Shown one piece after another: positions 1 through 64,000 of a stretch of DNA of 64,000 nucleotides. The notes beneath the pieces are model-generated. The model was not told where the DNA came from and searched no databases. It saw only the letters and a program-made list of their open reading frames with translations. The translations under genes and the position numbers were made by a program. The stretch's first letter is position 1. Each line of letters opens with the position of its first letter. This stretch comes from a virus (lineage: Duplodnaviria; Heunggongvirae; Uroviricota; Caudoviricetes). The DNA lies in IMG/VR virus record IMGVR_UViG_3300035544_000169; one strand, given 5' to 3'.

Positions 1-843
1 TACCCTTTAGATATTACGACAACAAATGCAACAAGAACTGAAGTAAGAGCACTATTTGATGATTTGGAATCTAAAAGAGTTATTTTATATAACTCAATTA
101 CAGATGCCAAGCAGGAAGAGGCTATTCTTTACTCTGAAGCTGATATAGTAAGTGACCCTGAGATAAATATATTCCATTTCGATAAGCATCTTACATCAAC
201 AAAAGGTGTTCATCCAGCAGGAGATTTTACAGTTTCAATAGAAACTGGATTATTTAAAAACGGTGCTGGAATCCACAGCGTAGATGAGGGAGTTTTGTTC
301 TATAATACAGCAGACCTTAATTTAAATACAAATTCAGGAACAATATCGATGGCTTTTAAGATACCAAGTGATGTAGATTTTAAAGGAAGTTCAGGTTACA
401 AGAGATTATTTAGCATAGGAGAGTTTGCTACAGAGGGCCAGTTTATAGCTTACTATAACTTAAGCGACAACACCTTCAGATTTAGAATCCATGACGGAAC
501 AACAGCACAGGAAGTTACCGCAAATCATGTTTATCAGCCAGGATTTAAACGCTTTACTTTTAAGTGGAGCCCTGATGAGATGGCTATTTTTATAGGTAGC
601 GAAAAATTTATCAAAAATAGTTTTAATCTGCCGGAATTTTTTGCCTCAGATATAATATACTTCGGTTCCAAAAACAAAAACGAGGAGCACATTAATTCCG
701 TGATAGATGAGGTTTTAATTTCTAACAAAGCTGAAGACGATATGAAGATAAAAAGATGGGCCAAAATGAATAGGCCGTTTAATGATACCGAAGATTATAT
801 ATCTGTACCAATTGCTGATGTTGTAAATATTAATTGGTTATAA
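1..843 (+). CDS. C-terminal part of a fibre/receptor-binding-like protein with a LamG/ConA-like lectin domain (5' end lies outside the window)
   Basis: Frame 1 is open from nt 1 with no stop before 64. It contains the HFDKHLTSTKG motif followed by a beta-rich domain ending ...DEVLISNKAEDDMKIKRWAKMNRPF, like the C-terminal modules of ORFs 865 and 3113. Confidence 0.55.
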   Translation, partial: YPLDITTTNATRTEVRALFDDLESKRVILYNSITDAKQEEAILYSEADIVSDPEINIFHFDKHLTSTKGVHPAGDFTVSIETGLFKNGAGIHSVDEGVLFYNTADLNLNTNSGTISMAFKIPSDVDFKGSSGYKRLFSIGEFATEGQFIAYYNLSDNTFRFRIHDGTTAQEVTANHVYQPGFKRFTFKWSPDEMAIFIGSEKFIKNSFNLPEFFASDIIYFGSKNKNEEHINSVIDEVLISNKAEDDMKIKRWAKMNRPFNDTEDYISVPIADVVNINWL

Positions 844-864
844 AAATTAAGAGGTGGTATAAAA

Positions 865-3096
865 ATGAATAAACAAATAAGAAACGCAAAGATAACATGG
901 GACTGGTCTGGTGATGAGTTTGCATTAGAAAGATTTAATGTAGTTTTAACCCCTTCAGGGGGAGACCCAAGACAGGATGCAACAGTTTATGCATCTGCAG
1001 GAACCACAAAAAACAAAAACGGACTTTATGAATATATATTTAGAGATATAACAGTAGATACAGCCAATACATATGTAGCATGGGTTCAGGCAGTTTATGA
1101 AAACGAGGATAGTGATTGGCTTTCTACAAGTACTCTGGTTATAGAAGATGATGGAACACCGTCAATAGCTTCACTTGATGAAGTTGACACTGTAGCCGCA
1201 GATAAAGTTCAGACCTTTATTGACGGCCAGTACACAACAGATAAAGAAGCACTGCAGACACAAATTGACGGCAAGATAGAAACATGGTTTACCTCAACTG
1301 ACCCTGAGACAAACTGGACAACAGCTTCTGAAAAGGAAAAACACCACGGAGATATGTGGTACAACGGAACCTCAAACCAGCTTAAAAGATATAACTGGGA
1401 CGGTTCTGCAGGAAGCTGGATTTTAATACAGGACCAGAAAGCAATTGACGCTTACGATAACGCTTCTAAGGCTCAGGATACAGCAGACGAAAAGAGAAGA
1501 ATCTTTACCTCAACTCCTACAACCCCCTATGATGTAGGTGATATGTGGGCACAGGGTGAAGCAGGAGACATGTATGTCTGTAAAACTGCAAAGCTTGAAG
1601 GCGAAAGTTATTCAGTAAATGACTGGCAGAAAGCTGCTGACTATGCAACAGGAACAGAATACCAGAATTTTGTAGACAGCATGACTCAAAATATGACAGA
1701 ACTCCAAAACCAGCTAGATGGCAATATAACAACCTGGTTTATGGATGGGGTACCTAGCTTAACAAGCCAGCCATATACAGACTGGGAAACAGAAGATAAT
1801 GCATCAACTGATGATACAGATTACTATATCAGAAATTCTCACCTGGGAGATATCTACTATGATAATGTAACAGGTACAGCCTACCGTTTTACAGGCTCAA
1901 CAGGCTCATATTCCTGGACAGAAATAACAGATAACGCCTTGACTGAAGCTTTGACAACAGCAAGAGGTGCTGAAGATTTAGCTGACCAGAAAAGAAGAGT
2001 TTTTGTCACAACTCCAACGACACCTTATGATGTCGGAGATTTATGGACAGAAGGAGAAAGCGGAGATTTATACCGCTGTATTACTCCTAAATCAGACACA
2101 GGTTCTTACAGCTCAAACGACTGGGAAAAGGCAGTAAAATATACAGATGACACAACAGTAAATACTTTCATAGACGGGACATTTGCAGATACAGTTGACG
2201 ATTTAACAGGCCAGATTGACGGTAAGATAGATACCTGGTTTGGCTCAACAGACCCTTCTACAAGCTGGGCTGGCACTGATGCCTCTCACGAAGGAGACCT
2301 CTGGTATGACAATACATCAGGTTCTCAGAAGCTTAAAAGATGGGATGGGGCAGGCTGGAATGAGATAACAGACCAGAAAGCAATAGACGCTATGGAAGCT
2401 GCAGGAGAAGCTCAAGGGACCGCTGATAAAAAGAAGACAATATTCACAAATGAGCCAGTTTCTCCTTATGATGTAGGTGATATGTGGTGGCTTGGCCCGG
2501 ATAATGTTGATATGAAAATCTGTACAACAGCTGATGGTTCAACAGGAAACTTCACAGCTTCTCATTGGGAACTTGCTACTAATGCAGAACAGTATACAAA
2601 AGATTTAACACACGCTCATATAGTTAATCCAAACACAACCTATTTATTCCACTTTAATAAAAATATAACATCTACTGATGGAGTAGGTCCTAACTCAGGT
2701 TATGATGTTAATTTGCACAAAGATGGAGGCAAATTCGGTGGAGCAGCAGAAGTAGTCAGTAGCCTGTCGTATAACTTCGGCAGTTTAACAGATTATACTA
2801 TATCAGTCTACTATACAAGCACATTAGGCGGTTCTTTTGACCATTATGTAATAAAGTCTAACGGAGAGAAGTATGTGAATGGAGAGAGAAATGACGGAGC
2901 TACCACAAGCTTCATGACAGTTAGTGCACCAAATATAACATTAAACACAGGAGTATATGATGAACTGATGGTCTCAACAGAATTAAATTCAGCAGCAGAG
3001 ATAAAAAACTGGTATGATATGCAGAAACCATTTTTTGACCCTGAACTTACAATAGATGTTCCGGAGCCAACCTCAATTACAATGAGTTGGAATTAA
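865..3096 (+). CDS. Tail fibre / receptor-binding protein paralogue 1 (N-terminal anchor, 3 tandem ~150-aa repeats, C-terminal LamG-like lectin domain)
   Basis: The N-terminus ITWDWSGDEFALERFNVVLTP...WVQAVYENEDSDW...DDGTPSI is shared with ORFs 3113, 9330 and 15359. Internal repeats IDGKI(E/D)TWF..TDP.T.W...GD.WY...KR..WDG..W..I.DQKAIDA...PYDVGD(M/L)W occur three times. The C-terminus has HFNKNITSTDG followed by a LamG-like fold ending NWYDMQKPFFDP. An RBS GAGGTGG lies upstream. Confidence 0.75.
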   Translation: MNKQIRNAKITWDWSGDEFALERFNVVLTPSGGDPRQDATVYASAGTTKNKNGLYEYIFRDITVDTANTYVAWVQAVYENEDSDWLSTSTLVIEDDGTPSIASLDEVDTVAADKVQTFIDGQYTTDKEALQTQIDGKIETWFTSTDPETNWTTASEKEKHHGDMWYNGTSNQLKRYNWDGSAGSWILIQDQKAIDAYDNASKAQDTADEKRRIFTSTPTTPYDVGDMWAQGEAGDMYVCKTAKLEGESYSVNDWQKAADYATGTEYQNFVDSMTQNMTELQNQLDGNITTWFMDGVPSLTSQPYTDWETEDNASTDDTDYYIRNSHLGDIYYDNVTGTAYRFTGSTGSYSWTEITDNALTEALTTARGAEDLADQKRRVFVTTPTTPYDVGDLWTEGESGDLYRCITPKSDTGSYSSNDWEKAVKYTDDTTVNTFIDGTFADTVDDLTGQIDGKIDTWFGSTDPSTSWAGTDASHEGDLWYDNTSGSQKLKRWDGAGWNEITDQKAIDAMEAAGEAQGTADKKKTIFTNEPVSPYDVGDMWWLGPDNVDMKICTTADGSTGNFTASHWELATNAEQYTKDLTHAHIVNPNTTYLFHFNKNITSTDGVGPNSGYDVNLHKDGGKFGGAAEVVSSLSYNFGSLTDYTISVYYTSTLGGSFDHYVIKSNGEKYVNGERNDGATTSFMTVSAPNITLNTGVYDELMVSTELNSAAEIKNWYDMQKPFFDPELTIDVPEPTSITMSWN

Positions 3097-3112
3097 AAGA
3101 GAGGTGTAGACT

Positions 3113-5749
3113 TTGAACAAACAAAACAGAGACGGAAATATAACATGGAGCTGGGAGGGAGATACCTTTGCCTTAAGGGGGTTTAATGTTGCCATAACCC
3201 CCTATGGTGGCAACCCAAACAGTGAGTCAATTGCAAAGGCAAGAGTTGAAGCCTCATCAAGGTCTTATACTTTTGAAAATATAACTATTAATGCTGATGG
3301 AGAATATCAGGGCTGGGTGCAGGCTATTTATGAAGGTGGAGATAGTGCCTGGCAGACTACGGGTAAGATAACAGTACCTGATGACGGAACACCAACCATA
3401 GTATCTTCTACTGATGTAGACACAATAGCAGATGAAACAGAACAGAATGCAAAAGAATATTTCGATTCACGCTACATAAAAGACAATGACGAGCTGATTC
3501 ATTTTGATAAGCATTTAACTTCTACTAAGGGGTTGGAGCCGGAAGCTGGCTATGAAGTAACTATAAGAGAAGATGGAAAACATGATGGAGCTGTGGCCAT
3601 AGAGGAAAGCACTGAGAATTTATCAAATGGAATATCAGGAACGAGTGGAATTTCTTTAACTTATATTAGTGATGAAAATGGTTGGAAAAAGTATAGTTTA
3701 AGTGGCACCTGGAACAGTGGAACATATCCATACTGCATGCGCCTTAAAGGTGTTAGTTTAAAAGCTAATACTGCTTATTCTACTTCGTTTTATTTTAAAA
3801 CTAATGCACAGCACAAATTTCACTCAGAAATAAGGTCTGTTAATTATGTGAACATGTCTTTGGTTACAACCGGAAATTTTTCAGTTGAGAAGCTACATAA
3901 TGATATCTTTTTTGTTAAAAGAGAGGGGTTTATTTACCCTAAAGATACAACCCAATCAGGATATTTGTCTATAAGACCAAAAGAAAATGGAACTACATTT
4001 AATCCTAATACTGATTTTGTATACTTTAAAAAAGTTCAAGTAGAAAAAAGTATATTCTCAACCTCATTCACAGAATCAACCAGAGACAAAGGTAAGCTTA
4101 ACTATCCTATCAATACTGATAATAAAACAATTAATTTCTACAGAAAAGGTGTTACGAGTTTAGTAGAGAATACAAACGAGGATTTTAGTAAAGGAATATT
4201 AACTGATGTAGAAGTTGTTGGTGATGGGGTTGAGTTATTAAAACCTACTTTTGAAGATGATTTTTTAAACTCAAATAATTGGACAGGCAATTTTGATATT
4301 GACAATGGATATTTAAGACATACAGCAGACAATATTTCTGCATATACTATTAACAACGTTATTGAGTCTGGTAAAAAAACTATAAATTTTAAATTTATGA
4401 ACAATGGTCATGGTTCATCACAGGACCAATACTATGTATCTCCTATATGGAATAGTGATGATGATAGATTAACCTTTTACATGAGGACTTACAAAAGCGG
4501 AGATTATGAAATAGAACTACTATCTTTAATAGGTGGGGCAAGCACTTCTTTATTTTCTGACACAAAATACAACTATTATAATATGGCTGGTCAATGGTTT
4601 AATATAAAAATGTTTAAAGATAGTTCTGATATTAAAGTTAAAATATGGATTGAAGGAGACTCTGAGCCTGAGAATTGGGATTGGGAAGTTTCAGCCCCAG
4701 AAGGAGTAGTTGATGAAGGCAAGTTTCATTCTTTTGCAAGATATACTGATGTTAATGGAACTGGGTTGGATAATATCTATATAGAACAATACAAAAAATC
4801 TGGCACCCGACAATCACCTCAACTAAATCTATCTGATATTAATAATGTTACTGATAGTTTAATAGAGTGGGAAGGAAATTACATCGAAGAAGAGAACTTC
4901 GGAGATAGCATGGGGGGAAGTTATCACGGTAATAATGGATTAATCTATTTTGATGTTCATAGAAGAATGAGACTTGATAGTGTGCTTATTGATGCTAATT
5001 TTACAGGTGATGTTGTTATAACATTACAGGATGGTAGCGGAGGCTATATAAAAGACAAAACTATCAATATATCAACTTCAGGAGAGCAGAGGATAGATAT
5101 AGGCTGGGTGTTAGAACCTGGAAGCTACAGAATAGGAAGGGTAACAAATACCAGCGCCACGCCATTAAGAAGGATTCCGGGTGCAGCAACATTTCCATAT
5201 GAAAGTAAATATAATATAGCAACAATGACTGGAACAAATGCTGCTGATTATTATTATTATTTTTTTGACTGGCACATAACTGACTTAAGCTCATTAAAAG
5301 TAGAAACAAGCGTAGATAATGGTTCTTCATGGCAATTGTGTGAAAATGGGGGCTCAGTTCCTAACCTGCCAACAAGTCCAACGACACTTGATGTAAGGCT
5401 CAAACTCAGCACTGGTGCAACAACCATAACCCCTACTCTATCAGAAGTTAAGGCATATATCTTTACTGATAGTGATGATGAGTACAAAATGTACACCATC
5501 AAGCCTGACGGCACAGCTTATCTAAACGGTAATCAAATAAATGCAGTACCGAATGCCGTGATAGATATAACCGAACCCGGCAAGTTACAGTTTAAACCAA
5601 ACAACATCTATGACGAAGTACTAATAAAAGATGGAGACGTAACAGAAGAAGAAATCAATAACTGGTATGAACTCGGAACACCATTCGTTGATTTGCACCC
5701 TAAAACAAACACAAATACACCCACAAATGTAGTATTAACAGAGGTTTAG
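3113..5749 (+). CDS. Tail fibre / receptor-binding protein paralogue 2 (shared N-terminal anchor; modules shared with ORF 11544; C-terminal LamG-like domain)
   Basis: The N-terminus ITWSWEGDTFALRGFNVAITP...WVQAIYEGGDSAW...DDGTPTI matches the other fibres. It carries the HFDKHLTSTKG motif. Blocks GTWNSGTYPYCMRL, GYLSIRPKENGTTFNPNTDFVYFKK, TRQSPQLNLS and SVDNGSSWQ...NLPTSPTTLDVR are homologous to ORF 11544. The C-terminus ends ...EEEINNWYELGTPFVD. Confidence 0.75.
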   Translation: MNKQNRDGNITWSWEGDTFALRGFNVAITPYGGNPNSESIAKARVEASSRSYTFENITINADGEYQGWVQAIYEGGDSAWQTTGKITVPDDGTPTIVSSTDVDTIADETEQNAKEYFDSRYIKDNDELIHFDKHLTSTKGLEPEAGYEVTIREDGKHDGAVAIEESTENLSNGISGTSGISLTYISDENGWKKYSLSGTWNSGTYPYCMRLKGVSLKANTAYSTSFYFKTNAQHKFHSEIRSVNYVNMSLVTTGNFSVEKLHNDIFFVKREGFIYPKDTTQSGYLSIRPKENGTTFNPNTDFVYFKKVQVEKSIFSTSFTESTRDKGKLNYPINTDNKTINFYRKGVTSLVENTNEDFSKGILTDVEVVGDGVELLKPTFEDDFLNSNNWTGNFDIDNGYLRHTADNISAYTINNVIESGKKTINFKFMNNGHGSSQDQYYVSPIWNSDDDRLTFYMRTYKSGDYEIELLSLIGGASTSLFSDTKYNYYNMAGQWFNIKMFKDSSDIKVKIWIEGDSEPENWDWEVSAPEGVVDEGKFHSFARYTDVNGTGLDNIYIEQYKKSGTRQSPQLNLSDINNVTDSLIEWEGNYIEEENFGDSMGGSYHGNNGLIYFDVHRRMRLDSVLIDANFTGDVVITLQDGSGGYIKDKTINISTSGEQRIDIGWVLEPGSYRIGRVTNTSATPLRRIPGAATFPYESKYNIATMTGTNAADYYYYFFDWHITDLSSLKVETSVDNGSSWQLCENGGSVPNLPTSPTTLDVRLKLSTGATTITPTLSEVKAYIFTDSDDEYKMYTIKPDGTAYLNGNQINAVPNAVIDITEPGKLQFKPNNIYDEVLIKDGDVTEEEINNWYELGTPFVDLHPKTNTNTPTNVVLTEV

Positions 5750-5767
5750 TTTAGTTTAATAAACAAC

Positions 5768-5796
5768 TTGAAAAATGGTCCAGAATATGGTATAAT
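5768..5796 (+). promoter_or_regulatory. Canonical sigma-A/sigma-70-type promoter (TTGAAA-N17-TATAAT with extended TG) upstream of the rSAM/cytidylyltransferase cassette
   Basis: TTGAAA at 5768-5773, a 17-nt spacer, and TGGTATAAT at 5788-5796. It lies ~35 nt upstream of the RBS and start codon of ORF 5832. Confidence 0.55.
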
Positions 5797-5831
5797 TATA
5801 TATAGAAGGAAAGAATAAAAAGGGGGCCAAA

Positions 5832-6635
5832 ATGTACACTAATCTAAGAATGGTAGAAATAGAAATACACAGCTATTGCAACAGAACATGCAGTTGGTGT
5901 CCTAATAAATATATAAATCGAAAGATAAAAAAGATACTGCCTAAGACTAATTATACAAATATTTTAAACGAACTCAAGTCCATCGATTATAAAGGAACAA
6001 TAAGTTACTCAAGGTATAATGAACCTTTTGCTTTGAAAGAAATTTTTGCTCAGTATACTAAAAAAGCAAGGTTGTTATTACCTGAAGCAAGACTTGTAAC
6101 AAACACCAATGGAGATTATCTTACAAACTCAATTTTAGATAGAGTTGAGATAGATGAGCTTTCAATAATGGATTACGACAACAAAGGTTTAGGCTACTGT
6201 ATTCAAAGAATGGAAGATTTAAATTTTGAGATAACAGAAATAATAGATAATAAGATATACGGTTTTGGTCACGACATGGAAGTAGTGTATGTTAGCGACT
6301 GGGCCAGACTGGAAAGCTTTGGAGACAGGGCGGGCTCTTTAGAAAAAGCAGATAAAAAAATAAGAAAAAAGAAATGTTATGAGCCTTTTCATTTTCTTGG
6401 GATAGACTACAACTGCAATGTGATGCCCTGCTGCAACTTCAGAAGCGATAATAATATCCACCAGGAATTTGTACTTGGTAACATAAAAAACGAAAGTATC
6501 AGGTCAATACTGGATTCTAAAAAGCTAAAAGACCTGCAGTTAAGACTTCAAAACTTAGACTTTCCCGAGCAGTGTAAATACTGCATCAAAGAAGAGGGAA
6601 GGTATACCAGGGAGAATCCCGGTATAAAATATTGA
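5832..6635 (+). CDS. Radical SAM domain protein, paralogue 1 (CxxxCxxC plus C-terminal Cys-rich twitch/SPASM-like region)
   Basis: HSYCNRTCSWCPN (Cx3Cx2C), NEPF (GGEP-like), TNTNGD (TNG ribose motif), and a C-terminal C...YNCNVMPCCNF...CKYC cluster. It is paralogous to ORFs 18551 and 19465. An RBS AAAGGGGG lies upstream. Confidence 0.75.
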   Translation: MYTNLRMVEIEIHSYCNRTCSWCPNKYINRKIKKILPKTNYTNILNELKSIDYKGTISYSRYNEPFALKEIFAQYTKKARLLLPEARLVTNTNGDYLTNSILDRVEIDELSIMDYDNKGLGYCIQRMEDLNFEITEIIDNKIYGFGHDMEVVYVSDWARLESFGDRAGSLEKADKKIRKKKCYEPFHFLGIDYNCNVMPCCNFRSDNNIHQEFVLGNIKNESIRSILDSKKLKDLQLRLQNLDFPEQCKYCIKEEGRYTRENPGIKY

Positions 6636-6654
6636 GATTAAAAGGAGTTAATAA

Positions 6655-7335
6655 ATGAAAAAAATCGGAGTTTTTATTCCTGGTAGATTACAAAGCGAAA
6701 GGCTTCCAAACAAATTAGTACTTCCTTTAGGAGATACAAACCTTTGGGATATAGCCTGTAAAAAGCTAAACAGTCTGCCAGATAAGTATAATAAATATGC
6801 ACTATGCTACGACAAAGAGCTTGTAGAGATTGCTCAAAAATATGATAATCTAACAGTTATTTTAAGAGATAAAATTACGGCTTTAGTTGATGGCCCGCTT
6901 GAGTATATATTTAAAGACTTAAAAGAAGTAGAAGATACACATTTAATGTTTTTAAATCCGTGCCTTGCTTTTTTAAAAAAAGAAACAATCTTAAAGTCAT
7001 TAGAGACATTCGATAGTTTAGATGAAGATTACTGTGAGGGCAATTATGCAACAAGCGTAAAAGTTTATAAAAACTGGTTATTTAATAATCAAAATCAATG
7101 CTTAACAGATATAAATTATGAGAGGCTGACAACAAAAGAAATACCTGATTATTACGAAGCTGCTCACTGCTTTCATATTTTTAATAAAGATAATTTTTTC
7201 AAAGACGGGCAGATGCTAAAAGACAACCATTCTTTAATAGAAGTACCAAACAAAGAAGTAATAGATATAGACACCAAAGAGGATTATGAATTTGCTAAAT
7301 GGAAGTGGGAAAATAAGTCAACTTCTCCCACCTAA
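6655..7335 (+). CDS. Acylneuraminate/nonulosonate cytidylyltransferase family protein (NeuA/PseF/SpsF-like, CTP_transf_3)
   Basis: N-terminal IPGRLQSERLPNKLVLPLG (the R..S.R...K motif of CMP-sugar synthetases), a mid NPC..F block, and C-terminal IDIDTKEDYEFA, all matching CMP-NeuAc synthetase family signatures. Confidence 0.65.
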   Translation: MKKIGVFIPGRLQSERLPNKLVLPLGDTNLWDIACKKLNSLPDKYNKYALCYDKELVEIAQKYDNLTVILRDKITALVDGPLEYIFKDLKEVEDTHLMFLNPCLAFLKKETILKSLETFDSLDEDYCEGNYATSVKVYKNWLFNNQNQCLTDINYERLTTKEIPDYYEAAHCFHIFNKDNFFKDGQMLKDNHSLIEVPNKEVIDIDTKEDYEFAKWKWENKSTSPT

Positions 7336-7336
7336 T

Positions 7337-7560
7337 CAAAAACAAGATTAGAAGGGAGCTTGTTAAGTAATAAACCATACTCAGTATAGTCTATTAACAA
7401 GTTTTCGCACCTTCTTAAACCCACAAGTGGGTGATTCAGGATTAAGAAAGTTACAGGATGGTTGACTCGTGAATCTTTTTCACCCTATCCACCATGTTAA
7501 AACACAGTGGGTTACAGATTACTCTGTAAGCTGTATTAAACAGCTATGCTACATCGACAA
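7337..7560 (-). ncRNA. Predicted TnpB omega (right-end) RNA overlapping the tnpB 3' end and RE
   Basis: Structured, relatively GC-richer segment downstream of the tnpB stop, with hairpins CCCACAAGTGGG and TTACAGATTACTCTGTAA. Position and orientation fit the omega RNA of IS605-family TnpB. This is inferred, with no expression data. Confidence 0.3.
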
Positions 7561-8698
7561 AAGGATTTTCTATCTCAATACCCATAGCAAGTTTAGCTAT
7601 ATTTATACTGGCATTAGTATCAGCATTAAAAGTGTGACCATTAGTACATTCAAACAAGTTTTGTGTTTCTCTTATGCCTTCTTGTCCACATACGTGGCAT
7701 ATCTTAGATGTTTTGTAAGGATTAACTTCTTCAACAGGTAAGTTATTAAGATTAGCTTTATGTTTTACAAACTGTTTTAATTGATAGTAAGCCCAACTAT
7801 TTTTCTCATAGTTGTTTAGATTGTTATCGTTAGTAATATTCTTTCTAATATTCTTAAGGTTTTCAAATACAATAGTAGAATTATATTCTTTAGCTATCTC
7901 AATAATTCTATTAGTTATAAGCCAGTTAGTTTCTTTAGTAATTCTGTTTTCTTTAATCAGTGAAGTATTCTTACTATCAGACTTAAAAGCTTTACGCTTA
8001 CGTTTACTTTTATATCTCATACGTTTAAACCTTAACTCTTTACCTGATAGGTGTTCAGTATGCAAAATATTTTCACTGCTGTCTACTACACTAAACGTAG
8101 CTAGATTAATAATACCAAGGTCAACACCAAGATGAGTGTCTGTTTCTTTTCCTTTCACTTCGTATCTTAGTATAAAATTAAGATACCATTCACCATCTTG
8201 TTTATATAGCTCAGCTGTTTTAATCTCGTACCTATCATTATTAATATAATTTAAGTGGTAGTTGCTTAAAGAGATAGGTACGTAGATATTGTTATAAGGC
8301 TCAATGCTTATCTTTATAATATTAGTACCGTTATCTTTTCTTATAAGTTTAAAACTTTTATTCTTAACTAAATCAACAGGTACTTGATAGTTAAACTTAA
8401 CGTTATCTCTAAACTTTTTATGACAAGACTTATAAGATTCCATAGCTTTACGATTAGCTTCAATAGCTACCTGTGAAGGGAGGTTGTAATTATTCTTAAC
8501 AACTCTATATACATGCTTATGTGATTTAGTGTAAGCAGTAAGCCCCCAGTGTTTAATTATTTTGAGGGCTGAACGAATAGCTTTGTTCCAGTTACGAGAA
8601 AGCTTTTTTAGTTCATTACGTTTAATATTTGTAGGTTCAAATAATTTAATGTGGTGTAGTGTGATATGTGATTTACTCATTGTTATCACTTTCTTCAT
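7544..8698 (-). CDS. tnpB: TnpB (IS605 OrfB family RNA-guided endonuclease)
   Basis: RuvC-I LGVDLGIINLA, RuvC-II IVFENL, zinc finger CHVCG...C, and RuvC-III FNADTNASINIA. The true start is probably MSKSHI at 8680, which overlaps the stop of the upstream RHH ORF. Confidence 0.9.
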   Translation of the reverse strand: MKKVITMSKSHITLHHIKLFEPTNIKRNELKKLSRNWNKAIRSALKIIKHWGLTAYTKSHKHVYRVVKNNYNLPSQVAIEANRKAMESYKSCHKKFRDNVKFNYQVPVDLVKNKSFKLIRKDNGTNIIKISIEPYNNIYVPISLSNYHLNYINNDRYEIKTAELYKQDGEWYLNFILRYEVKGKETDTHLGVDLGIINLATFSVVDSSENILHTEHLSGKELRFKRMRYKSKRKRKAFKSDSKNTSLIKENRITKETNWLITNRIIEIAKEYNSTIVFENLKNIRKNITNDNNLNNYEKNSWAYYQLKQFVKHKANLNNLPVEEVNPYKTSKICHVCGQEGIRETQNLFECTNGHTFNADTNASINIAKLAMGIEIENPFVDVA

Positions 8699-8813
8699 AG
8701 TATTGAAATAAAATATAGCGAACCATTTCTGAAATGCCTATGCCTTTTTTGTTTCCTTCTTCATCTAGTTTATCTCTAAGATATTTAGGTAAAGAGACTT
8801 GTGTTCGTTCCAT
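8673..8813 (-). CDS. Small ribbon-helix-helix (CopG/Arc-like) protein encoded inside the IS, translationally coupled to tnpB
   Basis: 46 aa, MERTQVSLPKYLRDKLDEEGNKKGIGISEMVRYILFQYYEESDNNE. The RBS GAGGTGAT sits 5 nt before the ATG. The stop overlaps the tnpB ATG (ATGAGTAA). Confidence 0.5.
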   Translation of the reverse strand: MERTQVSLPKYLRDKLDEEGNKKGIGISEMVRYILFQYYEESDNNE

Positions 8814-8995
8814 TTTTATCACCTCATACTACTATTATACCACATTTTGTTGTAAAAGTCAAGTATTTAAACACTTAAATGTTACAAAATATTTAAAAAA
8901 GGATGGTGAAAAAATAGTAAGGATATTAAATTACGCAATTCCTCCCCACCCTAATCAGAGACAAGATTAGGATGAGGTTTCCTTGCTATAAATAA

Positions 8996-9286
8996 ATGAA
9001 ATATGTTGTAGATATAGATGGAACTATATGTACACAAGAGAAAAACTATCATGATGCTAAGCCAAAAAAAGAAAAAATAAAAATGTTTAACAGATTATAT
9101 GATGAAGGAAATACTATATGGTACTTCACAGCTAGAGGTACTGAAACTGAAATTGACTGGCGTTTTGTCACAGAAAAGCAGTTTGAGGACTGGGGTGTGA
9201 GGTACCATAAATTATTATTTAAAAAACCCTCTGCCGATGTTTATGTAGGAGATAGAATGGTTAATATAGAAAATTTTGAAATTTAA
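8996..9286 (+). CDS. Small HAD-like phosphatase-fold protein (DxDGT motif), paralogue of ORF 30450
   Basis: VVDIDGTIC (HAD motif I), ...WYFTARG..., YVGDR. It shares the pattern with 30450..30845. Confidence 0.45.
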   Translation: MKYVVDIDGTICTQEKNYHDAKPKKEKIKMFNRLYDEGNTIWYFTARGTETEIDWRFVTEKQFEDWGVRYHKLLFKKPSADVYVGDRMVNIENFEI

Positions 9287-9329
9287 TTTTTTAAAGGGGG
9301 GCAAACTTCAAAAATAGAGAGGTGAAATA

Positions 9330-10664
9330 ATGGCATATGTTATAAAAAACTTAAAGATAACATGGGATTGGTCAGGAGACATATATGCTGTTCTTGGATT
9401 TAATGTAGCAATAACACCTGTTGGAGTTGAGCCTACTGATGAGATTGTTGTATTAGCTCAAACCGGTAAGGAAAAATTTGAGCATACATTCAGGCAGATT
9501 ACACTAAAAGACGGCATTGAATATACGGCATGGGTTCAGGCTATCTATGAAAATAAAGATAGTCAGTGGATAAGCGTCAGCGGGTTTATAGCCAATGATG
9601 ACGGCACAGCTACTATAACAACTAAAGACCAGCACGACGCTCTTTTAGATGAAACTGTTAATTACAGAACAAAAGGGTCTCCAACTAATGAGCCAACACC
9701 GACCAATATAGTTGTTAATGAAAACAGCAACGGCTCTCTAGATATTAGAGTCGAGTGGGCACCATATAGTCAGGGGACAAGAAAAGCAGATATGCTTATT
9801 CTTTTCTGGAAAAAGGGTGATACTTCAGGTCTTGGAGTGCCTACAACAGAAGACAGCAATGTTAGCTTTAGTGTAAACGAAAGCAATAGTGCGTACTACT
9901 TATTAGAAGGACTTGCTCCTAATACATTTTATAGATTTGGTATAGCAGCAGCAAGAAGAACAGAAAACGGATTAGAGATTGGCAATATAGTAAGTCCTGC
10001 AAGTTGGACAGATGTTGATGTTGGTGATGCAACCATCAATCACGACAATGTTAATGGTTCAGCTGGTGGAGGAACATTCCTTTTAGACGAAAACGGTATT
10101 AGACATACAAGCGGTAGCTTTAGTATAGACCCCGACGGAAACGCCCATTTTGAAGGCGAGATAGTAATTGGAGGTACAGCAACTTCAACCAATGACTTAG
10201 AAACACAATCAGGGGCACAAAGCAAAGCTGATTCTGCTGAAGAAAACGCTAAATCTTATTCAGAAAATGCTGTTGGTGCTGTTGAAAATTGGACTTCTGA
10301 TACAACAAATTACACAACTATTTCTGGTGGAGTAGTAAGGACAGGGCAGATTCAGTCAGAAAATTATGAACCACAAACAAAAGGAGCTCAGGTTGACCTA
10401 GATAGCGGCATTATAGATTTCGGAGGAAGATTATACTACGAACCAAACTTAGGATTACTTGTAAACGGAACCATTTATGCAGAAGATGGGTACATATCTG
10501 ATGGTGTTACAGTAGGAGCAGAAGGTAAATCGATACTCGAAACAATAAACGAATCAACGAAAAAAAAGGTAAATGTAAAACCCGAAGGTGGTAAGTTGTG
10601 GCATTTTGACAAGCACTTCACATCCACCCAGGGAGAAATGATTACAATAATAAAACCAGTTTAA
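9330..10664 (+). CDS. Tail fibre paralogue 3 (shared N-terminal anchor; FN3/Ig-like middle; ends at the HFDKHFTSTQG motif with no lectin module)
   Basis: N-terminus ITWDWSGDIYAVLGFNVAITP...WVQAIYENKDSQW...DDGTATI. The block TSTNDLETQSGAQSKADSAEENAKSYSENAVG is shared with ORF 15359. The protein terminates 8 aa after LWHFDKHFTSTQG. Confidence 0.7.
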   Translation: MAYVIKNLKITWDWSGDIYAVLGFNVAITPVGVEPTDEIVVLAQTGKEKFEHTFRQITLKDGIEYTAWVQAIYENKDSQWISVSGFIANDDGTATITTKDQHDALLDETVNYRTKGSPTNEPTPTNIVVNENSNGSLDIRVEWAPYSQGTRKADMLILFWKKGDTSGLGVPTTEDSNVSFSVNESNSAYYLLEGLAPNTFYRFGIAAARRTENGLEIGNIVSPASWTDVDVGDATINHDNVNGSAGGGTFLLDENGIRHTSGSFSIDPDGNAHFEGEIVIGGTATSTNDLETQSGAQSKADSAEENAKSYSENAVGAVENWTSDTTNYTTISGGVVRTGQIQSENYEPQTKGAQVDLDSGIIDFGGRLYYEPNLGLLVNGTIYAEDGYISDGVTVGAEGKSILETINESTKKKVNVKPEGGKLWHFDKHFTSTQGEMITIIKPV

Positions 10665-10667
10665 GGA

Positions 10668-11075
10668 GTGAATATAATGGCATTACATTTTTATCATGAT
10701 GCAGCAGGTACTCAAGAGATAACAGAAGCAGATGTAGACCATGAAAGACTTGCTGATGTTGTAGGCAGCACTATTATATCAGAAACACAAATTTATATAG
10801 GTTCAGATGACCCTAATTTAACATACGAAAATATAGTTGTCAGCACAGTAAATGATTTTGACCATACATCAAACGCAGGAGAGATTGACATAGAATATGC
10901 TTTAGACAGTAATGGAAGTCCAGGTACATACAATCAGGTTTTAAATGTTCCAAATAATGATTTTGACCCACCTGTACCTATCTGGAGGAAGATGACAGCA
11001 CCAAATATAACAACCGCCTTTACAATAAGTAATATAGAACATCACATAGAAAATTATGACGAATATGTTAAGTAA
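10668..11075 (+). CDS. Hypothetical acidic protein (structural-module accessory)
   Basis: ORF of 135 aa with an RBS GGAGTG, D/E-rich. It starts 3 nt after fibre 3. No recognisable motif. Confidence 0.4.
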   Translation: MNIMALHFYHDAAGTQEITEADVDHERLADVVGSTIISETQIYIGSDDPNLTYENIVVSTVNDFDHTSNAGEIDIEYALDSNGSPGTYNQVLNVPNNDFDPPVPIWRKMTAPNITTAFTISNIEHHIENYDEYVK

Positions 11076-11233
11076 TTAGTTTAGTAATATTTATAATACT
11101 TAACAACAGAAGGGAGGTTTTAGTTTTATCATTAGACTACAGTATTGAGACTGGTATTACACTAATGACTCACTCTCTGTTTATTCTAGCAGCAAATACG
11201 AGATTGGAGAAACAAAAAGCATAAATATTATTA

Positions 11234-11524
11234 GTGATTATGAAAGTCTGCTCGCAAACCTCGAGGGCTTGCCCCGAGGAGCGTCAAGGAAGAATATATG
11301 TTGATAAGGAGTTAATAGAAACTAATATAAGTTGGTTTGAATTTAACGAAACAGATAAAACAGTAACGATTAAAAATGAGGCGATTGATATCGATGAACT
11401 AATAGCGATACCATTTATGATAACAGATGAAGACCTTGATAGGTATTACAACTCAACATTTTACGACCCTGACGAAAAAGAAAAAATAAACAAACCAGAC
11501 AATATAACAATGATAGAACTATAA
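11234..11524 (+). CDS. Small protein or gene fragment duplicating the C-terminal module of fibre ORF 11544 (start uncertain)
   Basis: ...EAIDIDELIAIPFMITDEDLDRYYNSTFYDPDEKEKIN matches the C-terminus ...SGAIDIDELLVFPQIIDQKQIDRIGGSPFYDPNRSVKID of ORF 11544. The annotated N-terminus overlaps a GC-rich hairpin and lacks a convincing RBS. Confidence 0.3.
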   Translation: MIMKVCSQTSRACPEERQGRIYVDKELIETNISWFEFNETDKTVTIKNEAIDIDELIAIPFMITDEDLDRYYNSTFYDPDEKEKINKPDNITMIEL

Positions 11525-11543
11525 AAAGAAAGGAGGTTTTAAC

Positions 11544-14500
11544 TTGGCTTTAAATTACGATATAACAAGTAGAGACTGGGATAATACAGATGTGAATGTA
11601 AACATAACAGACCCTGATGGATTTAATGGGATAATAGATGTTGACAATGATAATGCTAGTTTTTCAGAAGGAACTCTGACTGATGTAGAGGTAGTTAATG
11701 ATAATTTGCAGTTAAAACAATTTGACTATTTTAGTGGGTATGAAGATAGTAAAAATTTAGAAGGAAGGTCTAGTGATATATCTCCTACCACTGATATTTC
11801 TACCTATAAAGAGGGTTTAGGGAGAAATGGAGGAACAAGTATTGCTGTTGAGCCTAGCACTACAAATTTAATAGACCCTACTTCAATTAGAGGAACCCGT
11901 AACATTTCACTTAATTATATAGGAATAGAAAGTGGTTATTATAAATATGGAATAAGTGGGACTTGGAGTAGTGGTACTTACCCATATTGTATGGCGTTGC
12001 CTTCTGTAAGTTTTACAGGAGGAGTTAGGTATAGTGCCTTTATACAGTATTACACAAATGTACCAGAAAAGTTTAACCATAAAATTGACGCTATAAAATA
12101 TGTAAATGAACCACTAGATTATGGAGAAAGGAATTTTACAACTGATTTACCTAATGGGGATAGATTAGTACAAGCTATGGGTTTTGCATATACCTCAACC
12201 ACAATTCAAAATGGGTATTTGAATATGCGACCAGTTTCTGATGGCACTTCATTTAACCCTGATACAGACTTTATATATTTCAAGAAAGCACAAATTGAAG
12301 AAAGAGCTTTTTGTACATCATTTGTAGATGGTAGTAGAAGCAGTGGACAATTAAAGTATCCTATAACAATACCAAAAGATAACTTCACTATTAATTTATG
12401 GGCTAAATGGGATTGGGACACTTCACTATTACCGGATAGAACAGTTAGACTACTCCAAATTAATGACTATTATGTGAATAATTCAATAACAATTATGAGG
12501 TGGAAGACTGACCCTTCTCTAGGAACTTGGCAGAAGGATAGTAGTGGAGTATGGGAAACCCAAGACATTTGCGATATAGATAATAATTCTTTCCAATGGA
12601 ATATGATTACTATAAAAAAAGATGGTAATGAGCTTAGTTTTTATCATAATGGTAGTTTATCATCAACTAGGATTTTATCTAATGATTTCGATACAGATAT
12701 ACCATATTTAGCATTAGGGTATTATGGTGTCTCTAATGAAACAGGTTTTATTTATGATGAATTAATGATAGAGAAAAAAGCTATAAGCGATAGTCAAATA
12801 CAGAAAATATATAATCAACAACTACCTGCTAAAAGAATGGACAATGGAACACGCCAAGCCCCTCAACTAGACTTATCAGCAGTTAATGATGTAGCAAGTA
12901 GTAGTATTAGTTGGAAATATTATCCTTATCAAGCTAACTTTGATATAATAAATTTAACTGATGAATGGATAATAGAATTGGGTAATCCATCTTTAAGCAC
13001 AACATCAGAGGACGGCAATAAGTCTGTTTATTTTCCAGGTGATGGCGCTTATCACAGAATAAAAAGTAATTATAGATTTAATGTTGAAGAAGGAGAAGAA
13101 TATAAATGTAGAATAAGAGCAAAAGGTGATGCAGGAACTTCAAGCATGTATGTTGGTCTTACTGCTAATAACAATCAAAATTATCGATACTTTTCAAATA
13201 TGAGTTATGTTAATGTAGGAGAAAGTTGGACTACTTATGAAGGAAGATTAACTATTCCTGCTGGTATAACAGAGGTAGGAATTTGGATATTCAATTATGT
13301 AAATAACACAGGTGCATTATGGGTTGATGATATTACTATCACTAAAACATCTGTAGTAAACTCTGTAGATGAAAATTTATTAACTACTATCAAAACCTCC
13401 ATTGACAACGGCTCAACCTGGCAGACAGCAACTAATGGTGGTGCTATACCTAACCTACCTGCTAATCCAACTACTCTTGATGTAAGGCAAACTCTTGATA
13501 CTAATGACACTACTTTGACCCCTGTATTAGAGAGTTTAGAGGTACAAATAGAAACTCCAATAAAATATAAGTGGAGCTTAGATACTACTAATCCTAACAC
13601 TTGGGAAACATTTACCTCTAACCCCTTGACTCAATCACAGGATGGTCAATGGTACTTATATACTAAAGCTTTTAACTCAGACAACCAAGTAGTGATAGAC
13701 AGACAAGGGACTTATGATATAGATAAGACACAACCTGATGTACCTAATGTTAATTTAATCAATAATACTTCTCACTCATTCAGTTTAGAGTGGACTAATA
13801 GCGATAGCTTATCAGGAGTAGATTATGTAGAACTATATACTGAAGAAAGTGACGGCAGTTTAAATTATGTGGCTGATATAGATATTGATGGAGATTCTAA
13901 CACAGAACCTTCTATACAGCTTTCAAATACTGATACAAGCTATACTGTTGATGGTTTAAGTGAATATACTAATTATAGATATAAGGTAAGAGTATTTGAT
14001 AAGGCAGGAAACTTCAGTGAAGATACTTATGCTGAGATGATAACTGATGATATTACAGAACCAATTGTTGGTTATAGTTTGAATTCAAGAGATTGGTTAA
14101 ATACAAATGTAGATGAGGTAATTAATGTTGATGACCAGGCTGGTTCTGGTGTAGCAGAGGCATGGTATAAGTGGACAAACTCAGCTGTTCAACCTACTGA
14201 TGGATGGATTGTAATGGGTACAACTACTAATTTTGCTACCTCTCAATCACAAGAAGGTGAATGGTATTTACACATCAAGGCAACTGATAATTACAATAAC
14301 ACAGCCTATGATTATTCAGGGCCATATAAGATAGACAAAACAGCACCAGTAATCAACTCAACCAACATAACAATTGATTCACCAACTGGGGTCTATGACA
14401 CCTATACAGCCACAATAGAGTGGTTCATAGAAGACCAGCAAGACTTATCCGGTGTTGACAGAACAGAGATAGGGTTTTACGTAGATGGTATTTGGCACTA

Positions 14501-15359
14501 CGATGAAAACACACTTCCTGATGGTATAACAACAAATACTGATATGGATAATATAACAGGTGGTGGGAGTAAAACAGCAATTTTTAGCAATGTACCTAGA
14601 GAGATAGATATAGCTGCAAGCTTTAATGGTTATGATATAGCAACAAATGAAACTGGAGAGCAACAAATTAGTTCTATATTTACCCCAAGAATATATGCTA
14701 GTCATACTTTAACGGGATTAAGCGACTATGAAATGGGAATAAACTCAGATTATAAATCTGAAACAAAATACGAAACTGGTATAAACAAAAATTACCAGTC
14801 GCCAAGTTCTCAGATAATAGATGTTTTATCAAAGTCATACGATTCTCCTACACTCTACGAAATAGGTAAAAGAACAAATTATAAATCACAAACATTATAT
14901 GAAGCAGGCATAAACAAAACAGAAGGTCCGGCACCTTCACTACAGGATATCTTGGTATTGTATGACGAACCTATCTTAGTAAGCGGTAAATTCTCGCAAG
15001 GCATAAGGCTAGGTCTATCAGACTTAGAAATTGATATCAGCGATTTTACTGAATGGACAATGCATGTATTTAGAAGAGGTATAGACGATAGTGAGTTTAG
15101 AACAATATTTATCAACTCAGATGGAGAGGTCTATGTTGATAACGAAATAAACAATAAGTATGATGTCAGCTGGTTTGAGAGCACAAACGACAAAATAACT
15201 ATTAAAAGTGGAGCTATTGATATAGATGAGCTTTTAGTTTTTCCACAGATAATAGACCAAAAACAAATTGACAGAATAGGAGGGTCTCCGTTTTATGACC
15301 CTAACAGAAGTGTAAAAATTGATATGCCGGATTCAGTCGATATGGAGGTAATGCAATAA
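11544..15359 (+). CDS. Large tail fibre / host-recognition protein (1271 aa; lectin-like, FN3-like and short tandem repeat modules), TTG start
   Basis: The RBS AAAGGAGG precedes the TTG start. Modules are shared with ORF 3113. FN3-like segments are present (SFSLEWTNSDSLSGVDYVELY; AWYKWTN...). Internal repeats YKSETKYETGINKNYQSPS / TLYEIGKRTNYKSQTLYEAGINKTEG. The C-terminal module is shared with ORF 11234. Confidence 0.7.
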   Translation: MALNYDITSRDWDNTDVNVNITDPDGFNGIIDVDNDNASFSEGTLTDVEVVNDNLQLKQFDYFSGYEDSKNLEGRSSDISPTTDISTYKEGLGRNGGTSIAVEPSTTNLIDPTSIRGTRNISLNYIGIESGYYKYGISGTWSSGTYPYCMALPSVSFTGGVRYSAFIQYYTNVPEKFNHKIDAIKYVNEPLDYGERNFTTDLPNGDRLVQAMGFAYTSTTIQNGYLNMRPVSDGTSFNPDTDFIYFKKAQIEERAFCTSFVDGSRSSGQLKYPITIPKDNFTINLWAKWDWDTSLLPDRTVRLLQINDYYVNNSITIMRWKTDPSLGTWQKDSSGVWETQDICDIDNNSFQWNMITIKKDGNELSFYHNGSLSSTRILSNDFDTDIPYLALGYYGVSNETGFIYDELMIEKKAISDSQIQKIYNQQLPAKRMDNGTRQAPQLDLSAVNDVASSSISWKYYPYQANFDIINLTDEWIIELGNPSLSTTSEDGNKSVYFPGDGAYHRIKSNYRFNVEEGEEYKCRIRAKGDAGTSSMYVGLTANNNQNYRYFSNMSYVNVGESWTTYEGRLTIPAGITEVGIWIFNYVNNTGALWVDDITITKTSVVNSVDENLLTTIKTSIDNGSTWQTATNGGAIPNLPANPTTLDVRQTLDTNDTTLTPVLESLEVQIETPIKYKWSLDTTNPNTWETFTSNPLTQSQDGQWYLYTKAFNSDNQVVIDRQGTYDIDKTQPDVPNVNLINNTSHSFSLEWTNSDSLSGVDYVELYTEESDGSLNYVADIDIDGDSNTEPSIQLSNTDTSYTVDGLSEYTNYRYKVRVFDKAGNFSEDTYAEMITDDITEPIVGYSLNSRDWLNTNVDEVINVDDQAGSGVAEAWYKWTNSAVQPTDGWIVMGTTTNFATSQSQEGEWYLHIKATDNYNNTAYDYSGPYKIDKTAPVINSTNITIDSPTGVYDTYTATIEWFIEDQQDLSGVDRTEIGFYVDGIWHYDENTLPDGITTNTDMDNITGGGSKTAIFSNVPREIDIAASFNGYDIATNETGEQQISSIFTPRIYASHTLTGLSDYEMGINSDYKSETKYETGINKNYQSPSSQIIDVLSKSYDSPTLYEIGKRTNYKSQTLYEAGINKTEGPAPSLQDILVLYDEPILVSGKFSQGIRLGLSDLEIDISDFTEWTMHVFRRGIDDSEFRTIFINSDGEVYVDNEINNKYDVSWFESTNDKITIKSGAIDIDELLVFPQIIDQKQIDRIGGSPFYDPNRSVKIDMPDSVDMEVMQ

Positions 15360-17182
15360 TGGCGAAGATACTTAAAGATATATATGTGTCTTGGACCTGG
15401 GAAGGAGACGAAATGTTACTTGAGGGGTTTAATGTAGCAATAGCCCCTCAAGGCTCTGACCCTAACACAGAGGCAATAATTATACAAAAAACAAGTTCAG
15501 AAAAAACAGATATATTAAATAGAGGTACAACTCAGTACGAGCATATTTTTAGAAATATAACATTAAATAAAGACACAAACTACATAGCATGGGTTCAGTC
15601 TCTAACTGATGGCTTTGATTCAGAATGGCTGTCAGCAACAGGTATCAACGTTTCTGATGATGGCAAAGCTACAATAGCTACTACTGATGCTGACGGCAAC
15701 CCAATAACTTCTTCTGGTGGAGATGTTACTATAGATTCAGCAGGTATAACTGTAGTAAATGGAGCTTTTAAACTAGTAAACTCTTCAGGCTCAATCACAA
15801 TAGATAACACTGGTATAACAGCAAATGATGGCTCTAAAGACACATTCAAAATAGATAGTAATGGTAACGCATCATTTAGTGGCTCAATAAATGTAGGCTC
15901 AAATATTGCTGGTGTTGACACAAGTGCTGAAGATTTAGAAACAGTAAGTGGTTCTACAAGTAAATCTACTACAGCAGAAACTAACGCCAAAAAATATGCT
16001 GATGATGAATCTAAATGGGTTAGCACTAATCACAGATTTGAAGCAGATATTGAGGGCCCTGGTTGGGTCAGGATAGCTTCAAATCCAGGAGACAGAGCTC
16101 ACGCAACCTTCAAAATAAGAGATACAGATGGAGGAAAACATAACTCATTAGAATTCAAATTAGGTTGTAGTTACAACCAAAGAGGCAATGCTGATTTTCA
16201 AATGGTATCTTTTTCTAGATATTCAATTCTTTCAATCTCAGGAGTTAGGTTGCTAACTAATGGAACTTACGACCCTATGTATGTTGAGGTTTTCTTTACT
16301 GGTGCTACAAGTGGTGTAAGATGTGAGATAACAGACAATATACAAAGTAATGGATGGAATCCTGTTGAGTTTGATAACGGAGTAATACCTGCCGGGTATG
16401 CATCTACAGAATGGGATGTTGATGTAAATAGTGTAACAATTGATGGTAGAGGTATAAGAACCACAGGTTCTGATGGAGATTACTCCATACTTTCAGATGA
16501 CTCCCTTTTATTTTACGAAAATGGTTCAAGCATACCACATGATTATTCTAAAAGAGTAGCGTCTGGCATAGCACAAAACGGTGATTATATAAGTTTGGGC
16601 TGGGATAAGGCCCCAAAAGTTACAACAGCTATAAAACAGTTAAGAAGTTATACTGGTTCTTACTCAAACAGAAACCAAACATATTCCTGTTACCACTCAG
16701 CTCCAAGTGCCAGTGGTTTTTATGTTTATGGTAGGTCAGTAGTTTTGGGTGGTACTACTAAAAACACAATAAACACAAATATTAGTGCATCATCAATTCG
16801 CTCAGGTTCCGAATGTTATGGTTATACTTATACTCCAGGAAGTGCTGACTGGGTTTGGCCAGGAAGTACTGTTAATGGTTCCACATATTTGAGAGTAAGA
16901 TTTAATGTTACATCATCATCTTCAAATAATGTGCTAAGGTTTTATTATAAAAGAACTACAAGTTCATCTTGGATTTACCATAAAGGATACACAAACCCTT
17001 CAACTGGTGTCAGGGATATTGCAATGGACTTGGCAGCGGGAGAATATCATTTTAGATTCAATATATCATGTTCAACAGGTAGTCTTTCTATTAACGTTGT
17101 TGAGTGCGAGTATAGAGCCAGTGACTTAAATATAGCAACTGGTGAGGTAATGTGGTTAGCAATAGAGGGAGGTTCAGATTAA
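15359..17182 (+). CDS. Tail fibre paralogue 4 (shared N-terminal anchor; C-terminal beta-rich domain)
   Basis: N-terminus VSWTWEGDEMLLEGFNVAIAPQGSDP...WVQSLTDGFDSEW...DDGKATI. The block DTSAEDLETVSGSTSKSTTAETNAKKYADDESKW is shared with ORF 9330. The start overlaps the stop of 11544 (TAATGG). Confidence 0.7.
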   Translation: MAKILKDIYVSWTWEGDEMLLEGFNVAIAPQGSDPNTEAIIIQKTSSEKTDILNRGTTQYEHIFRNITLNKDTNYIAWVQSLTDGFDSEWLSATGINVSDDGKATIATTDADGNPITSSGGDVTIDSAGITVVNGAFKLVNSSGSITIDNTGITANDGSKDTFKIDSNGNASFSGSINVGSNIAGVDTSAEDLETVSGSTSKSTTAETNAKKYADDESKWVSTNHRFEADIEGPGWVRIASNPGDRAHATFKIRDTDGGKHNSLEFKLGCSYNQRGNADFQMVSFSRYSILSISGVRLLTNGTYDPMYVEVFFTGATSGVRCEITDNIQSNGWNPVEFDNGVIPAGYASTEWDVDVNSVTIDGRGIRTTGSDGDYSILSDDSLLFYENGSSIPHDYSKRVASGIAQNGDYISLGWDKAPKVTTAIKQLRSYTGSYSNRNQTYSCYHSAPSASGFYVYGRSVVLGGTTKNTINTNISASSIRSGSECYGYTYTPGSADWVWPGSTVNGSTYLRVRFNVTSSSSNNVLRFYYKRTTSSSWIYHKGYTNPSTGVRDIAMDLAAGEYHFRFNISCSTGSLSINVVECEYRASDLNIATGEVMWLAIEGGSD

Positions 17183-17685
17183 TGCCAAGTAGAATTTTAT
17201 ATGACAAAAGGAATCTTGCAATTTTGAGATGTCAGGCTAAGCCTTATGGTAGCGCTCCACTTCCTGATTTTGAGAATCTATGTATGTCCGCTAGAGTACC
17301 ATTAGACCAGAAGGAATTTTTAGATAGTGTTGTTTATTATGATGAGTTAATAACAATTGATGCTCAAGAAAAATTAAGAATTGTTAAAATTGATGGATTT
17401 ACAGAAGTGAAAGAAAAGCCGGTAATTGAAATTGAATCTTCAATGGATGAGCTCGATTTAAGTCTAAATAATAATTTAACTATAAGTGTTACTATCAAAA
17501 ATACTTTAGAGGCTGTAGACAACTTTGAAAAAATAGAGCTAAAAGTAAATGATATTCCATTTCCTGTAAACGTATCAAATAATTATGGAGAGAAAAGTAT
17601 TGAAATAAATGAAGCTGGCTCTTATGTTTTTGGAGTTGTAGATGATAGATTTTCTGATAATGAAATAACAATCAACGCTTACTGA
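17182..17685 (+). CDS. Hypothetical protein (possible fibre assembly/chaperone), probable start MPSRILY overlapping the fibre stop
   Basis: ATG at 17182 overlaps the TAA of fibre ORF 15359 (TAATG), a typical coupled fibre-chaperone arrangement. No conserved motif recognised. Confidence 0.4.
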   Translation: MPSRILYDKRNLAILRCQAKPYGSAPLPDFENLCMSARVPLDQKEFLDSVVYYDELITIDAQEKLRIVKIDGFTEVKEKPVIEIESSMDELDLSLNNNLTISVTIKNTLEAVDNFEKIELKVNDIPFPVNVSNNYGEKSIEINEAGSYVFGVVDDRFSDNEITINAY

Positions 17686-17702
17686 TTATAGGGAGGTTAA
17701 AA

Positions 17703-18548
17703 ATGGAGCCAAATATTATTAGGCCTTTGTTCTTTGATGAAAAGATAAACGATTTCGTTTTTGCTAATATAGTAGGGCATGAGCATGGTAATTACTTATT
17801 GCAAAAAAACAAGATAAAGTACAGCAAAGAGGATATACATTACCTTTATAATACGCATATCTATAATAATATCAAAAATATACTTGATTTAGAATATTTT
17901 GAGTTTAGATGGCTTCACCCAAGAAAAATTCGTGTTAGGCATGACCAGACACAAAAATTTTGGGATGAATTTGTTGAGGACAAATATCTTATGGAAACTA
18001 TAAATAATAAAAAAAAATTAGGTTTAGATATACTAGAAAACGGAACATATTGGCCTCTTGTTATAGCAAACAGAATGCCTCATGATGAACTTTTTATATA
18101 CGAAGGTAATCACAGACTTTATTCTATACAACTCTTAGTTGATGAAGGAATCTGGCCTGAAGATAAGAAACTGTTATGCCTAGAAGTAAAACGAGATTAT
18201 TTTCCTTTAAAGTCAAGGAGAGATTTAGCAAAAGTCGAAAGAAAAATAAAGCAAGCAGTTCCTTTTGTGGTACTTTATGGTGACAGAAACAATACAGATG
18301 AAATAAAAAAGATATTGGAAGAAAAATATTTTAATATTGACAATGTTAAATTTTATGACGACAGAAAAATACTGCTCGAAATAGAGGCAAAATATTATGC
18401 TGATTTATTATTTTTTAATCAGGCAATACCACATTGGATGAGAGATATTTTGTGGGATTACAAAAATAGGACTGGCGAAATGATAAAGCCTCATAAAATA
18501 ATTAACGACGAAAAAGAATGGAATAATTTTGTAGAAGAGGTGAGTTAA
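17703..18548 (+). CDS. ParB/Sulfiredoxin-fold (ParB-like nuclease/NTP-binding domain) protein
   Basis: LHPRKIRVRHDQ ... WPLVIANRMPHDELFIYEGNHRLYSIQLL matches the ParB N-terminal-domain core (GxHR motif). An RBS GGGAGG lies upstream. Confidence 0.45.
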   Translation: MEPNIIRPLFFDEKINDFVFANIVGHEHGNYLLQKNKIKYSKEDIHYLYNTHIYNNIKNILDLEYFEFRWLHPRKIRVRHDQTQKFWDEFVEDKYLMETINNKKKLGLDILENGTYWPLVIANRMPHDELFIYEGNHRLYSIQLLVDEGIWPEDKKLLCLEVKRDYFPLKSRRDLAKVERKIKQAVPFVVLYGDRNNTDEIKKILEEKYFNIDNVKFYDDRKILLEIEAKYYADLLFFNQAIPHWMRDILWDYKNRTGEMIKPHKIINDEKEWNNFVEEVS

Positions 18549-18550
18549 TA

Positions 18551-19423
18551 ATGATTTCTGGAATGAAATATTTAGAATTAGAGCTCCATAGTCAATGCAA
18601 CAGAAAATGTTCGTGGTGTCCTAATAAGGATATAGATAGAACTTTTTATGAAGAAATGAGCGATGAACATTTCACAAAAATATTAAAAGAACTTGGAGAA
18701 GATGGTTTTGGCCAGAATGTATTTGTGCAAATAGTTATAGGAAGATATCATGAGCCATTTTTAAATCCTGAACTTTTAAAAAAACGGACTCGGGAAATTA
18801 ATAAAACATTTCCAAACGCAAGAGTTGTTGTAAAAACAAATGGAGATTTTGTTAATGAGAAATCATTAGAAAATCTAATTATAGATAGGTTAAATATTAT
18901 GGATTATGATATGGAAGGAATGGATAAGTGCAAAAAAAGAGTTAAAGATTTAGGGTTCTCTATAATTGAAATTAAAGAAGACACAAAGACGATACATGCT
19001 AAAAGCAAAAATATTGACAAATTAATATATAAAGTTGACTGGCCAAAACATGCTCTACTTGAAGATAGAGGTGGAATTTTAGATGATGAATTTATATATA
19101 ATGAAGATAAGCCACTTTTATGGAGAGGAAAAAAAGAAAAAAGAGATTATGTATGCAGTGAACCTTCTTTGTCAATATATGTAGACTACAACGGGAATGT
19201 AATGCCTTGCTGTCATATGAGAAGCGACCATGATAAGCATAAAAGATTTATTCTTGGAAATATAAAAGAAAAAACTCTTCCAGAAATATATAATTCTAAG
19301 TTTGTTTTTGATTTGTACAACAAGTTTTCTACTGTAGAAACTATGCCTGAGATATGCAAGTACTGCAACAAAGATAGAGAGGGAAGAACACACGCGAAAA
19401 AAGTAAACGGGAATATTGTTTAA
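18551..19423 (+). CDS. Radical SAM domain protein, paralogue 2
   Basis: HSQCNRKCSWCPNK, HEPF, KTNGDF, C-terminal CSEP...YNGNVMPCCHMRSD...CKYCNKD. Same architecture as ORF 5832. Confidence 0.75.
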   Translation: MISGMKYLELELHSQCNRKCSWCPNKDIDRTFYEEMSDEHFTKILKELGEDGFGQNVFVQIVIGRYHEPFLNPELLKKRTREINKTFPNARVVVKTNGDFVNEKSLENLIIDRLNIMDYDMEGMDKCKKRVKDLGFSIIEIKEDTKTIHAKSKNIDKLIYKVDWPKHALLEDRGGILDDEFIYNEDKPLLWRGKKEKRDYVCSEPSLSIYVDYNGNVMPCCHMRSDHDKHKRFILGNIKEKTLPEIYNSKFVFDLYNKFSTVETMPEICKYCNKDREGRTHAKKVNGNIV

Positions 19424-19464
19424 GGGGGTAGTTTAAAATTTTATCAAATATAAAGAGGGTTGAA

Positions 19465-20358
19465 ATTGAAATTTTTAGTCAGTGCAATCGCTCTTGTGAG
19501 TGGTGCACAAACAAATATGTAGATAGAAGTTTTTATAAAGAACTTTCAGAAAATAAATATTTAGAAATATTAAATGAATTAAAAGAATTAGGCTTTAATC
19601 AGCCTAATAAAATATTAACATTAAATGGTTATTCAGAGCCAATGATAAATATTGAGATTCTCAAAAAAAGAGTTAATCAAGCAAGAGATATTTTAGATAA
19701 TGTAAGGATTGACATATCAACAAATGGAGATTTTATAAATTATAATAATTTAGATGGTTTAAATCTTAACAGGCTTCATATTATGGATTATGATATGAAG
19801 GGTATAAATTACTGGAAAAATAAATTAATGGATTCTGGCTGTGGTATTCTTGATGTTATTGAGTGTAAGTCAAAAATATTAGCAACCCATAAAGATGCAA
19901 CAAAAGTTATAGTTATTTATAATTGGCCAGAAAATAAAGAAATAGAGGACAGGGCAGGTATAATAACTGAAGATATATTTTATGAGGATAAAGAATCAAA
20001 TAAAAAGAGAAAGGTAAAATACAAAAATAATAGAGATAACAGAAGTGTTAAATGCTATGAACCATTTATAAATATATCAATTAACTATTTGGGGGAGGTT
20101 AATCCCTGTTGCCATATACGAACAGAACTAGAGGAATTTGAAGATATGTCTTTTGGGAATGTTTTTAAAAATACAGTCTATGAAATATTTTATTCCAAAA
20201 AAGCAAATAGGTTTAGAGATAAATTAAGAAAAGATGTCTCGGAATACCCCGATATGTGTAAGCGGTGCAACAAAATAAGATATAAAAAAGATGATTCTAT
20301 AATAGAGCATTTTGATAATCATTTAAAAAAAATAGAAAATGGTGAGTATGATGGCTAA
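19465..20358 (+). CDS. Radical SAM domain protein, paralogue 3 (no canonical start codon before the Cys motif; possible ATT start after RBS AAGAGGG)
   Basis: In-frame translation from 19432 gives ...NIKRVEIEIFSQCNRSCEWCTNK... SEPM ... STNGDF ... CYEP...YLGEVNPCCHIRTE...CKRCNK. The first ATG (19642) lies downstream of the CxxxCxxC motif. The RBS AAGAGGG is at 19453-19459. Confidence 0.5.
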   Translation: MEIFSQCNRSCEWCTNKYVDRSFYKELSENKYLEILNELKELGFNQPNKILTLNGYSEPMINIEILKKRVNQARDILDNVRIDISTNGDFINYNNLDGLNLNRLHIMDYDMKGINYWKNKLMDSGCGILDVIECKSKILATHKDATKVIVIYNWPENKEIEDRAGIITEDIFYEDKESNKKRKVKYKNNRDNRSVKCYEPFINISINYLGEVNPCCHIRTELEEFEDMSFGNVFKNTVYEIFYSKKANRFRDKLRKDVSEYPDMCKRCNKIRYKKDDSIIEHFDNHLKKIENGEYDG

Positions 20359-20572
20359 ATATAATGTTTTAGATAATGGAGATAGGCTGGTTATTTCAAA
20401 AGGTTATGAAAAATTAACAGATGAAAACGCTGAGCTAGCAAACGACCTAGACTACATTACAAAAGAAGAATTAATAGAGGCAGTTCATGTACTTGCAGCA
20501 GAAATAAGTAAGCTAAAAGGAGAACCATTCGATATTAAATTTACTTATGAGAATAAAAAAAATAAACTTTAA
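20339..20572 (+). CDS. Hypothetical small protein
   Basis: 77-aa ORF overlapping the end of rSAM 3. No motif. Confidence 0.3.
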   Translation: MVSMMAKYNVLDNGDRLVISKGYEKLTDENAELANDLDYITKEELIEAVHVLAAEISKLKGEPFDIKFTYENKKNKL

Positions 20573-20631
20573 GTTTTATGTTTAGTAATGTTTGATAAAT
20601 AAAACTAAAAAAAGAAGGGAGGTGACTATAG

Positions 20632-21225
20632 ATGCCATATAAAGAAAACTTAATAATTGCAATATCGGCAGGACATGGAGGAAAAGACGGGGGGGCTGTT
20701 GACCCTGAAGATAAAAAACATGATGATGATATTTATAAAGATGAAATCTACACAGAAGAGAGCGAAAAGAACTTAAAAGCTGCAAAAATGCTTAAAAGTT
20801 TGTTCGAACTAAAAACAGGGTTTGAAATAGTAATGATTAGGGATAAAGACGAATATGTAAGGCTTAGTGAAAGATGCAATATAGCAAACAATGCAAAGGC
20901 AGATTTATTTATTTCAATCCATGCTAATGCAGCAGCTGCAGAGAGTGCTAGTGGCTTTGAAACACTTCATTATCCTACCAGTACAGGAGGTAAAAAGCTT
21001 GCAGGATTAATACAAGAAGAAGTAATAAGGGACCTTAATCCTCGTGATAGAGGCCTTAAAGAAAGAAAGAACTTATACGTATTAAAACACACTCATATGC
21101 CAGCAGTCTTGATAGAGATGGGTTTTATTACAAATATAGAAGAAGAAAAGAAACTAAATAACGATGACTACTTAAAGTTAATGATGAACGATGTAGTCAA
21201 TGCAGTAATAAGATACAACAGCTAA
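20632..21225 (+). CDS. N-acetylmuramoyl-L-alanine amidase (Amidase_3, CwlC/LytC-type) – endolysin candidate
   Basis: IAISAGHGGKDGGAV ... DLFISIHANAAAA ... Glu and His ligands in Amidase_3 order. The RBS GAAGGGAGG lies upstream. Confidence 0.85.
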   Translation: MPYKENLIIAISAGHGGKDGGAVDPEDKKHDDDIYKDEIYTEESEKNLKAAKMLKSLFELKTGFEIVMIRDKDEYVRLSERCNIANNAKADLFISIHANAAAAESASGFETLHYPTSTGGKKLAGLIQEEVIRDLNPRDRGLKERKNLYVLKHTHMPAVLIEMGFITNIEEEKKLNNDDYLKLMMNDVVNAVIRYNS

Positions 21226-21269
21226 ATTTTTAATAGGGGGAGCATTTAATTAAAAAGGGTGACAAAAAT

Positions 21270-21893
21270 ATGAAAATAATAGCAGACGCAAAAACAAACC
21301 ATAATGGAAATATAGTATTTGCTAAAAAACTAATAGAGGAAGCCTTTATGGCAGGAGCAGATATTATATCCTTTGATGTTAAAGTTCCAGAGCTATCAAT
21401 CACTAGAGATAATTGGTTTAAATTGATTGATACTCCCTGGGGCCAGATGCTCAATATAGATTGTGAAAGAAGATTACAGCTCAAAAAAGAAGAACTGAAA
21501 GAAATAGATAGATATTCAAAAAAAGTTGGTATTAAATGGATGCCTAAAGTATATGACATTAAAAGTTTAAGTTGTGTTTTGCAGTTTGATATTCCATACA
21601 TAGAGCTTTGCAAAGAATTTAAGCAAAAAAGAGATTTAGTTAAAAGTGCAAAAGAAAGTAAAGTTCATATATTATTACCTTCATCTGAACTTAAATTCTC
21701 AGAAGGGTGTGAACTTTCCTTGTACTTTGGTGAAAGATATGCAGAAAAATACGGACTCACCTTTTTAGCTAAAAATAACACTGAGGGTTTCGGCATTATT
21801 AAAAGAGGCCTTACTTTAGATAAAAATATGTGGACTAAAGAAGATAACAATCTTAACAAAACAGAGTTTAAGAATTTTATTTTAAACTTATAA
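21270..21893 (+). CDS. NeuB/SpsE-like (sialic/nonulosonic acid synthase N-terminal TIM-barrel-like) protein, truncated or divergent (no SAF domain)
   Basis: MKIIADAKTNHNGNIVFAKKLIEEAFMAGADIISFDV parallels the NeuB IVAEIGCNHNGS...AKEAGVNAVKFQ. Colinear similarity continues downstream. Only 207 aa, lacking the C-terminal antifreeze-like domain. Confidence 0.4.
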   Translation: MKIIADAKTNHNGNIVFAKKLIEEAFMAGADIISFDVKVPELSITRDNWFKLIDTPWGQMLNIDCERRLQLKKEELKEIDRYSKKVGIKWMPKVYDIKSLSCVLQFDIPYIELCKEFKQKRDLVKSAKESKVHILLPSSELKFSEGCELSLYFGERYAEKYGLTFLAKNNTEGFGIIKRGLTLDKNMWTKEDNNLNKTEFKNFILNL

Positions 21894-21909
21894 AAGGAGG
21901 CAAATATAA

Positions 21910-22605
21910 GTGGAAAAAGTAATGACTAAGATTAGTGACGGCTTAATAAAAAATGAAGACTACAGGTTCAAAAACAAGGAAAAACTAAAAAGTAAAATAA
22001 AAGAGCTTGGCTTTGAAATCGAAGAAGCTCTACCCGACATAGTTAATATAGATAAAAAGGAAGTTTACTATACATTTAATGAGTATAAAGTTGCCGACAC
22101 CGAAAAGTATTTAAAGGTATTAGATGAGCTTAAGATGGGTGATGTTATAAATCAGGAGATTAATAATAAGCTCTTTGATATTACAAGCTTAAGTTTTTTA
22201 TCTTCGATTTATTCAATTATCTCTTACGACAAAAAAAGCGTAACATTTTATTTGTACAAAAAGGGCTTAAATGATGAACAGCTCAACAAACTTAAGAGTA
22301 TGACGAATACTGATGATTTAGTTTTAAGTGAATCTATTTTGGATAAAGCTTACCTTATAGGTCTTGATTACAATCTGGAAACAAAAAAGATAGAAGATAA
22401 TTTAAGACTTTATTTTACAGTAAACAGGGTAAAATACGAAGATGTATCAGAGCCTTTAACTGATGAGGACTTAAAGGAATTCGAAACAATATTAGATGAA
22501 AAAATAAATGATATTAAAACTAGTTTTGAAATAGAAAAAGAACTTGAAGCACTAGCAGTGGTTATAGAAAATGGAGCATTAAAACATTACAATTACTATT
22601 TTTAA
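21910..22605 (+). CDS. Hypothetical protein
   Basis: 231-aa ORF with an RBS AAGGAGG. No motif recognised. Confidence 0.4.
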   Translation: MEKVMTKISDGLIKNEDYRFKNKEKLKSKIKELGFEIEEALPDIVNIDKKEVYYTFNEYKVADTEKYLKVLDELKMGDVINQEINNKLFDITSLSFLSSIYSIISYDKKSVTFYLYKKGLNDEQLNKLKSMTNTDDLVLSESILDKAYLIGLDYNLETKKIEDNLRLYFTVNRVKYEDVSEPLTDEDLKEFETILDEKINDIKTSFEIEKELEALAVVIENGALKHYNYYF

Positions 22606-22619
22606 GGAGTGGAGAGGCT

Positions 22620-23729
22620 TTGGTAATCTTACAGGGGTTTTATTGGAATTGTCTTGAGAATTGGTGGGAGCATTTAGAGTATCTGGCTGAAGAGATAGCA
22701 AACAAGGGCTTTGATACTGTCTGGCTTCCACCTGTTTCAAAGGGCATGAATGGTGCTAACTCAATGGGCTATGATATTAAAGAACATTACAACTTAGATT
22801 CTAGGTTTGGTACTAAAGAAACACTCAAAAAACTAATAAATAAACTACATAAAGAAGATGTTAATGTCATGGCTGATTTAGTATTAGGCCATATGCTTGG
22901 AGGAGAGCTTGAGTACAATCCTTATTTTGATAAAAAAACATACACAAAATTTGAAGATGAATTATTTAAAAAAAATTACAAGCACTTCTGTCACGAATGT
23001 GGTGGCTGCGACAGCCGCAACTCCTTTGGAGAAACAATCTGTTATTACTCTGATGATAAATATATGGCAGATGGTTTAATAAACTGGGCAAAATGGCTCA
23101 AAGATGAGATAGGTTTCGACAGTTTTCGACTAGATAACATAAAAGATATGCGCTGGGATTTTACAAAAGTATTCACACAATATTTTAAGCTTGACACATT
23201 TATGATGGGCGAATACTGGGAAGGTGCAGATTCAAAACTAAATGAGGTTCACTCTTATAATCCAGACTTAAATTTATTAAATTTTCCCTTATTTTACAAA
23301 TTAAGAGATATGTGTATGAACCCTGATTTTGATATCAGAAAACTTGAAGAAATAAACAAAAATAAAAGGGTTAACTTCCTTGCTAATCACGATATTGAAA
23401 GAAGAGAGAGAAGTTCAAATAAGGATGCAATCTCAGAGAAAAAAGAGCTTGCATATGCATATATATTCTTCCAGGACAATCCAGTCGTTGTTTTCTGGGA
23501 TGATTACTTTAGATATGAACTGAAAGACCAAATAGATACTCTTATCGGAGTTAAAAAGAAAACAAAAAAAGAGGGCCTTGAGATTATCAAATCAACATGT
23601 AACATTTACCACGCTAAAAGAGGATGTTACGAACTAATAATCAACAACGGAGGCAACGCAGAAATGGTTCAGGGGTTTAAAATTGAGCCAAGGTCCTACA
23701 TTATCTTAAATGGAGGTGATAAGTTATAA
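22620..23729 (+). CDS. Glycoside hydrolase family 13 alpha-amylase-like catalytic domain protein (TTG start)
   Basis: All four GH13 regions are present: DLVLGHM (I), GFDSFRLDNIKD (II, nucleophile Asp), GEYWEG (III, acid/base Glu), FLANHDI (IV). The N-terminus has GFDTVWLPPVSKG. Confidence 0.8.
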   Translation: MVILQGFYWNCLENWWEHLEYLAEEIANKGFDTVWLPPVSKGMNGANSMGYDIKEHYNLDSRFGTKETLKKLINKLHKEDVNVMADLVLGHMLGGELEYNPYFDKKTYTKFEDELFKKNYKHFCHECGGCDSRNSFGETICYYSDDKYMADGLINWAKWLKDEIGFDSFRLDNIKDMRWDFTKVFTQYFKLDTFMMGEYWEGADSKLNEVHSYNPDLNLLNFPLFYKLRDMCMNPDFDIRKLEEINKNKRVNFLANHDIERRERSSNKDAISEKKELAYAYIFFQDNPVVVFWDDYFRYELKDQIDTLIGVKKKTKKEGLEIIKSTCNIYHAKRGCYELIINNGGNAEMVQGFKIEPRSYIILNGGDKL

Positions 23730-23787
23730 TTCAAAAGGGGCTATCACAGGGGGGACATTAAATATGTCTAGGAGGTAACTTGAGAAG

Positions 23788-24168
23788 ATGGTAGAATTCA
23801 CAAAATTCATTTCAGTACTAGGAGACACACTATCAAACCCTTATCTCTACTTGATAGCTATGTTAGTTGGTGTAATCTATTCGATAGTTAAAGTCATGAT
23901 TGAAAGAGAAAGAGAAAACTCAAAAGAGAAATCGGAGATGCTTGATAAAGTAATCTGTGATGCGGAAGAGACGAGAAAGCTCTTAGCTCAGTCACAAAAA
24001 AATCAGACTAAATTTGCACACACATTAGAGGTGCAGATGGGAGAACACCGTTATGCAATTAAAGAGATAGCAACAGCTGTAGCAGAAATGAGAAATGATT
24101 TAAACGATGTAAAGGTCGACTTAAAGGGAGAGATTGAGAGTATAAAAAAGGATATTGAGAGACGGTAA
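23788..24168 (+). CDS. Membrane-anchored coiled-coil protein (holin/lysis-accessory candidate)
   Basis: N-terminal TM segment LYLIAMLVGVIYSIVKVM followed by a charged coiled-coil region. Confidence 0.4.
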   Translation: MVEFTKFISVLGDTLSNPYLYLIAMLVGVIYSIVKVMIERERENSKEKSEMLDKVICDAEETRKLLAQSQKNQTKFAHTLEVQMGEHRYAIKEIATAVAEMRNDLNDVKVDLKGEIESIKKDIERR

Positions 24169-24212
24169 AGGCATAAAAAGGGGGTTAAAAGGGGGTAAAA
24201 ATTTAAATAGGA

Positions 24213-24458
24213 GTGGTCTTAATGGAAGAAAAAAGAGAGTTTTTAGACAGGGACCAGGATGGAGTAGATGACAGAGTGGAGAGAATTATAGATTATATCT
24301 TAGCCTTGGTGCTTCTTTTGATTACTGTGCCGGCTTTTTTCCTCAAGATGATTGATTTTGAAGATGTAAAAATTGTCTTTTATCTTGTTGTAGGTCTTTC
24401 CGGCGGCATGACGATGCTTAAGGGTATTTTAAAGGAACTGCTTAAGAACTTTAAATAA
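24213..24458 (+). CDS. Small two-TM membrane protein (holin-like)
   Basis: 81 aa. The hydrophobic segments ILALVLLLITVPAFFL and IVFYLVVGLSGGM fit holin class II topology. Confidence 0.4.
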   Translation: MVLMEEKREFLDRDQDGVDDRVERIIDYILALVLLLITVPAFFLKMIDFEDVKIVFYLVVGLSGGMTMLKGILKELLKNFK

Positions 24459-24478
24459 AAAAAAGAAGGTGCGAATTT

Positions 24479-24919
24479 ATGTTTAATAAAATAAAGGAAG
24501 CTTTGGTTTATATTCTATCAGGGATAGGTGCTGCTTTAGCATTTGTTTTCTTCAGCAAAAATAAAGAAAAGGAAGAGATAGAAAGAAAAATCAAAAGCAA
24601 AAAAGAAAAAGAAAAGAGAATTAGAGAAGAGGTAAAAATCAGGCAGGAACAATTAAAAAAAGACGCTAAGAAGTATGACAAAGAGTTTGAGGATTCGATT
24701 CAGAAAACTAAAGATATGAAAGAGAAAAGAGATTTAATTGATAATGAAATCAAACAACAGAAAGAAAAAAATAGGGAGACAGAAAAGGAAATTGAAACCC
24801 TAAAAAAGGAGCTCGAAGACGATGAGAATGCACCCGGAGAATTTGGCGACTCTGATGGCGACGCTGCTTATAATTATATTATTGACAGTATTAATGATGA
24901 TGGGAAGTCAGAAGGCTAA
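24479..24919 (+). CDS. N-terminally anchored K/E-rich coiled-coil protein
   Basis: TM segment ALVYILSGIGAALAFVFF followed by a highly charged coiled coil. Confidence 0.4.
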   Translation: MFNKIKEALVYILSGIGAALAFVFFSKNKEKEEIERKIKSKKEKEKRIREEVKIRQEQLKKDAKKYDKEFEDSIQKTKDMKEKRDLIDNEIKQQKEKNRETEKEIETLKKELEDDENAPGEFGDSDGDAAYNYIIDSINDDGKSEG

Positions 24920-25406
24920 TGCTGAGTCTGCAACAATAGTAGAACTAAGCAACACTATAAAAGCTCAAAAGGCAGAGATAGAAACTCTAAAAAAGATAAT
25001 AGAAAGTAAAAAATATGATTTAACAGAACAGGAAGCTATTGATGTTGCAAATAAGATTAAATCTCTTGAAAATGAAGTATCGAAACTAAAAAGCATTGTA
25101 GCCAAACAGGAATCTTTAATAAAAGGATTAAAAAAGGAGAATGAACTCCAAGATAAATACATATTATCCTTAGAAGATGAAAATGACATGCTTAAAGTTT
25201 CTATTAAAAACCAGAAAGAATCTTTTGACAGTGCAATAGCTAACGCCAATCAGGTGATAGGACTGCAGAAAGAGCAGCTAATGCTTAAAGACGATATAAT
25301 AAATGAACAGGAAAAAATGTATTCAATGAGCTTTATAGAAAAAATTGAGTACATAGCATTAGGTGTAGCCATTTATTCTACAGCTGATTTAGTAATAGAT
25401 AACTAA
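24822..25406 (+). CDS. Secreted/membrane coiled-coil protein with C-terminal TM (start probably internal, overlapping the previous ORF)
   Basis: N-terminal signal/TM LLIIILLTVLMMM, coiled coil, C-terminal YIALGVAIYSTADLVI. Possible spanin-like topology. Confidence 0.35.
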   Translation: MRMHPENLATLMATLLIIILLTVLMMMGSQKANAESATIVELSNTIKAQKAEIETLKKIIESKKYDLTEQEAIDVANKIKSLENEVSKLKSIVAKQESLIKGLKKENELQDKYILSLEDENDMLKVSIKNQKESFDSAIANANQVIGLQKEQLMLKDDIINEQEKMYSMSFIEKIEYIALGVAIYSTADLVIDN

Positions 25407-25419
25407 ATAGAAACAATAA

Positions 25420-25452
25420 AAGCCGCCCTTAAATGGACGGCTTCTTTTTTTA
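25420..25452. terminator. Bidirectional rho-independent terminator between convergent late (+) and early (-) blocks
   Basis: AAGCCG-N12-CGGCTT stem followed by CTTTTTTTTT. T-rich on the opposite strand as well. Confidence 0.65.
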
Positions 25453-25749
25453 TAGTAATGTTTTTATCTTTTTTAGAAATACCATAGCTGATTTATCCTG
25501 TTCTTCAACAATCTCTCCATTTTTAAACAATATAAGTTTCGGAAGTCCTTTTACGTTATACTCTTCAGCTAAAGCCTCAAAAGAGTCAACATCAACTGTG
25601 TAAATATCAAACTTATCAGCATACTGGGCCATTAACCTTCCTTTAAGTTGCTTACACTTTCCACACCATTTAGCATAAAAATCAATCAGAACATATTCAT
25701 CCTGGTTGATAAAATAATTAAACTCATCTATATTTGTAATCTCTATCAT
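25450..25749 (-). CDS. trx: Thioredoxin
   Basis: WCGKCK active site, ~100 aa. Probable start MIEITNIDEF (RBS GGGAGG) overlapping the stop of the upstream gene (TAATG). Confidence 0.8.
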   Translation of the reverse strand: MIEITNIDEFNYFINQDEYVLIDFYAKWCGKCKQLKGRLMAQYADKFDIYTVDVDSFEALAEEYNVKGLPKLILFKNGEIVEEQDKSAMVFLKKIKTLL

Positions 25750-26120
25750 TAATTTAATTCCTCCCATTGCTTAGTATCTTCATTAAAACTTTCTATTTTT
25801 AAATTCCTATCACTCATCCATGCATCAACTTCTTTTTCTATTTGTTTTTTATAGTCATCAACACCCTTTAGAGCATAACTTGTTTTAAGCTTATGCCATT
25901 TTTTAAATTCATCTGTCTTTACAAGTCTTTCAAGTGCAGCCTTTTTATTCTTAGCCTGAGTCCTGTGGTTTCTTGACTCGGCCACAGCCCCTGACTCTTT
26001 ATGTCTAATTCTGACACCAGTTTCTCGTGAGTTTTGGTTTTGTCCGCCCGGGCCACCAGAGCGGAATGTCTCAATTTCTAAATCGTTTTTAGTTACAGAA
26101 AATAGAAGCTCCTTACTCAT
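25749..26120 (-). CDS. ArfB/YaeJ-like peptidyl-tRNA hydrolase (RF-1 GGQ-domain protein); start probably MSKELLF at 26120 (the ORF is open to 26168)
   Basis: SGGPGGQNQNSRETGVRIRH GGQ motif ~23 aa from MSKE, and a basic C-terminal tail, as in ArfB. Confidence 0.6.
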   Translation of the reverse strand: MSKELLFSVTKNDLEIETFRSGGPGGQNQNSRETGVRIRHKESGAVAESRNHRTQAKNKKAALERLVKTDEFKKWHKLKTSYALKGVDDYKKQIEKEVDAWMSDRNLKIESFNEDTKQWEELN

Positions 26121-26247
26121 TGTTGTCATCATCCTCTTTTTTATAGTTTCTGCATTTACCCTTCTCATCTAAAAAAACTTCATCTGTCCAGCATTCGCCT
26201 AAATCATGATATTCGCAATCAGATGCATCGCAATAAGCTCTAGGCAT
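26113..26247 (-). CDS. Small Cys-rich protein (44 aa), overlapping the ArfB-like start
   Basis: MPRAYCDASDCEYHDLGECWTDEVFLDEKGKCRNYKKEDDDNNE. Stop/start overlap ATGAGTAA with the downstream gene. Confidence 0.3.
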   Translation of the reverse strand: MPRAYCDASDCEYHDLGECWTDEVFLDEKGKCRNYKKEDDDNNE

Positions 26248-26578
26248 TATTATCACTCTTCAGGGCATAACCTAAAGCCTCATAAAAAGAGCAGCCACCA
26301 TTATAATACTTTGTTTCAAAGCTTATAGTTCCGTCATCGTTAAAATTAGATTCAAAGATATCATCATAATAAACATCTTCCATTTCAATCCGGTAGATAG
26401 TATCATCGATAACAGCAAACTTCTTGTAAGCAGCTTCCAAAAACTGTTCTTCTAAGCTGTCATAATAGCTTTTAACCTCTGTAATACCAGCTACATCTTT
26501 CATTTGTTCTTCAAGTGTCATACCTTCAGGCCTTGTCAAAGGCACTAACTGACCCTTAAAATGTACCATTTCACTCAT
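26240..26578 (-). CDS. Hypothetical protein
   Basis: 112-aa ORF in a co-directional operon. No motif. Confidence 0.4.
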   Translation of the reverse strand: MSEMVHFKGQLVPLTRPEGMTLEEQMKDVAGITEVKSYYDSLEEQFLEAAYKKFAVIDDTIYRIEMEDVYYDDIFESNFNDDGTISFETKYYNGGCSFYEALGYALKSDNNA

Positions 26579-26832
26579 TAAAATCCCCCCATATCAAACT
26601 CTTTAACTTCACTCTGGTTATAATCTCTAACTTTAATTAGATTTTCAATTGGTATTTTAGTCCATTTCATACCGACTCTATCGAAAGGGTCCTCGGCAGG
26701 GACAACTACCTCAACTTCAGCCTTATCATTTTCTACCTTATTAACTTTAAACTCACAATTGTTATTGATTCCACGGCGTTCGAGCAGTCCTTTGTGATAG
26801 ACAATGTCTCCTTTTTTAATCATCATCATCAA
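26578..26832 (-). CDS. Hypothetical protein
   Basis: 84-aa ORF, stop/start coupled to neighbours. Confidence 0.4.
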   Translation of the reverse strand: MMMMIKKGDIVYHKGLLERRGINNNCEFKVNKVENDKAEVEVVVPAEDPFDRVGMKWTKIPIENLIKVRDYNQSEVKEFDMGGF

Positions 26833-27061
26833 CTCCCATTAATATCTTGTACATATATATAGTTTTTTTTGTTCTACCAATAGCAAACCTATTACTTTTT
26901 CTTTTTCTGTCCTCAACTCTATCAGCTACCCTCTTTCTTTTAAGGGCCAAAATCCTATTGGGAGTTTCCATTGCCCAAGTAGCAAGGTCAAAAGCTTCGT
27001 CTGATTCATACTCATTATAGCCAGGCATTGTAGGCCACTTAACTCTATCTTCAAGACTCAT
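26816..27061 (-). CDS. Hypothetical small basic protein, paralogue of ORF 29503..29700
   Basis: W.TMPGYNEYES.EAFDLATWAMETPNRILALKRKRVADRVEDRKRKSN matches W..APGYQKYQSLEAMLLAKWALDVGSRQKALRMKKIADKMEDKKRKYN. Confidence 0.45.
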   Translation of the reverse strand: MSLEDRVKWPTMPGYNEYESDEAFDLATWAMETPNRILALKRKRVADRVEDRKRKSNRFAIGRTKKTIYMYKILMGVDDDD

Positions 27062-27275
27062 CTTTTTTATCCTTAATATCTACAGTATATACTCCATCAT
27101 TAATGTATGCGTCTGAAATACATGTAAAAAGAACTCTGTCATTCTTATCAGATACAAGCATTCCATCTGGTTCATACATTTTAAACATATCATCTTTTTT
27201 TAAGTCTTTGAAGTTAACCTCTTTAAAAACGCCACCATCTTCAAGACGAAAAACTTTTCTATTTATGTTGCTCAT
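27051..27275 (-). CDS. Hypothetical protein
   Basis: 74-aa ORF. Confidence 0.35.
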   Translation of the reverse strand: MSNINRKVFRLEDGGVFKEVNFKDLKKDDMFKMYEPDGMLVSDKNDRVLFTCISDAYINDGVYTVDIKDKKDES

Positions 27276-27516
27276 CCTTAAATCGGTCCTCCTCAGTATA
27301 TCCGTAATAAAACCACAAAACAGTCATTATAATAAATCTTAAATTATCTAAAAACCATGCAGTCCATGTATATGTATATTCAACATCTCTACCAAGCTCA
27401 AAAAGAGAGAGGAGAGCATATAAAACAACAGTTATAAGATATGCATAAATAGTGATGTTCCATAGCTCGCCCTTAAACACCTTTATCTTTTTAACTCTCA
27501 AATTAAAACACCTCAA
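27259..27516 (-). CDS. Small membrane protein
   Basis: Two hydrophobic helices. Confidence 0.35.
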   Translation of the reverse strand: MRCFNLRVKKIKVFKGELWNITIYAYLITVVLYALLSLFELGRDVEYTYTWTAWFLDNLRFIIMTVLWFYYGYTEEDRFKDEQHK

Positions 27517-28124
27517 TCCTTAAATTTATCTCCATATTCCTTCTTTAACCTTGTTCTATAGAGCCAGTTATTTCTCATATAAAAGTCCTTACTTAATTTA
27601 TAAAGCATCCTCCACTTTAATCTTTCAACAGTTTGTTCTTTTCTTTTTTTAGGTGTCTTTATTTTTCTGGCCCTCTGGATAGTCTTATAACCCGACTTTA
27701 TTCTATTACCTTTATAGTAGAACTTATCAAAATCAATCTCAATCAAACCGACAAAAGAAGGGACCTCATCCACAGGGATAACTCCTTTTGGTGCAATAAG
27801 ATAATTATACTCACCGCCGATGCAGAAACCGTTTTGAAAGTCAGAATAAGAGGCCTTAGCCTCAACCGATTTAATCGTCACATCACCAGAGTAGGTTGCC
27901 TTAAACCCAAAAGCATCTGTAATACTTTTGTTATGTATCTTATAACCAAGTTTTAAATCAAACTGTTTTTCTGCAAGGGAAGAAAAGTAGCGAGGTATTT
28001 TAAATTCATCCGTCACAAAGTTGCAGAGCTGGTTATGTTTTAAATAAAGCTTGCCAATTTCTTTTAAAGTAAAATGTTCAAAGCTCTCATTTTTTGGAAA
28101 TACAATATCTGCCATAAAAAACAT
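27513..28124 (-). CDS. Hypothetical protein
   Basis: 203-aa ORF, first gene downstream of the 480-bp AT-rich non-coding region. Confidence 0.45.
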   Translation of the reverse strand: MFFMADIVFPKNESFEHFTLKEIGKLYLKHNQLCNFVTDEFKIPRYFSSLAEKQFDLKLGYKIHNKSITDAFGFKATYSGDVTIKSVEAKASYSDFQNGFCIGGEYNYLIAPKGVIPVDEVPSFVGLIEIDFDKFYYKGNRIKSGYKTIQRARKIKTPKKRKEQTVERLKWRMLYKLSKDFYMRNNWLYRTRLKKEYGDKFKD

Positions 28125-28610
28125 TCCTTCTTAAATTTATTTATTCTTATGAACTAAGTATGTTTAAGAATATAAAAACATATATTTTTATTATGTTTAA
28201 TCATAATATGAATTAATGAATATAGGAATAAAAGAACTAACCCCTCTAATTTTAAAAAAGTATTTAGTTATACCCACAATCCAAAAACTTTTGACGATAT
28301 GAGGCCATATAATTTATGTTATTTTTTCCATTTTATCCCAAAAACCTAGATATCTTGGGATATTGAGACATAATTTAGAATTAAATAACTTGGATGTAAA
28401 ATATTTTAATAGTAAAATAACCTCTCTTTTGGTAAAAATTTCGTAAAACAAGAATTATACGAAAATATTGCGAAACTTTTTTGCGAATCTTTTTTTATAA
28501 AAACATCCAATAATATAATTCTTTTAATATTTTAAATACTGCATATAGTATAACAAGTGCTCCAATTGTAAATACTGTTCCTATTAAGAAATCCATTTTT
28601 AATTCTCCTT
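28125..28610. promoter_or_regulatory. ~480-bp AT-rich non-coding region with spaced (T)NCGAAA direct repeats – candidate regulatory region/origin
   Basis: No ORF of >=60 aa on either strand. Repeats CGTAAAA / ACGAAAA / GCGAAAC / GCGAATC recur at ~13-16-nt spacing (28440-28495). Confidence 0.35.
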
Positions 28611-28843
28611 TATTCTAGCTCTAGTAAAACTCCATTATCTTTTATATAGTTGTAAAGTTTTCTCATAACCGAATCTCTTTGCATTCGGTATTTAAAAGTT
28701 TTAACGATATTTTTATCTGTTAATGTTATTTCTAAATAATATGGCTCAACCATATTTTCTTTTTCATAAATTTCAATATTAATAATTGAGTTGACATTTA
28801 TTATATTATAATCAAGTTTAATAAAGTTTGGCTCAAAATCCAT
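28610..28843 (-). CDS. Hypothetical protein
   Basis: 77-aa ORF. Confidence 0.35.
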   Translation of the reverse strand: MDFEPNFIKLDYNIINVNSIINIEIYEKENMVEPYYLEITLTDKNIVKTFKYRMQRDSVMRKLYNYIKDNGVLLELE

Positions 28844-28858
28844 AATAATCCTCGCTTT

Positions 28859-29101
28859 CTATTTTGGAGACATCGACTTGACATAAATAAATGCAAGAAT
28901 TGTAATCCAGCTTAAAAGACATGAAAGAAAAATAGCAGAATAAATATCATTCTTATCTTTTGCTGATGAAGCCTTTATAATATGTTCAAGTGCATCTTCC
29001 CAAATATGTTTATTAACTAAATACTGTGACAGCCACAAAAACATTGTGGCCATCACTCCTGCTAAATAAAACCAAAATAATCTCTCAAATAAAACAATCA
29101 T
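28859..29101 (-). CDS. Small membrane protein
   Basis: Hydrophobic segments FWFYLAGVMATMFLWL and LLSWITILAFIYV. Confidence 0.35.
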   Translation of the reverse strand: MIVLFERLFWFYLAGVMATMFLWLSQYLVNKHIWEDALEHIIKASSAKDKNDIYSAIFLSCLLSWITILAFIYVKSMSPK

Positions 29102-29491
29102 TTATAGCACCTCTGTTAATTCCGCAAAATCTTCTGGCATTCTAAGATTAATTTTTTCAAAGTCTTCTTCCCTCATATAAAGAACAAGCGCATCATCAAC
29201 ATGCTTTAGTACATCATCAGCTGATAATCTATGATTTTCTGCTACAAGTTTGTTGCCTAAATAAAAACCTTCCCATTCACCATTTTCAAGTCTTACAAAA
29301 TGGTATTCATGACCATTTTCAAGTCTTACAAAACGGTATTCATGCGGCTTAATCGACATTTTATTGGACTTTTCTATTTCCATCATTTCTATTTCCATCA
29401 TTGCAGATAGCGTATCTTTATTTGTCCCGTACTGTTCTACCTGCTGTAAAATTTCATCTTTTAATTCTTCCCACATTTTTTCGTAATTCAT
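29102..29491 (-). CDS. Hypothetical protein containing an in-frame 30-bp tandem duplication
   Basis: HEYRFVRLENGHEYHFVRLENG is encoded by a direct DNA repeat at ~29284-29345. Confidence 0.4.
   Translation of the reverse strand: MNYEKMWEELKDEILQQVEQYGTNKDTLSAMMEIEMMEIEKSNKMSIKPHEYRFVRLENGHEYHFVRLENGEWEGFYLGNKLVAENHRLSADDVLKHVDDALVLYMREEDFEKINLRMPEDFAELTEVL
29284..29345. repeat. Tandem ~30-bp direct repeat inside CDS 29102..29491
   Basis: CCATTTTCAAGTCTTACAAAA(T/C)GGTATTCATG repeated twice consecutively. Confidence 0.6.
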
Positions 29492-29502
29492 TTATTTACC
29501 TC

Positions 29503-29700
29503 CTAAATTAGATTGTAATGATAAACAAAGCTTCTTCCTTCATTATATTTTCTTTTTTTATCCTCCATCTTATCAGCAATCTTTTTCATTCTTAAAGCTT
29601 TTTGTCTGCTCCCTACATCAAGAGCCCACTTTGCTAAAAGCATAGCTTCAAGCGATTGATATTTCTGATAACCAGGAGCGTTTTTCCAAAGGTGACTCAT
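29503..29700 (-). CDS. Hypothetical small basic protein, paralogue of ORF 26816..27061
   Basis: See the paralogue alignment under ORF 26816. Confidence 0.45.
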   Translation of the reverse strand: MSHLWKNAPGYQKYQSLEAMLLAKWALDVGSRQKALRMKKIADKMEDKKRKYNEGRSFVYHYNLI

Positions 29701-29709
29701 TTTACCCCC

Positions 29710-30039
29710 CTAAAATATAAAGACTATTATTAATGTAAATACATGGGCAAGCTGGTCTGCTATTAAGTAGCCAGAATAATGAGCCTCGCGCTGCAATGAA
29801 ATTTTCGCCAGGTCGATAATAAAATGTGTAGCAAATAAAAACATAAACTTCCAGAGTGTATAAATTCCAAGAATCTTTAACCCAAGCGACAAGAATAAAG
29901 CCCATGTCAGACAGTGTATGAATAAAATAAAAATGTATTTAGCCTTGTATGTTCCGACAAAATCTCCCTGCCAGTGAAAGTCATACATTAAGTGCATAAG
30001 TATTAAAATTGCAAACTGCTCTACCAAACTAAGCTCCAT
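29710..30039 (-). CDS. Integral membrane protein
   Basis: Three or four hydrophobic helices (FAILILMHLMY; LTWALFLSLGLKILGIY; MFLFATHFIIDLA). Confidence 0.4.
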   Translation of the reverse strand: MELSLVEQFAILILMHLMYDFHWQGDFVGTYKAKYIFILFIHCLTWALFLSLGLKILGIYTLWKFMFLFATHFIIDLAKISLQREAHYSGYLIADQLAHVFTLIIVFIF

Positions 30040-30045
30040 CGTATT

Positions 30046-30450
30046 CTAATCTCCAATCTCTATAAAGTTAAGTTCGTTAAAAATATGTGCTAACTGCTCT
30101 TCAGTCCAGTCAGGGGCTCCAGCTTCATACTCTCTGGCCAAGCCTCTTTTTAAAAGAAAGTTGCTCAAGGTTCCACCTTGTGGTAGATAAATATCTGCAA
30201 TGTATCTGCCAAAGCCACCTTTTTTATTTGTTTCAATCACTAATGTTCTATCCTTTAGAAGATGTTTAACAAACTCAGTAACAAGTATTGCTGCATTTTT
30301 TTCTCTTTTATTTGATGTTCTTAGCTCTGGTGTATCAACACCTTTTAGTCTAAGCCTTTCTTTTTTAAAGGTAGAAAAGCCTAAATCTACTGTTATATCA
30401 AATGTATCACCGTCTATAACCTCATCTACCACTGCATTGTATTGATACAT
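30046..30450 (-). CDS. Staphylococcal-nuclease-like (SNase/thermonuclease fold) protein
   Basis: DGDTFDITVD...RLRLKGVDTPE...FGRYIADIYLP matches the SNase catalytic core (Ca-binding Asp, the R/E of DTPE). Confidence 0.6.
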   Translation of the reverse strand: MYQYNAVVDEVIDGDTFDITVDLGFSTFKKERLRLKGVDTPELRTSNKREKNAAILVTEFVKHLLKDRTLVIETNKKGGFGRYIADIYLPQGGTLSNFLLKRGLAREYEAGAPDWTEEQLAHIFNELNFIEIGD

Positions 30451-30845
30451 TATTCATCCTCTCCAATATCTAAAGGTATACCAACAGATATATCGTCGAC
30501 ATTAAGGGCTCTGTCGTCCCAGTACTGAAAAGCAAACACTTTTATTCCCTCGCCATTAAAATTATTCTTAACCCATTCACAATTTTCATTAGCATAGTCA
30601 ATAGGTATATCATTTTCGTAGCAGAATTTTATAGCTTCCTCAAGCTCTTTACCAGTCCGACATGTCCAGAGAATAATTACAGTGCCATCTTCATCTTCTC
30701 TTCTCATCTCTTCTACAACATGCTTATTAATCTCTCCAATTTCAGGCCATTTATTTTGAACAATAGTTCCGTCAAAGTCGACAGCTATAATTCTAGGCAT
30801 ATCTCCATTTAAATCTTCTTTTTCTGTCATTTTATCACCTTTCAT
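30450..30845 (-). CDS. HAD-like phosphatase-fold protein (DxDGT), paralogue of ORF 8996
   Basis: IIAVDFDGTIV, ...ILWTCRTG..., same family as 8996..9286. Confidence 0.45.
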   Translation of the reverse strand: MKGDKMTEKEDLNGDMPRIIAVDFDGTIVQNKWPEIGEINKHVVEEMRREDEDGTVIILWTCRTGKELEEAIKFCYENDIPIDYANENCEWVKNNFNGEGIKVFAFQYWDDRALNVDDISVGIPLDIGEDE

Positions 30846-31566
30846 TCTCTATAAATTTTATTAGTCTTTTTAAGTTTATAGGTTTTAATAATAAATTTTC
30901 TGCTGAAACACATTTGTGAAACTTAGATTTCTCTTCCTTAACACCATGAACATGTCCGTGAATGTTAATTATGTTGTGTGACTTAAAATAAAGCTCATCT
31001 TCTATACTCAATTCCATTGGTCTGTGAGTTAAAACGAAAGTGTAATCATCAACCATCAAGGTAAAACTGTCATATACTTCTTTAAACCCAAGCCTCTCAA
31101 CGAGTTTTGTTCGTGATTGACCGTCGTGATTACCTCTAATGAGTATAATTTTGCCGTTTAAACGGTCCATAATCTCAAGCTGTCGTTTGGTGTTAGTAAG
31201 AAAGAAATCTCCTAGATGAAGCACTGTGTCATGTGGACAAACAGTATCATTCCACATTTCAATCATGTATTCATCCATCTCTTCTGCTGTTAAAAAAGGT
31301 CTGTTCTCATATTCTATAATGTTATAATGGCCAAAATGGGTGTCAGCAATCAGATATAGATTTTTAACACCCAAGATTGACTCAATTATCCTTTTTCCTC
31401 TTTCAATTTCTTCCATTGTTTTCTTTATGTTTGTTTTTCTTTTATTTATTTCTTCTGGTGTAGATTTATGATTTTCAGCTTCTTCTAAAAGTTCATAAAA
31501 CCTATCAGCTGCTTTTTGCGACTTTATAACAATAGGCTCTGTAAATCTTTTTAAGTAATCTTCCAT
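30835..31566 (-). CDS. Calcineurin-like metallophosphoesterase
   Basis: IADTHFGH (motif I/II), LGDFF, IRGNHD (GNHD/E motif). Confidence 0.6.
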   Translation of the reverse strand: MEDYLKRFTEPIVIKSQKAADRFYELLEEAENHKSTPEEINKRKTNIKKTMEEIERGKRIIESILGVKNLYLIADTHFGHYNIIEYENRPFLTAEEMDEYMIEMWNDTVCPHDTVLHLGDFFLTNTKRQLEIMDRLNGKIILIRGNHDGQSRTKLVERLGFKEVYDSFTLMVDDYTFVLTHRPMELSIEDELYFKSHNIINIHGHVHGVKEEKSKFHKCVSAENLLLKPINLKRLIKFIENER

Positions 31567-31851
31567 TTAAAATCTCGAGAGACCAATCTCGATTTCCTTT
31601 TCTAAATTTGTATGTTGACCTAGCCAGTTTTTATACTGAAACTTTTTAAGGTCCTTGTCATACTTTACTTTCATAAATCTCTTTGTTCTAGGTACAGAAC
31701 TTCTATTATCAATTAAAGACATTGTTCCTTTATACTTATCCCATGTCCCATCTAAAAACCCAACTTCAAGTTCTTCATTCTTTTCATCTAGAAGATTAAA
31801 AAATTCCTTCTTAATATCTTCGTGTTCTTTTAATTTCTGTGTAGCTGCCAT
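31567..31851 (-). CDS. Hypothetical protein
   Basis: 94-aa ORF. Confidence 0.35.
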   Translation of the reverse strand: MAATQKLKEHEDIKKEFFNLLDEKNEELEVGFLDGTWDKYKGTMSLIDNRSSVPRTKRFMKVKYDKDLKKFQYKNWLGQHTNLEKEIEIGLSRF

Positions 31852-31870
31852 TATTTTATCCCCCTTGTTT

Positions 31871-32068
31871 TTACTCTTTATTTGAAACTTCCTTTACCAT
31901 GTTTTCTATATCTAAAATAGTTTCGTGCTTTACTGTTTCGTAATCTTTTTCAGTTTTATCATAGGCTCGTCCATCCCAATAAGTCTTTTCCAAAAGCAGA
32001 TGGTATTTTATTTTATCTACTTTAGCTCTTGCTTCTTTCGAAAAGATTTTTTTAATCCATTTAATCAT
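31871..32068 (-). CDS. Hypothetical small protein
   Basis: 65-aa ORF. Confidence 0.25.
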   Translation of the reverse strand: MIKWIKKIFSKEARAKVDKIKYHLLLEKTYWDGRAYDKTEKDYETVKHETILDIENMVKEVSNKE

Positions 32069-32087
32069 TTTTATATTCCTCCATTTT

Positions 32088-32336
32088 TTATATGCAAAGC
32101 ATAATTACTATATATACAAGTGTTGAACCTGTTATAGTGTAAGCCATATCCGTCCATTCAAAGCAACCTTTATCAAGCCACTTGTCCCAGACATATTCCT
32201 TTAATATACCAACTGTACTTCCTGTTACTAATCCAAAGAATGGGTTAATCAAACTTAAAATTAGTGTTATTAACCCTCCAGCAAAAAAGTGTTTGATATA
32301 ATCAATTCTTGGTGGCTTTTCTTTTAAAAATTCCAT
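32088..32336 (-). CDS. Small membrane protein
   Basis: Two TM helices. Confidence 0.35.
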   Translation of the reverse strand: MEFLKEKPPRIDYIKHFFAGGLITLILSLINPFFGLVTGSTVGILKEYVWDKWLDKGCFEWTDMAYTITGSTLVYIVIMLCI

Positions 32337-32776
32337 AAGTCTAACACCCCTTCAATTCCTTCAGAGCCAAGAGGAATTTTGTAAATTGCTACCTTTTCTT
32401 CAAGTCCTGCAATTACCCTAACTTTCATCCCAAATATAGAACTAATCTTATCTGCGTTTTCTTTCAACTCAACAGGCATTGTTTCTTTAAATTCTTCAAA
32501 ACCCTCTTTATTAAAAACAATTACATAATGATAAGACATTTCAGGCAGTGAATTTATTGCCTCATACAAGTCATCAAGGCTTGTTTCGTCTGTATTTATT
32601 TCACATTCGACAGAATACCTATCCTTAGATATACTGTCATACCACTCAATCTGGTCTTTTGCTACCTGAGATGTCATGGTCATAACTTCTGCCGGGAATT
32701 CAATATTATCTATAAACATTCTCATCTCTGCTGCTTTTACTTTTTTTCCTGTGAATTCATTACTGATTGTGTTCAT
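32324..32776 (-). CDS. Hypothetical protein
   Basis: 150-aa ORF coupled to pyrG. Confidence 0.4.
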   Translation of the reverse strand: MNTISNEFTGKKVKAAEMRMFIDNIEFPAEVMTMTSQVAKDQIEWYDSISKDRYSVECEINTDETSLDDLYEAINSLPEMSYHYVIVFNKEGFEEFKETMPVELKENADKISSIFGMKVRVIAGLEEKVAIYKIPLGSEGIEGVLDLWNF

Positions 32777-34425
32777 CTCCTCGTAGAAGCATTTTTTATA
32801 AAGTCAACAAATAACGGATGTGGTCTTAAAGGCCTTGACTTAAACTCAGGGTGAAACTGCACACCAACAAACCACGGGTGGTCCTCTATTTCAATTATTT
32901 CAGCAAGATTTAAGTCCGGGTTTATTCCAGTAACTATCATTCCTTTTTCAAAAAACTCAGTAAAATAATTATTAAATTCAAAGCGATGTCTGTGCCTTTC
33001 ACTAATATGCTCTTCTTTATAAGCTCCGTAAGCCTTGCTATTAGTATCAAGAGTGCAGTCATAAGAGCCAAGCCTCATTGTTCCACCTTTATTATTAATT
33101 TCTTTCTGCTCATTCATGAGAGTGATTACAGGGTTTTTAGTTTCACTGTCAAACTCTAAGCTGTTGGCATCTTCTAGGCCAAGCTTGTTTCTGGCATACT
33201 CAATAGCTGCAACCTGCATTCCTAGGCAGATACCAAAGTAAGGGACATTGTTTTTTCTAGCATACCTAGCTGCTTTTATCTTACCCTCAATACCTCTTTT
33301 GCCGAATCCACCAGGAACTAGTATTCCATCATATTCTTTTAATGTTATTTTTACTGCTTCATCACAGCTTAAATCTTCTAAGTATTCAGCATCTATAAAT
33401 GCAATTTCTACATCAAGATTGTTTGCGACACCTGCATGATATAAAGCTTCTTTGATACTAAGATAAGCATCTTCAAGCTCTGTGTATTTACCAACAACAG
33501 CGATATTTACACTTTCTTTTTCTTCTTTTAAATTTTTGACCATAGTTTCCCACATATCCATATCCTTAAACTTAACTCCGGGAGTCATATCTGGTACAGA
33601 CAAATCAAAACCTATACCTTTCATAACCCTTTCAGCCATAAACTGCTCTTCATATTTCAGAGGAATATCGTATATGTGCTCAACATCTACAGATTCAAAT
33701 ATTAATCTTTTATCTATATTTCCAAAGAGTGAAATTTTATCTTTTATATCTTCCGGCATCTGACCTTTTATTCTGCCAACAACGGCATCTGGCTGAACAC
33801 CCAAGCTCCTAAGTTCTTTTAAACTCTGCTGTGTTGGCTTTGACTTGTATTCACCGACCTTATGCATATAAGGTATTAAAGTGCAGTGAATATGGAATGT
33901 ATTATCAAAGCCCAAGTCATGTCTTAACTGCCTTACAGCTTCTATAAATGGATAGCTTTCAATATCTCCTACAGTTCCTCCAACTTCAATAATAATAATA
34001 TCTGTATTTTTATCTTCTGGTAATGTCATTCTTCTTTTAATCTCGTCTGTTATGTGCGGTATAACCTGTATTGTTTTTCCTAAATACTTTCCTTCTCTTT
34101 CATTATCTAAAACAGTCTGATATATTTGACCTGTAGAAACTGAGTTTTTACCAGAAAGCTCAATGTTGATAAACCTTTCATAATGACCGAGGTCTAAATC
34201 AGTTTCAGCCCCATCTGATGTTACAAAAACCTCTCCATGTTCTATAGGGTTCATTGTCCCGGGGTCAACATTGATATAGGGGTCAAATTTCTGAACCTTA
34301 ATATTTAACCCTCTAGCTTTAAGCAAAAAACCAAGTGAAGCAGCAGTAAGGCCTTTACCTAAGCCCGAAACCACTCCACCAGTAACAAATATATATTTTG
34401 TCTTCTTGCTACGCACACTCATCAA
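32773..34425 (-). CDS. pyrG: CTP synthase (glutamine-hydrolysing)
   Basis: N-terminal KYIFVTGGVVSGLGKG synthetase domain, C-terminal class-I glutamine amidotransferase (GICLGMQ, HPEF). Confidence 0.9.
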   Translation of the reverse strand: MMSVRSKKTKYIFVTGGVVSGLGKGLTAASLGFLLKARGLNIKVQKFDPYINVDPGTMNPIEHGEVFVTSDGAETDLDLGHYERFINIELSGKNSVSTGQIYQTVLDNEREGKYLGKTIQVIPHITDEIKRRMTLPEDKNTDIIIIEVGGTVGDIESYPFIEAVRQLRHDLGFDNTFHIHCTLIPYMHKVGEYKSKPTQQSLKELRSLGVQPDAVVGRIKGQMPEDIKDKISLFGNIDKRLIFESVDVEHIYDIPLKYEEQFMAERVMKGIGFDLSVPDMTPGVKFKDMDMWETMVKNLKEEKESVNIAVVGKYTELEDAYLSIKEALYHAGVANNLDVEIAFIDAEYLEDLSCDEAVKITLKEYDGILVPGGFGKRGIEGKIKAARYARKNNVPYFGICLGMQVAAIEYARNKLGLEDANSLEFDSETKNPVITLMNEQKEINNKGGTMRLGSYDCTLDTNSKAYGAYKEEHISERHRHRFEFNNYFTEFFEKGMIVTGINPDLNLAEIIEIEDHPWFVGVQFHPEFKSRPLRPHPLFVDFIKNASTRR

Positions 34426-35104
34426 CTCCGAGAGCCATCATGTCATTATCGCAAATAGTCATATCAAGATATTCCTGAATCTCCATTAGGTCCTCATCTG
34501 TCATATCAGAAAGTTTCTTGTATACCTTATCAATCTCTTTTTCTTCAACATAGGTATGAGTTACAATCTCTATATCTCCACCAACAAAGGGTGTGAGGTC
34601 CATAGCTGCCAGAATAGACATCGTTACCTTTTCGGTAGGCCCAACTTCATCAAAACTATTTAAAGCGTACATAGCCCCCAAAGCTACCTCTCCACCGGAA
34701 CCTATAGCGGTAAAGTCTTCACTTCCGATACCAACCTGAAAGTCATAGTCGATTCTATAGAGCTCATTTTTATATGCTACTAAAAACAAACCGCCAAATT
34801 CCTTGTTGTCCTGGTCGACACCCATAATACCATTTTTATCAAAAAGTCTCCTAACTGCATCGATAAATGTCGTGGCCATATAGCCGTGGTCTGTCTGAGA
34901 GTCTTTCTGTGCCGGAACATCTAATTTATACTGCAATACCTGTCCCATTCTATAAGAACCCGCAAAACCTATTGTGAAATCACCTGAAGCAAATACCTTG
35001 CCGTCTTTCCTGTTTTCTTTTGTGTAATTTGTAGAGCCAACAGTGTCAGCGCCAATATATATTTTGTTTTCTTTTTCTGCTTTAAATCCAACTACACATG
35101 TCAT
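34409..35104 (-). CDS. HslV/proteasome-beta-like Ntn-hydrolase peptidase (T1 family); probable start MTCVVGF with Thr2 as nucleophile
   Basis: MTCVVGFK...IYIGADT, GFAGS, and AIGSGG match HslV signatures (TTIV..., GFAGG, AIGSGG). The ORF is open from 35122, but the Met-Thr start at 35104 fits N-terminal nucleophile processing. Confidence 0.55.
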   Translation of the reverse strand: MTCVVGFKAEKENKIYIGADTVGSTNYTKENRKDGKVFASGDFTIGFAGSYRMGQVLQYKLDVPAQKDSQTDHGYMATTFIDAVRRLFDKNGIMGVDQDNKEFGGLFLVAYKNELYRIDYDFQVGIGSEDFTAIGSGGEVALGAMYALNSFDEVGPTEKVTMSILAAMDLTPFVGGDIEIVTHTYVEEKEIDKVYKKLSDMTDEDLMEIQEYLDMTICDNDMMALGVDECA

Positions 35105-35242
35105 TAAATAAACCACTTCCAATCCTTTTTAAAATTAAATTTGCTTTTTTATTTTCTATAATGTAAGATTAAAAAATTTACTGCCTATACTTTTGTTGTT
35201 TAAGTAAACCTATATAAGAAGGTGCATTCTTTTATTGTATTA

Positions 35243-35271
35243 TTGACAATCAAAATTGTACGAGATACAAT
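35243..35271 (+). promoter_or_regulatory. Sigma-A-type promoter TTGACA-N17-TACAAT for the small plus-strand gene 35292
   Basis: TTGACA at 35243-35248, 17-nt spacer, TACAAT at 35266-35271. RBS GAGGTGAGG before the ATG at 35292. Confidence 0.5.
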
Positions 35272-35291
35272 TAATACAGAGGTGAGGTATA

Positions 35292-35518
35292 TGTCGAAAA
35301 AGAAAAAAATAGAAAGAATAGAATTTAGTGGAACAATTGACCCCGACCTGTATTATGAGATTAAAATGTTATCATTAAGGCTTAGAAAGATTGGTATTAA
35401 GCGTAACATTAATGAGTTAACCGAAGAAGGATACCGCTATATCCTTAAAAAATATTACTCTAAATACCAGAAACTAGGCCAGTCACACTCTAAATATGTC
35501 GAAGAAGATTTAGATTAA
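35292..35518 (+). CDS. Small basic protein (isolated plus-strand gene in a minus-strand block)
   Basis: MSKKKKIERIEFSGTIDPDLYYEIKMLSLRL... It has its own promoter and terminator. The longer ORF from 35222 lacks an RBS. Confidence 0.45.
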
Positions 35519-35548
35519 GAGGCGGAATTACCCGCCTCTCTTTTTTTA
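35518..35548. terminator. Bidirectional rho-independent terminator
   Basis: AGAGGCGG-AATTAC-CCGCCTCT perfect 8-bp stem followed by CTTTTTTTTT. Overlaps the 3' end of the convergent small minus-strand ORF. Confidence 0.7.
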
Positions 35549-35713
35549 CAATGAATTTTTCATCTCCCAAATAAGCCAAGCTACCAAGAATAAAAACCCC
35601 TCAAGTAACAACTTGCCCGACAAAGGAATGTCTGCCAGTAAAAATGATACTGCAATCAGGAAAAATCCAAATCCTCCAATCATTAGTCCTATAAAATCCT
35701 CATCAAACATCAT
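35546..35713 (-). CDS. Small hydrophobic membrane protein translationally coupled to the SPFH gene
   Basis: 55 aa, MMFDEDFIGLMIGGFGFFLIAVSFLLADIPLSGKLLLEGFLFLVAWLIWEMKNSL. The ATG overlaps the TAA of ORF 35713..36813. Confidence 0.4.
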   Translation of the reverse strand: MMFDEDFIGLMIGGFGFFLIAVSFLLADIPLSGKLLLEGFLFLVAWLIWEMKNSL

Positions 35714-36813
35714 TATTCCATCGCCCCGCTGATTTCATTTAAGATACCCATGATACCGGGCATTGAACCTATACCACTGCCGTCTTCTGGAGTAACAATA
35801 ATCTTCATCTTATCATTGATGCTTGTAACAGCTTTAGTCTGCAGGTCAAGCTCTCTGTTAGCAAAATACACATCTGTATAAGCCTGCTGTTTTTCTAACT
35901 CTGCTTTCTTTTCTAAAATAGCTGCTTCATATTTATTGTTAGCTGCCATCTTAATAGCCTCTGCCTTTCTTTCAATAGAGTAAGCTTCTGCATCTGCTTT
36001 TCTTTCCTTCTCATAAGCATCAGCATCAGCAGCTGCCTGTCTTTGAATAAGCTCCTGCTTTGACTCAGCTTCCTGTCTTGCTACCTCTTTAGCGTTAACC
36101 TCAGCCTGTCTTTTAGCATCCAGCTCAGCAAGTTCTACCTCATTAATAGCTGATGTTTTTCGGTTAATCTCAGCCTGAATTTCCTCTGGCACTAATATGT
36201 TTCCAAATTCAAACCTGATTAATCTAATGCCATACTTATCAGACATTGTTTCTTTTAAGTTCTCAAAGATTTCTGTCTGCATTTCACTAACCTTGGCCTG
36301 GAAGTTATAGACTGAAGTTTTTCTTGTTACCTTTTTAACCTCGCCCTTCATAACTCCGTAAAGCTCATCATCTACAATAGTCTCGAAGTCTTTTTTGACG
36401 CCCCAATTTTTAATAATCTTAGCTACATTTTCTGGCTGAACTGACATATAAATATCAGTAATTACATTCTTGCCCTCAATTGTTCCTGCCTCAATTGAGT
36501 CATCCTGTTTTGAGCCTTCCTGCTCATTTTTAGTCCAGTTTCTGCTGATAATAGTTGTTGGTGAGATATACATTTCTTGAGTAAAAGGATTAAGCCAAAC
36601 AAGTCCATACCTTGGCTGGTTGATTACTGATGTACCCTCTAATACAGGTACACTATTTTCATCTGGATTATCAGGGTCAATGGTACGGTCATAAACATAG
36701 CCAACAAACCCTGGCTCGATATTATCCGTTACCATAAAAAATCCTACACCTGCAATAAACACAATCACCAAAAATGCTATAAGCCCCATCATACCTTTGT
36801 CTTTTCCTGTCAT
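35713..36813 (-). CDS. SPFH/Band-7 (stomatin/prohibitin/flotillin-like) membrane protein
   Basis: N-terminal TM helix, an SPFH core (…NPFTQEMYISPTTIISRNWTK...), and a long Ala/Glu-rich coiled-coil C-terminus typical of the family. Confidence 0.65.
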   Translation of the reverse strand: MTGKDKGMMGLIAFLVIVFIAGVGFFMVTDNIEPGFVGYVYDRTIDPDNPDENSVPVLEGTSVINQPRYGLVWLNPFTQEMYISPTTIISRNWTKNEQEGSKQDDSIEAGTIEGKNVITDIYMSVQPENVAKIIKNWGVKKDFETIVDDELYGVMKGEVKKVTRKTSVYNFQAKVSEMQTEIFENLKETMSDKYGIRLIRFEFGNILVPEEIQAEINRKTSAINEVELAELDAKRQAEVNAKEVARQEAESKQELIQRQAAADADAYEKERKADAEAYSIERKAEAIKMAANNKYEAAILEKKAELEKQQAYTDVYFANRELDLQTKAVTSINDKMKIIVTPEDGSGIGSMPGIMGILNEISGAME

Positions 36814-36837
36814 AAAATAAATCCCCCTAGTTTTTTA

Positions 36838-36975
36838 TTATTTATTCTCTTCTTCATCTTCCCAGTCAAAATATTTTTTAATTGCATTTCCTACCTTCGG
36901 AAAGATAGAAAAGATAGAAACTGCAAAAACCATAATAGCCAGAAGGCTAAAAAATATAAACATCGGGCCCCACAT
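36838..36975 (-). CDS. Small membrane protein (45 aa) upstream of the SPFH gene
   Basis: MWGPMFIFFSLLAIMVFAVSIFSIFPKVGNAIKKYFDWEDEEENK. Confidence 0.3.
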   Translation of the reverse strand: MWGPMFIFFSLLAIMVFAVSIFSIFPKVGNAIKKYFDWEDEEENK

Positions 36976-37038
36976 AAAATCATCCTTTCAATTGATTAGT
37001 TTATTAAACTTAACTAAACCATTAAGCCTAAAAAAAAG

Positions 37039-37212
37039 TTAAGTATTACTATAAAATCCTGGACCTTTAAATTGAATGCCGGGTGGTTTTTTAAAAATCT
37101 TTTCAAGCTCACCTTCACATTTTGGACATTCTTTAAAAGGCTCATCACTTATTTTCTGAATCTCAGAAAACTCGTGGCCACAATCTTTACACCTGTAATT
37201 ATATGTAGGCAA
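37039..37212 (-). CDS. FmdB-family zinc-ribbon protein (57 aa, TTG start)
   Basis: YRCKDCGHEF...ECPKCEG, with an RBS GAGGAGG upstream. The plus-strand ORF 37072..37275 is probably spurious. Confidence 0.5.
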   Translation of the reverse strand: MPTYNYRCKDCGHEFSEIQKISDEPFKECPKCEGELEKIFKKPPGIQFKGPGFYSNT

Positions 37213-37644
37213 TTAATCTACCTCCTCGTAACCAATAAGTTTTATATCTTCTTTATACCTTTCTTCAGACATTAGTTTTTTCATGTCTTCTGCTGCACTT
37301 TTGTTGACCTGTAATAAGTCTATCACATATTGTTTCCTTTTTAAAGGAGTTGAGTTAAAAATGAATATCTGCTTTAAATTAAAGTCTTTAATAAAATGCT
37401 CTCTTATTTTTTCTACTTTTTTATCAGAAACTTCCATGTCTTCAAAAATTAAAGTATCGATTTTTTTAGTATAACCATTTGTTCTTTCATATATATTTCT
37501 GATAGCATAATCTGATGTTCCAGATAAAAAGAATATTTTTCTGCTTTCAACTTCATCATTATCATTTAAAATCCAGTATCGAATTATTCTTCTATCTTTA
37601 GCAGTATAGCTTATAAAATTCTTAAGTGAGAGTATATTGTGCAT
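37213..37644 (-). CDS. Hypothetical protein
   Basis: 143-aa ORF downstream of the promoter at 37854-37882. Confidence 0.45.
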   Translation of the reverse strand: MHNILSLKNFISYTAKDRRIIRYWILNDNDEVESRKIFFLSGTSDYAIRNIYERTNGYTKKIDTLIFEDMEVSDKKVEKIREHFIKDFNLKQIFIFNSTPLKRKQYVIDLLQVNKSAAEDMKKLMSEERYKEDIKLIGYEEVD

Positions 37645-37853
37645 AGTTGATTTAAAACATTCATCCTTTTGTCTACTGTATTTAAAGTATCTTACAACAA
37701 CCTCATCTCTTAAAGATAAATGATTTCCAAGCTCTGTTTTGCCTGTTCTTCTTGCTCCTTTAACTTCTATAACTGATGACTTATCAGCAAAAACTTCCTC
37801 CTGCCATTTATATAACTTTATGGTAAATCCCCCTCTCTTTTTAACCTATAATA

Positions 37854-37882
37854 AGTATACCATACCCCTATCCATTTTTCAA
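37854..37882 (-). promoter_or_regulatory. Sigma-A-type promoter (TTGAAA-N17-TATACT with extended TG) on the minus strand
   Basis: The reverse complement reads TTGAAAAATGGATAGGGGTATGGTATACT, near-identical in layout to the promoter at 5768-5796 (TTGAAAAATGG...TATGGTATAAT). Confidence 0.5.
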
Positions 37883-37923
37883 GGTTTAGTATTATAAACT
37901 AAATTAAAATACAATTATTTGCA

Positions 37924-38157
37924 TCATAATCTTTCGTTTCTTATCGCAAAACCCTGAGCCATACCCTGAGCAAACTCAGACTTATTCATGGTGGCCCAGG
38001 TGTATGCCCTCCTAAAACCTATAAAGGCAAGTTTGTTTATAAGATAGTCCAAATCATTGAATAAAGTATTAGCAAAATCCTCAAAGCCTAAATCTTTAAC
38101 ATAGATTTGTCTGGCCTGTATGAGCTCATTATAAATATCCTTGTCAACAGGAATCAT
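37924..38157 (-). CDS. Hypothetical protein
   Basis: 77-aa ORF. Confidence 0.35.
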   Translation of the reverse strand: MIPVDKDIYNELIQARQIYVKDLGFEDFANTLFNDLDYLINKLAFIGFRRAYTWATMNKSEFAQGMAQGFAIRNERL

Positions 38158-38163
38158 CTTTAA

Positions 38164-39132
38164 TCACTCCTTATACTTGTCGAAATCTATAAAGAAATCC
38201 TTCCATTTATAATTATCCTCTACTTCATTCTTCTCTGTTTTATTAGAATCTCCTGCAGCTGTTTTAAGATTGTCTTTTCTAAAAATCTTTTTAAGGTCGT
38301 CTTTTTTATAAATACCTTTGTCCATCAGGATATCAAGTCTCCTGAAAAAGAATGTCTGGTTGTGGCCACCTAGTGCACAGTACTCTATTGTTTTGAGCAA
38401 TAGTTCAAAATCGCCACCTTTATCAATAAACTCTGAGAGCTTTTGCTTTTGAAAATCGTTTGGTTTTTTGCCGAATGCTTTTTGGAAGTTATCCACAAGC
38501 AGTTCTGAATTTTTATCTCCCGGCTTTTTGTTATTATTATTAGAATTTGTAGTAGTCTCTGTAGTACTCTCTGGTAATGTTTCGTTTTTATTTATGTTTG
38601 AACCAAAATTATTCGTGTTTGAAACAAAATCATTTTCTTTGCATTCGTTTTTATTTTCTTTGGCGTTATCTCGGGGATAAGGAACCTTTTGAATTATTGA
38701 AGGATATTTATCTAAGTTATAACCAAGCTTAAGTAAGTCTTTTTGTATCTGTATAATATCTACTCTGTACTGATATGTTCTATCCTGCTTGTACTTTGGA
38801 TTTCTCCTTCTTTGTAGCCATTTTTTTTCTACTAACTTAGTCATTCTTTTTCTTATAGTAGGTTCAGTCATATCTACCATTAATTCTTCATTCATTTCTT
38901 CAGCACTTTTATATATCCACCCATTCTTAAACTGAACTTCTTCATCAGTTTTTATTCCTTCATTTTCTAACCTTGAATATTCTTCACTTAACATTTTGTC
39001 ATAATCATTAACTCTTTCTGACCAGTATATAAACTGATTTAAAACTAATGCTGCTAAGTACTCTCCTGTAAGCTCAACTAGTTCTTCTTTTATAACAACC
39101 CTCTTTAGTGGTCGCTGTTTTTTATCACTCAT
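38164..39132 (-). CDS. Putative replication initiation / replisome-organiser-type protein (winged-helix N-terminal region, low-complexity linker)
   Basis: N-terminal ...VELTGEYLAALVLNQFIYWSERV... resembles the N-termini of phage replication initiators. An Asn-rich linker TTETTTNSNNNNKK. Genomic context beside HTH, RecJ and DnaE. Weak call. Confidence 0.3.
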   Translation of the reverse strand: MSDKKQRPLKRVVIKEELVELTGEYLAALVLNQFIYWSERVNDYDKMLSEEYSRLENEGIKTDEEVQFKNGWIYKSAEEMNEELMVDMTEPTIRKRMTKLVEKKWLQRRRNPKYKQDRTYQYRVDIIQIQKDLLKLGYNLDKYPSIIQKVPYPRDNAKENKNECKENDFVSNTNNFGSNINKNETLPESTTETTTNSNNNNKKPGDKNSELLVDNFQKAFGKKPNDFQKQKLSEFIDKGGDFELLLKTIEYCALGGHNQTFFFRRLDILMDKGIYKKDDLKKIFRKDNLKTAAGDSNKTEKNEVEDNYKWKDFFIDFDKYKE

Positions 39133-39202
39133 ACAGCAACACCTTCTCCACCAATAATATTAGACACATTTTCAGCATTAATAGATTTTATAATTTCTTT
39201 CA

Positions 39203-39448
39203 TTATAAAACACCGCCACATAAAACATAATCCAATAATCTTTCGTATTGTTTTTCTGAAATACTATGCTTTATTCTGATGTTAGTCTCTATGTACCCTT
39301 TTGGTTTTTGTTTTTCCTTATTCTTATAAATCTCCATTGCTTTTTTTAAGCTTTCTCTTTTCTTTTTATTCATTTCGTCTACATCTCCTTTTGTTTTCGG
39401 AGCATAATAAAGCCCACTGCTGCTAGAGTCTTGGCAAGTATCCAGCAA
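39203..39448 (-). CDS. Hypothetical basic protein
   Basis: 81-aa ORF. Confidence 0.3.
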   Translation of the reverse strand: MLDTCQDSSSSGLYYAPKTKGDVDEMNKKKRESLKKAMEIYKNKEKQKPKGYIETNIRIKHSISEKQYERLLDYVLCGGVL

Positions 39449-39709
39449 ACAGTGGGCGAGAATAGGAAAAACTTTTAAATAACCCTTGACTAATATTATC
39501 TATATGTGTTATTATTAATCCAAGAATTAAACAATTAAATGGTTATTTTTGTTTTTTCTGTTTGTTTTAGTTTATTTTTGTTTGCTGGAGTGACTTGGTG
39601 GGTCGCTCCTATTTTTTTTGTTTTAATTTTAGTTTGATAAGTATCACTCTACATACTACATATTTTATAATTTAACTATAACACATTCAATATTAATGTG
39701 CAAATAATT

Positions 39710-39934
39710 TTACTTTTTATCTCTTATAGCTTCAGCGGCTGCAGAAACAGCATCGTTGAAGTTTTTTATATATGTTCTTACTGTTTTTCCGCTCATATCA
39801 ACCCTGTATTTTCTAGTCTTTTCATCTTCTGGAATTATAGAATATTCATTTATTATTGATATGGTAGCAGCAATCATTGATTCATCATCATATACAGTCC
39901 AGTCTCCATTATCTTCTTTTAAAGTTTTAATCAT
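39710..39934 (-). CDS. Hypothetical protein
   Basis: 74-aa ORF coupled to the HTH gene. Confidence 0.35.
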   Translation of the reverse strand: MIKTLKEDNGDWTVYDDESMIAATISIINEYSIIPEDEKTRKYRVDMSGKTVRTYIKNFNDAVSAAAEAIRDKK

Positions 39935-40233
39935 TTTTTACCTCCTTTTCTCAAATCATAAAATAATATATACTCAGGATAACCAAGTAATTTAGATAGG
40001 CTTTCTTTATTTTCTTCATTGGGATTCCTGCCTTCAAAAACCCATGCCTGAACAGTTCTGGGACTAACATTTATTATTTTAGCTAAGTCAGAAATCTTCA
40101 AGTTAAGCGAAAACATAATTCCATATAATATTTTATTCTCTACATTCCACTCTCTCAACCTTCTAAAAGATTTTTTCTTTCCACCTTTTATTTTATTAGA
40201 TATCTTTTTTCTTTCTTCTTCAAAAGAAGCCAA
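39931..40233 (-). CDS. XRE/Cro-like helix-turn-helix transcriptional regulator
   Basis: LAKIINVSPRTVQAWVFEGRNPNEENKESLSKLLG HTH. Confidence 0.55.
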   Translation of the reverse strand: MASFEEERKKISNKIKGGKKKSFRRLREWNVENKILYGIMFSLNLKISDLAKIINVSPRTVQAWVFEGRNPNEENKESLSKLLGYPEYILFYDLRKGGKK

Positions 40234-40261
40234 ATTAAATCCCTCCTTTTACATATTATAA

Positions 40262-40292
40262 CATAAAAAAAGAGAAGGCGAAATGCCTTCTC
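40262..40292 (-). terminator. Rho-independent terminator downstream of the bactofilin-like gene
   Basis: GAGAAGGC-GAAAT-GCCTTCTC stem with an A-run on the plus strand (a T-run on the minus strand). Confidence 0.6.
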
Positions 40293-40296
40293 AACC

Positions 40297-40719
40297 TTAT
40301 ATAGTATTTACACTTCCATTTGCTGTAATATCACCATTAACATCTTCACAATTTACACTGCCTTTAGAGTATACACTTCCAAAAACGTCGTCACAGTTAA
40401 TACTTCCGTGAGAACTTATATCTCCATCGACATTGTTGCAGTTTACAGCAAGGTCAGTAGTTAAATTGCCGTTTATATCTCCGTTTATTTTTAGACATTT
40501 TATATCATCATCAATATCATCTACTTTGCTGCCATCAACACGAACCTCACCATTTGAAATGCTAATATTGTTACCTTCATACATTCTTCCATTTATAACA
40601 ACTTTACTTTTTAAATTGTTATCGCCAACAGAGTTTATATCTCTGCCGGCGACTTTATTATTATTTCCAGAAACTAAAGAAGAATTTTTCTTAAAAAAAT
40701 TCAATAATTTTTTAAGCAT
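40297..40719 (-). CDS. Bactofilin-like (polymer-forming beta-helix) protein
   Basis: Repeating G(D/S)(I/V)NG / NCxxVxGDI beta-helical repeats (GDINGNLTTDLAVNCNNVDGDISSHGSINCDDVFGSVYSKGSVNCEDVNGDITANGSVN), as in bactofilin/CcmA (DUF583). Confidence 0.5.
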   Translation of the reverse strand: MLKKLLNFFKKNSSLVSGNNNKVAGRDINSVGDNNLKSKVVINGRMYEGNNISISNGEVRVDGSKVDDIDDDIKCLKINGDINGNLTTDLAVNCNNVDGDISSHGSINCDDVFGSVYSKGSVNCEDVNGDITANGSVNTI

Positions 40720-40745
40720 TTTTACCTCCTTATAAACTATAATTA

Positions 40746-42401
40746 TTACTTAAAAGGATTTATCTTTTCAACTATTATTTGCAGTGACTTTCTGCCTCTA
40801 TACTCATTCCAGCCAACTGTATATGTTAGGTTAACTTTACCCTCTCTCAAGGTTCTTTCCATATCAGCCTGCCTAAAGGCTATAGCTTCAACTCCACCAG
40901 CTTTAAATTTAACATGTTCATTTCCTGGCAGAACCCAGACTGAAGTTATATCAACATCTTTTGAATAGAATACTGGCTTCCTGTTTCCTTCTCCACATGG
41001 TTCTAAAATCTCAAGGTCGTATAGTAGCTCTTCTGAAATTTCACCTATGTCTACCTCTTTATCATAGGTTACTGGCATTAACTCTACACTTTCAGCAAGC
41101 TCATTTAGTCTTAAGCTAAAATCATCAAATTTGTTCATTGATACATTTAGGCCAGCTGCCATCGAGTGTCCACCTGCAGAATTTAAGAGTTCTTCTTCTA
41201 AGCAGACTTTTAAATTTTCGTAAAGATTAAACGGCTCTATGCTTCTGCCTGAACCCTTACCACTCTTTCTATCAACAACTATTGATGGCTTCTCAAAAGA
41301 AGATGATATTCTTCCTGAAATAAGTCCAACTATGCCCTGTGGTATATTGCCATTACAAACTATTACTTTATCACTATCATCGATATCATTTTTCATTTCA
41401 TCTAATATCTTTTTAGTGATATCTTTTCGTTGTACATTTTTTCTATAAAGCTCATCAGCTAATTCTGAGCGCTGATATTCGTTATCTGTATATAAAATAT
41501 CATATGCTGGTCGAGCGGTTTTAAGCCTTCCAGTAGCGTTGATGAGTGGTCCTATCTTAAAGCCTATATCAGTCGCTGAAAGTTTTGTTTCATCAACCTC
41601 GTTAACTTCAAGTATATTTTTAAGGCCGGGATTCATTATTCCATTTCTCATACGCTTTAAGCCTTCTCTGACGATAATTCTGTTTTCATCAACTAAAGGT
41701 ACAACATCAGCTACTGTAGCAATTGCTGCAATGTCGATTACATCTAAGAATAAGTCATCTAGAAGATACTGAGAAAACTTCCAGACTGCTCCAGCTCCAC
41801 AAAGTTCAGTAAATGGATAATCTCCCGAGTTTGCTTTTAAATCTATAAAGGGAGCATCAACACCATCATCACTTTCGTGGTGGTCGATAACAACTACTTC
41901 CATTCCCAAAGAGCGTGCATAATCTATTTCAGCCTGATTAGATATACCGCAATCTAAAGTAATTATTAACTTAGCCCCCTGATGATTCATTATATCTATT
42001 GACCTTTTTGATAAACCATAACCATCTTTAAACCTATTAGCAAAAAAGACATCCACCTTAGCATTGTTTGACAGCTTTTTTAGTGCAGTTCTTAAAATAT
42101 AAGCAGATGAAACTCCATCAGCATCATAATCTGAATAGATTGCAATCTTTGAAAAGAAGGCATACTCTTTTACCTTATCTGCAAATTCCTTAATATTTGG
42201 TATCTTTTCTGGTTCGTGCAGGTCTTTTAAAGAGCCGTTGAGAAAGAGGTCTAAATCTTTCTCATTATCAAGACCTCTATCCACCATGAGCTCTGCTACT
42301 ATTTTATTTATATTTAGTTTTTCTTGTATATCTTCTACTTTTAATTTGCTCAAACTTACCACCTTCTTTCTAATTAGCTTTCTTAAAGAAATCTCCTTCA
42401 A
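40746..42401 (-). CDS. recJ: RecJ-like DHH-family single-stranded-DNA exonuclease
   Basis: DYDADGVSSA (motif I), ITLDCG, VVVIDHHE (DHH), GGGH-like ...GGHSMAAG (DHHA1). Confidence 0.8.
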   Translation of the reverse strand: MKEISLRKLIRKKVVSLSKLKVEDIQEKLNINKIVAELMVDRGLDNEKDLDLFLNGSLKDLHEPEKIPNIKEFADKVKEYAFFSKIAIYSDYDADGVSSAYILRTALKKLSNNAKVDVFFANRFKDGYGLSKRSIDIMNHQGAKLIITLDCGISNQAEIDYARSLGMEVVVIDHHESDDGVDAPFIDLKANSGDYPFTELCGAGAVWKFSQYLLDDLFLDVIDIAAIATVADVVPLVDENRIIVREGLKRMRNGIMNPGLKNILEVNEVDETKLSATDIGFKIGPLINATGRLKTARPAYDILYTDNEYQRSELADELYRKNVQRKDITKKILDEMKNDIDDSDKVIVCNGNIPQGIVGLISGRISSSFEKPSIVVDRKSGKGSGRSIEPFNLYENLKVCLEEELLNSAGGHSMAAGLNVSMNKFDDFSLRLNELAESVELMPVTYDKEVDIGEISEELLYDLEILEPCGEGNRKPVFYSKDVDITSVWVLPGNEHVKFKAGGVEAIAFRQADMERTLREGKVNLTYTVGWNEYRGRKSLQIIVEKINPFK

Positions 42402-45400
42402 TCAATTTAACTTTATCAACCAGCATTGCATTACTTTTATCTTTTTTACCTTCAAGCTTTAGCTTAAAACCTTTTTGGAATAAGTCGTGGTTTGCTCTGT
42501 AGGTATCTGGAAAAACTACAAGTTTAATTTTATTTTTATCTGTCTTAACTTTTGCAAAAGCCATCAGCTTATTTGACTTTCTGGTTTTAACCTCTTTAGA
42601 TTCTGTAATTATACCTTCTACCTCTAAGACCTCTCCACTTTTAGCAAAATCCCATTCAGAAGGATAGGTTAAAGATAAACCGATTGTGTCCATTTCGAAT
42701 TCAATAATTTCTTCTTTTGTGGGTTCTGGTTCGTCAAAAACTCCAGAACCTTCCTCATTTTTGAAGGCATCAAATAGTGACTGCCTCATCTGTCCAAACT
42801 CTTTAATAGTCTTGTAATCTACAAGTAATTGTTTTCTGTTTTTGCCGAATGAATCCATTGCCCCAGCTTTAATTAAAGATTCAAAAGCTGTCTTATTAAC
42901 AACTCTTGTATCAACCTTCTGGTACATATCATCTAGGTCTTTAAACGGTCTTTGATTCATTATTTCGGTGCTTGCTTTTTTACCTAAACCATCAATCGCA
43001 TTTAAACCCAGTCTTATCTTCCCGTTAACAGCTGTAAAGCGCCCTTCTGACTCGTTAATGTCAGGAGGTAGTATATCTATCTTCTTTTTATAGCAGTCCG
43101 AGAAATAGTCCGTAATCGAGCTGTCAGAGCCACTCTTTGCTGCTTCAACACTCATAATAGCTGCATAGAACTCTGCCGGAAAATGGTATTTAAGGTAAGC
43201 AGTGGCATAAGATATTAATGCATAGCAAGCAGAATGTGATTTATTAAAGCCATAGCCGGCAAAATATTCGATTAATCTAAACATTTCATCAGCAAATTCT
43301 TCTGTGTGGCCATTTTCTTTAGCTCCTGCTTTAAACTTAACTTTCATTTTTTCTAATACTTTTATTTTCTTTTTTCCCATTCCACGCCTTAATATATCTG
43401 CCTCTCCCAAACTGAATCCTGCAAGCCTTCTAGCTGCAGCCATAACTTGCTCCTGGTAAGCCATAAATCCGTAAGTTTCTTTAAGGTCTTCTTCAAGGTC
43501 AGGATGTGGATACTCTATCTTTTCATTACCGTGCATTCTGTCAAAAAACTTTTCTACGATACCAGCTTCTAGTGGTCCAGGACGACCGAGAGCTAAAATA
43601 GCGATGATATGCTCGAATTTTGTCGGCCTCATTTTCTTTAAAAGCCTTTTAAAAAGCTGTGATTCTACCTGAAAAACCCCGTTGGTATCAGCCTTCTGAT
43701 AGATGTTTTTATATACATCTTTATCATCAAGAGGTAAATCCCAGATATTTTGTACTGTAGGTTTATACTCTAAGCTATCATAATCTTTTCTGTTTTTGAT
43801 AAACTTAATAGCCTCACCTATGATAACAACAGTCTTTAGCCCTAAGAAATCCATCTTGAGCAAACCTAAATCTTCGCTATCGTGCATCTCTGTCTGAGTT
43901 ACATATGTTATCTCACCAGTTTGGCTGTTTTTGGTTCGTGCTAAAGGTGTATAATCATCAACAGGCTCTGGAGTAATAACAACCGCTGAGGCGTGTGTAC
44001 CTAACTGTCTAGGCTTACCCTCTAATTTTTGAGCTATATCGAATAGTTTTGGGTACTGTTCAGCATACATCTTAAGCTCTTTGCTTTCTTCAAGTGCTCC
44101 CTTAATTGAAATGCCTGGAGTATCCGGAAATGCCTTAGAAATTTCTTTATTCATTAGATTGTAATCATATCCTAATACTCTTCCTACATCTTTAACAGCT
44201 GATTTAGCACCTAATGTACCAAAGTTACAGATACTTGCTACATTTTCTTCTCCGTATTTGTCGATTACATACTGGATAACTTTTCCTCTATTTCCAAAAT
44301 CTATATCAATATCAGGCATAGCAGTTCTTTCAGGGTTTAAGAATCTCTCAAATAATAATCCATATTTAACAGGGTCCAAAGCTGTAATACCTAAAAGATA
44401 AGATAGAAGTGAGCCTGCTGCAGACCCTCTACCAGGACCAACAATAATGTTGTTATCTTTAGCCCACTGAACATAATCTTCAACAATTAAAAAGTATGCA
44501 GGATATCCCTTCATATTTATAACCTCAAGCTCCGTATCAAGCCGTCTGGCGTATTTATCCATATCAATGTCTTTTTTTACAGCCAACTCAAAAAGCTTCT
44601 TAAAGGCCCTTTCTTCAAGGTATGACTCAAGTGTATAACCTTCAGGAACTTCGAACTTAGGAAGTAGTAAACTACCTAAATCAAGCTCGACTGTATCACA
44701 TTTATCGGCAATTTTTACTGTATTTTCAATAGCACTATCTCTGGCATCTATAAAATCAGACTCTACACTCTTTGCAAAAAGCTGACTTTTTATCTCATCT
44801 TCACCCTTAAAATAGTATGAATCTCCATGAAATCTAAATCTGTCATTATCTTCAACTTTTGCCCCTGTTTGAATACATAGCATAACGTCATGAGCTTCGA
44901 TACTGTCTTTTTCTAGATAGTGCATATCTGATGTAGCTACAAGCTCTATATCTAATTTTCTAGCTAAATTTGCAAGCTTTGAGTTCATTACGTACTGCTC
45001 TGATACATCGTTGGCCATAATTTCAATGTAGTAATCATCTTCAAATAAGTTTTTATATTTTAAAGCTATTTCTTTAGCACTTTCAAAATCATTATTTTCT
45101 AAAGCCCTTGACAGCTCTCCCGCAAGGCAGGCAGAACTTACTATAAGTCCTTCAGAATGCTTTTCTAAAAGCTCAAAATCTATCCTAGGTTTATAATAAA
45201 AACCTTCTGTATTTGACTTACTCACCATTTTAAAGATATTTTTTAATCCTGTTTCATTTTTAGCAAGGATTATAAGGTGATGTCTTTTACCTTCTTTATC
45301 ATGCATGTCATTAGCTACATATACTTCAATTCCAAATATATGTTTAATTCCTTCTTCTTTGGCTGCTTTATAAAGCTCTACGAAATTGTGAATGTTGCCG

Positions 45401-45522
45401 TGGTCACTTATGGCAACAGCTTTCTGCCCCATTTCTTTTGCTTTTTTTACAATATCCTTTGGTGAATCAAAGCCGTCCAAAAAAGAGTAGTAACTGTGGT
45501 TGTGTAAATTAACATAAGACAA
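42370..45522 (-). CDS. dnaE: DNA polymerase III alpha subunit (DnaE-type, PHP domain), compact 1050 aa
   Basis: N-terminal PHP LHNHSYYSFLDG...ISDHGN, a polymerase core (…GRGSAAGSLLSYLLGIT..., PDIDIDF), and a C-terminal OB region. It overlaps recJ by 32 nt. Confidence 0.9.
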   Translation of the reverse strand: MSYVNLHNHSYYSFLDGFDSPKDIVKKAKEMGQKAVAISDHGNIHNFVELYKAAKEEGIKHIFGIEVYVANDMHDKEGKRHHLIILAKNETGLKNIFKMVSKSNTEGFYYKPRIDFELLEKHSEGLIVSSACLAGELSRALENNDFESAKEIALKYKNLFEDDYYIEIMANDVSEQYVMNSKLANLARKLDIELVATSDMHYLEKDSIEAHDVMLCIQTGAKVEDNDRFRFHGDSYYFKGEDEIKSQLFAKSVESDFIDARDSAIENTVKIADKCDTVELDLGSLLLPKFEVPEGYTLESYLEERAFKKLFELAVKKDIDMDKYARRLDTELEVINMKGYPAYFLIVEDYVQWAKDNNIIVGPGRGSAAGSLLSYLLGITALDPVKYGLLFERFLNPERTAMPDIDIDFGNRGKVIQYVIDKYGEENVASICNFGTLGAKSAVKDVGRVLGYDYNLMNKEISKAFPDTPGISIKGALEESKELKMYAEQYPKLFDIAQKLEGKPRQLGTHASAVVITPEPVDDYTPLARTKNSQTGEITYVTQTEMHDSEDLGLLKMDFLGLKTVVIIGEAIKFIKNRKDYDSLEYKPTVQNIWDLPLDDKDVYKNIYQKADTNGVFQVESQLFKRLLKKMRPTKFEHIIAILALGRPGPLEAGIVEKFFDRMHGNEKIEYPHPDLEEDLKETYGFMAYQEQVMAAARRLAGFSLGEADILRRGMGKKKIKVLEKMKVKFKAGAKENGHTEEFADEMFRLIEYFAGYGFNKSHSACYALISYATAYLKYHFPAEFYAAIMSVEAAKSGSDSSITDYFSDCYKKKIDILPPDINESEGRFTAVNGKIRLGLNAIDGLGKKASTEIMNQRPFKDLDDMYQKVDTRVVNKTAFESLIKAGAMDSFGKNRKQLLVDYKTIKEFGQMRQSLFDAFKNEEGSGVFDEPEPTKEEIIEFEMDTIGLSLTYPSEWDFAKSGEVLEVEGIITESKEVKTRKSNKLMAFAKVKTDKNKIKLVVFPDTYRANHDLFQKGFKLKLEGKKDKSNAMLVDKVKLIEGDFFKKAN

Positions 45523-45621
45523 ATAACTTCCTCCTTTCGTTTCGTTAAGTTTATTATATCATACTTCACTTGAATATTAAAGAAAAAGGTGTACTGTTAA
45601 AGTAACACCCTTTTTTATTAA

Positions 45622-46248
45622 TTATTTGTTCATTTTATATTTTCCATAACTATAATAAGGAACTCCATCATCTATTAAATCATAATCGTCTCTTTCTGAT
45701 ATGATTGCCCATGCATCTTCGTTTTCTATATGGTATCTAACACCAACCTTTTTAGCTTGTAGTTTACCTCTAGATATTTTATTAACTATTCCCTGATTGG
45801 TTACTCCTATCAAGAATGCTAGTTCATTTGCAGATAAATCTCTACCTCTATATAATTTTATTCTTGTTTCTGCTAACGTTATTAAAAATCCAATCCGGGA
45901 GTTTAAAAGACCCCTGTTTGTACCCTGCTGAACAAAGTATTTAGAAACGATGTTTACCTGAGAATCCTCTTTTAGTTCGTTTATTATTCCAGTTATCTCA
46001 GGAATATAGTCATACTGTCCTTTTATAAAGTAAAAGAGTTTCTTTATTTCTTTAGCAAAAGGAAAAGGAAAATCAATTCTCTTATTCTCTATTGGACAGA
46101 AAAGTTCCACTGGCTCTTTGTTCACCTCTATGTCTTTTGCATACTTAAGTTCAATCTGGATTAATTCACGGAAATTGTTTTCTATATCAGATATAATTTT
46201 ATTATAAAAACTTTTTCCTTTGAAATCTTTAATGCTGTATTCATTCAT
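45622..46248 (-). CDS. Hypothetical DNA-binding protein (C-terminal HTH)
   Basis: C-terminal LSANELAFLIGVTNQGIVNKISRG HTH-like segment. Confidence 0.35.
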   Translation of the reverse strand: MNEYSIKDFKGKSFYNKIISDIENNFRELIQIELKYAKDIEVNKEPVELFCPIENKRIDFPFPFAKEIKKLFYFIKGQYDYIPEITGIINELKEDSQVNIVSKYFVQQGTNRGLLNSRIGFLITLAETRIKLYRGRDLSANELAFLIGVTNQGIVNKISRGKLQAKKVGVRYHIENEDAWAIISERDDYDLIDDGVPYYSYGKYKMNK

Positions 46249-46346
46249 TTTTTTAAACCCCCTTTTTATTTAGTGTTATTCTCTAAACTAATCATAACAT
46301 CTGCAAATTTCTTTGTCAACAACTTTTTTTAGGAATTACTCTTATT

Positions 46347-46886
46347 TTATATGTGAATTTTTTCTTTTAACATCACTTCTAATTCTCTTTTTGCAATTTC
46401 TTTTTCATCTTTTTGCAAATTGTTTTTTAAGCAAAATTCAAAGTCTATATTTGAGTTTTTAATAAATAATGCTGATTTATAAATACACTTCCAATCTTTA
46501 CCTCCTGTTATAACAACGTTCTTGTGGTAGTTTAAAAAACTGTTCTTTAAAACTAGATATATTTTATCAACTAGATTCTCATTTGTTATTTTGTATATTT
46601 TTGAAACTTTAACCCCATTTGTATATAGTTTTACAACTATATTTTTATGATTGTTTTGCAAATATTTCAAAAATTGAACGAGGTCAGTTTGAAGCGTTGC
46701 CTCTCCGCCTCTTATGGTAATTTCCTTTAAATTTTTATAATTTATATCTTCTTTATTAAAATTTTCTTTTTTTATTTTTGGAACTAGATGCAAATCCTTA
46801 CAATCTGCACACCTTAAGTTACATCCCTGAACATAGATTGTTAACTTCTTACCGTCCTCTGAATATTCCTTCTTATAAATATTCAT
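46347..46886 (-). CDS. Small radical SAM activating enzyme (NrdG-like / QueE-like; CxxxCxxC)
   Basis: YVQGCNLRCADCKD cluster motif, ITIRGGEATLQ SAM-binding motif. 179 aa, the size of class-III RNR activases. Confidence 0.5.
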   Translation of the reverse strand: MNIYKKEYSEDGKKLTIYVQGCNLRCADCKDLHLVPKIKKENFNKEDINYKNLKEITIRGGEATLQTDLVQFLKYLQNNHKNIVVKLYTNGVKVSKIYKITNENLVDKIYLVLKNSFLNYHKNVVITGGKDWKCIYKSALFIKNSNIDFEFCLKNNLQKDEKEIAKRELEVMLKEKIHI

Positions 46887-46935
46887 TCCAAACCTCCTAA
46901 AATAAAAACCCCCAAAATTAATTGAGGGTTTAAGT

Positions 46936-48123
46936 TTATTTTTTATATTTTTCTTTTATTAAAAATGAGACCTGTATCCCGATTCCTATTAATGCTGCAA
47001 GTCCTACACCGCTAAATTTATAAACTGTTATTCCACTTAGTCCAAAAACTATCATCGTAGAAGCTATAAATGTATTCTTTGGATTTGTGAAATCGACTTT
47101 ATTTGAAACAAAAGTTTTAAAGCCTAGAGTTGCTATATTACCAAAAAGAATAATCATAACTCCTCCAACAACAGCTGTTGGTATTGACTGCAGAAAAGCT
47201 GCTAATACACCTACAAAACTAAATATAATTGCAAATATACCTGCATTTCTTGTAACTTTTGGGTCTCTTATCTTTAATAGACTAACTGCTGATGTTCCTT
47301 CTGAGTAAGTTGTATTTGGTACAGAACCTATAAAAGAAAGCATTGTGCCTATTCCATCAATTAACATCGTTCTGTGCATCCCTGGTGACTTATAATACTT
47401 ATTACCAGTTGCTTCACTTATTGCAAATACATCACCAAAATGCTCTATTGTTGGAGCTAAAGCAAATGGCAGTATGTAAATTGCTGCGCTTAAATTAAAT
47501 CTTGGAAGTGTAAACTCAGGCATACTTATTAGTGGTAGAGAAACAAAAGTTACCTCTCCTAAAAATAAAGCTGATATATATCCTGTTAAAATAGCTATTA
47601 AAACTGAATATAATCTTGTTATCCCTTCTGTGAACATCATAAAATATCCCGCTGTAGACAATGTTATAATAGCTAAAAGCCAATTACCTGAAGCCATATC
47701 TATACCTGTATCTATCAGGGTCAATCCTATCAGCATAATCATTGTTCCTGAGATTACCGGAGGAAAAAGTTTTTCTGAGATGAAGTCACTGCCTGTTTTT
47801 TTAATTACAAATGAAAATAAAACCTTCATAATTCCCGCAACACCTAATGCAAAGAAAACTGATGGCATATCCCATCTATCCTGTATATAAATTATTGGTG
47901 CTATATAGGCAAATGATGAGCCTAGAAAAATTATTGGTGCTCCATATTCACCTCTACCAAAATAATGCATAATAAGTGTAGATATTCCTGCTGTAAATAA
48001 TACTATAGATGTTGAGATACCCGTCAAAAGGGGTACCAAAATCGTAGCGCCAAAGCAGACGACAAGCATCTGTAAACCTAAAAGCCATGTGTTATTTCCA
48101 ATATTGAAATTCTCTGATTTCAT
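46936..48123 (-). CDS. NCS2-family nucleobase (uracil/xanthine-type) permease
   Basis: GLQMLVVCFGATILVPLLTGISTSIVLFTAGISTLIMHYFGRG...IIFLGSSFAYIAPII closely parallels the UraA/PbuX signature regions. ~12 TM segments. Confidence 0.75.
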   Translation of the reverse strand: MKSENFNIGNNTWLLGLQMLVVCFGATILVPLLTGISTSIVLFTAGISTLIMHYFGRGEYGAPIIFLGSSFAYIAPIIYIQDRWDMPSVFFALGVAGIMKVLFSFVIKKTGSDFISEKLFPPVISGTMIMLIGLTLIDTGIDMASGNWLLAIITLSTAGYFMMFTEGITRLYSVLIAILTGYISALFLGEVTFVSLPLISMPEFTLPRFNLSAAIYILPFALAPTIEHFGDVFAISEATGNKYYKSPGMHRTMLIDGIGTMLSFIGSVPNTTYSEGTSAVSLLKIRDPKVTRNAGIFAIIFSFVGVLAAFLQSIPTAVVGGVMIILFGNIATLGFKTFVSNKVDFTNPKNTFIASTMIVFGLSGITVYKFSGVGLAALIGIGIQVSFLIKEKYKK

Positions 48124-48144
48124 TAATATTGTGCCTCCTGTTTT

Positions 48145-48438
48145 TTATAACCAATTATATTTTTTTACGTAATAAAAATCTTCGCTTATACCACAATAAG
48201 GGCAAACCTTTACTTTCTTTTCTGGATGAGTTTTAAATTTTCTATTTTTGCCACATATAGGACACCATGTATAAATTATTCTTCTGTCTGGTTTTTTGAA
48301 ATCCTTGTGTTTGTAAAGTGTTACTTTTTTGTACTTCTTTTTTTGTTTTTTGTAATATTTTTCTGCCTCTTTTTTGCTTGTAAACTTTTCTTTTTCATAT
48401 TTAAATTTTTTCTTAGCTGTAATTACAAACCACTTCAA
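48145..48438 (-). CDS. Small basic zinc-ribbon protein
   Basis: CPICGKNRKF...CPYCG, Lys-rich N-terminus. Confidence 0.4.
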   Translation of the reverse strand: MKWFVITAKKKFKYEKEKFTSKKEAEKYYKKQKKKYKKVTLYKHKDFKKPDRRIIYTWCPICGKNRKFKTHPEKKVKVCPYCGISEDFYYVKKYNWL

Positions 48439-48611
48439 TTAATACCTCCCCCTTTAAGAGATATTTACAGTACTTTATCAAATGTTTTTCTGTCTTTCCA
48501 CTCTTCTTTTTTTCCTTTATTCCAATGAGAGATAGGTGTTAAAAACCCAACAACTCTGGAATAAACTTCACATCTAGTTCTTTTGCTTTCCATAATTACC
48601 ACCTCCTTTCT

Positions 48612-49328
48612 TTAATTTCTTATTCTTACATTATCAATATACTCTTCAGCAATGCTTTTAAATTCCTTTAACTTTTTTTCACTAAAACCATTTTTGCCAC
48701 AGAGTTCTTTATTATAAGTAGAATCACCTTTGAAATTCTGGATAAAATACCAGTCAGAATTTATTATCTGAGAGGCGATTTCTCTAATGTCCTCACTTTC
48801 ATGCATTCCTGGTACTACTGTGGTTCTGATTTCATACTGAACATCATATTTTTCTTTGGCCTGATATATATTATATAAAGAGCGTTTAATCTTATCTAAA
48901 TTAATCTTGCCTCCTAATGAGCCGTATCTCTCATATGGCATTTTAAAATCCATTGCTATATAATCTATAAGACCAGAAGACGCAAGGTATAAAAGTTTTT
49001 TAGGATAGGAACCGTTAGTATCAATCTTAACTTTTAATCCCATAGTTTTAACTTTTTCAAGGAATAATTTTAAATCATCAATATCCTGCATTAAGGGCTC
49101 TCCACCAGTAATAGTAACTCCATCTATCTTTCCTTTTCTTTCGTTTAGGAACATTAAAATTTCATCTTCGTTAATTAAATTTTCTTTGTCTTTTATATCT
49201 TCACTTATTAATGATGGGTTGTGGCAGTAAGGACATCGTAAATTACAACCCTGAGTAAATAAGATTGTAGAAATATGTTCTGGATAATCCATCAAAGAAG
49301 TCTTTTGTATTCCTGCAAATTTAATCAT
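48612..49328 (-). CDS. Glycyl-radical-enzyme activating protein family (NrdG/PflA-like radical SAM)
   Basis: FTQGCNLRCPYCHNP, GVTITGGEP, 238 aa. Confidence 0.65.
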   Translation of the reverse strand: MIKFAGIQKTSLMDYPEHISTILFTQGCNLRCPYCHNPSLISEDIKDKENLINEDEILMFLNERKGKIDGVTITGGEPLMQDIDDLKLFLEKVKTMGLKVKIDTNGSYPKKLLYLASSGLIDYIAMDFKMPYERYGSLGGKINLDKIKRSLYNIYQAKEKYDVQYEIRTTVVPGMHESEDIREIASQIINSDWYFIQNFKGDSTYNKELCGKNGFSEKKLKEFKSIAEEYIDNVRIRN

Positions 49329-49923
49329 TTAAACCCTCACCAAACCTTTTTACAAAAGCTTTTTCATCTGCTGGCATTTGCTCAAAGCCAATCTCCACTA
49401 ATCCATGTAGCCTTATAATTTCATAAAAAATAGCAATAGACTTTTTAAGCTCTCCATCATTATTTTTAATAGTGTAGTCCGCTATTTCTTTATTTTTTCT
49501 TTCACGAGTCTTAATCATGTGCCAAACTCTCTTGAATGCAGCTTTAAACCCATCTCTTTTATAAAGTCTTTTTGCAAGCTGATAGAATGGTACATCAATG
49601 TAGATAACTCTAACCTCATCACCATACATACCTTTCATTTGTCTGACTCCGTTTCTGTCCATAATTACAAATACAGAATCGTTATCCTCCAACTTTCTTT
49701 CAACTTCTCTTGTTGAGAGGCAGTAATAGTTGCCGGCGTATTCTGTAAACTCAGCTTTATTCATTTTGTCTATGTCTTTTTTGGTAACAAAATAGTAAGT
49801 CTCTCCGTGAACTTCTCCTTTTCTCATATCTCTTGAGGTGTGGGATACAAGCTCAGGTAATCCTGAGCCTTTACCGATTGCAGTTTTACCAGAGCCTGAA
49901 GGTCCCATTAAGATATATATCAT
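49321..49923 (-). CDS. gmk: Guanylate kinase-like nucleoside-monophosphate kinase
   Basis: GPSGSGKT P-loop, VSHTSRDMRKGEVHGETYYFV (GMP-binding HTTR...GE..G..Y.F motif). Confidence 0.7.
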   Translation of the reverse strand: MIYILMGPSGSGKTAIGKGSGLPELVSHTSRDMRKGEVHGETYYFVTKKDIDKMNKAEFTEYAGNYYCLSTREVERKLEDNDSVFVIMDRNGVRQMKGMYGDEVRVIYIDVPFYQLAKRLYKRDGFKAAFKRVWHMIKTRERKNKEIADYTIKNNDGELKKSIAIFYEIIRLHGLVEIGFEQMPADEKAFVKRFGEGLND

Positions 49924-49934
49924 ATTTAACCCCC

Positions 49935-50360
49935 TTAAATTTCTAATTCATTTTCTAAAATAGTTCTTGTCTTATCGGTTAATTTAATTTTTTCTTTATT
50001 ATTTAAGTAATACTCTTTGGCTGTGTCACCAAATTTCAAACTCATAGCCTCCCAGTCAACTACCATCTGCTTAATATACTTATATGGTATTTCTGCTGGC
50101 TCTTTTTTCTCGTCTCTTGACAGCCAGTACTGCCAGTGGTGTGGATTGTTATAATAGTGATGCCTCCAGGCCATTTCAAATTCATGTTTATGGTTTATTT
50201 TATTTTTGTAAAAATATTTTGCATATGGCAAGAACTCACTTCCACTTAGCTTAGATAAATCATGAGTAAAGGCATGGATAAACATACCCTTACTCACTGC
50301 AACTTTAAACACATTCCATTTGTGCTCTAAAACATAAAGTAAATATTTTAAAATATACAT
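49935..50360 (-). CDS. Hypothetical protein
   Basis: 141-aa ORF, His/Trp-rich. No confident motif. Confidence 0.4.
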   Translation of the reverse strand: MYILKYLLYVLEHKWNVFKVAVSKGMFIHAFTHDLSKLSGSEFLPYAKYFYKNKINHKHEFEMAWRHHYYNNPHHWQYWLSRDEKKEPAEIPYKYIKQMVVDWEAMSLKFGDTAKEYYLNNKEKIKLTDKTRTILENELEI

Positions 50361-50363
50361 TTA

Positions 50364-53300
50364 CTAACCCCCATATCCGTTTTCAGCATCACACTTAGGA
50401 CAGAATTCGTGTTCTCCTGGCAGATACCCATGTATTGGACAAATACTAAAAGTAGGAGTAATAGAGTAATAAGGAAGTTCATAATTTTCAGCAACTCTTT
50501 TAACAAACTTTTTGGTAGCCTCTATTCCAGGCATTCTCTCTCCTAGAAATAAATGTAAAACTGTTCCTCCTGTATAATTTTTCTGAAGTTCATCCTGCCA
50601 ATCTAAAGCTTCAAAAGGGTCGTCTGTAGCCCCTACAGGTAGCTGAGTTGAATTAGTGTAATACGGGTCAGCATCTTCTGTATAAACCCTTTTATCATTA
50701 GCAAAAACAGCTTCTTCTTTCCCAAACTTATCAAGGTCTGATTTGGCCAATCTATAGCTTGTTCCTTCAGCTGGAGTAGCTTCAAGGTTAAAAAGGTCAC
50801 TTGTTTCTTCCTGGTACTCCACCATTCTTTCTTTCATTTTGTGCATAACCCATTTAGTAAATTTAATAGCTTCATGTTCTGTCATATCTTTTCCTAAGAA
50901 ATTCATAACAGATTCATTCATTCCATTTAATCCGATTGTATTAAAGTGATTTTTCCAGTACTCTCCAAAACGTTCCTTAATACTTCTTAGATAAAACTTA
51001 GAATAAGGGTAAAGACCTGCATCTGTTAACTCTTCTAAAATTCTTCTTTTAATTTCTAAACTTTCTTTTGCAATATCCATTAATTCATAGACTCTCTCTA
51101 AATAATCATCAGTATTTTCTGCTAAAAGTCCAATTCTGGGCATATTAAGTGTTACTACACCGATAGAGCCTGTCATAGGCGATGAGCCGAATAAACCTCC
51201 TCCTCGCTTTCTTAATTGCCGATTATCAAGGCGCAGCCTGCAGTTATGAGTCAAGATTCCAGTTGTGCCAACCGTAAACATTGGTTCTCCATCTTTGACT
51301 TCAAAACAATAAGCCGTTTGTTTTTCTTTTAGTTTTTCAACTTTATCTATTTTCATCCACAGTTTTGAGTCTTTTTTAAACCAAACGTCGCCATAACTAT
51401 TTCTATTTAATTTGTAAAATAAAACAGCATAATTTGGATTATCTCCTAGTCTTCCATCACTTTTTTTTCTGTCATCAGTATAAACATTGGTTGTTGTTCC
51501 CAGAGTAGCAGCTAACATATTTAAGCTTTCTACCATTTTTTCTGATGATGTATAAATTCTATTTTTGTTTCCTCCATCAGTTTCATAATAGCCATCAAAT
51601 AATCCTGTTCTAAAGTGTTTGCTCATTTCAAAAACATTTGCTTTGAAGTATTTATTTAATGCATTATCCCCATCAACAAAACTTTCAATCATTGATTTTA
51701 CTGCTGGATTATATGTTGAAAGTTTAACTACATTATTTTTTTCTTCTTTTTCGGTAAATTTAGCCCCAAAAAGTTTAGTCAGTATTTCTTTTAAATTTTC
51801 AAGCACTGTTAGCTTGGTATTATTATTTAAAGAAAAAACAGTTCCTGTATTTTTATCACAGCTTCCGTCTCCTGCAAAAGCTCCTATTAAATAGCCAAGG
51901 TCATAAGTTCCTCCTTCGCCTTTAAAACTTGTTAAGCTATAAGGTAGATAATAACCTTCTTTTAAGTCTTTTCCTGACATTTCTTCAATATCTTTATTTT
52001 TATTTTTGATAACAAAATTTAAATGTTCTTCAGTCATCTTTATCTCATGCCCGTTAACCAATCTTACATTTATCATATTTTGATTTTCAAACTTATTGAA
52101 TCGACCTTCTATAAATTTACCATCAGAATAGACTAATATATCATCATTATCTTTAGTGTCATAATATGTGTGGTTAATTTGGGAGTATCTTACATTGTCA
52201 TCACCTGTTTTAACTAATACCTTTTCTTTTCCGTCAAGTGGGCACATTGAGCGAGCGTCTTCAGCTTTCATATCTGAGTTTAAAAAATTGGCAAAATATG
52301 GAATTCCGTACTTGGCTGTCATTTCCCAGACAGGGTCAAGGACCTCATTATCCCAATCAAAATCTGGAGTAATGTTATAAGTAGGAATAGGGAAAGAAAA
52401 TACTCTTCCTTTTGAATCTCCCGCCAGCATAACCTCAGCAAAAGCCTTGTTAATCATGTCCATTTCCTTCTGGAAATTTTTAAGCGGCATGTCATAAAGC
52501 ATTTCGCCACCAATAATAGCTGGGTCCTCTGCCATATTTGATGGACAAACTAAATCCATAGTTAAATTTGTAAAAGGACTTTGAAATCCAACCCGTGTCG
52601 GTACATTTAAATTAAAAATAAATTCCTGCATAGCCTGATAAACTTCATCATAATCAAGTCCATCATAAGATACAAACGGTGCAAGATAAGTATCGAAACT
52701 TGAAAAAGCTTGAGCTCCAGAACTCTCTCCCTGTAAAGTATATAAAAAATTAACCATTTGTCCTAAAGCAGTTCTGAAGTGTTTTGGTGGTGCCGACTCT
52801 ATCTTGGTTGACACTCCTGAAAAACCTTCCAATAATAAATCCTGAAGGTCCCATCCACAACAGTAATTACTTAAATTAGCAAGGTCGTGAATGTGCAAAT
52901 CTCCACTTACATGCTTTTCTTTAATGTGTTTAGGGTAAATTTCATTTAACCAATAATGGCCTGTCACCTCGCTTGCTATATGATTATTTAAACCCTGAAG
53001 ACTATAACCCATATTGGAGTTCTCATTAACTTTCCAATTGCTTAAATCAAGGTAATTATTAACTGTATCATTTATTCCATTGTATAGTTTTTGAGCATCT
53101 CTATACTTTTCATGCTGCTTTCTATATAATATATAGTTTTTTGCTATTTCATAATGTCTGTTTTCCATTAATTCATACTCAACAATATCCTGTAAAGTCT
53201 CAACATTAACAGAGTTTAATCCAGAACTAATCATTCCACTTATATTATCTTCTATTTCTTCAACAATATTATTTGCAACAAAATTCCAAAAATCTTCACC

Positions 53301-53405
53301 TTTTTTTTCTGCTGTTGCCTTCGCTGCTTTATAAACTGCATCTTTAATTTTTTTATTTTTATATTCTACTTTTCTTCCGTCTCTTTTAATTACATAAAAC
53401 GACAT
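50364..53405 (-). CDS. nrdD: Anaerobic ribonucleoside-triphosphate reductase (class III, NrdD) interrupted by a LAGLIDADG intein
   Basis: N-terminal ATP-cone-like region, core ...SMC|RLRLDNRQLRKRGGGLFGSSPMTGSIGVVTLNMPRIGL (cf. the E. coli MGCRSF...LGVVTLNLPRIAL), C-terminal Zn ribbon C...CPKC. The intein Cys...THN/C boundaries are present. Confidence 0.85.
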   Translation of the reverse strand: MSFYVIKRDGRKVEYKNKKIKDAVYKAAKATAEKKGEDFWNFVANNIVEEIEDNISGMISSGLNSVNVETLQDIVEYELMENRHYEIAKNYILYRKQHEKYRDAQKLYNGINDTVNNYLDLSNWKVNENSNMGYSLQGLNNHIASEVTGHYWLNEIYPKHIKEKHVSGDLHIHDLANLSNYCCGWDLQDLLLEGFSGVSTKIESAPPKHFRTALGQMVNFLYTLQGESSGAQAFSSFDTYLAPFVSYDGLDYDEVYQAMQEFIFNLNVPTRVGFQSPFTNLTMDLVCPSNMAEDPAIIGGEMLYDMPLKNFQKEMDMINKAFAEVMLAGDSKGRVFSFPIPTYNITPDFDWDNEVLDPVWEMTAKYGIPYFANFLNSDMKAEDARSMCPLDGKEKVLVKTGDDNVRYSQINHTYYDTKDNDDILVYSDGKFIEGRFNKFENQNMINVRLVNGHEIKMTEEHLNFVIKNKNKDIEEMSGKDLKEGYYLPYSLTSFKGEGGTYDLGYLIGAFAGDGSCDKNTGTVFSLNNNTKLTVLENLKEILTKLFGAKFTEKEEKNNVVKLSTYNPAVKSMIESFVDGDNALNKYFKANVFEMSKHFRTGLFDGYYETDGGNKNRIYTSSEKMVESLNMLAATLGTTTNVYTDDRKKSDGRLGDNPNYAVLFYKLNRNSYGDVWFKKDSKLWMKIDKVEKLKEKQTAYCFEVKDGEPMFTVGTTGILTHNCRLRLDNRQLRKRGGGLFGSSPMTGSIGVVTLNMPRIGLLAENTDDYLERVYELMDIAKESLEIKRRILEELTDAGLYPYSKFYLRSIKERFGEYWKNHFNTIGLNGMNESVMNFLGKDMTEHEAIKFTKWVMHKMKERMVEYQEETSDLFNLEATPAEGTSYRLAKSDLDKFGKEEAVFANDKRVYTEDADPYYTNSTQLPVGATDDPFEALDWQDELQKNYTGGTVLHLFLGERMPGIEATKKFVKRVAENYELPYYSITPTFSICPIHGYLPGEHEFCPKCDAENGYGG
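51243..52244 (-). other. Intein (334 aa, LAGLIDADG homing-endonuclease type) within nrdD
   Basis: Begins CPLDGKEKVL (Cys1), contains LGYLIGAFAGDGS (LAGLIDADG block), ends GILTHN followed by the extein Cys (CRLRLD). The spliced junction restores the conserved SM-CR motif. Confidence 0.7.
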
Positions 53406-53417
53406 TTTACTCCCCCT

Positions 53418-53792
53418 TTAAATTATTAACCGTTTATTTTTTACTTTCTGTTTTTTATTTATTACTATTTTTTTATCTTTAAGGTCTTCGTTTAAGTTTA
53501 CATTATAAAATCTTTTATAAAGCTTTGAGGCCTCATCATTTAGGCAATCTTTTACATTTTGGCCACATGTTTTATGATTATAAAGGCAGTCTGAACAAAA
53601 AACACTTATAGATTCTTCTTCACTTCTCTCGTTTTTATAATCATCACTAATATTTAAATTATTAATTTTACACTTTATAGCATTTTCAGTCCTGTTTATA
53701 ACTTTAGACAATTCTTTAGCTGAAAGCCTTGGATATTGCAGAAGATAAAACATTTCTGTAGCTGTCCACCTCTTAGAAGCCATACATATCAT
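53418..53792 (-). CDS. Hypothetical HTH-containing protein
   Basis: LSAKELSKVINRTENAIKCKI HTH-like segment, and a Cys-rich stretch CSDCLYNHKTCGQNVKDC. Confidence 0.3.
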   Translation of the reverse strand: MICMASKRWTATEMFYLLQYPRLSAKELSKVINRTENAIKCKINNLNISDDYKNERSEEESISVFCSDCLYNHKTCGQNVKDCLNDEASKLYKRFYNVNLNEDLKDKKIVINKKQKVKNKRLII

Positions 53793-53795
53793 CCC

Positions 53796-54632
53796 TTATT
53801 TTATATTTTTTAATCTTCTATAGATTGTCATCGGGGTTTTATCCAGCATATCTCCTATTTCTTCAACAGTTTTGTTATTAACTAAGTACTCATTAGCTAT
53901 TATTTTATTCTCTATGTTCTTATCTTTTATTTTTTCAAGTTTATTTCTGATAGTATTAATCCTTCTTGAAATTGATGATTTAGATTTTCCTAATCTCTCA
54001 CCTATTTCGTCTAAGATTAAATGGTCTTCAAATCTTAGTTTTAAAATTAACCTTTCTTCAATTGTTAAATCAGAAAATCTATTGTTGCATGTATTTCCAT
54101 TAACCCAATCTCTATCAATACTTGTTTTTGAAACTTCATCTTTTTCTGTGACTAAAAATGGATTTTGCATAGGCCACTTTTCTATATTATCTGATAAAGG
54201 TTCTGTCTTTACATTGTTTACTGTATTGTTTTTTAGTATATAAGGAAAATAAATTGACAAGAAATAATCAAATGGACTTTCAACTTCTTTTCTCTCATCA
54301 TATTCTGATATATCAAAAACATCTAAAGAAATTAAAAAAGATAATTTTACATCCTGATAGACATCTTCAAAATCATATGCTGAATATATTGCGTTAATAA
54401 CACTTACAACATTGGTTAATTCTTCTACTGAAGAGCTGCCTCCGGGCTGAAGAAGTCTAAGAAAGTTTTTAACTGAAGTGTTGCTTTTATAAGAGCCGTG
54501 ATAAATAAGCGAAACAAAGTTTTTTATGAATGCATCATACATGTCTAAAAGTTTTTGTCCTGACTCTTTATTTCCTTTTTTGTATTCTTCTATTAGCTTT
54601 AGTTTCTCACTCATCATAATTTCCCTCTTCAA
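53796..54632 (-). CDS. Phage-encoded sigma-70-family sigma factor (regions 2 and 4)
   Basis: C-terminal LILKLRFEDHLILDEIGERLGKSKSSISRRINTIRNKL (region 4 HTH), and a second HTH TVEEIGDMLDKTPMTIYRRLK. N-terminal region-2-like helices. Confidence 0.5.
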   Translation of the reverse strand: MKREIMMSEKLKLIEEYKKGNKESGQKLLDMYDAFIKNFVSLIYHGSYKSNTSVKNFLRLLQPGGSSSVEELTNVVSVINAIYSAYDFEDVYQDVKLSFLISLDVFDISEYDERKEVESPFDYFLSIYFPYILKNNTVNNVKTEPLSDNIEKWPMQNPFLVTEKDEVSKTSIDRDWVNGNTCNNRFSDLTIEERLILKLRFEDHLILDEIGERLGKSKSSISRRINTIRNKLEKIKDKNIENKIIANEYLVNNKTVEEIGDMLDKTPMTIYRRLKNIK

Positions 54633-54900
54633 AATCTTCTATTAACTTCCTCAAAGTATCTTCTATATTTCCATTGTAATCTCCAGAAAACCCATCATCC
54701 AAACCTTTATCAACTAACAAGTTTGTTTCCGCACTATCAAAAGGATTAAAAAATAAAAATTCAATCTCAGTCCCTAAAGTTTGACTTTCTTTGTCTACCT
54801 GTCCTAACATGCATAAAAAATCTTTAATATCCTGTGGGTGTTCAGAAAAAATTTCATCAAGACTAATTTCTACATCGAAATTATCAAAATTAAATATCAT
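54607..54900 (-). CDS. Small highly acidic protein (possible DNA-mimic/anti-restriction-type)
   Basis: 97 aa with a very high D/E content. No motif. Function is speculative. Confidence 0.3.
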   Translation of the reverse strand: MIFNFDNFDVEISLDEIFSEHPQDIKDFLCMLGQVDKESQTLGTEIEFLFFNPFDSAETNLLVDKGLDDGFSGDYNGNIEDTLRKLIEDFEEGNYDE

Positions 54901-54915
54901 TTATTATCACGCCTT

Positions 54916-55479
54916 CTATATTTTTTGCCCCTTTTTCTTATTAAACAGAAAAGAGAGTGCGATTCCTATAGCATCTGCTTTATCATTTTCTTTCTTAAAA
55001 TTTAACCCTAAATCAAAGTATTCATTTATTGCTTCTGTCATCTCTTCCTTTGAAGCTCTTCCATTTCCTGAAGCTATTTTTTTTACACTTGTAGGATAAT
55101 ATAAGTACATATCTTTTTGATACATCTCTGCTAAAAACATGCAAACCCCTCTTACATGACTTAATCTTTTTAAAGTTTTAGGGTTAAGAGAGCTGTATTG
55201 GTCTTCAATACTTATTATTTCAGGCTTATAAAATTTAATAATTTTTTCTAGCTGTTCATATATTTGATAAAATCTTTTTCTATCTGTCTTATCCGAATCT
55301 GTTTCTATATTGTCATAATCTAAAAGTTCTGGTTTGTAATCACCTTTAAACAAGCTCTCTTCTTTTTCAGGAGTTATTATATTTACAAGCTCATCTTCTT
55401 CATATTCTAAAACTGCCCAGCCTGTACTGGTTATACTTGGGTCAATCCCCATTATTCTCTTCTTCATCTTCTGTATCAT
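54916..55479 (-). CDS. ruvC: RuvC-family Holliday junction resolvase
   Basis: IMGIDPSITSTGWAVL (catalytic Asp in an RNase H-like fold), ...EDQY..., DKADAIGIA C-terminal acidic motif. Confidence 0.7.
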   Translation of the reverse strand: MIQKMKKRIMGIDPSITSTGWAVLEYEEDELVNIITPEKEESLFKGDYKPELLDYDNIETDSDKTDRKRFYQIYEQLEKIIKFYKPEIISIEDQYSSLNPKTLKRLSHVRGVCMFLAEMYQKDMYLYYPTSVKKIASGNGRASKEEMTEAINEYFDLGLNFKKENDKADAIGIALSFLFNKKKGQKI

Positions 55480-55602
55480 CTACTTCCTCTTTGTTTTTTT
55501 CTTCGTCTGATTCAGATTCTGATAAATTACCTGACCATTCTTCGCCAATCTTTAAACCTTTTTCTTGGTCTTCAATTATGTTAATTTTTTTGGACATCAA
55601 AA

Positions 55603-56346
55603 TCACCTCCCGCGCCAGTTATAACAAATCTCGCTGTATGGACAAGACTTGCATAAGTAGTTTATATTCTGCCAGTAAAGCTCCTGGTTGATAATCTCTG
55701 CAATATTATCAAGAGTTGCAACCATCTTCTTAAACTGCCAATTGCTTCTGTATATCTCCAAAAACTTTCCTTTTCTTACACTGTTATAAATAAACTTATC
55801 TTCTTTTTGCTTAAATATATTCCTGAATCCATAACTCATAAGAGAAAATTTAAGGTCATTATTTTTTCTAAATGTATCAGGATTATGAGAAGCATTACTG
55901 AAATACATTATATGCGTTTTTTTATCTACCATCTTTACCAGCTGCAAGTTGCAGTTTTTTATTTTGTGATTTTCAAGTTCAACATCAAACTTTTCATTTA
56001 CGGCTATCGGTATTCCTGGGTTATCCCTGTGTTTAATGTAAAACTTTTTGATGAACTCTCCCGGATACTTTTGTGTGTATCTCTTTTTTTGCTGGCTTGT
56101 TTTAAATTTTAGCAAATCTTCTTTTTTTGCAAATTCAGTTCCGTAAAAGTTTTTTAGTTCAGTTTCTTTAGGAACTCTCTCTTCTTCAAGGATTGTATTA
56201 TAAAAGAAGTAGATTGTGTCTGCTAATATATCGTCTATTACTTTCCTGCCCATGTAGCTTTCAACCTTGTCTTTTCTTTGGTGTTTGAAAAGGTATAAGG
56301 CGGGACATGCTAGAAAATCTAAGAGTGCTTGATATTCTATCTCCAA
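55603..56346 (-). CDS. Cas4/RecB-like PD-(D/E)XK nuclease with a 4-Cys cluster (weak)
   Basis: N-terminal Cys (FLACPALY) plus C-terminal CKSCPYSEIC, the pattern of the Cas4-family Fe-S exonucleases. The core is divergent. Confidence 0.35.
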   Translation of the reverse strand: MEIEYQALLDFLACPALYLFKHQRKDKVESYMGRKVIDDILADTIYFFYNTILEEERVPKETELKNFYGTEFAKKEDLLKFKTSQQKKRYTQKYPGEFIKKFYIKHRDNPGIPIAVNEKFDVELENHKIKNCNLQLVKMVDKKTHIMYFSNASHNPDTFRKNNDLKFSLMSYGFRNIFKQKEDKFIYNSVRKGKFLEIYRSNWQFKKMVATLDNIAEIINQELYWQNINYLCKSCPYSEICYNWRGR

Positions 56347-56397
56347 TTAATTCACCTCATGTTATGTTGATTTGTTTATCTTACTTCACTAAACTAA

Positions 56398-57063
56398 TTA
56401 TAACACAAATCCGTCCACTTTTAAAGTTTTTATCTTTTTTAATATTTTGTCGGTTGATTCTTTTATAGAATGAAGGCTTGAGTTTATTATTACTTTGGGG
56501 TAATCAAGCATTTTTAAATTGTGATTTTTAGTTAGAGTTATAAACTTTCTATTTAATCCGTCCCAATCATAATTGTATTTTTCCATAAAGGTATCTGCTT
56601 CATTACTGATAAATGGTTCGTTAGCTATCATTATAACGCCCATATCAGGAGTTGGAAAACCTAACATCTCTTCTATCTTAAATAAATCTTTGTAGTCTAA
56701 AACTCCCTTTTCCATACACTGATAGACAGCTGTTGAAAGGTCGTATCTATCACTTAAGATTATAGTGTTATCATCATTTTCTTTTTTAATCAAAGTCTTA
56801 ATATGTTCAGCCCTATCAGCCAGGAATATTAATGTTTCAGTTAAAGGAGATATTTTTTCATCTTTATCAAATAAAATCTTTCTTAACTTTAAACCAAACT
56901 CTGAGCCTCCCGGCTCTTTAGTTGTCAATACTCTCTTATTAAAGGAAGGAGAAGCCCTTAAGGCCTCTCCCACGCTTTCTAAGAGGGTTGATTTCCCGAC
57001 CCAATCGGGCCCTTCAAATACTATAAACAAACTAATCATCCTCTCTCTTTTCTGCTTCTTCAA
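56398..57063 (-). CDS. tmk: Thymidylate (dTMP) kinase family protein
   Basis: IVFEGPDWVGKST (the EGxDGxGKST P-loop), DRY-like SDRYDLST motif. Confidence 0.65.
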   Translation of the reverse strand: MKKQKRERMISLFIVFEGPDWVGKSTLLESVGEALRASPSFNKRVLTTKEPGGSEFGLKLRKILFDKDEKISPLTETLIFLADRAEHIKTLIKKENDDNTIILSDRYDLSTAVYQCMEKGVLDYKDLFKIEEMLGFPTPDMGVIMIANEPFISNEADTFMEKYNYDWDGLNRKFITLTKNHNLKMLDYPKVIINSSLHSIKESTDKILKKIKTLKVDGFVL

Positions 57064-57295
57064 TTACTTTACTCATTATTTTGCCAAAATCATCTCCGTC
57101 TTCTAAATCCTCTTTGTCAAAATGCATTACAAAGTCGGGTTCTCCAGCGAATGTATACCTGTATACTTCAAAGACTATAAAACCTGAAAGCAGTGTTAAA
57201 GCTGAGTATATTAATGAGTAATTAACAAAAACGACCATTGATAATATTCCGAAGATTAAACCTAAGACATAGCTTATTGTTGAAACATGCGACAT
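57032..57295 (-). CDS. Small membrane protein
   Basis: Two TM helices, with an acidic C-terminus. Confidence 0.35.
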   Translation of the reverse strand: MSHVSTISYVLGLIFGILSMVVFVNYSLIYSALTLLSGFIVFEVYRYTFAGEPDFVMHFDKEDLEDGDDFGKIMSKVIEEAEKREDD

Positions 57296-57336
57296 TAAAA
57301 AAATCTCTACATTGTCTAAAAATACTAGAAATTTAT

Positions 57337-57999
57337 TTATTTTACCACCTCCTGGTCATTTGCCAAAAAATCGGCAATATGTACTATCTTAAGAAAATCA
57401 TTCTCTTTTCTATATCTTAAAGATGGAACTAAGCACTTACCCCCTGTGTGTCCTTCAATCCCCTTCATTATCAAGTCAAAAGCATCTTTATCTTCTTCGT
57501 TTGCTATCAAGTATTCATAGTCTAAAAATTTAATTCTTGGCTGAATCAAATGCAAGTGAAAAATTTCATCTTTATCAGCAGTAGAAAATGAATCTAAAAA
57601 ACAATCATGTAAAAGTGTTGCTGCAAGTACAATATCACGCTTGTAATCGCTAATATCCCAAGCTTTAATTAGCTTTTTAGCTATTTTAAATGCCTTTTTA
57701 GAGTGGAGCACAGCTCCTCCGACACCTTCTTCATCTTCAGGAGTTTTGCCGTACTCTGATTTATTAGGCCTAAACCAAAATTCATTTGGTAAACTTTCTA
57801 AAATTTTAATAACTATAACTTTTACATTATAATTTTTGATATCATTTATTTCACTGCCAAATACTATATTTTTTTCTTCATCTGTTAAGTTTGTTATTCC
57901 ATAGATGTTTGTCATATTCTTAAGGTCAGCTTCTTCTCCTACTAAGTTTCCTTCAGCATCAACTAGTTTATCATTTACTAAGAATTTAAGGTAATTCAT
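57337..57999 (-). CDS. HD-domain phosphohydrolase-like protein
   Basis: H...LAATLLHDCFLD (H...HD...D pattern). Confidence 0.45.
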   Translation of the reverse strand: MNYLKFLVNDKLVDAEGNLVGEEADLKNMTNIYGITNLTDEEKNIVFGSEINDIKNYNVKVIVIKILESLPNEFWFRPNKSEYGKTPEDEEGVGGAVLHSKKAFKIAKKLIKAWDISDYKRDIVLAATLLHDCFLDSFSTADKDEIFHLHLIQPRIKFLDYEYLIANEEDKDAFDLIMKGIEGHTGGKCLVPSLRYRKENDFLKIVHIADFLANDQEVVK

Positions 58000-58020
58000 C
58001 TCTATCTTCCCCCAATAATT

Positions 58021-58338
58021 TTATATTTTATGTCTTCTTCTTACTTCTTTTGGCCAGCACTTATGACAAACAGAAGCTTCCCACTCTTTTTTTCTGTTCT
58101 GATTTACATTACCATTGTGGTCTGTCTTTACAAAAATAAGCTGTTTACCGCAGAACTTGCAGTATTTTGTGTGTCCACCATAATCTTTATCAACTCTGTC
58201 TTTTTTGTTAATTTCTTGGTTTGCTTTATCACTATTTTGTATCATCTTTTTCCCTCTCAATCTTGAACTCAGTCTCACAACTAGGACACTGGAGCTTTTC
58301 GTAATCTTCATCTCCGAGTTTATTTGAGAAAAAATCAC
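58021..58338 (-). CDS. Small zinc-ribbon protein
   Basis: CKFCGKQ...CHKC. Confidence 0.35.
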   Translation of the reverse strand: MIFSQINSEMKITKSSSVLVVRLSSRLRGKKMIQNSDKANQEINKKDRVDKDYGGHTKYCKFCGKQLIFVKTDHNGNVNQNRKKEWEASVCHKCWPKEVRRRHKI

Positions 58339-58498
58339 CGCATTCAGGACATTTATACAAATCTAGTTTCTCCACTTCACACTCATCTGTCGGTACATTT
58401 GCTGTAGCGTAGACCTTAAGGTCTATATCGCTCTGTTTGAATGTGTTGTTTATAAAACTCAACTTCTCCTCTACTTCTTTTTTTAAGTCCTCTCTCAT
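58232..58498 (-). CDS. Small zinc-ribbon protein
   Basis: CPECGDF...CPSCETEF. Confidence 0.35.
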   Translation of the reverse strand: MREDLKKEVEEKLSFINNTFKQSDIDLKVYATANVPTDECEVEKLDLYKCPECGDFFSNKLGDEDYEKLQCPSCETEFKIEREKDDTK

Positions 58499-58731
58499 TA
58501 CTCCTCCACCTTTCTAATAAGCAAATTCTTTTCTTTGGTTGAGTGAGAACAGGTAAGGACTTTGCATCTTCTACACCATTCATACTTACTATTCTTATTT
58601 TCACATCTATAATCAATAGGACAAGGGGCGTACTGAGAGCACTCAATGCCTTCATAGTAGCCATCCTTATACCTAATTACTCTTTCTCCGAACGGACCTT
58701 CAAATTCTTCATGTTTTTCTGCTACACCCAT
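58498..58731 (-). CDS. Small Cys-rich protein
   Basis: CSQYAPCPIDYRCEN...CRRCKVLTC. Confidence 0.35.
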   Translation of the reverse strand: MGVAEKHEEFEGPFGERVIRYKDGYYEGIECSQYAPCPIDYRCENKNSKYEWCRRCKVLTCSHSTKEKNLLIRKVEE

Positions 58732-58851
58732 CGGGTAAGCACCTCCTTAATATTAACACATAAACATATGTTTTGCAAGGGTCATAATCACAATTTCATC
58801 AAATTTTAAATAGCAATTTATTACATAATCCTACAAAAAAGTGAATAAGCT

Positions 58852-59982
58852 TTAATTTTGATAAATCAAATTGTTGTAATACTCAACTTCTCCTTCTGTT
58901 GCTTCGACAAATAACGCATATTCTGGAACAAACTTATAATAAAGTCTTCCTTTATATGAGCTTTGCTTATTTTTATCGAAATGGACTTCAACTATAGGGT
59001 TTTTACCTGGCCTATCCTGACTTCTGTAAAACACGGCTGCGTTCTGCTGCTCTAGTCCAACCTCATTGTAAAGCATAAGGCATGCTGTTGCTCGGTAAAC
59101 AATCTTTCCAGCTTCTTTGATATCCTCTTTTACTGGCCTAACATTTGTATGGCCAGATGAGCCCTTTCGTAGTTCAGCTGTACACCAGATTGGAATATTA
59201 AATTTTTCAGAAAGATTTCTTAACCTATCAGCTATATCGCTGTATTTTTCTTTTTCGCTGTAGTATGTCTTATCTTCTGATGTAAGGTCGTGAAAATTAT
59301 CAATTTGTACAAAAAGCTTTCTGTCAGAACCTATCTCCTCTAAATAATTTAGGTGCTTTTCAACTTCCTTCTCTACAAGCTCAATCGATTTACCTTTGTC
59401 CTGGTCGATGATTTTAAACCTGTCTAAAGAAGAATACAAATCCCTAATTCCATCTTTCCTTTTCTCAAGTATCGTTGGGTAGTCTAAATACCTTTCAGGA
59501 AGTCTGATTGCGTTAATAGGTATATTTTTTTCAGATGCAACAATTCTTGGCAGTAAATCCTTACTACCATCATCAAAAGAAAAATACAAACTATAAACAT
59601 CACCAGCAATAGATGATTGGTTTGCTACATATAATAAGAAACTTGATTTTCCAACATTGGACTGAGCTCCAACAAAAACCAATCCTGACTGAATTCCCAT
59701 AAATTTTTCGTCAAATAATTCAAACCCTGTTGAGTAACCCTCTCCTCTTTCCCAGGCCACCTTATCGGAATTTAAAATTGTATAATACATTTCTTTTTCT
59801 ATCTCATTTAACTCATCTGGTTTGATATTTGAATTTACCAATAATTCTTCTATAGGAATATCTTCTTTTTTTACTTCCTCTTTTGGGGTATCTTCTTCTG
59901 TATCTATTTCTTCTTCCAGCCATTTTTGAAAATCATACTCCTCTTCGCTTTCTAAGAAGCTTTCTATTGCAGTTGAACTCAT
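58852..59982 (-). CDS. DnaB-like replicative helicase C-terminal (RecA-fold) domain protein
   Basis: GLVFVGAQSNVGKSSFLLYVA Walker A of the DnaB type, then a Walker B hydrophobic-D stretch LFVQIDNFHDL. Confidence 0.6.
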   Translation of the reverse strand: MSSTAIESFLESEEEYDFQKWLEEEIDTEEDTPKEEVKKEDIPIEELLVNSNIKPDELNEIEKEMYYTILNSDKVAWERGEGYSTGFELFDEKFMGIQSGLVFVGAQSNVGKSSFLLYVANQSSIAGDVYSLYFSFDDGSKDLLPRIVASEKNIPINAIRLPERYLDYPTILEKRKDGIRDLYSSLDRFKIIDQDKGKSIELVEKEVEKHLNYLEEIGSDRKLFVQIDNFHDLTSEDKTYYSEKEKYSDIADRLRNLSEKFNIPIWCTAELRKGSSGHTNVRPVKEDIKEAGKIVYRATACLMLYNEVGLEQQNAAVFYRSQDRPGKNPIVEVHFDKNKQSSYKGRLYYKFVPEYALFVEATEGEVEYYNNLIYQN

Positions 59983-60662
59983 TTATTTACCCCCCTCTTC
60001 TTTAAGTAAGCTTTATAGAAGGGGTGCACTTTTCCAGAGCTTGAATTTTTGACATTTTCCATTCTCTTTTTACCTTCTTTTGTATAGTATATTATTGACT
60101 CAGCAACTTTTGTATCCCAGTTCTCTACACTTCCAAGCCTTTTTATTTCGTCTATTGTAAATAATAATAAATCTAAATCATAAGATTTTAAGTATCCATT
60201 TATTCTTTTTTTATTTCTATCATAAAGAGTCTCATCTTTATCTTTAATATCAAGTCTTTCGTAAAAATGCTGGACTAAATCCTCTGCTGTAAAAGACTCA
60301 ACAAGCTCCAAATAAAAAGGTTCTTTTTTCTCGATTATTTTTCCTTCAATTGAAATATCAAGAGAGGCAGGCTCCGAAATTTTATGAAGCCTGCTGTTGT
60401 AATAAAACTTATCCTCAAGAAGGTTATTTGGCTTTTTTAGAGGAGGGGTGCTATTAAGGTATGGAACATCGTTTAAACTCTGCACTCCCTCTATGCTGTT
60501 GATATCGCAAGATACAATCCTGTTTGTGATGTTGGCTATAGTCCAGCCCTGACTGAGTAAATCTTTTGATTCATCATATATCTGTTTAACATATTTTTTT
60601 GAAGGTACAGTCTTTGGGTGCAAAACCAGAAAAAAGCACCTTACTATATCATCTATTTTCAC
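59979..60662 (-). CDS. Hypothetical protein
   Basis: 227-aa ORF coupled to the helicase gene. Confidence 0.4.
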   Translation of the reverse strand: MKIDDIVRCFFLVLHPKTVPSKKYVKQIYDESKDLLSQGWTIANITNRIVSCDINSIEGVQSLNDVPYLNSTPPLKKPNNLLEDKFYYNSRLHKISEPASLDISIEGKIIEKKEPFYLELVESFTAEDLVQHFYERLDIKDKDETLYDRNKKRINGYLKSYDLDLLLFTIDEIKRLGSVENWDTKVAESIIYYTKEGKKRMENVKNSSSGKVHPFYKAYLKKRGVNK

Positions 60663-61246
60663 ACAGCCTTACCTCCTGCCTCCAAATCTATTTTTTCCTG
60701 CAGAAAATCGTTAAAATCCTCTATATTCTTTGGTAGAATATCTCCTACACTTTTTGAATTATCATCAAAAAATTCATGCACATAAGGCATTAACTCGCTG
60801 TTAGTCTTAAGTCTTAGTTTAGATTTTAACTCCTGAAGTTTTGTTACATCTGCTGCATAAAAGATACTACTTTTGGTTGTCCATTTATTCATATCCTCAT
60901 CAGTCAGTTCCGATTTTAAAATCTTCTCATTTTCATTTTGCGGTTCTTTCCTTTTAGTCTCTATATTAGTAACCTTACTATTAGATTCTTTTTTCTCAAC
61001 ACCATTAATATCAAAGCTGTCAATCAGTGCCATAACCATATTTGATAATTTCTCATTTACTTCTGTTTTTTTTAATAATTTACTTTCAATAAAGTCAACA
61101 GCTGTATTGGTACCCAAATCATCGATAGTTAAAGCTGCTTTAATTTTAATGCCTAGGCTATCTGCAGCTTTTAAGTCAATGTCAACATCAATCTTTGGCC
61201 TGTAACCTAAGTTTCTTAGTTTAGAAAATTGTTTTAAATAATTCAT
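60659..61246 (-). CDS. Hypothetical protein
   Basis: 195-aa ORF. Confidence 0.4.
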   Translation of the reverse strand: MNYLKQFSKLRNLGYRPKIDVDIDLKAADSLGIKIKAALTIDDLGTNTAVDFIESKLLKKTEVNEKLSNMVMALIDSFDINGVEKKESNSKVTNIETKRKEPQNENEKILKSELTDEDMNKWTTKSSIFYAADVTKLQELKSKLRLKTNSELMPYVHEFFDDNSKSVGDILPKNIEDFNDFLQEKIDLEAGGKAV

Positions 61247-61259
61247 TTAATACCTCCTT

Positions 61260-61559
61260 TTACTCTATTGTTGCTATAATATCTCTTTCATTTATCAACC
61301 ATAAATCTTCTCCGTCAACTTCAATTTTATGACCTGCATACTGCTTATAAAGTATTTCGTCACCTTTATTAACACTTGTTTCAATTAGTTTATTTGAATT
61401 AGGAGTTTTTCTACCTGGTCCAGCCTCAATTACCTCTCCTTTTAAAACTTCATATTTTTCAGTTTGCTTTTCAGGAATAATAAGTCCCGATTTTGTTTTT
61501 GTCTTACCTTCTTTTTCTTCTCTTTTAACTAAAATAAAATCATGCATTGGTTTAATCAT
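61260..61559 (-). CDS. groES: GroES/Cpn10-like co-chaperonin
   Basis: IKPMHDFILVKREEKE...SGLIIPE...GEVIEAGPG...KGDEILYKQYAGHKIEVDGEDLWLINERDIIA follows the GroES pattern throughout. Confidence 0.75.
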   Translation of the reverse strand: MIKPMHDFILVKREEKEGKTKTKSGLIIPEKQTEKYEVLKGEVIEAGPGRKTPNSNKLIETSVNKGDEILYKQYAGHKIEVDGEDLWLINERDIIATIE

Positions 61560-61711
61560 TTATTTTCAACCCTCTCTATAATTTCTTTTTTCATTAATTT
61601 TATTTCTTCTTCTCTTTCTAATGTGTAATTAGATGTTTGAAATACAATATTTCTTTCAAGCTCTTTAACTAGGTCATGAGTTGGGATTATCTTAATCATT
61701 TTCTTATCCAT
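61556..61711 (-). CDS. Small protein (51 aa) translationally coupled between dcd and groES
   Basis: MDKKMIKIIPTHDLVKELERNIVFQ... The stop TGA overlaps the groES ATG. Confidence 0.3.
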   Translation of the reverse strand: MDKKMIKIIPTHDLVKELERNIVFQTSNYTLEREEEIKLMKKEIIERVENK

Positions 61712-62255
61712 TTTTCACAAACTCTCTATCACGGAAACTCATACTTCCTGTTGCTCCGTTTTGACCATTGTATTTCCCGTTGTATAAATTGTCAGGTACA
61801 TTTTTAGTTTCTGCAAATACAAGCTGACAAATTCTTGTTCCCGGAGTTAATTCGATTGGGATTTCATTGGAATTATATAACTCTAATGTAATCTGACCCC
61901 AGAAGCCGTTGTCGACCCAGCCTGCATTCTCAATAAAAAGTCCAAGCCTTCCAATTGAACTTCTACCTTCAACGAAAGCGGCTATCTTACCGTCAAGTCT
62001 TACACTTTCTTTTGTTGTAGCTAAAACAAATTCATGAGGTTTTAGTATAAATTTCTCATCTTTTCCTAAAATTAATTCTTCGTATTCTGTTTTTTCATTG
62101 AGTTTTATAAGCTCATTTTCTTTTTTAATCAAAGAAAAACTATTTCCAAGCCTTAAGTCTACGGAAGCGGGTTCAATCTGCTCTTTTTTTAGGGGTCTTA
62201 TATCTATAAAGCCAGCCTCCATGTTTCGTTTAATATCTTTATCCGACAAAATCAT
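61704..62255 (-). CDS. dcd: dCTP deaminase
   Basis: MILSDKDI...ASVDLRLGN...EGRSSIGRLGLFIENAGWVDNGFWGQITLELYN matches Dcd signatures. Confidence 0.85.
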   Translation of the reverse strand: MILSDKDIKRNMEAGFIDIRPLKKEQIEPASVDLRLGNSFSLIKKENELIKLNEKTEYEELILGKDEKFILKPHEFVLATTKESVRLDGKIAAFVEGRSSIGRLGLFIENAGWVDNGFWGQITLELYNSNEIPIELTPGTRICQLVFAETKNVPDNLYNGKYNGQNGATGSMSFRDREFVKNG

Positions 62256-62610
62256 CTATTCTAACTTCCTCTCTCAATTTAATTTTGTTGTACAAATCTT
62301 TATTTTTAAATATATTACCTATAACTTCATAACTGTCATTTTGATAAAATGGACTGATTACTTTATTATCCTTGTAATAGCATTCAAGGTACCAGCCGTT
62401 TAGTATTTTTCCATTATAACTAAACTTTCCTCTTTTTAATATTGATATATATTTTTTGTATTTTAAAATATCATTTTCATATATTAAATTATCATTAATA
62501 TCTGAACAGCCGGGAGAGCCCATTGAGCCTTCGCTCTCCCAACTGTAGATTAAATGATTCATTTCGCTTCCGTCCCAAGTTCTTATCGGCTCAAAGAACA
62601 TCAAAAACAT
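62239..62610 (-). CDS. Hypothetical protein
   Basis: 123-aa ORF. Confidence 0.4.
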   Translation of the reverse strand: MFLMFFEPIRTWDGSEMNHLIYSWESEGSMGSPGCSDINDNLIYENDILKYKKYISILKRGKFSYNGKILNGWYLECYYKDNKVISPFYQNDSYEVIGNIFKNKDLYNKIKLREEVRIDDFVG

Positions 62611-62616
62611 CCTCTC

Positions 62617-63363
62617 TTAAAGATTCATTATATTTCTGTTCATAAGGTATTCTGGAATCATTGGTAAAAAGTTTTCTGTAATAACCTGCAGCCTTCTTAC
62701 ATCGTTAGCGCAGTGAGTAAGCTGTGTTTTCTCAAACTCTTTATAGGAAATATCGCCTTTTTTATACTGGTCAATTAGTTCTCCTACATCTATATACGGA
62801 TATTCCTCTTCTTTTTTAGGGTCAAAAAATCTGACATAAACATCCTGCAGAGAGTTAGATTCTGATGTTGTAATTTCATCTCTTCCACACCAGTCACAAC
62901 CTTCCTCCTCCTCAAGCTCCACCAATCTCTTGTAAGTATCTTTAGTTGTTGTGTATTTAATCGAGTTGGCAAAAGCAAGCTCCACCAAGTCATCCTTCCT
63001 GAGTGATGATTTTGAAGGAAGTTTTACATCATAAACACTTGTTGAAATGTGGTTCTGAACGACTGGCAGCATATCAAGGTGTCTTATTCCTTTAAATGGC
63101 CATTCGTTTGTAAGATTGTTTCTAATTGCAAGAGTTCTTAAAAACGGTAGGTCAAATCCACCCCTGTAATTTTGTGTTCTATAACCTACTAGAACAGCAC
63201 CTTTTAAATTTTTAATAAAACCAAAGAAGGCATCTAATTCTAAAAACTCATAAAAATGTTCTTCATTTCTTACAACCGCACAAACAAAATCATCTTCAAG
63301 CCCTGATAATCCTGTAGTTTCTATATCAAAATAATGTGGTATCAAACCTTCTATTTTATACAT
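62617..63363 (-). CDS. DEDD-family (DnaQ-like) 3'-5' exonuclease
   Basis: YFDIETTGL Exo I motif. Context among replication genes. Confidence 0.55.
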   Translation of the reverse strand: MYKIEGLIPHYFDIETTGLSGLEDDFVCAVVRNEEHFYEFLELDAFFGFIKNLKGAVLVGYRTQNYRGGFDLPFLRTLAIRNNLTNEWPFKGIRHLDMLPVVQNHISTSVYDVKLPSKSSLRKDDLVELAFANSIKYTTTKDTYKRLVELEEEEGCDWCGRDEITTSESNSLQDVYVRFFDPKKEEEYPYIDVGELIDQYKKGDISYKEFEKTQLTHCANDVRRLQVITENFLPMIPEYLMNRNIMNL

Positions 63364-63407
63364 TTATTTATCCCCCTTTTAAGGGAGGAGCGTGCCCTCC
63401 CTTAATC

Positions 63408-64000
63408 TTATTTTTCTTTTTCAATCTCTTCATTTATTTTATTAACAATTTCAGCTAACCTCTCATCATCTTTAATCTCTGTGATGATTGCAATGTCTTT
63501 TTCCTTACCCATATCCTCAAGCTCTTTGAAGACAACTCTTTGAGTTATATTCTGGTTTTTCTTCCACAGTTGTCTTATTTTTTCTATATTATTATCTGTG
63601 TGTTTTGATTTAGTTTTAGGCTTAGGAGTTGTTGCTTTTTCTTTTTTTAATTTTTTAGGCTTAGGAGCCTCCTGTTTTATTTTAGGAGAGTCCATTTCAG
63701 GGTCATCACCAGTGCTTAACATGAAGTTATTAATAAGGAAGTACTTAATAGCACCAGTATAAGCTTTGTAGATGTGTTTATCTCCTTCATCTAAAGCATA
63801 GCCTGAGTATAAAAGTTTAACCTTTGCTCCTGTATCACCACATCTTAAGGTAAAATACATTCCTAGCTCAATCTCTGTTGAGTTACCTCTTTGAGTTTGG
63901 ACCTGCTTTTTGCTGTATCCCTTTACTTCACTTGAAATCCATAAATTTTCTTCAGCACATAATGGCCTTAGCGCTTCTTTAATATCTTCAGCTGTTGCAT
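63408..64000 (-). CDS. Hypothetical protein, 5' end beyond the window (reading frame is open to nt 64000)
   Basis: In-frame translation continues upstream of the annotated Met (…ATAEDIKEALRPLCAEENLWISSEVKGYSKKQVQTQRGNSTEIELGMYFTLRCGD…). Lys/Pro-rich linker, acidic C-terminus. Confidence 0.4.
   Translation of the reverse strand, partial: ATAEDIKEALRPLCAEENLWISSEVKGYSKKQVQTQRGNSTEIELGMYFTLRCGDTGAKVKLLYSGYALDEGDKHIYKAYTGAIKYFLINNFMLSTGDDPEMDSPKIKQEAPKPKKLKKEKATTPKPKTKSKHTDNNIEKIRQLWKKNQNITQRVVFKELEDMGKEKDIAIITEIKDDERLAEIVNKINEEIEKEK

What the first reader, a model, noticed from the sequence alone, without database searches (positions are those of the whole stretch)
46347..48123. Phage-encoded NCS2 nucleobase permease next to a small radical-SAM gene
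ORF 46936 carries the hallmark NCS2 segments (GLQ(H/M)L...FGATILVPLLTG...LFTAGI(G/S)TL...LGSSFAYIAPII) of uracil/xanthine permeases. Membrane transporters for nucleobases are rare in phages and would let the infected cell import pyrimidines or purines for the large nucleotide-metabolism toolkit here (PyrG, Dcd, GMK, TMK, NrdDG). If the adjacent 179-aa rSAM (46347) is QueE-like rather than NrdG-like, the pair could relate to import or synthesis of a modified base.
Basis: partly seen in the sequence, partly recalled or inferred. Interest (0 to 1): 0.5.

Follow-up and report, generated by a model that had tools for sequence, protein, structure and literature searches.

The report
Phage copy of host uracil permease
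A roughly 200-kb phage of salt-loving anaerobic bacteria carries a copy of its host's uracil importer gene (pyrP) that lacks the host's feedback switch, probably to feed its own DNA-building enzymes; the small radical-SAM gene next to it belongs to the neighbouring ribonucleotide-reductase cluster and has nothing to do with modified bases.

Summary
Both ORFs are real, and both lie on the minus strand.

**Permease (46936-48123, 395 aa)**
- It is a complete NCS2 permease: Pfam PF00860 scores 224 bits, and the AlphaFold model matches UraA with TM-score 0.89.
- UraA's uracil-binding residues are conserved.
- Its nearest cellular relatives (62-70% identity) are Halanaerobiales permeases. These sit right after pyrR and behind PyrR-binding RNA leaders, so they are PyrP uracil permeases.
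- The phage copy has no PyrR leader. It has its own Shine-Dalgarno site and a terminator-like hairpin, and pN/pS is about 0.10.
- Related phages either lack the permease (L009, L016, L017) or carry a different pyrP at the same slot (L010, 38% identical, derived from Halanaerobium). The permease is therefore a repeatedly captured insert.

**Small radical-SAM protein (46347-46886, 179 aa)**
- It is a shortened, divergent NrdG2 paralogue: NrdG2 scores 70 bits, QueE no more than 31.
- In every relative it travels with NrdG and a free-standing NrdD glycyl-radical tail, whether or not a permease is present.
- None of the ORFs scanned in the window matched a deazaguanine-pathway family.

**Verdict**
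- The auxiliary-gene reading is supported and narrowed to uracil. The modified-base pairing is not supported.
- Clostridium phage c-st already has an annotated uracil permease, so this is a new member of a known kind.
- The split NrdD found nearby is the more unusual feature.

The parts
46936..48123 (-). pyrP-type NCS2 uracil permease, 395 aa, a host-derived auxiliary gene
   Evidence: PF00860 224 bits. UraA 3qe7 E=6e-50. AF2 pLDDT 87.9 and Foldseek 5xls TM 0.89. 62-70% identity to pyrR-linked Halanaerobiales permeases. pN/pS about 0.10.
48134..48139 (-). Shine-Dalgarno AGGAGG, 10 nt upstream of the permease ATG. No PyrR leader lies in the 21-nt gap to the upstream ORF.
   Evidence: Sequence read. 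Rfam finds no PyrR site in 46300-48700 at E<=1.
46906..46931 (-). Terminator-like hairpin (10-bp stem followed by a U-run), 4 nt after the permease stop codon and before the small rSAM ribosome-binding site
   Evidence: Pattern scan, sequence, fold -14.9 kcal/mol with z=-2.35.
46347..46886 (-). Small radical-SAM protein, 179 aa: a shortened, divergent paralogue of the NrdG2 class III RNR activase, with its own AGGAGG at 46893-46898
   Evidence: NrdG2 70.4 bits against QueE 30.5 or less. Relatives P0122, P0123 and L016 score 122, 117 and 100 bits on NrdG2. Exhaustive phmmer hits are about 230-aa NrdG2-length proteins. AF2 pLDDT 92, top PDB match PFL-AE 3cb8.
48145..48438 (-). 97-aa lysine-rich protein with a C-terminal zinc ribbon, just upstream of the permease. 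A homologue is present in the permease-less relative L016.
   Evidence: Weak Zn_ribbon hits. 45% identity over the C-terminal 56 aa to the L016 112-aa ORF.
48465..48593 (-). Free-standing 42-aa NrdD glycyl-radical tail (..YSRVVGFL..) with its own Shine-Dalgarno site
   Evidence: Matches the last 32 positions of the NrdD model. Colinear with T. maritima NrdD after the Zn site. SD site read. 78-85% identical in L009, L010, L016 and L017.
48612..49328 (-). Canonical NrdG2 activase, 238 aa
   Evidence: TIGR02495 190.7 bits against a cutoff of 131.
50364..53405 (-). NrdD catalytic subunit lacking the glycyl-radical tail and carrying an intein (about residues 389-721)
   Evidence: NF006126 974 bits in two stretches, plus an intein C-terminal hit. 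The ORF ends at ...CPKCDAENGYGG. The intein-free 681-aa homologue is in L016 and L017.
45622..46248 (-). 208-aa protein of unknown function that follows the small rSAM gene in the window, L009 and L010
   Evidence: No family hit. About 40% identity to the L009 and L010 ORFs in the same position.

Best explanation
The 395-aa gene is a pyrP-type uracil:cation symporter that a roughly 200-kb phage of Halanaerobiales captured from its host lineage. It was inserted into the phage's anaerobic ribonucleotide-reductase gene cluster. The phage copy keeps the complete 14-helix UraA fold and the uracil-binding residues. It has lost the PyrR/UMP-responsive RNA attenuator that controls the host gene. It has its own ribosome-binding site and a terminator-like hairpin.

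Inferred mechanism: during infection the permease is made from phage transcripts whatever the UMP level, and it imports external uracil. Host UPRTase (Upp or PyrR) converts uracil to UMP. Phage enzymes then carry the flux on: PyrG (UTP to CTP), NrdD/NrdG (CTP to dCTP), Dcd (dCTP to dUTP) and dTMP kinase.

The adjacent 179-aa radical-SAM protein is not a partner of the permease. It is a shortened, divergent NrdG2 paralogue and a conserved member of the nrd cluster. It most likely acts on the class III RNR system, possibly on the free-standing glycyl-radical tail peptide.

Shown here: family, fold, residue conservation, orthology to pyrR-linked genes, absence of the attenuator, purifying selection, and the variable presence of the permease against the constant presence of the radical-SAM gene. 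Inferred: the substrate, the direction of transport, the benefit to the phage, and the biochemical target of the small radical-SAM protein.
For: **Family and fold**
- PF00860 scores 224 bits; UraA E=6e-50.
- The AF2 model (pLDDT 87.9) superposes on occluded UraA 5xls with TM 0.89/0.86 and rmsd 2.1 A.

**Substrate site**
- UraA's uracil contacts, as described in PMC5539350, are Glu241, Glu290, the Phe73 backbone and Ser72.
- They align to E227, E275, F71 and S70. E227, E275 and F71 were counted and are unchanged in all 63 sequences of alignment A5; S70 is listed among the invariant columns of A5.

**Orthology**
- The best cellular hits (62-70% identity) are Halanaerobiales.
- In L003 and L005 the gene order is lspA-rluD-pyrR-permease, with PyrR scoring 263-267 bits, above cutoff.
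- Rfam PyrR-binding sites lie upstream of pyrR, and between pyrR and the permease in L005 at 53.8 bits, 0.2 below the gathering score.

**Loss of the attenuator**
- No PyrR site is found in window 46300-48700 at E<=1.
- The gap to the upstream ORF is only 21 nt and contains AGGAGG.

**Selection**
- Against three ~98% relatives there are 15-21 synonymous and 5-7 non-synonymous differences, giving a ratio of about 0.10.

**Repeated capture**
- L010, a syntenic relative (PolIIIalpha 64%, NrdD 77%), has a 417-aa permease in the same slot. It is only 38% identical to the window's and 64-65% identical to Halanaerobium PyrP.
- That Halanaerobium type lies in carAB-pyrR-permease-pyrBCFKD.
- L009, L016 and L017 have no permease.
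- Other phage-like contigs place a pyrP-type permease beside nucleotide genes: L018, L019, L026 and c-st.

**Rationale**
- In Lactococcus cremoris, phage sk1 infection strongly represses the PyrR-controlled pyrRPB operon, pyrP included (PMC10986495).

**Downstream phage enzymes**
- PyrG, Dcd and TMK score above their NCBIfam cutoffs; NrdD and NrdG likewise.

**Small radical-SAM protein**
Against: - No transport assay exists for this protein or for its Halanaerobiales orthologues. Uracil is inferred from gene context and the regulon.
- The protein scores below the curated cutoffs of NCBIfam ncs2 (252.8 against 291.8) and the UraA equivalog (239.9 against 477). The host PyrP orthologues also score below both.
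- The TM10 segment reads E-G-T-S-A-V-S-L-L-K, which departs from the canonical NAT motif E-N-x-G-x-x-x-x-T-K seen in UraA and in the L010 copy.
- UraA His245, a proton-coupling candidate, is Asp here. It is also Asp in 62 of 63 relatives, including pyr-operon PyrP.
- No phage UPRTase, ThyA/ThyX or dUTPase was found in the window, so the pathway depends on host steps or on genes in the unseen ~140 kb.
- The small radical-SAM protein is below the NrdG2 cutoff, lacks the N-terminal D[YF]PG loop and the C-terminal ~50 residues, and its fold match to QueE (5th5) is almost as good as to PFL-AE.
Confidence: 0.75

Rival explanations
1. The permease imports a different nucleobase (xanthine, uric acid, thymine, cytosine or a modified base) rather than uracil.
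For: It scores below the uracil-permease equivalog cutoff, and the xanthine permease model also matches at 166 bits. The TM10 motif is non-canonical, with N291 changed to G, G293 to S and T298 to L. No member of this type-A clade has been assayed.
Against: UraA is the best solved match by a wide margin (173 bits against 44 for UapA; Foldseek 2.5e-23 against 1e-12). Glu is kept at the UraA E290 position; from my own knowledge of the NAT family, xanthine and urate transporters have Gln there. Cellular orthologues sit behind pyrR and PyrR attenuators. The phage enzymes nearby are mostly pyrimidine enzymes (PyrG, Dcd, TMK).
Confidence: 0.12
2. The permease and the small radical-SAM protein form a functional pair for import or synthesis of a modified base, with the radical-SAM protein acting like QueE.
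For: The two genes are adjacent on the same strand. In L010 they overlap by 29 nt. B. subtilis QueE 5th5 is the second-best fold match (E=2.1e-5, TM 0.61). phrog_2076 'QueE-like' hits weakly at 26 bits.
Against: QueE HMMs score 17.8-30.5 bits against cutoffs of 206-300, while NrdG2 scores 70 bits here and 100-122 bits for the three relatives. The radical-SAM gene is present next to the NrdD tail in L009, L016 and L017, which have no permease. The two permeases that do sit beside it are non-orthologous. A terminator-like hairpin lies between the genes. No QueC, QueD, FolE or TGT family was found in the window ORFs scanned with Pfam.
Confidence: 0.03
3. The permease is a passenger gene with no transport role in infection, or it has been repurposed, for example as a membrane protein for superinfection exclusion.
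For: It is absent from three related lineages, so it is dispensable for the phage family. There are no expression data.
Against: It has a purifying-selection signature (pN/pS about 0.10). All substrate-site residues and 49 family-invariant positions are retained. A pyrP was captured independently at the same slot in L010 and in unrelated phage backbones beside nucleotide genes.
Confidence: 0.07
4. The region is cellular or plasmid DNA rather than phage, so the permease is simply a host gene.
For: Most structural ORFs have no PHROG hit. There is no match in 50,697 GenBank phage records at the DNA level.
Against: The window has a tail protein at 301 bits and an endolysin at 168 bits, and YopX, DUF5662, an intein, a phage-type sigma factor and a replication module. 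There is a 203.6-kb IMG/VR viral contig at about 98% identity. The pyrR, lspA and rluD context of the cellular orthologues is missing here.
Confidence: 0.03

Closest known systems
PyrP, the uracil permease of the Gram-positive pyrR-pyrP(-pyrB...) operon (NCS2/NAT family); structural prototype E. coli UraA (PDB 3QE7, 5XLS)
   Same: Same fold (TM 0.89 to 5xls). Same uracil-contacting residues. 62-70% identity to pyrR-adjacent Halanaerobiales permeases.
   Different: It is encoded by a phage, next to nrd genes instead of pyrR, and has no PyrR-binding attenuator. It has a 7-residue N-terminal insertion and a short C-terminal tail relative to host copies. The TM10 motif is E-G-T-S...L-K instead of E-N-x-G...T-K, a variant shared with the host type-A clade.
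CST091 'uracil permease' of Clostridium phage c-st (NC_007581)
   Same: An NCS2 permease in a large (186 kb) phage of an anaerobic Firmicute, placed among nucleotide-salvage genes (nucleoside 2-deoxyribosyltransferase, thymidine kinase).
   Different: Only 27% identical. It is a different phage backbone and an independent acquisition, and it is not next to nrd genes. To my knowledge neither has been tested functionally.
NrdG2-type class III RNR activase (TIGR02495); structural stand-in PFL-activating enzyme (PDB 3C8F, 3CB8)
   Same: The small rSAM has CX3CX2C, GGE and TNG motifs. NrdG2 is its best HMM, PFL-AE its best fold match. It sits in a cluster with NrdD, NrdG and the glycyl-radical tail.
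   Different: It is below the family cutoff (70 against 131 bits). It lacks the N-terminal D[YF]PG loop and about 50 C-terminal residues. It has a family-specific W-[NK]-C-I-Y-K-S motif. It co-exists with a canonical NrdG2 in every genome seen.
QueE (7-carboxy-7-deazaguanine synthase)
   Same: A small radical-SAM partial barrel. 5th5 is the second-best Foldseek match.
   Different: All QueE HMM scores are far below their cutoffs. No QueC, QueD, FolE or TGT partners were found in the window. Its conserved partners are nrd genes.

Membership tests
NCS2/NAT nucleobase:cation symporter (Pfam PF00860) | Full-length match to the Xan_ur_permease profile above the gathering score | tested here: met
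   224.4 bits against a cutoff of 27; residues 12-367 cover profile positions 3-386 of 389.
NCS2/NAT nucleobase:cation symporter (Pfam PF00860) | 14-TM (7+7) UraA-type fold with core and gate domains | tested here: met
   AF2 model pLDDT 87.9, pTM 0.87. Foldseek to UraA 5xls gives TM 0.89/0.86 and rmsd 2.1 A over 402 columns.
NCS2/NAT nucleobase:cation symporter (Pfam PF00860) | NCBIfam TIGR00801 (ncs2) curated cutoff | tested here: not met
   252.8 bits against a cutoff of 291.8. The bona fide host PyrP orthologues also fall short at 245-249 bits, so this cutoff excludes the whole clade.
NCS2/NAT nucleobase:cation symporter (Pfam PF00860) | NAT signature motif in TM10, [Q/E/P]-N-x-G-x-x-x-x-T-[R/K/G] (motif recalled from my own knowledge) | tested here: not met
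   The window has E-G-T-S-A-V-S-L-L-K: the first E and last K are kept, while N, G and T are replaced. The same variant occurs in 21-22 of 63 relatives, the host type-A clade. The L010 copy has the canonical E-N-V-G-V-L-A-I-T-K.
Uracil permease (UraA/PyrP) | Uracil-coordinating residues of UraA: Glu241, Glu290, Phe73 backbone, Ser72 (PMC5539350) | tested here: met
   They align to E227, E275, F71 and S70. E227, E275 and F71 are unchanged in all 63 sequences; S70 is listed as invariant in A5. Gly289 is Ser274, a backbone contact. His245 is Asp231, as in 62 of 63 relatives.
Uracil permease (UraA/PyrP) | NCBIfam NF007995 uracil permease equivalog cutoff | tested here: not met
   239.9 bits against a cutoff of 477. 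pyrR-linked host orthologues score 250-254, also below. The model is centred on enterobacterial UraA.
Uracil permease (UraA/PyrP) | Orthology to a permease encoded in the pyrR operon or PyrR regulon | tested here: met
   Nearest cellular homologues (67-70%) lie directly after pyrR (PyrR 263-267 bits), with RF00515 sites upstream.
Uracil permease (UraA/PyrP) | Own regulation by a PyrR-binding attenuator | tested here: not met
   No RF00515 match in window 46300-48700 at E<=1, and none anywhere in the window at the gathering score.
Uracil permease (UraA/PyrP) | Uracil uptake activity | not testable with these tools
   Needs uptake or 5-fluorouracil sensitivity assays.
NrdG2 class III RNR activase (TIGR02495) | CX3CX2C cluster motif and GGE SAM-binding motif | tested here: met
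   C22, C26, C29 and G60-G61-E62 are invariant across the small and canonical activases.
NrdG2 class III RNR activase (TIGR02495) | Score at or above the curated equivalog cutoff | tested here: not met
   70.4 bits against a cutoff of 131.15. Relatives score 121.7, 117.3 and 99.6. Canonical NrdG2 in the same genomes scores 189-193.
NrdG2 class III RNR activase (TIGR02495) | N-terminal D[YF]PG loop and full C-terminal region of canonical activases | tested here: not met
   The loop is shortened and not conserved, and about 50 C-terminal residues are missing in the window protein.
NrdG2 class III RNR activase (TIGR02495) | Genomic linkage to NrdD | tested here: met
   It is in one same-strand cluster with NrdD, NrdG and the glycyl-radical tail in the window, L009, L010, L016 and L017.
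NrdG2 class III RNR activase (TIGR02495) | Generates the glycyl radical on NrdD | not testable with these tools
   Needs in vitro reconstitution and EPR.
QueE (7-carboxy-7-deazaguanine synthase) | Match to a QueE model at its curated cutoff | tested here: not met
   30.5 against 260.1, 19.5 against 206.1, and 17.8 against 300.
QueE (7-carboxy-7-deazaguanine synthase) | Co-occurrence with QueC, QueD, FolE and a TGT/DpdA | tested here: not met
   None was found in any window ORF scanned with Pfam, nor among the precomputed Pfam families listed for the genes of the related contigs L001, L009 and L010. The remaining ~140 kb of the genome was not available.
QueE (7-carboxy-7-deazaguanine synthase) | QueE-like fold | tested here: inconclusive
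   5th5 ranks second (E=2.1e-5, TM 0.61), just behind PFL-AE 3cb8 (E=3.4e-6, TM 0.64). The minimal radical-SAM barrel does not discriminate between them.

The most novel reading that the evidence does not exclude
The small radical-SAM protein is a second, specialised activase for a detachable glycyl-radical 'cartridge'. In this phage family NrdD is split, so its radical-bearing C-terminal tail is a separate 42-48-aa peptide, comparable to the GrcA/YfiD spare part of pyruvate formate-lyase. The NrdG2 paralogue that always accompanies the tail would charge or recharge it. In parallel, the same locus serves as a landing pad where phages of Halanaerobiales repeatedly install attenuator-free copies of host pyrP. 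That would override the host's UMP-feedback shutdown of uracil import during infection.
Probability: 0.25. Interest if true: 0.7.

Novelty: new member of a known kind. Interest (0 to 1): 0.4.

Why it matters
Most auxiliary metabolic genes described in phages are enzymes; membrane importers of nucleic-acid precursors are seldom noted. Here the origin of a transporter can be traced to the host pyrP gene. Its regulatory leader has been lost, and different pyrP alleles have been captured independently at one slot or beside nucleotide genes in other large phages. Together this suggests that uracil supply limits phage DNA synthesis in these anaerobic, saline habitats, and that phages bypass PyrR/UMP feedback, which in another Gram-positive host shuts pyrP down on infection (PMC10986495). 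That is directly testable.

The work also removes a misleading lead, since no deazaguanine link was found. And it exposes a conserved split class III ribonucleotide reductase with a free glycyl-radical peptide and two activase paralogues, which is the more unusual biology in this stretch.

Tried and rejected
- Megablast of 45000-50000 against GenBank phages gave no match, so no annotated close relative is available.
- The word-indexed protein search with the small radical-SAM protein found only itself. The exhaustive phmmer job was needed.
- Scans of IMG/VR and metagenome contigs with the small radical-SAM alignment returned the same phage plus only two further loci, so the family sample is small: five lineages.
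- Foldseek of the small radical-SAM model does not separate the activase reading from QueE. I rejected fold as a discriminator and relied on profile scores and gene context.
- tblastn of the NrdD tail against GenBank phages gave only three hits, all inside full-length NrdD genes.
- PHROG scans of 19 plus-strand ORFs of the structural module gave hits for only two, a tail protein and an endolysin. The minus-strand transposase ORF in that module was scanned in the same call.
- I considered a uracil-DNA (PBS1/AR9-like) reading because of Dcd, 'TMK' and uracil import. I did not pursue it. The phage uses a sigma factor rather than AR9-type RNA polymerases, the TMK passes the dTMP kinase cutoff, and the presence or absence of ThyA/ThyX and dUTPase cannot be judged from 64 of about 204 kb.
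- I considered that Asp at UraA His245 signals purine specificity. I rejected this because 62 of 63 relatives, including pyr-operon PyrP of Halanaerobium, have Asp.
- Many 'phage' database hits to the permease (Listeria, Enterococcus and Staphylococcus 'phage' contigs, VT2-Sakai flank) look like host DNA in unverified records or prophage flanks. I did not count them as precedent.
Full report
**Observation**

The two ORFs exist as described, both on the minus strand: 46936..48123 (395 aa) and 46347..46886 (179 aa). The 395-aa protein matches Pfam Xan_ur_permease over nearly the whole profile (E=2.6e-66, 224 bits). It also matches E. coli UraA (3qe7, E=6e-50). The 179-aa protein has CNLRCADC and GGE motifs and matches Fer4_12/Radical_SAM.

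The listed toolkit is real:
- PyrG 32773..34425, Dcd 61704..62255 and dTMP kinase 56398..57063 score above their NCBIfam cutoffs.
- GMK is at 49321..49923 and a canonical NrdG2 at 48612..49328 (190.7 bits).
- NrdD is at 50364..53405.

The window is phage:
- It has a tail protein (301 bits) and an endolysin (168 bits).
- It has YopX, DUF5662 and a sigma factor.
- It is about 98% identical in nucleotide sequence to the 203,584-bp IMG/VR contig IMGVR_UViG_3300033747_000022. The same phage also appears on metagenome contigs of 212,659 and 108,547 bp.

**What the permease is**

An AlphaFold model built on 63 homologues (pLDDT 87.9) superposes on occluded UraA 5xls with TM-score 0.89/0.86 and rmsd 2.1 A. 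The 14-helix fold is therefore complete.

UraA binds uracil through Glu241 and Glu290, the backbone of Phe73 and Gly289, and water-mediated Ser72 (PMC5539350). These align to E227, E275, F71, S274 and S70. E227, E275 and F71 are unchanged in all 63 sequences of alignment A5, and S70 is listed among its invariant columns. UraA His245 is Asp here, and it is Asp in 62 of 63 relatives.

The protein falls below the curated NCBIfam cutoffs for ncs2 (252.8 against 291.8) and for the UraA equivalog (239.9 against 477). Its cellular orthologues also fall below both.

**Where it came from**

The best cellular hits, at 62-70% identity, are Halanaerobiales MAGs and Natronospora. In two of these genomes the gene order is lspA-rluD-pyrR-permease, the classic Firmicute pyrP position. 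The upstream gene is a full-scoring PyrR (263-267 bits).

Rfam PyrR-binding sites lie upstream of pyrR. In L005 one also lies between pyrR and the permease, at 53.8 bits, just 0.2 below the gathering score, with E=2.6e-6. These orthologues are therefore PyrP, the uracil permease of the PyrR regulon.

The phage copy has no PyrR site even at E<=1. It is separated from the upstream ORF by 21 nt containing AGGAGG. It is followed 4 nt after its stop codon by a 10-bp hairpin and a U-run.

Against three ~98% relatives it shows 15-21 synonymous and 5-7 non-synonymous changes, a pN/pS of about 0.10.

**Comparative context**

The exhaustive phmmer search with the small radical-SAM protein found only two close relatives (P0122, P0123; 39-41% identity). 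Below them come a long list of roughly 230-aa NrdG2-length proteins. Their contigs, plus two metagenome loci, give five syntenic lineages. Identity to the window is 63-69% for PolIIIalpha, 70-77% for NrdD, and 78-85% for the NrdD tail.

The conserved gene order is:

NrdD (without its C-terminal tail) - [DUF5662] - GMK - NrdG - 41-48-aa NrdD tail - [Zn-ribbon ORF] - [permease] - small radical-SAM - [~200-aa ORF] - PolIIIalpha.

- The permease is absent in L009, where the tail is followed 5 nt later by the small radical-SAM gene. It is also absent in L016 and L017.
- L010 has a permease in the same slot. It is only 38% identical to the window's and 64-65% identical to Halanaerobium PyrP.
- That Halanaerobium type lies in carAB-pyrR-permease-pyrB-pyrC-pyrF-pyrK-pyrD with two PyrR sites.
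- In a neighbour-joining tree each phage copy attaches to a different Halanaerobiales PyrP clade.

The permease is thus a variable insert, captured at least twice at this locus.

Pyrp-type permeases also occur in other phage-like backbones beside nucleotide genes:
- L018: glutaredoxin-permease-class I/II RNR.
- L019: near GMK.
- A 173-kb IMG/VR contig: permease-dCMP deaminase-ThyX.
- Clostridium phage c-st CST091: near a nucleoside deoxyribosyltransferase and a thymidine kinase.

**How it most likely works**

Shown:
- The gene is an intact host-type pyrP under purifying selection.
- It is detached from PyrR control.
- It is embedded in the phage replication and nucleotide module.

Inferred:
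- It is expressed from phage transcripts and imports uracil.
- Host UPRTase makes UMP.
- Phage PyrG, NrdD/NrdG, Dcd and dTMP kinase channel the flux towards dCTP and dTTP.

The benefit is plausible. In Lactococcus cremoris, phage infection rapidly represses the PyrR-controlled pyrRPB operon, pyrP included, along with nucleoside import (PMC10986495). An attenuator-free phage copy would escape that repression. No phage UPRTase, thymidylate synthase or dUTPase was seen in the 64 kb available.

**The small radical-SAM protein**

It and its relatives score best on NrdG2 (70.4, 121.7, 117.3 and 99.6 bits). All are below the cutoff of 131, but all are far above any QueE model, which reaches at most 35 bits. 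Each genome also carries a canonical NrdG2 scoring 189-193 bits.

The small family:
- Keeps the CX3CX2C, GGE and TNG motifs.
- Lacks the D[YF]PG loop, and in the window protein also the C-terminal ~50 residues.
- Has its own W-[NK]-C-I-Y-K-S motif.

Its model is confident (pLDDT 92). Fold search does not discriminate, however: PFL-AE 3cb8 gives E=3.4e-6 and QueE 5th5 gives E=2.1e-5.

No QueC, QueD, FolE or TGT family appears in any window ORF scanned with Pfam. The gene travels with NrdG and the tail whether or not a permease is present. I conclude it is an nrd-cluster component and not a partner of the permease. Its exact target is unknown.

**Side finding bearing on this**

The window's NrdD stops right after its zinc-ribbon CPKC. 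The glycyl-radical segment (..YSRVVGFL..) is a separate 42-aa gene at 48465..48593 with its own Shine-Dalgarno site. It lies 1.76 kb downstream, after DUF5662, GMK and NrdG.

The concatenated sequence is colinear with T. maritima NrdD 4coi residues 509-645. The split is conserved in all five lineages. It was not seen as a separate ORF among GenBank phages.

This raises the possibility that the extra activase paralogue serves the free tail. I did not test that.

**Comparison and novelty**

The permease works like PyrP/UraA and qualifies as a member of the NCS2 family and of the PyrP orthologue group. Two caveats apply: it has a variant TM10 motif shared with its host clade, and it scores below the cutoffs of the two NCBIfam models.

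A phage-borne uracil permease has been annotated since the c-st genome, so the kind is known. What is new here:
- The traced host origin.
- The loss of the attenuator.
- The repeated capture at one slot.

The modified-base hypothesis is not supported.

**Verdict**

This is a new member of a known kind, with interest 0.4. The split NrdD with its extra activase is the more novel lead.

Noticed in passing
window 48465-48593 (-) together with 50364-53405 (-); also L009 164-301, L010 1968-2093, L016 6260-6406, L017 7644-7793: The class III ribonucleotide reductase is split. NrdD ends right after its zinc ribbon, and the glycyl-radical tail (YSRVVGFL) is a separate 41-48-aa gene with its own Shine-Dalgarno site. 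In the window it lies 1.76 kb downstream, after DUF5662, GMK and NrdG. The split is conserved in five related phage lineages, and no separate tail ORF was seen in 50,697 GenBank phage records.
   Followed up: partly
window about 51243-52241 (-), NrdD residues ~389-721: NrdD carries an intein of about 333 aa with a LAGLIDADG-like motif, inserted at SMC|CRLRL. The homologous NrdD in L016 and L017 (681 aa) lacks it.
   Followed up: partly
window 42370-45522 compared with L001 5220-10932 and L008 10483-12687: Near-identical strains differ by mobile insertions. In L001 the PolIII-alpha gene is broken into pieces by two RHH_5 + HTH/LAGLIDADG ORF pairs. L008 has extra ORFs between the 208-aa gene and PolIII-alpha. 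In the window the polymerase gene is intact (1050 aa).
   Followed up: partly
window 7544-8698 (-): A transposase-like ORF (phrog_506, 121 bits) lies on the opposite strand inside the plus-strand structural module.
   Followed up: no
L018 8001-9191; L019 1131-2315; L026 5995-9267; L036 (phage c-st) 5968-9561: Other phage or phage-like contigs place pyrP-type NCS2 permeases beside nucleotide genes: glutaredoxin-permease-class I/II RNR; permease near GMK; permease-dCMP deaminase-ThyX on a 173-kb IMG/VR contig; and c-st uracil permease near a nucleoside deoxyribosyltransferase and a thymidine kinase.
   Followed up: partly
window 48145-48438 (-); L016 6426-6764: A lysine-rich protein of about 100 aa with a C-terminal zinc ribbon (CGISE[DE]FYY[VI]KKYN) sits between the NrdD tail and the small radical-SAM gene in the window and in the permease-less L016. 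Its function is unknown.
   Followed up: no
window 25450-26168 (-), 35713-36813 (-), 61260-61559 (-): The phage also encodes a thioredoxin, an RF-1-domain (ArfB-like) protein, an SPFH/Band-7 protein and a Cpn10 (GroES) homologue.
   Followed up: no
window about 25400-26000: Coding strand and GC skew switch sign here, with a cumulative skew maximum near 26 kb. This marks the boundary where the plus-strand structural and lysis module and the minus-strand replication and nucleotide module converge.
   Followed up: no

Follow-up and report, generated by a model that had tools for sequence, protein, structure and literature searches.

A phage class III ribonucleotide reductase probably encoded as two polypeptides, with its glycyl radical loop on a separate 42-residue peptide

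Analysis of a 64,000-nucleotide stretch of viral DNA (IMGVR_UViG_3300035544_000169; hereafter the window) revealed an anaerobic, class III ribonucleotide reductase (RNR) whose sequence indicates that the phage very probably encodes it as two polypeptides, the radical loop being translated separately. The large chain of NrdD is interrupted by an intein and lacks the glycyl radical loop. The loop is found instead on a 42-aa ORF (the mini-ORF), which lies downstream across a gap of about 1.76-1.8 kb. The two pieces adjoin seamlessly when aligned to a conventional NrdD, the mini-ORF has translation signals of its own, and the arrangement is conserved and recurs in many genomes. Coordinates of all features are listed in Table 1.

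The large ORF was identified as nrdD by its matches to Pfam NRDD (E 9e-175 in the Pfam scan of window ORFs), NCBIfam NF006126 (974 bits; cutoff 548) and TIGR02487 (492 bits; cutoff 326). Its other Pfam matches were to ATP-cone, Intein_splicing and LAGLIDADG_3, bearing out a preliminary description of the region as an nrdD ORF carrying a LAGLIDADG intein. The protein comprises an ATP-cone, the catalytic barrel and a C-terminal zinc ribbon (a predicted metal site), and ends in ...CPIHGYLPGEHEFCPKCDAENGYGG at the stop codon. As that description had suspected, the canonical glycyl radical motif is missing. No R-x-x-G-[YF] follows the ribbon, and a search of the entire 1013-aa ORF for the loop (R-V-x-G-[YF], about 12-20 residues past the ribbon) returned nothing. 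The tail beyond the last Cys spans 8 residues rather than the 7 first counted.

Three ways of compensating for the missing motif had been proposed. The GYL within CPIHGYLPG finds no support as the radical site, as CPxHGY belongs to the zinc ribbon, of which it is the first knuckle; the same motif occurs in contiguous NrdDs that have their own downstream ...YSRVVGY... loop. The terminal NGYGG fares no better, as this tail is unconserved and the tails of homologs are variable and acidic. Our data support the remaining proposal, a radical domain supplied in trans, and the supplier would be the mini-ORF, which had been overlooked in the window.

The mini-ORF matched Pfam NRDD over its final 32 positions (531-562 of 562; E 2.9e-9; 36.6 bits against a cutoff of 26.2) and positions 549-580 of 581 in TIGR02487. 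NRDD was its sole Pfam match and all of its NCBIfam matches were NrdD models; no match to the PFL-type Gly_radical family was found in the Pfam scan. In alignments with Thermotoga maritima NrdD (4coi), the large ORF ends at residue 609 and the mini-ORF covers residues 610-645, so a normal NrdD has been partitioned without gap or overlap. Gly16 of the peptide falls opposite Gly621, the radical site of T. maritima NrdD, whose loop enters the barrel and meets the finger loop (PMC4493059).

Conservation of the peptide was assessed in 31 stand-alone homologs spanning several phyla. Fourteen residues were invariant (C8, Y11, S12, R13, V14, V15, G16, P20, W24, N25, G27, K28, E31 and R35). Cys8 was considered as a zinc ligand specific to split enzymes that bridges the two chains. 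This candidate was rejected, as most contiguous relatives conserve the same Cys, even those whose ribbon has all four Cys. A Shine-Dalgarno sequence was located 5-11 codons ahead of the conserved Cys in all 18 nrdD-nrdG-mini-ORF loci examined.

Table 1. Features of the nrdD region, with positions counted from the first nucleotide of the window
Feature	Coordinates	Strand	Remarks
Diverged NrdG-like radical-SAM gene	46347..46886		TIGR02495 70.4 bits, below cutoff
Mini-ORF, NrdD glycyl radical loop, 42-aa peptide MESKRTRCEVYSRVVGFLTPISHWNKGKKEEWKDRKTFDKVL	48465..48593	(-)	Directly after nrdG
Codon GGG, Gly16, predicted radical glycine in RVVGF	48546..48548	(-)	Aligned to Gly621; invariant among stand-alone homologs
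Shine-Dalgarno AGGAGG	48602..48607	(-)	8 nt 5' of mini-ORF ATG (AGGAGG-N8-ATG)
nrdG, radical-SAM activase, 238 aa, CNLRCPYC cluster motif	48612..49328	(-)	TIGR02495 NrdG2 190.7 bits, cutoff 131; Radical_SAM, Fer4_12
Guanylate-kinase-like gene, 200 aa	49321..49923	(-)	PF00625 2.4e-18; phrog_1815 (guanylate kinase); between nrdD and nrdG
DUF5662 gene, 141 aa	49935..50360	(-)	PF18907 7e-32; phrog_20637; between nrdD and nrdG
nrdD large ORF	50364..53405	(-)	1013-aa precursor, ATG start; 680 aa without intein
Acidic 8-aa tail DAENGYGG	50367..50390	(-)	Stop codon at 50364..50366
Zinc-ribbon motif C989-P-I-H992 ... C1002-P-K-C1005	50391..50441	(-)	Conserved in split and contiguous relatives
LAGLIDADG intein, Pro389-Asn721 (probable boundaries), 333 aa	51243..52241	(-)	Intein_splicing, LAGLIDADG_3 and intein_Cterm matches
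ATP-cone, aa 4-99	53109..53396	(-)	PF03477, E 2.8e-20

The genes between the two pieces are closely spaced. The DUF5662 gene starts 3 nt past the nrdD stop, and likewise comes after nrdD in L252, a syntenic phage contig that is more distant. The guanylate-kinase-like gene scored 81 bits against TIGR03263, under the cutoff of 160. Two different radical-SAM activases had been noted nearby; both genes are present, with the one at 48612 a true NrdG and the one at 46347 a diverged relative. A promoter and terminator scan of 48000..53900 gave counts equal to those of shuffled sequence and was uninformative on operon structure.

Closely related and more distant genomes share the split. A contig from a different assembly (L001) showed 98% DNA identity across 8.4 kb, with identical ORF ends and layout, and independent assemblies likewise have the mini-ORF annotated as a gene of 42 aa. 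Megablast of 48100..53500 against the phage collection gave no match. The large ORF was 62-87% identical to homologs over its full length. All 120 of the closest NrdD homologs end 1-117 aa past the ribbon (median 12) and lack the motif. The large-chain tails carry a negative net charge in 97% of cases, and the heads of the peptides a positive one in 97%.

Operons of a tail-less nrdD (676-683 aa), nrdG and a mini-ORF (44-51 aa) were found in Halothermothrix orenii, Jonquetella, Dethiosulfovibrio peptidovorans and Iocasia frigidifontis. The same operon was found in Aminobacterium colombiense (by protein name) and an Orenia-like bacterium; the five named taxa bearing it belong to the Halanaerobiales and Synergistota. 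In other lineages and phages NrdD is split at the same point, with the genes arranged as nrdD-mini-ORF, nrdD-mini-ORF-nrdG, mini-ORF-nrdD or mini-ORF-nrdG-nrdD, or with the mini-ORF solitary. Such varied order is expected only if the mini-ORF piece acts in trans. Viral contigs with the mini-gene by itself are numerous: among the 80 best viral loci, 73 had neither nrdD nor nrdG within 6 kb of it.

Contiguous NrdDs also occur naturally, some with long linkers resembling a fusion of the two ORFs in the window (e.g. CPKCD..ENGY...KRTRCEVYS). The word-index protein search was biased to targets of the query's own length, so the uniformly short homologs that it matched overstate the stand-alone share. 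A ribbon-plus-loop chimera used as a query for full-length contiguous relatives recovered fragments alone, none longer than 160 aa. For some splits in metagenome bins, where the mini-ORF directly abuts nrdD, an assembly frameshift or a recoded stop codon could be responsible.

Four other explanations were weighed against a two-chain enzyme. When a C-terminal motif is missing, the trivial cause is most often a truncated ORF, and in Syntrophomonas palmitatica (L083) nrdD is indeed broken into four frames. A sequencing or assembly frameshift, or a decaying pseudogene, would mean that the real protein is contiguous or not made at all. We consider this extremely improbable here, in view of the identical ORF ends in the contig from another assembly, the intact DUF5662, guanylate-kinase-like and nrdG genes between the pieces, and the common end point and full-length identity of the closest homologs. 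The independent assemblies and the three intact intervening genes exclude the frameshift or ORF extension that the preliminary description had allowed for. It is likewise very improbable that the DNA between the pieces is removed as a group I or II intron, or bypassed by the ribosome, to yield one contiguous NrdD. Introns do interrupt the nrdD genes of T4 and Lactococcus phage 949 (PMC3653736), and nrdD here already houses another mobile element, the intein. However, no intron family was detected in a permissive Rfam scan of 48000..53600 (E<=5) or at gathering score across the whole window, and the intron idea was dropped on these results. The intervening DNA moreover consists of three protein genes packed close together, the essential nrdG among them; the mini-ORF starts at an ATG preceded by a Shine-Dalgarno sequence of its own, a feature shared by all 18 loci; and the order of the pieces differs among genomes, with the mini-ORF even upstream of nrdD.

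The mini-ORF continues the frame of nrdG past a single TAA, both in the window and in Jonquetella, as would be expected if read-through of the nrdG stop produced the loop as a C-terminal extension of NrdG, uniting activase and substrate in one chain. This read-through fusion is scarcely credible and was rejected, since elsewhere, in H. orenii (L006) and in L010, the two genes are in different frames. In L011 more than one stop separates the genes, the ATG always follows a strong ribosome-binding site, and in many genomes the mini-ORF lies away from nrdG. Finally, the large chain might be independent of the peptide, using an internal glycine (GYL or NGYGG) or receiving its radical directly from a radical-SAM protein, with the mini-ORF serving another purpose such as re-arming a host NrdD. 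The second, diverged NrdG-like gene nearby would fit this idea, as would the solitary mini-genes of other phages, in which the peptide is carried without a phage NrdD. We nevertheless judge it quite unlikely, as CPxHGY is conserved even in contiguous NrdDs with a normal loop, NGYGG is unconserved, and the peptide accompanied the tail-less NrdD in every operon examined. Moreover, we know of no glycyl radical enzyme that functions without a loop in its barrel.

These observations suggest how a two-polypeptide class III RNR could work. Self-excision of the intein would yield a large chain with an ATP-cone, a barrel with the SMCCRL finger loop, and a C-terminal zinc ribbon. The last ~35 residues of the usual NrdD chain would be translated apart, as the 42-aa peptide. 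With S-adenosylmethionine, NrdG would remove a hydrogen atom from Gly16 of the free peptide. The peptide would occupy the barrel non-covalently, with Gly16 facing the finger-loop cysteine, like the attached loop of T4 or T. maritima NrdD. Passage of the radical from Gly16 to this cysteine would initiate nucleotide reduction. With no loop on the large chain itself, the peptide would be obligatory rather than spare.

In glycyl radical enzymes the buried loop must be exposed to the activase, and oxygen cleavage of the loop destroys the enzyme. A detachable loop may ease activase access, since the loop is otherwise buried, and an oxygen-cleaved radical piece may be swapped without rebuilding the 680-aa enzyme. 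An AlphaFold2 prediction of a fusion between the spliced large chain and the peptide (109-row alignment) had a mean pLDDT of 61.5, with the C-terminal half and the loop below 50, and did not resolve the docking.

The intein occupies the finger loop, whose cysteine forms the thiyl radical. The preliminary description had placed a 334-aa LAGLIDADG intein at the finger-loop cysteine, with Cys388 as its first residue and SM-CR restored upon splicing. The kind of element and its location hold, while the boundary and the restored junction are probably off by one residue. From sequence comparison, the intein most likely starts at Pro389, spans 333 aa and sits between the two finger-loop cysteines (SMC/CRL), flanked by Cys388 (-1) and Cys722 (+1). 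A Pro389 start is favored because it restores SMCCRL, whereas starting at Cys388 would yield SMCRL, which lacks one residue. SMCCRL is present in all 69 intein-free homologs matched by the junction-anchor pattern (e.g. P0093). Four diverged intein alleles, with ~55% mutual identity, all read RSMC-P...YC[FL]EV...THN-CRL. Block A is in register with Cys1 of neighboring class 1 mini-inteins only when Pro is position 1. A class 1 intein with Cys388 as position 1 is disfavored, as it would not restore the native extein and block F position 4 is Cys; neighboring class 1 inteins have Asp at this position (FYDIEL).

Several properties instead resemble the class 3 prototype, the DnaB intein of mycobacteriophage Bethlehem. 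Pro, position 1 of the prototype, is probably position 1 here as well, and in both the Cys at block F position 4 lies 21 residues ahead of the terminal Asn (Cys312/Asn333 here, Cys320/Asn341 in the prototype). Cys312 lies within A-Y-C-F-E-V and is invariant across all alleles. The partners of the class 3 triad are also present, as Thr at block G position 5 (Thr331) and His at block B position 10 (His73, in M-T-E-E-H), with Thr70 also in block B. Further similarities include the Thr-His-Asn end (Thr331-His332-Asn333), the phage setting, a LAGLIDADG domain and overall size (333 versus 341 aa). Unlike the class 3 WCT triplet, block B position 12 is Asn75 (H-L-N-[FY]-V, invariant in the four alleles) rather than Trp. 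The +1 residue is Cys here and Ser or Thr in class 3 inteins, and the host protein is NrdD rather than a helicase or terminase. Two LAGLIDADG motifs, YLIGAFAGDGS at intein position 117 and GLFDGYYETDGG at 213, together with the Pfam LAGLIDADG_3 match (E 3.7e-7), identify a homing endonuclease domain, a putative nuclease. A PDB sequence search with the intein gave no significant match. NrdD may be a new host protein for a class-3-type intein, with the insertion falling precisely between the two catalytic cysteines.

The layout of nrdD with a separate loop mini-gene is common in genomes and absent from the literature searched. That search, mostly without subscription papers, found neither a split or truncated NrdD nor an NrdD-type spare part, and a 2026 review confines spare-part radical proteins to formate lyases. 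We tentatively propose, as a possibility that falls just short of probable, that NrdD-type mini-proteins of ~40-70 aa are widespread, undescribed radical cofactors acting in trans. In Halanaerobiales, Synergistota, candidate-phyla bacteria, small-genome (DPANN-type) archaea and many phages, they would be the second subunit that a split class III RNR cannot do without. Solitary phage copies would re-arm or take over a tail-less or oxygen-damaged host NrdD, paralleling GrcA and T4 Y06I for pyruvate formate-lyase (PFL).

If the loop of a natural class III RNR is a free peptide of ~5 kDa, supply of a radical cofactor in trans extends beyond the formate-lyase class, and a cheap repair route is suggested for an enzyme required in anaerobic DNA synthesis. 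Such a peptide would also be a minimal native NrdG substrate for structural and kinetic work. The solitary phage copies hint at a new kind of auxiliary gene acting on host nucleotide supply. Annotation is affected as well, as tail-less NrdDs pass as complete in annotation pipelines and the mini-genes bear the label of a whole reductase or of a hypothetical protein.

The system belongs to the same NRDD, TIGR02487 and NF006126 family as the canonical single-chain NrdD/NrdG of phage T4, E. coli and T. maritima. It shares with them the ATP-cone, finger-loop cysteine, zinc ribbon, YSRVVG[YF] loop sequence and adjacent NrdG. Unlike canonical NrdD, the loop is a separate 42-aa product, the large chain ends 8 aa past the ribbon, and nrdG plus two other genes intervene. 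GrcA (YfiD) and phage T4 Y06I are autonomous glycyl radical cofactors, or spare parts, of PFL. They too are small stand-alone proteins that copy a glycyl radical loop and presumably insert into the barrel, and Y06I offers a phage-encoded precedent. However, GrcA is PFL-type, has ~127 aa and rescues oxygen-cleaved PFL that has its own loop, whereas the peptide described here is NrdD-type, has 42 aa and would serve a loop-less partner.

Division of an RNR chain between two genes is known from the class II enzyme NrdJa/NrdJb of Pseudomonas aeruginosa and Thermus phage phiYS40 (PMC9669993; PMC3653736). There, too, the catalytic chain is divided near its C-terminus, with a zinc-finger region close to the break. 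NrdJa/NrdJb differs in RNR class, in its use of adenosylcobalamin without a glycyl radical, and in its second piece, a folded domain rather than a ~45-aa loop. Among phage RNR genes nrdD is the one most often interrupted, for example by a group I intron in T4 and an intein in Clostridium phage c-st (PMC3653736). Those elements are spliced out to give one chain; in the enzyme described here, the Rfam scans showed no splicing element between the radical loop and the rest of NrdD.

The large nrdD ORF matched Pfam NRDD (E 9e-175), ATP-cone, Intein_splicing and LAGLIDADG_3, and scored 974 bits against NCBIfam NF006126. Its C-terminus reads ...TFSICPIHGYLPGEHEFCPKCDAENGYGG*, with no R-x-x-G-[YF] loop after the zinc ribbon. 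The preliminary description had noted that the glycyl-radical motif was not obvious and that the tail was unusually short. Both points are borne out, although the tail past the last ribbon cysteine is 8 residues, not 7.

To find the missing loop, small ORFs 3' of nrdD were listed. One of them, a frame of 45 codons at 48465..48602(-), includes ...CEVYSRVVGFLTPISHWNKGKKEEWKDRKTF..., with an ATG at 48593 that lies 18 nt past the nrdG stop and is preceded by AGGAGG at a spacing of 8 nt. The 42-aa product corresponds to Pfam NRDD positions 531-562 of 562 (E 2.9e-9, above the gathering score) and TIGR02487 positions 549-580 of 581. In alignments with T. maritima NrdD, for which structures are solved, the large ORF extends to residue 609 and the small ORF begins at residue 610; thus, the two ORFs seamlessly partition a normal NrdD. 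Gly16 of the peptide falls on Gly621, the T. maritima radical glycine, whose loop dips into the barrel and meets the finger loop (PMC4493059). The radical-loop motif occurs once in the window, all frames considered. Judged by sequence, the phage protein carries every feature of the NrdD family but one, as its predicted radical loop is on another polypeptide. The earlier observation was right. The separately encoded loop explains the missing motif from within the window, and radical domain supply in trans, one of the options then offered, is the function we infer for it.

Features of the nrdD locus and neighboring genes in the window
Feature	Coordinates	Strand	Remarks
nrdD large ORF	50364..53405	(-)	1013 aa, ATG start
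DUF5662 gene	49935..50360		between nrdD and mini-ORF; intact
guanylate-kinase-like gene	49321..49923		between nrdD and mini-ORF; intact
nrdG	48612..49328		between nrdD and mini-ORF; intact; TIGR02495 190.7 bits vs cutoff 131
radical-loop mini-ORF	48465..48593	(-)	42 aa
zinc-ribbon ORF	48145..48438	(-)	97 aa; directly after mini-ORF; lysine-rich N-terminal half, CPICG...CPYCG zinc ribbon
xanthine/uracil permease family membrane protein	46936..48123	(-)	395 aa; Pfam E 2.6e-66; between mini-ORF cluster and second radical-SAM gene
second radical-SAM gene	46347..46886	(-)	179 aa; CNLRCADC cluster motif, GGE motif
dnaE (DNA polymerase III alpha)	42370..45522

A frameshift near the end of nrdD, raised earlier as a point to check, is contradicted by independent JGI and ENA assemblies, in which gene callers give identical 1013-aa and 42-aa genes. 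No group I or II intron was detected by Rfam at the locus, even at E<=5, or in the window. The mini-ORF is in frame with nrdG, separated by a single TAA, in both the window and Jonquetella. However, it is out of frame in H. orenii and at locus L010, which rules out a NrdG-loop read-through fusion as a conserved feature.

The window is part of a phage of ~203.6 kb. The JGI contig L001 and IMG/VR UViG 3300033747_000022 are one 203,584-bp contig, 98% identical to the window over 8.4 kb around nrdD, and an ENA contig of 203,621 bp has an identical gene layout. G+C ranges from 29 to 39% across the window. From ~26 kb onward every gene is on the minus strand, and the sign of the GC skew flips at the same point. 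No tRNA genes and no Rfam families at gathering score were found in 1..64000.

The 120 homologs closest to the spliced large chain (62-87% identity) derive mostly from Halanaerobiales (Orenia, Halothermothrix, Halanaerobium, Iocasia), Synergistales and metagenome bins. All 120 end 1-117 aa past the ribbon (median 12) without a radical motif. Across this clade, a large chain lacking the loop is the norm. Stand-alone homologs of the peptide were located on megabase-scale genomes. Operons of the order nrdD (676-683 aa), nrdG (228-232 aa) and mini-ORF (44-51 aa) occur in Halothermothrix orenii CP001098, Jonquetella CM001376, Aminobacterium colombiense (species name from the NCBI protein name), Dethiosulfovibrio peptidovorans, Iocasia frigidifontis and an Orenia-like bacterium. 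At all 18 loci of this layout, including 5 copies of this phage's own contig, a Shine-Dalgarno sequence and start codon lie 5-11 codons ahead of the conserved Cys. Across 31 aligned stand-alone peptides, C8, Y11, S12, R13, V14, V15, G16, P20, W24, N25, G27, K28, E31 and R35 are invariant. A peptide profile matched 4929 proteins in a representative library, and the best 150 cluster representatives were all 48-107 aa. The word-index search behind the stand-alone homologs favors targets as long as the query, and some of the short matches are contig-edge fragments, so its matches cannot be read as a frequency. Stand-alone proteins of 130-225 aa, in which an extra N-terminal domain and a single CxxC pair precede the NrdD radical loop, were seen in Desulfobacterota bins (L070, L073, L079, L088) and a viral contig (L156). 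None has nrdD or nrdG within 4 kb, and these proteins may represent a larger form of autonomous radical protein of the NrdD type.

The break recurs at the same point in other gene orders. Among the 80 best loci in one-genome-per-species contigs, 45 encode a contiguous NrdD next to nrdG, 11 have the order nrdD-nrdG-mini-ORF, and 14 place the mini-ORF immediately after nrdD, ahead of nrdG. The last class includes small-genome (DPANN-type) archaea, Saccharibacteria, other candidate-phyla bacteria, Hippea and Bipolaricaulota. Of the remainder, 1 lies at a contig edge, and neither nrdD nor nrdG is present at 9. Among 80 viral loci bearing NrdD of this family, 51 are contiguous, 26 are split and 3 have no GRD in the locus. 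With D, G and r denoting nrdD, nrdG and the mini-ORF, the split loci comprise D-r (16), r-D (4), D-r-G (3), r-G-D (2) and D-G-r (1, this phage). Some contiguous relatives have long linkers resembling both window ORFs joined, e.g. ...CPKCDALIDNLQENLKKRTRCEIYSRVVGY....

Frameshifts or recoded stops could underlie some of the adjacent D/r cases. Viral loci L227, L228 and L234 illustrate this: in some phages only one stop codon separates nrdD from an in-frame loop ORF, whereas in close relatives the loop ORF lies in another frame with a 4-7 nt overlap. Across the set, the variety of gene orders, including mini-ORFs several kb upstream, is hard to explain unless the mini-ORF acts in trans.

Mini-ORFs also occur alone. 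Of the best 80 viral loci retrieved with the peptide profile, 73 carry a stand-alone mini-ORF (e.g. L097, L102 and L168 of the IMG/VR viral contigs L091-L169) and have neither nrdD nor nrdG within 6 kb, both strands considered. The surrounding genes are phage genes, encoding terminase, portal, tail and minor capsid proteins. These contigs overlap with NrdD-bearing viral contigs only in this phage and one other. An identical solitary-type peptide is shared by a Synergistaceae bin (L013) and viral contigs L094-096. Many of the solitary viral mini-ORFs share an N-terminal NGDLxLDNGxxIP motif.

The preliminary description began the intein at Cys388, which would leave SMCRL and cost the catalytic loop one residue. 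A Pro389 start is predicted to restore SMCCRL, the finger loop of all 69 intein-free homologs, among them P0093, from a syntenic phage relative (contig L252). One pattern, RSMC-P[LI]xGxE[KR]VL...YC[FL]EV...G-x-L-T-H-N-CRL, is common to the window, its close relative P0092 and the diverged P0104, P0155 and P0164, whose inteins are ~55% identical to that of the window. A second intein family, in Halanaerobiales, sits one position upstream, SM|CL[HFY]P[ED]E...FYDIEL...NITHN|CCRL; it has a conventional Cys1, and its block F position 4 is Asp. Its block A comes into register with that of the window intein only if the latter has Pro as position 1. Its members (P0112, P0125, P0145, P0168 and others) are mini-inteins of ~180-310 aa unrelated to the window intein, such that two lineages occupy adjacent peptide bonds of one loop (SM|CCRL and SMC|CRL). 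NrdD homologs of 1126 and 1090 aa carry further inteins at other sites.

The class 3 prototype begins with Pro1 (PMC2807308; PMC7664689). The window intein resembles it in a block F position 4 Cys exactly 21 residues ahead of the terminal Asn, a block B position 10 His and a Thr-His-Asn end, and would share its Pro1 if the Pro389 start is correct. Because it has Asn rather than Trp at block B position 12 and Cys as +1 residue, we call it only class-3-like. An Orenia-like bacterium (L253, ENA ERZ27245721), from the same ENA study as phage contigs ERZ27245726 and ERZ27245719, has an nrdD-nrdG-mini-ORF operon whose nrdD is occupied at this very site by an intein of the same Pro1 type (55% identity). 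This shared intein, together with 69% identity between the window and Orenia NrdDs, hints at a Halanaerobiales host; the intein also suggests exchange between phage and host.

Among neighboring genes, the second radical-SAM product is NrdG2-like but well below cutoff (70.4 bits vs 131), with ~33% identity to true NrdG. It is kept in sister contigs, as is the 97-aa ORF, which matched no PHROG or Pfam family above threshold. The permease, guanylate kinase, thymidylate kinase and RNR together suggest a nucleotide-supply module. Compared with window 45391..45640, L001 10953..13151 holds ~2 kb absent from the window. In one part of it, a LAGLIDADG-type ORF (L001 12074..12907) lies within an insert of ~1.1 kb near codon 43 of dnaE, which is thus polymorphic for the presence of a mobile element.

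In the mechanism we propose, the spliced large chain would supply, by homology, the barrel with finger loop SMCCRL and the ribbon. NrdG would generate the radical on Gly16 of the peptide, which would fill the place of the covalent loop and hand the radical to the cysteine of the finger loop. Activation of single-chain NrdD requires its C-terminal domain to move, as the glycine is buried (PMC4493059). A free peptide would lift this constraint, and a loop cleaved by oxygen would be cheap to replace. The tail of the large chain has a net negative charge in 97% of cases (mean -4.4) and the head of the peptide a net positive charge in 97% (mean +2.2), compatible with electrostatic docking. Cys8, invariant in stand-alone peptides, is also conserved in contiguous relatives and so is not split-specific. 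The fused chains were also modeled with AlphaFold2, but the quality of the result was too low for use.

The window is one more member of a large set of predicted split class III RNRs; in this phage, the split locus also has two additional genes inserted and an intein that is class-3-like. The set appears undescribed: the literature searched, with most subscription journals outside its scope, held no description of a split NrdD or NrdD-type radical mini-protein, and a June 2026 review states that, among glycyl radical enzymes, spare-part proteins are confined to the formate lyase class (PMC13450708). With its presumed function in trans, a split NrdD is of real interest to specialists in RNRs and glycyl radical enzymes. 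Split class II NrdJa/NrdJb offers a structural analogy only. The nearest parallel in function is the GrcA/YfiD/Y06I spare part of PFL, which differs in being PFL-type and in rescuing an enzyme that has its own loop. By analogy, solitary phage mini-ORFs might relate to NrdD as GrcA and T4 Y06I do to pyruvate formate-lyase.
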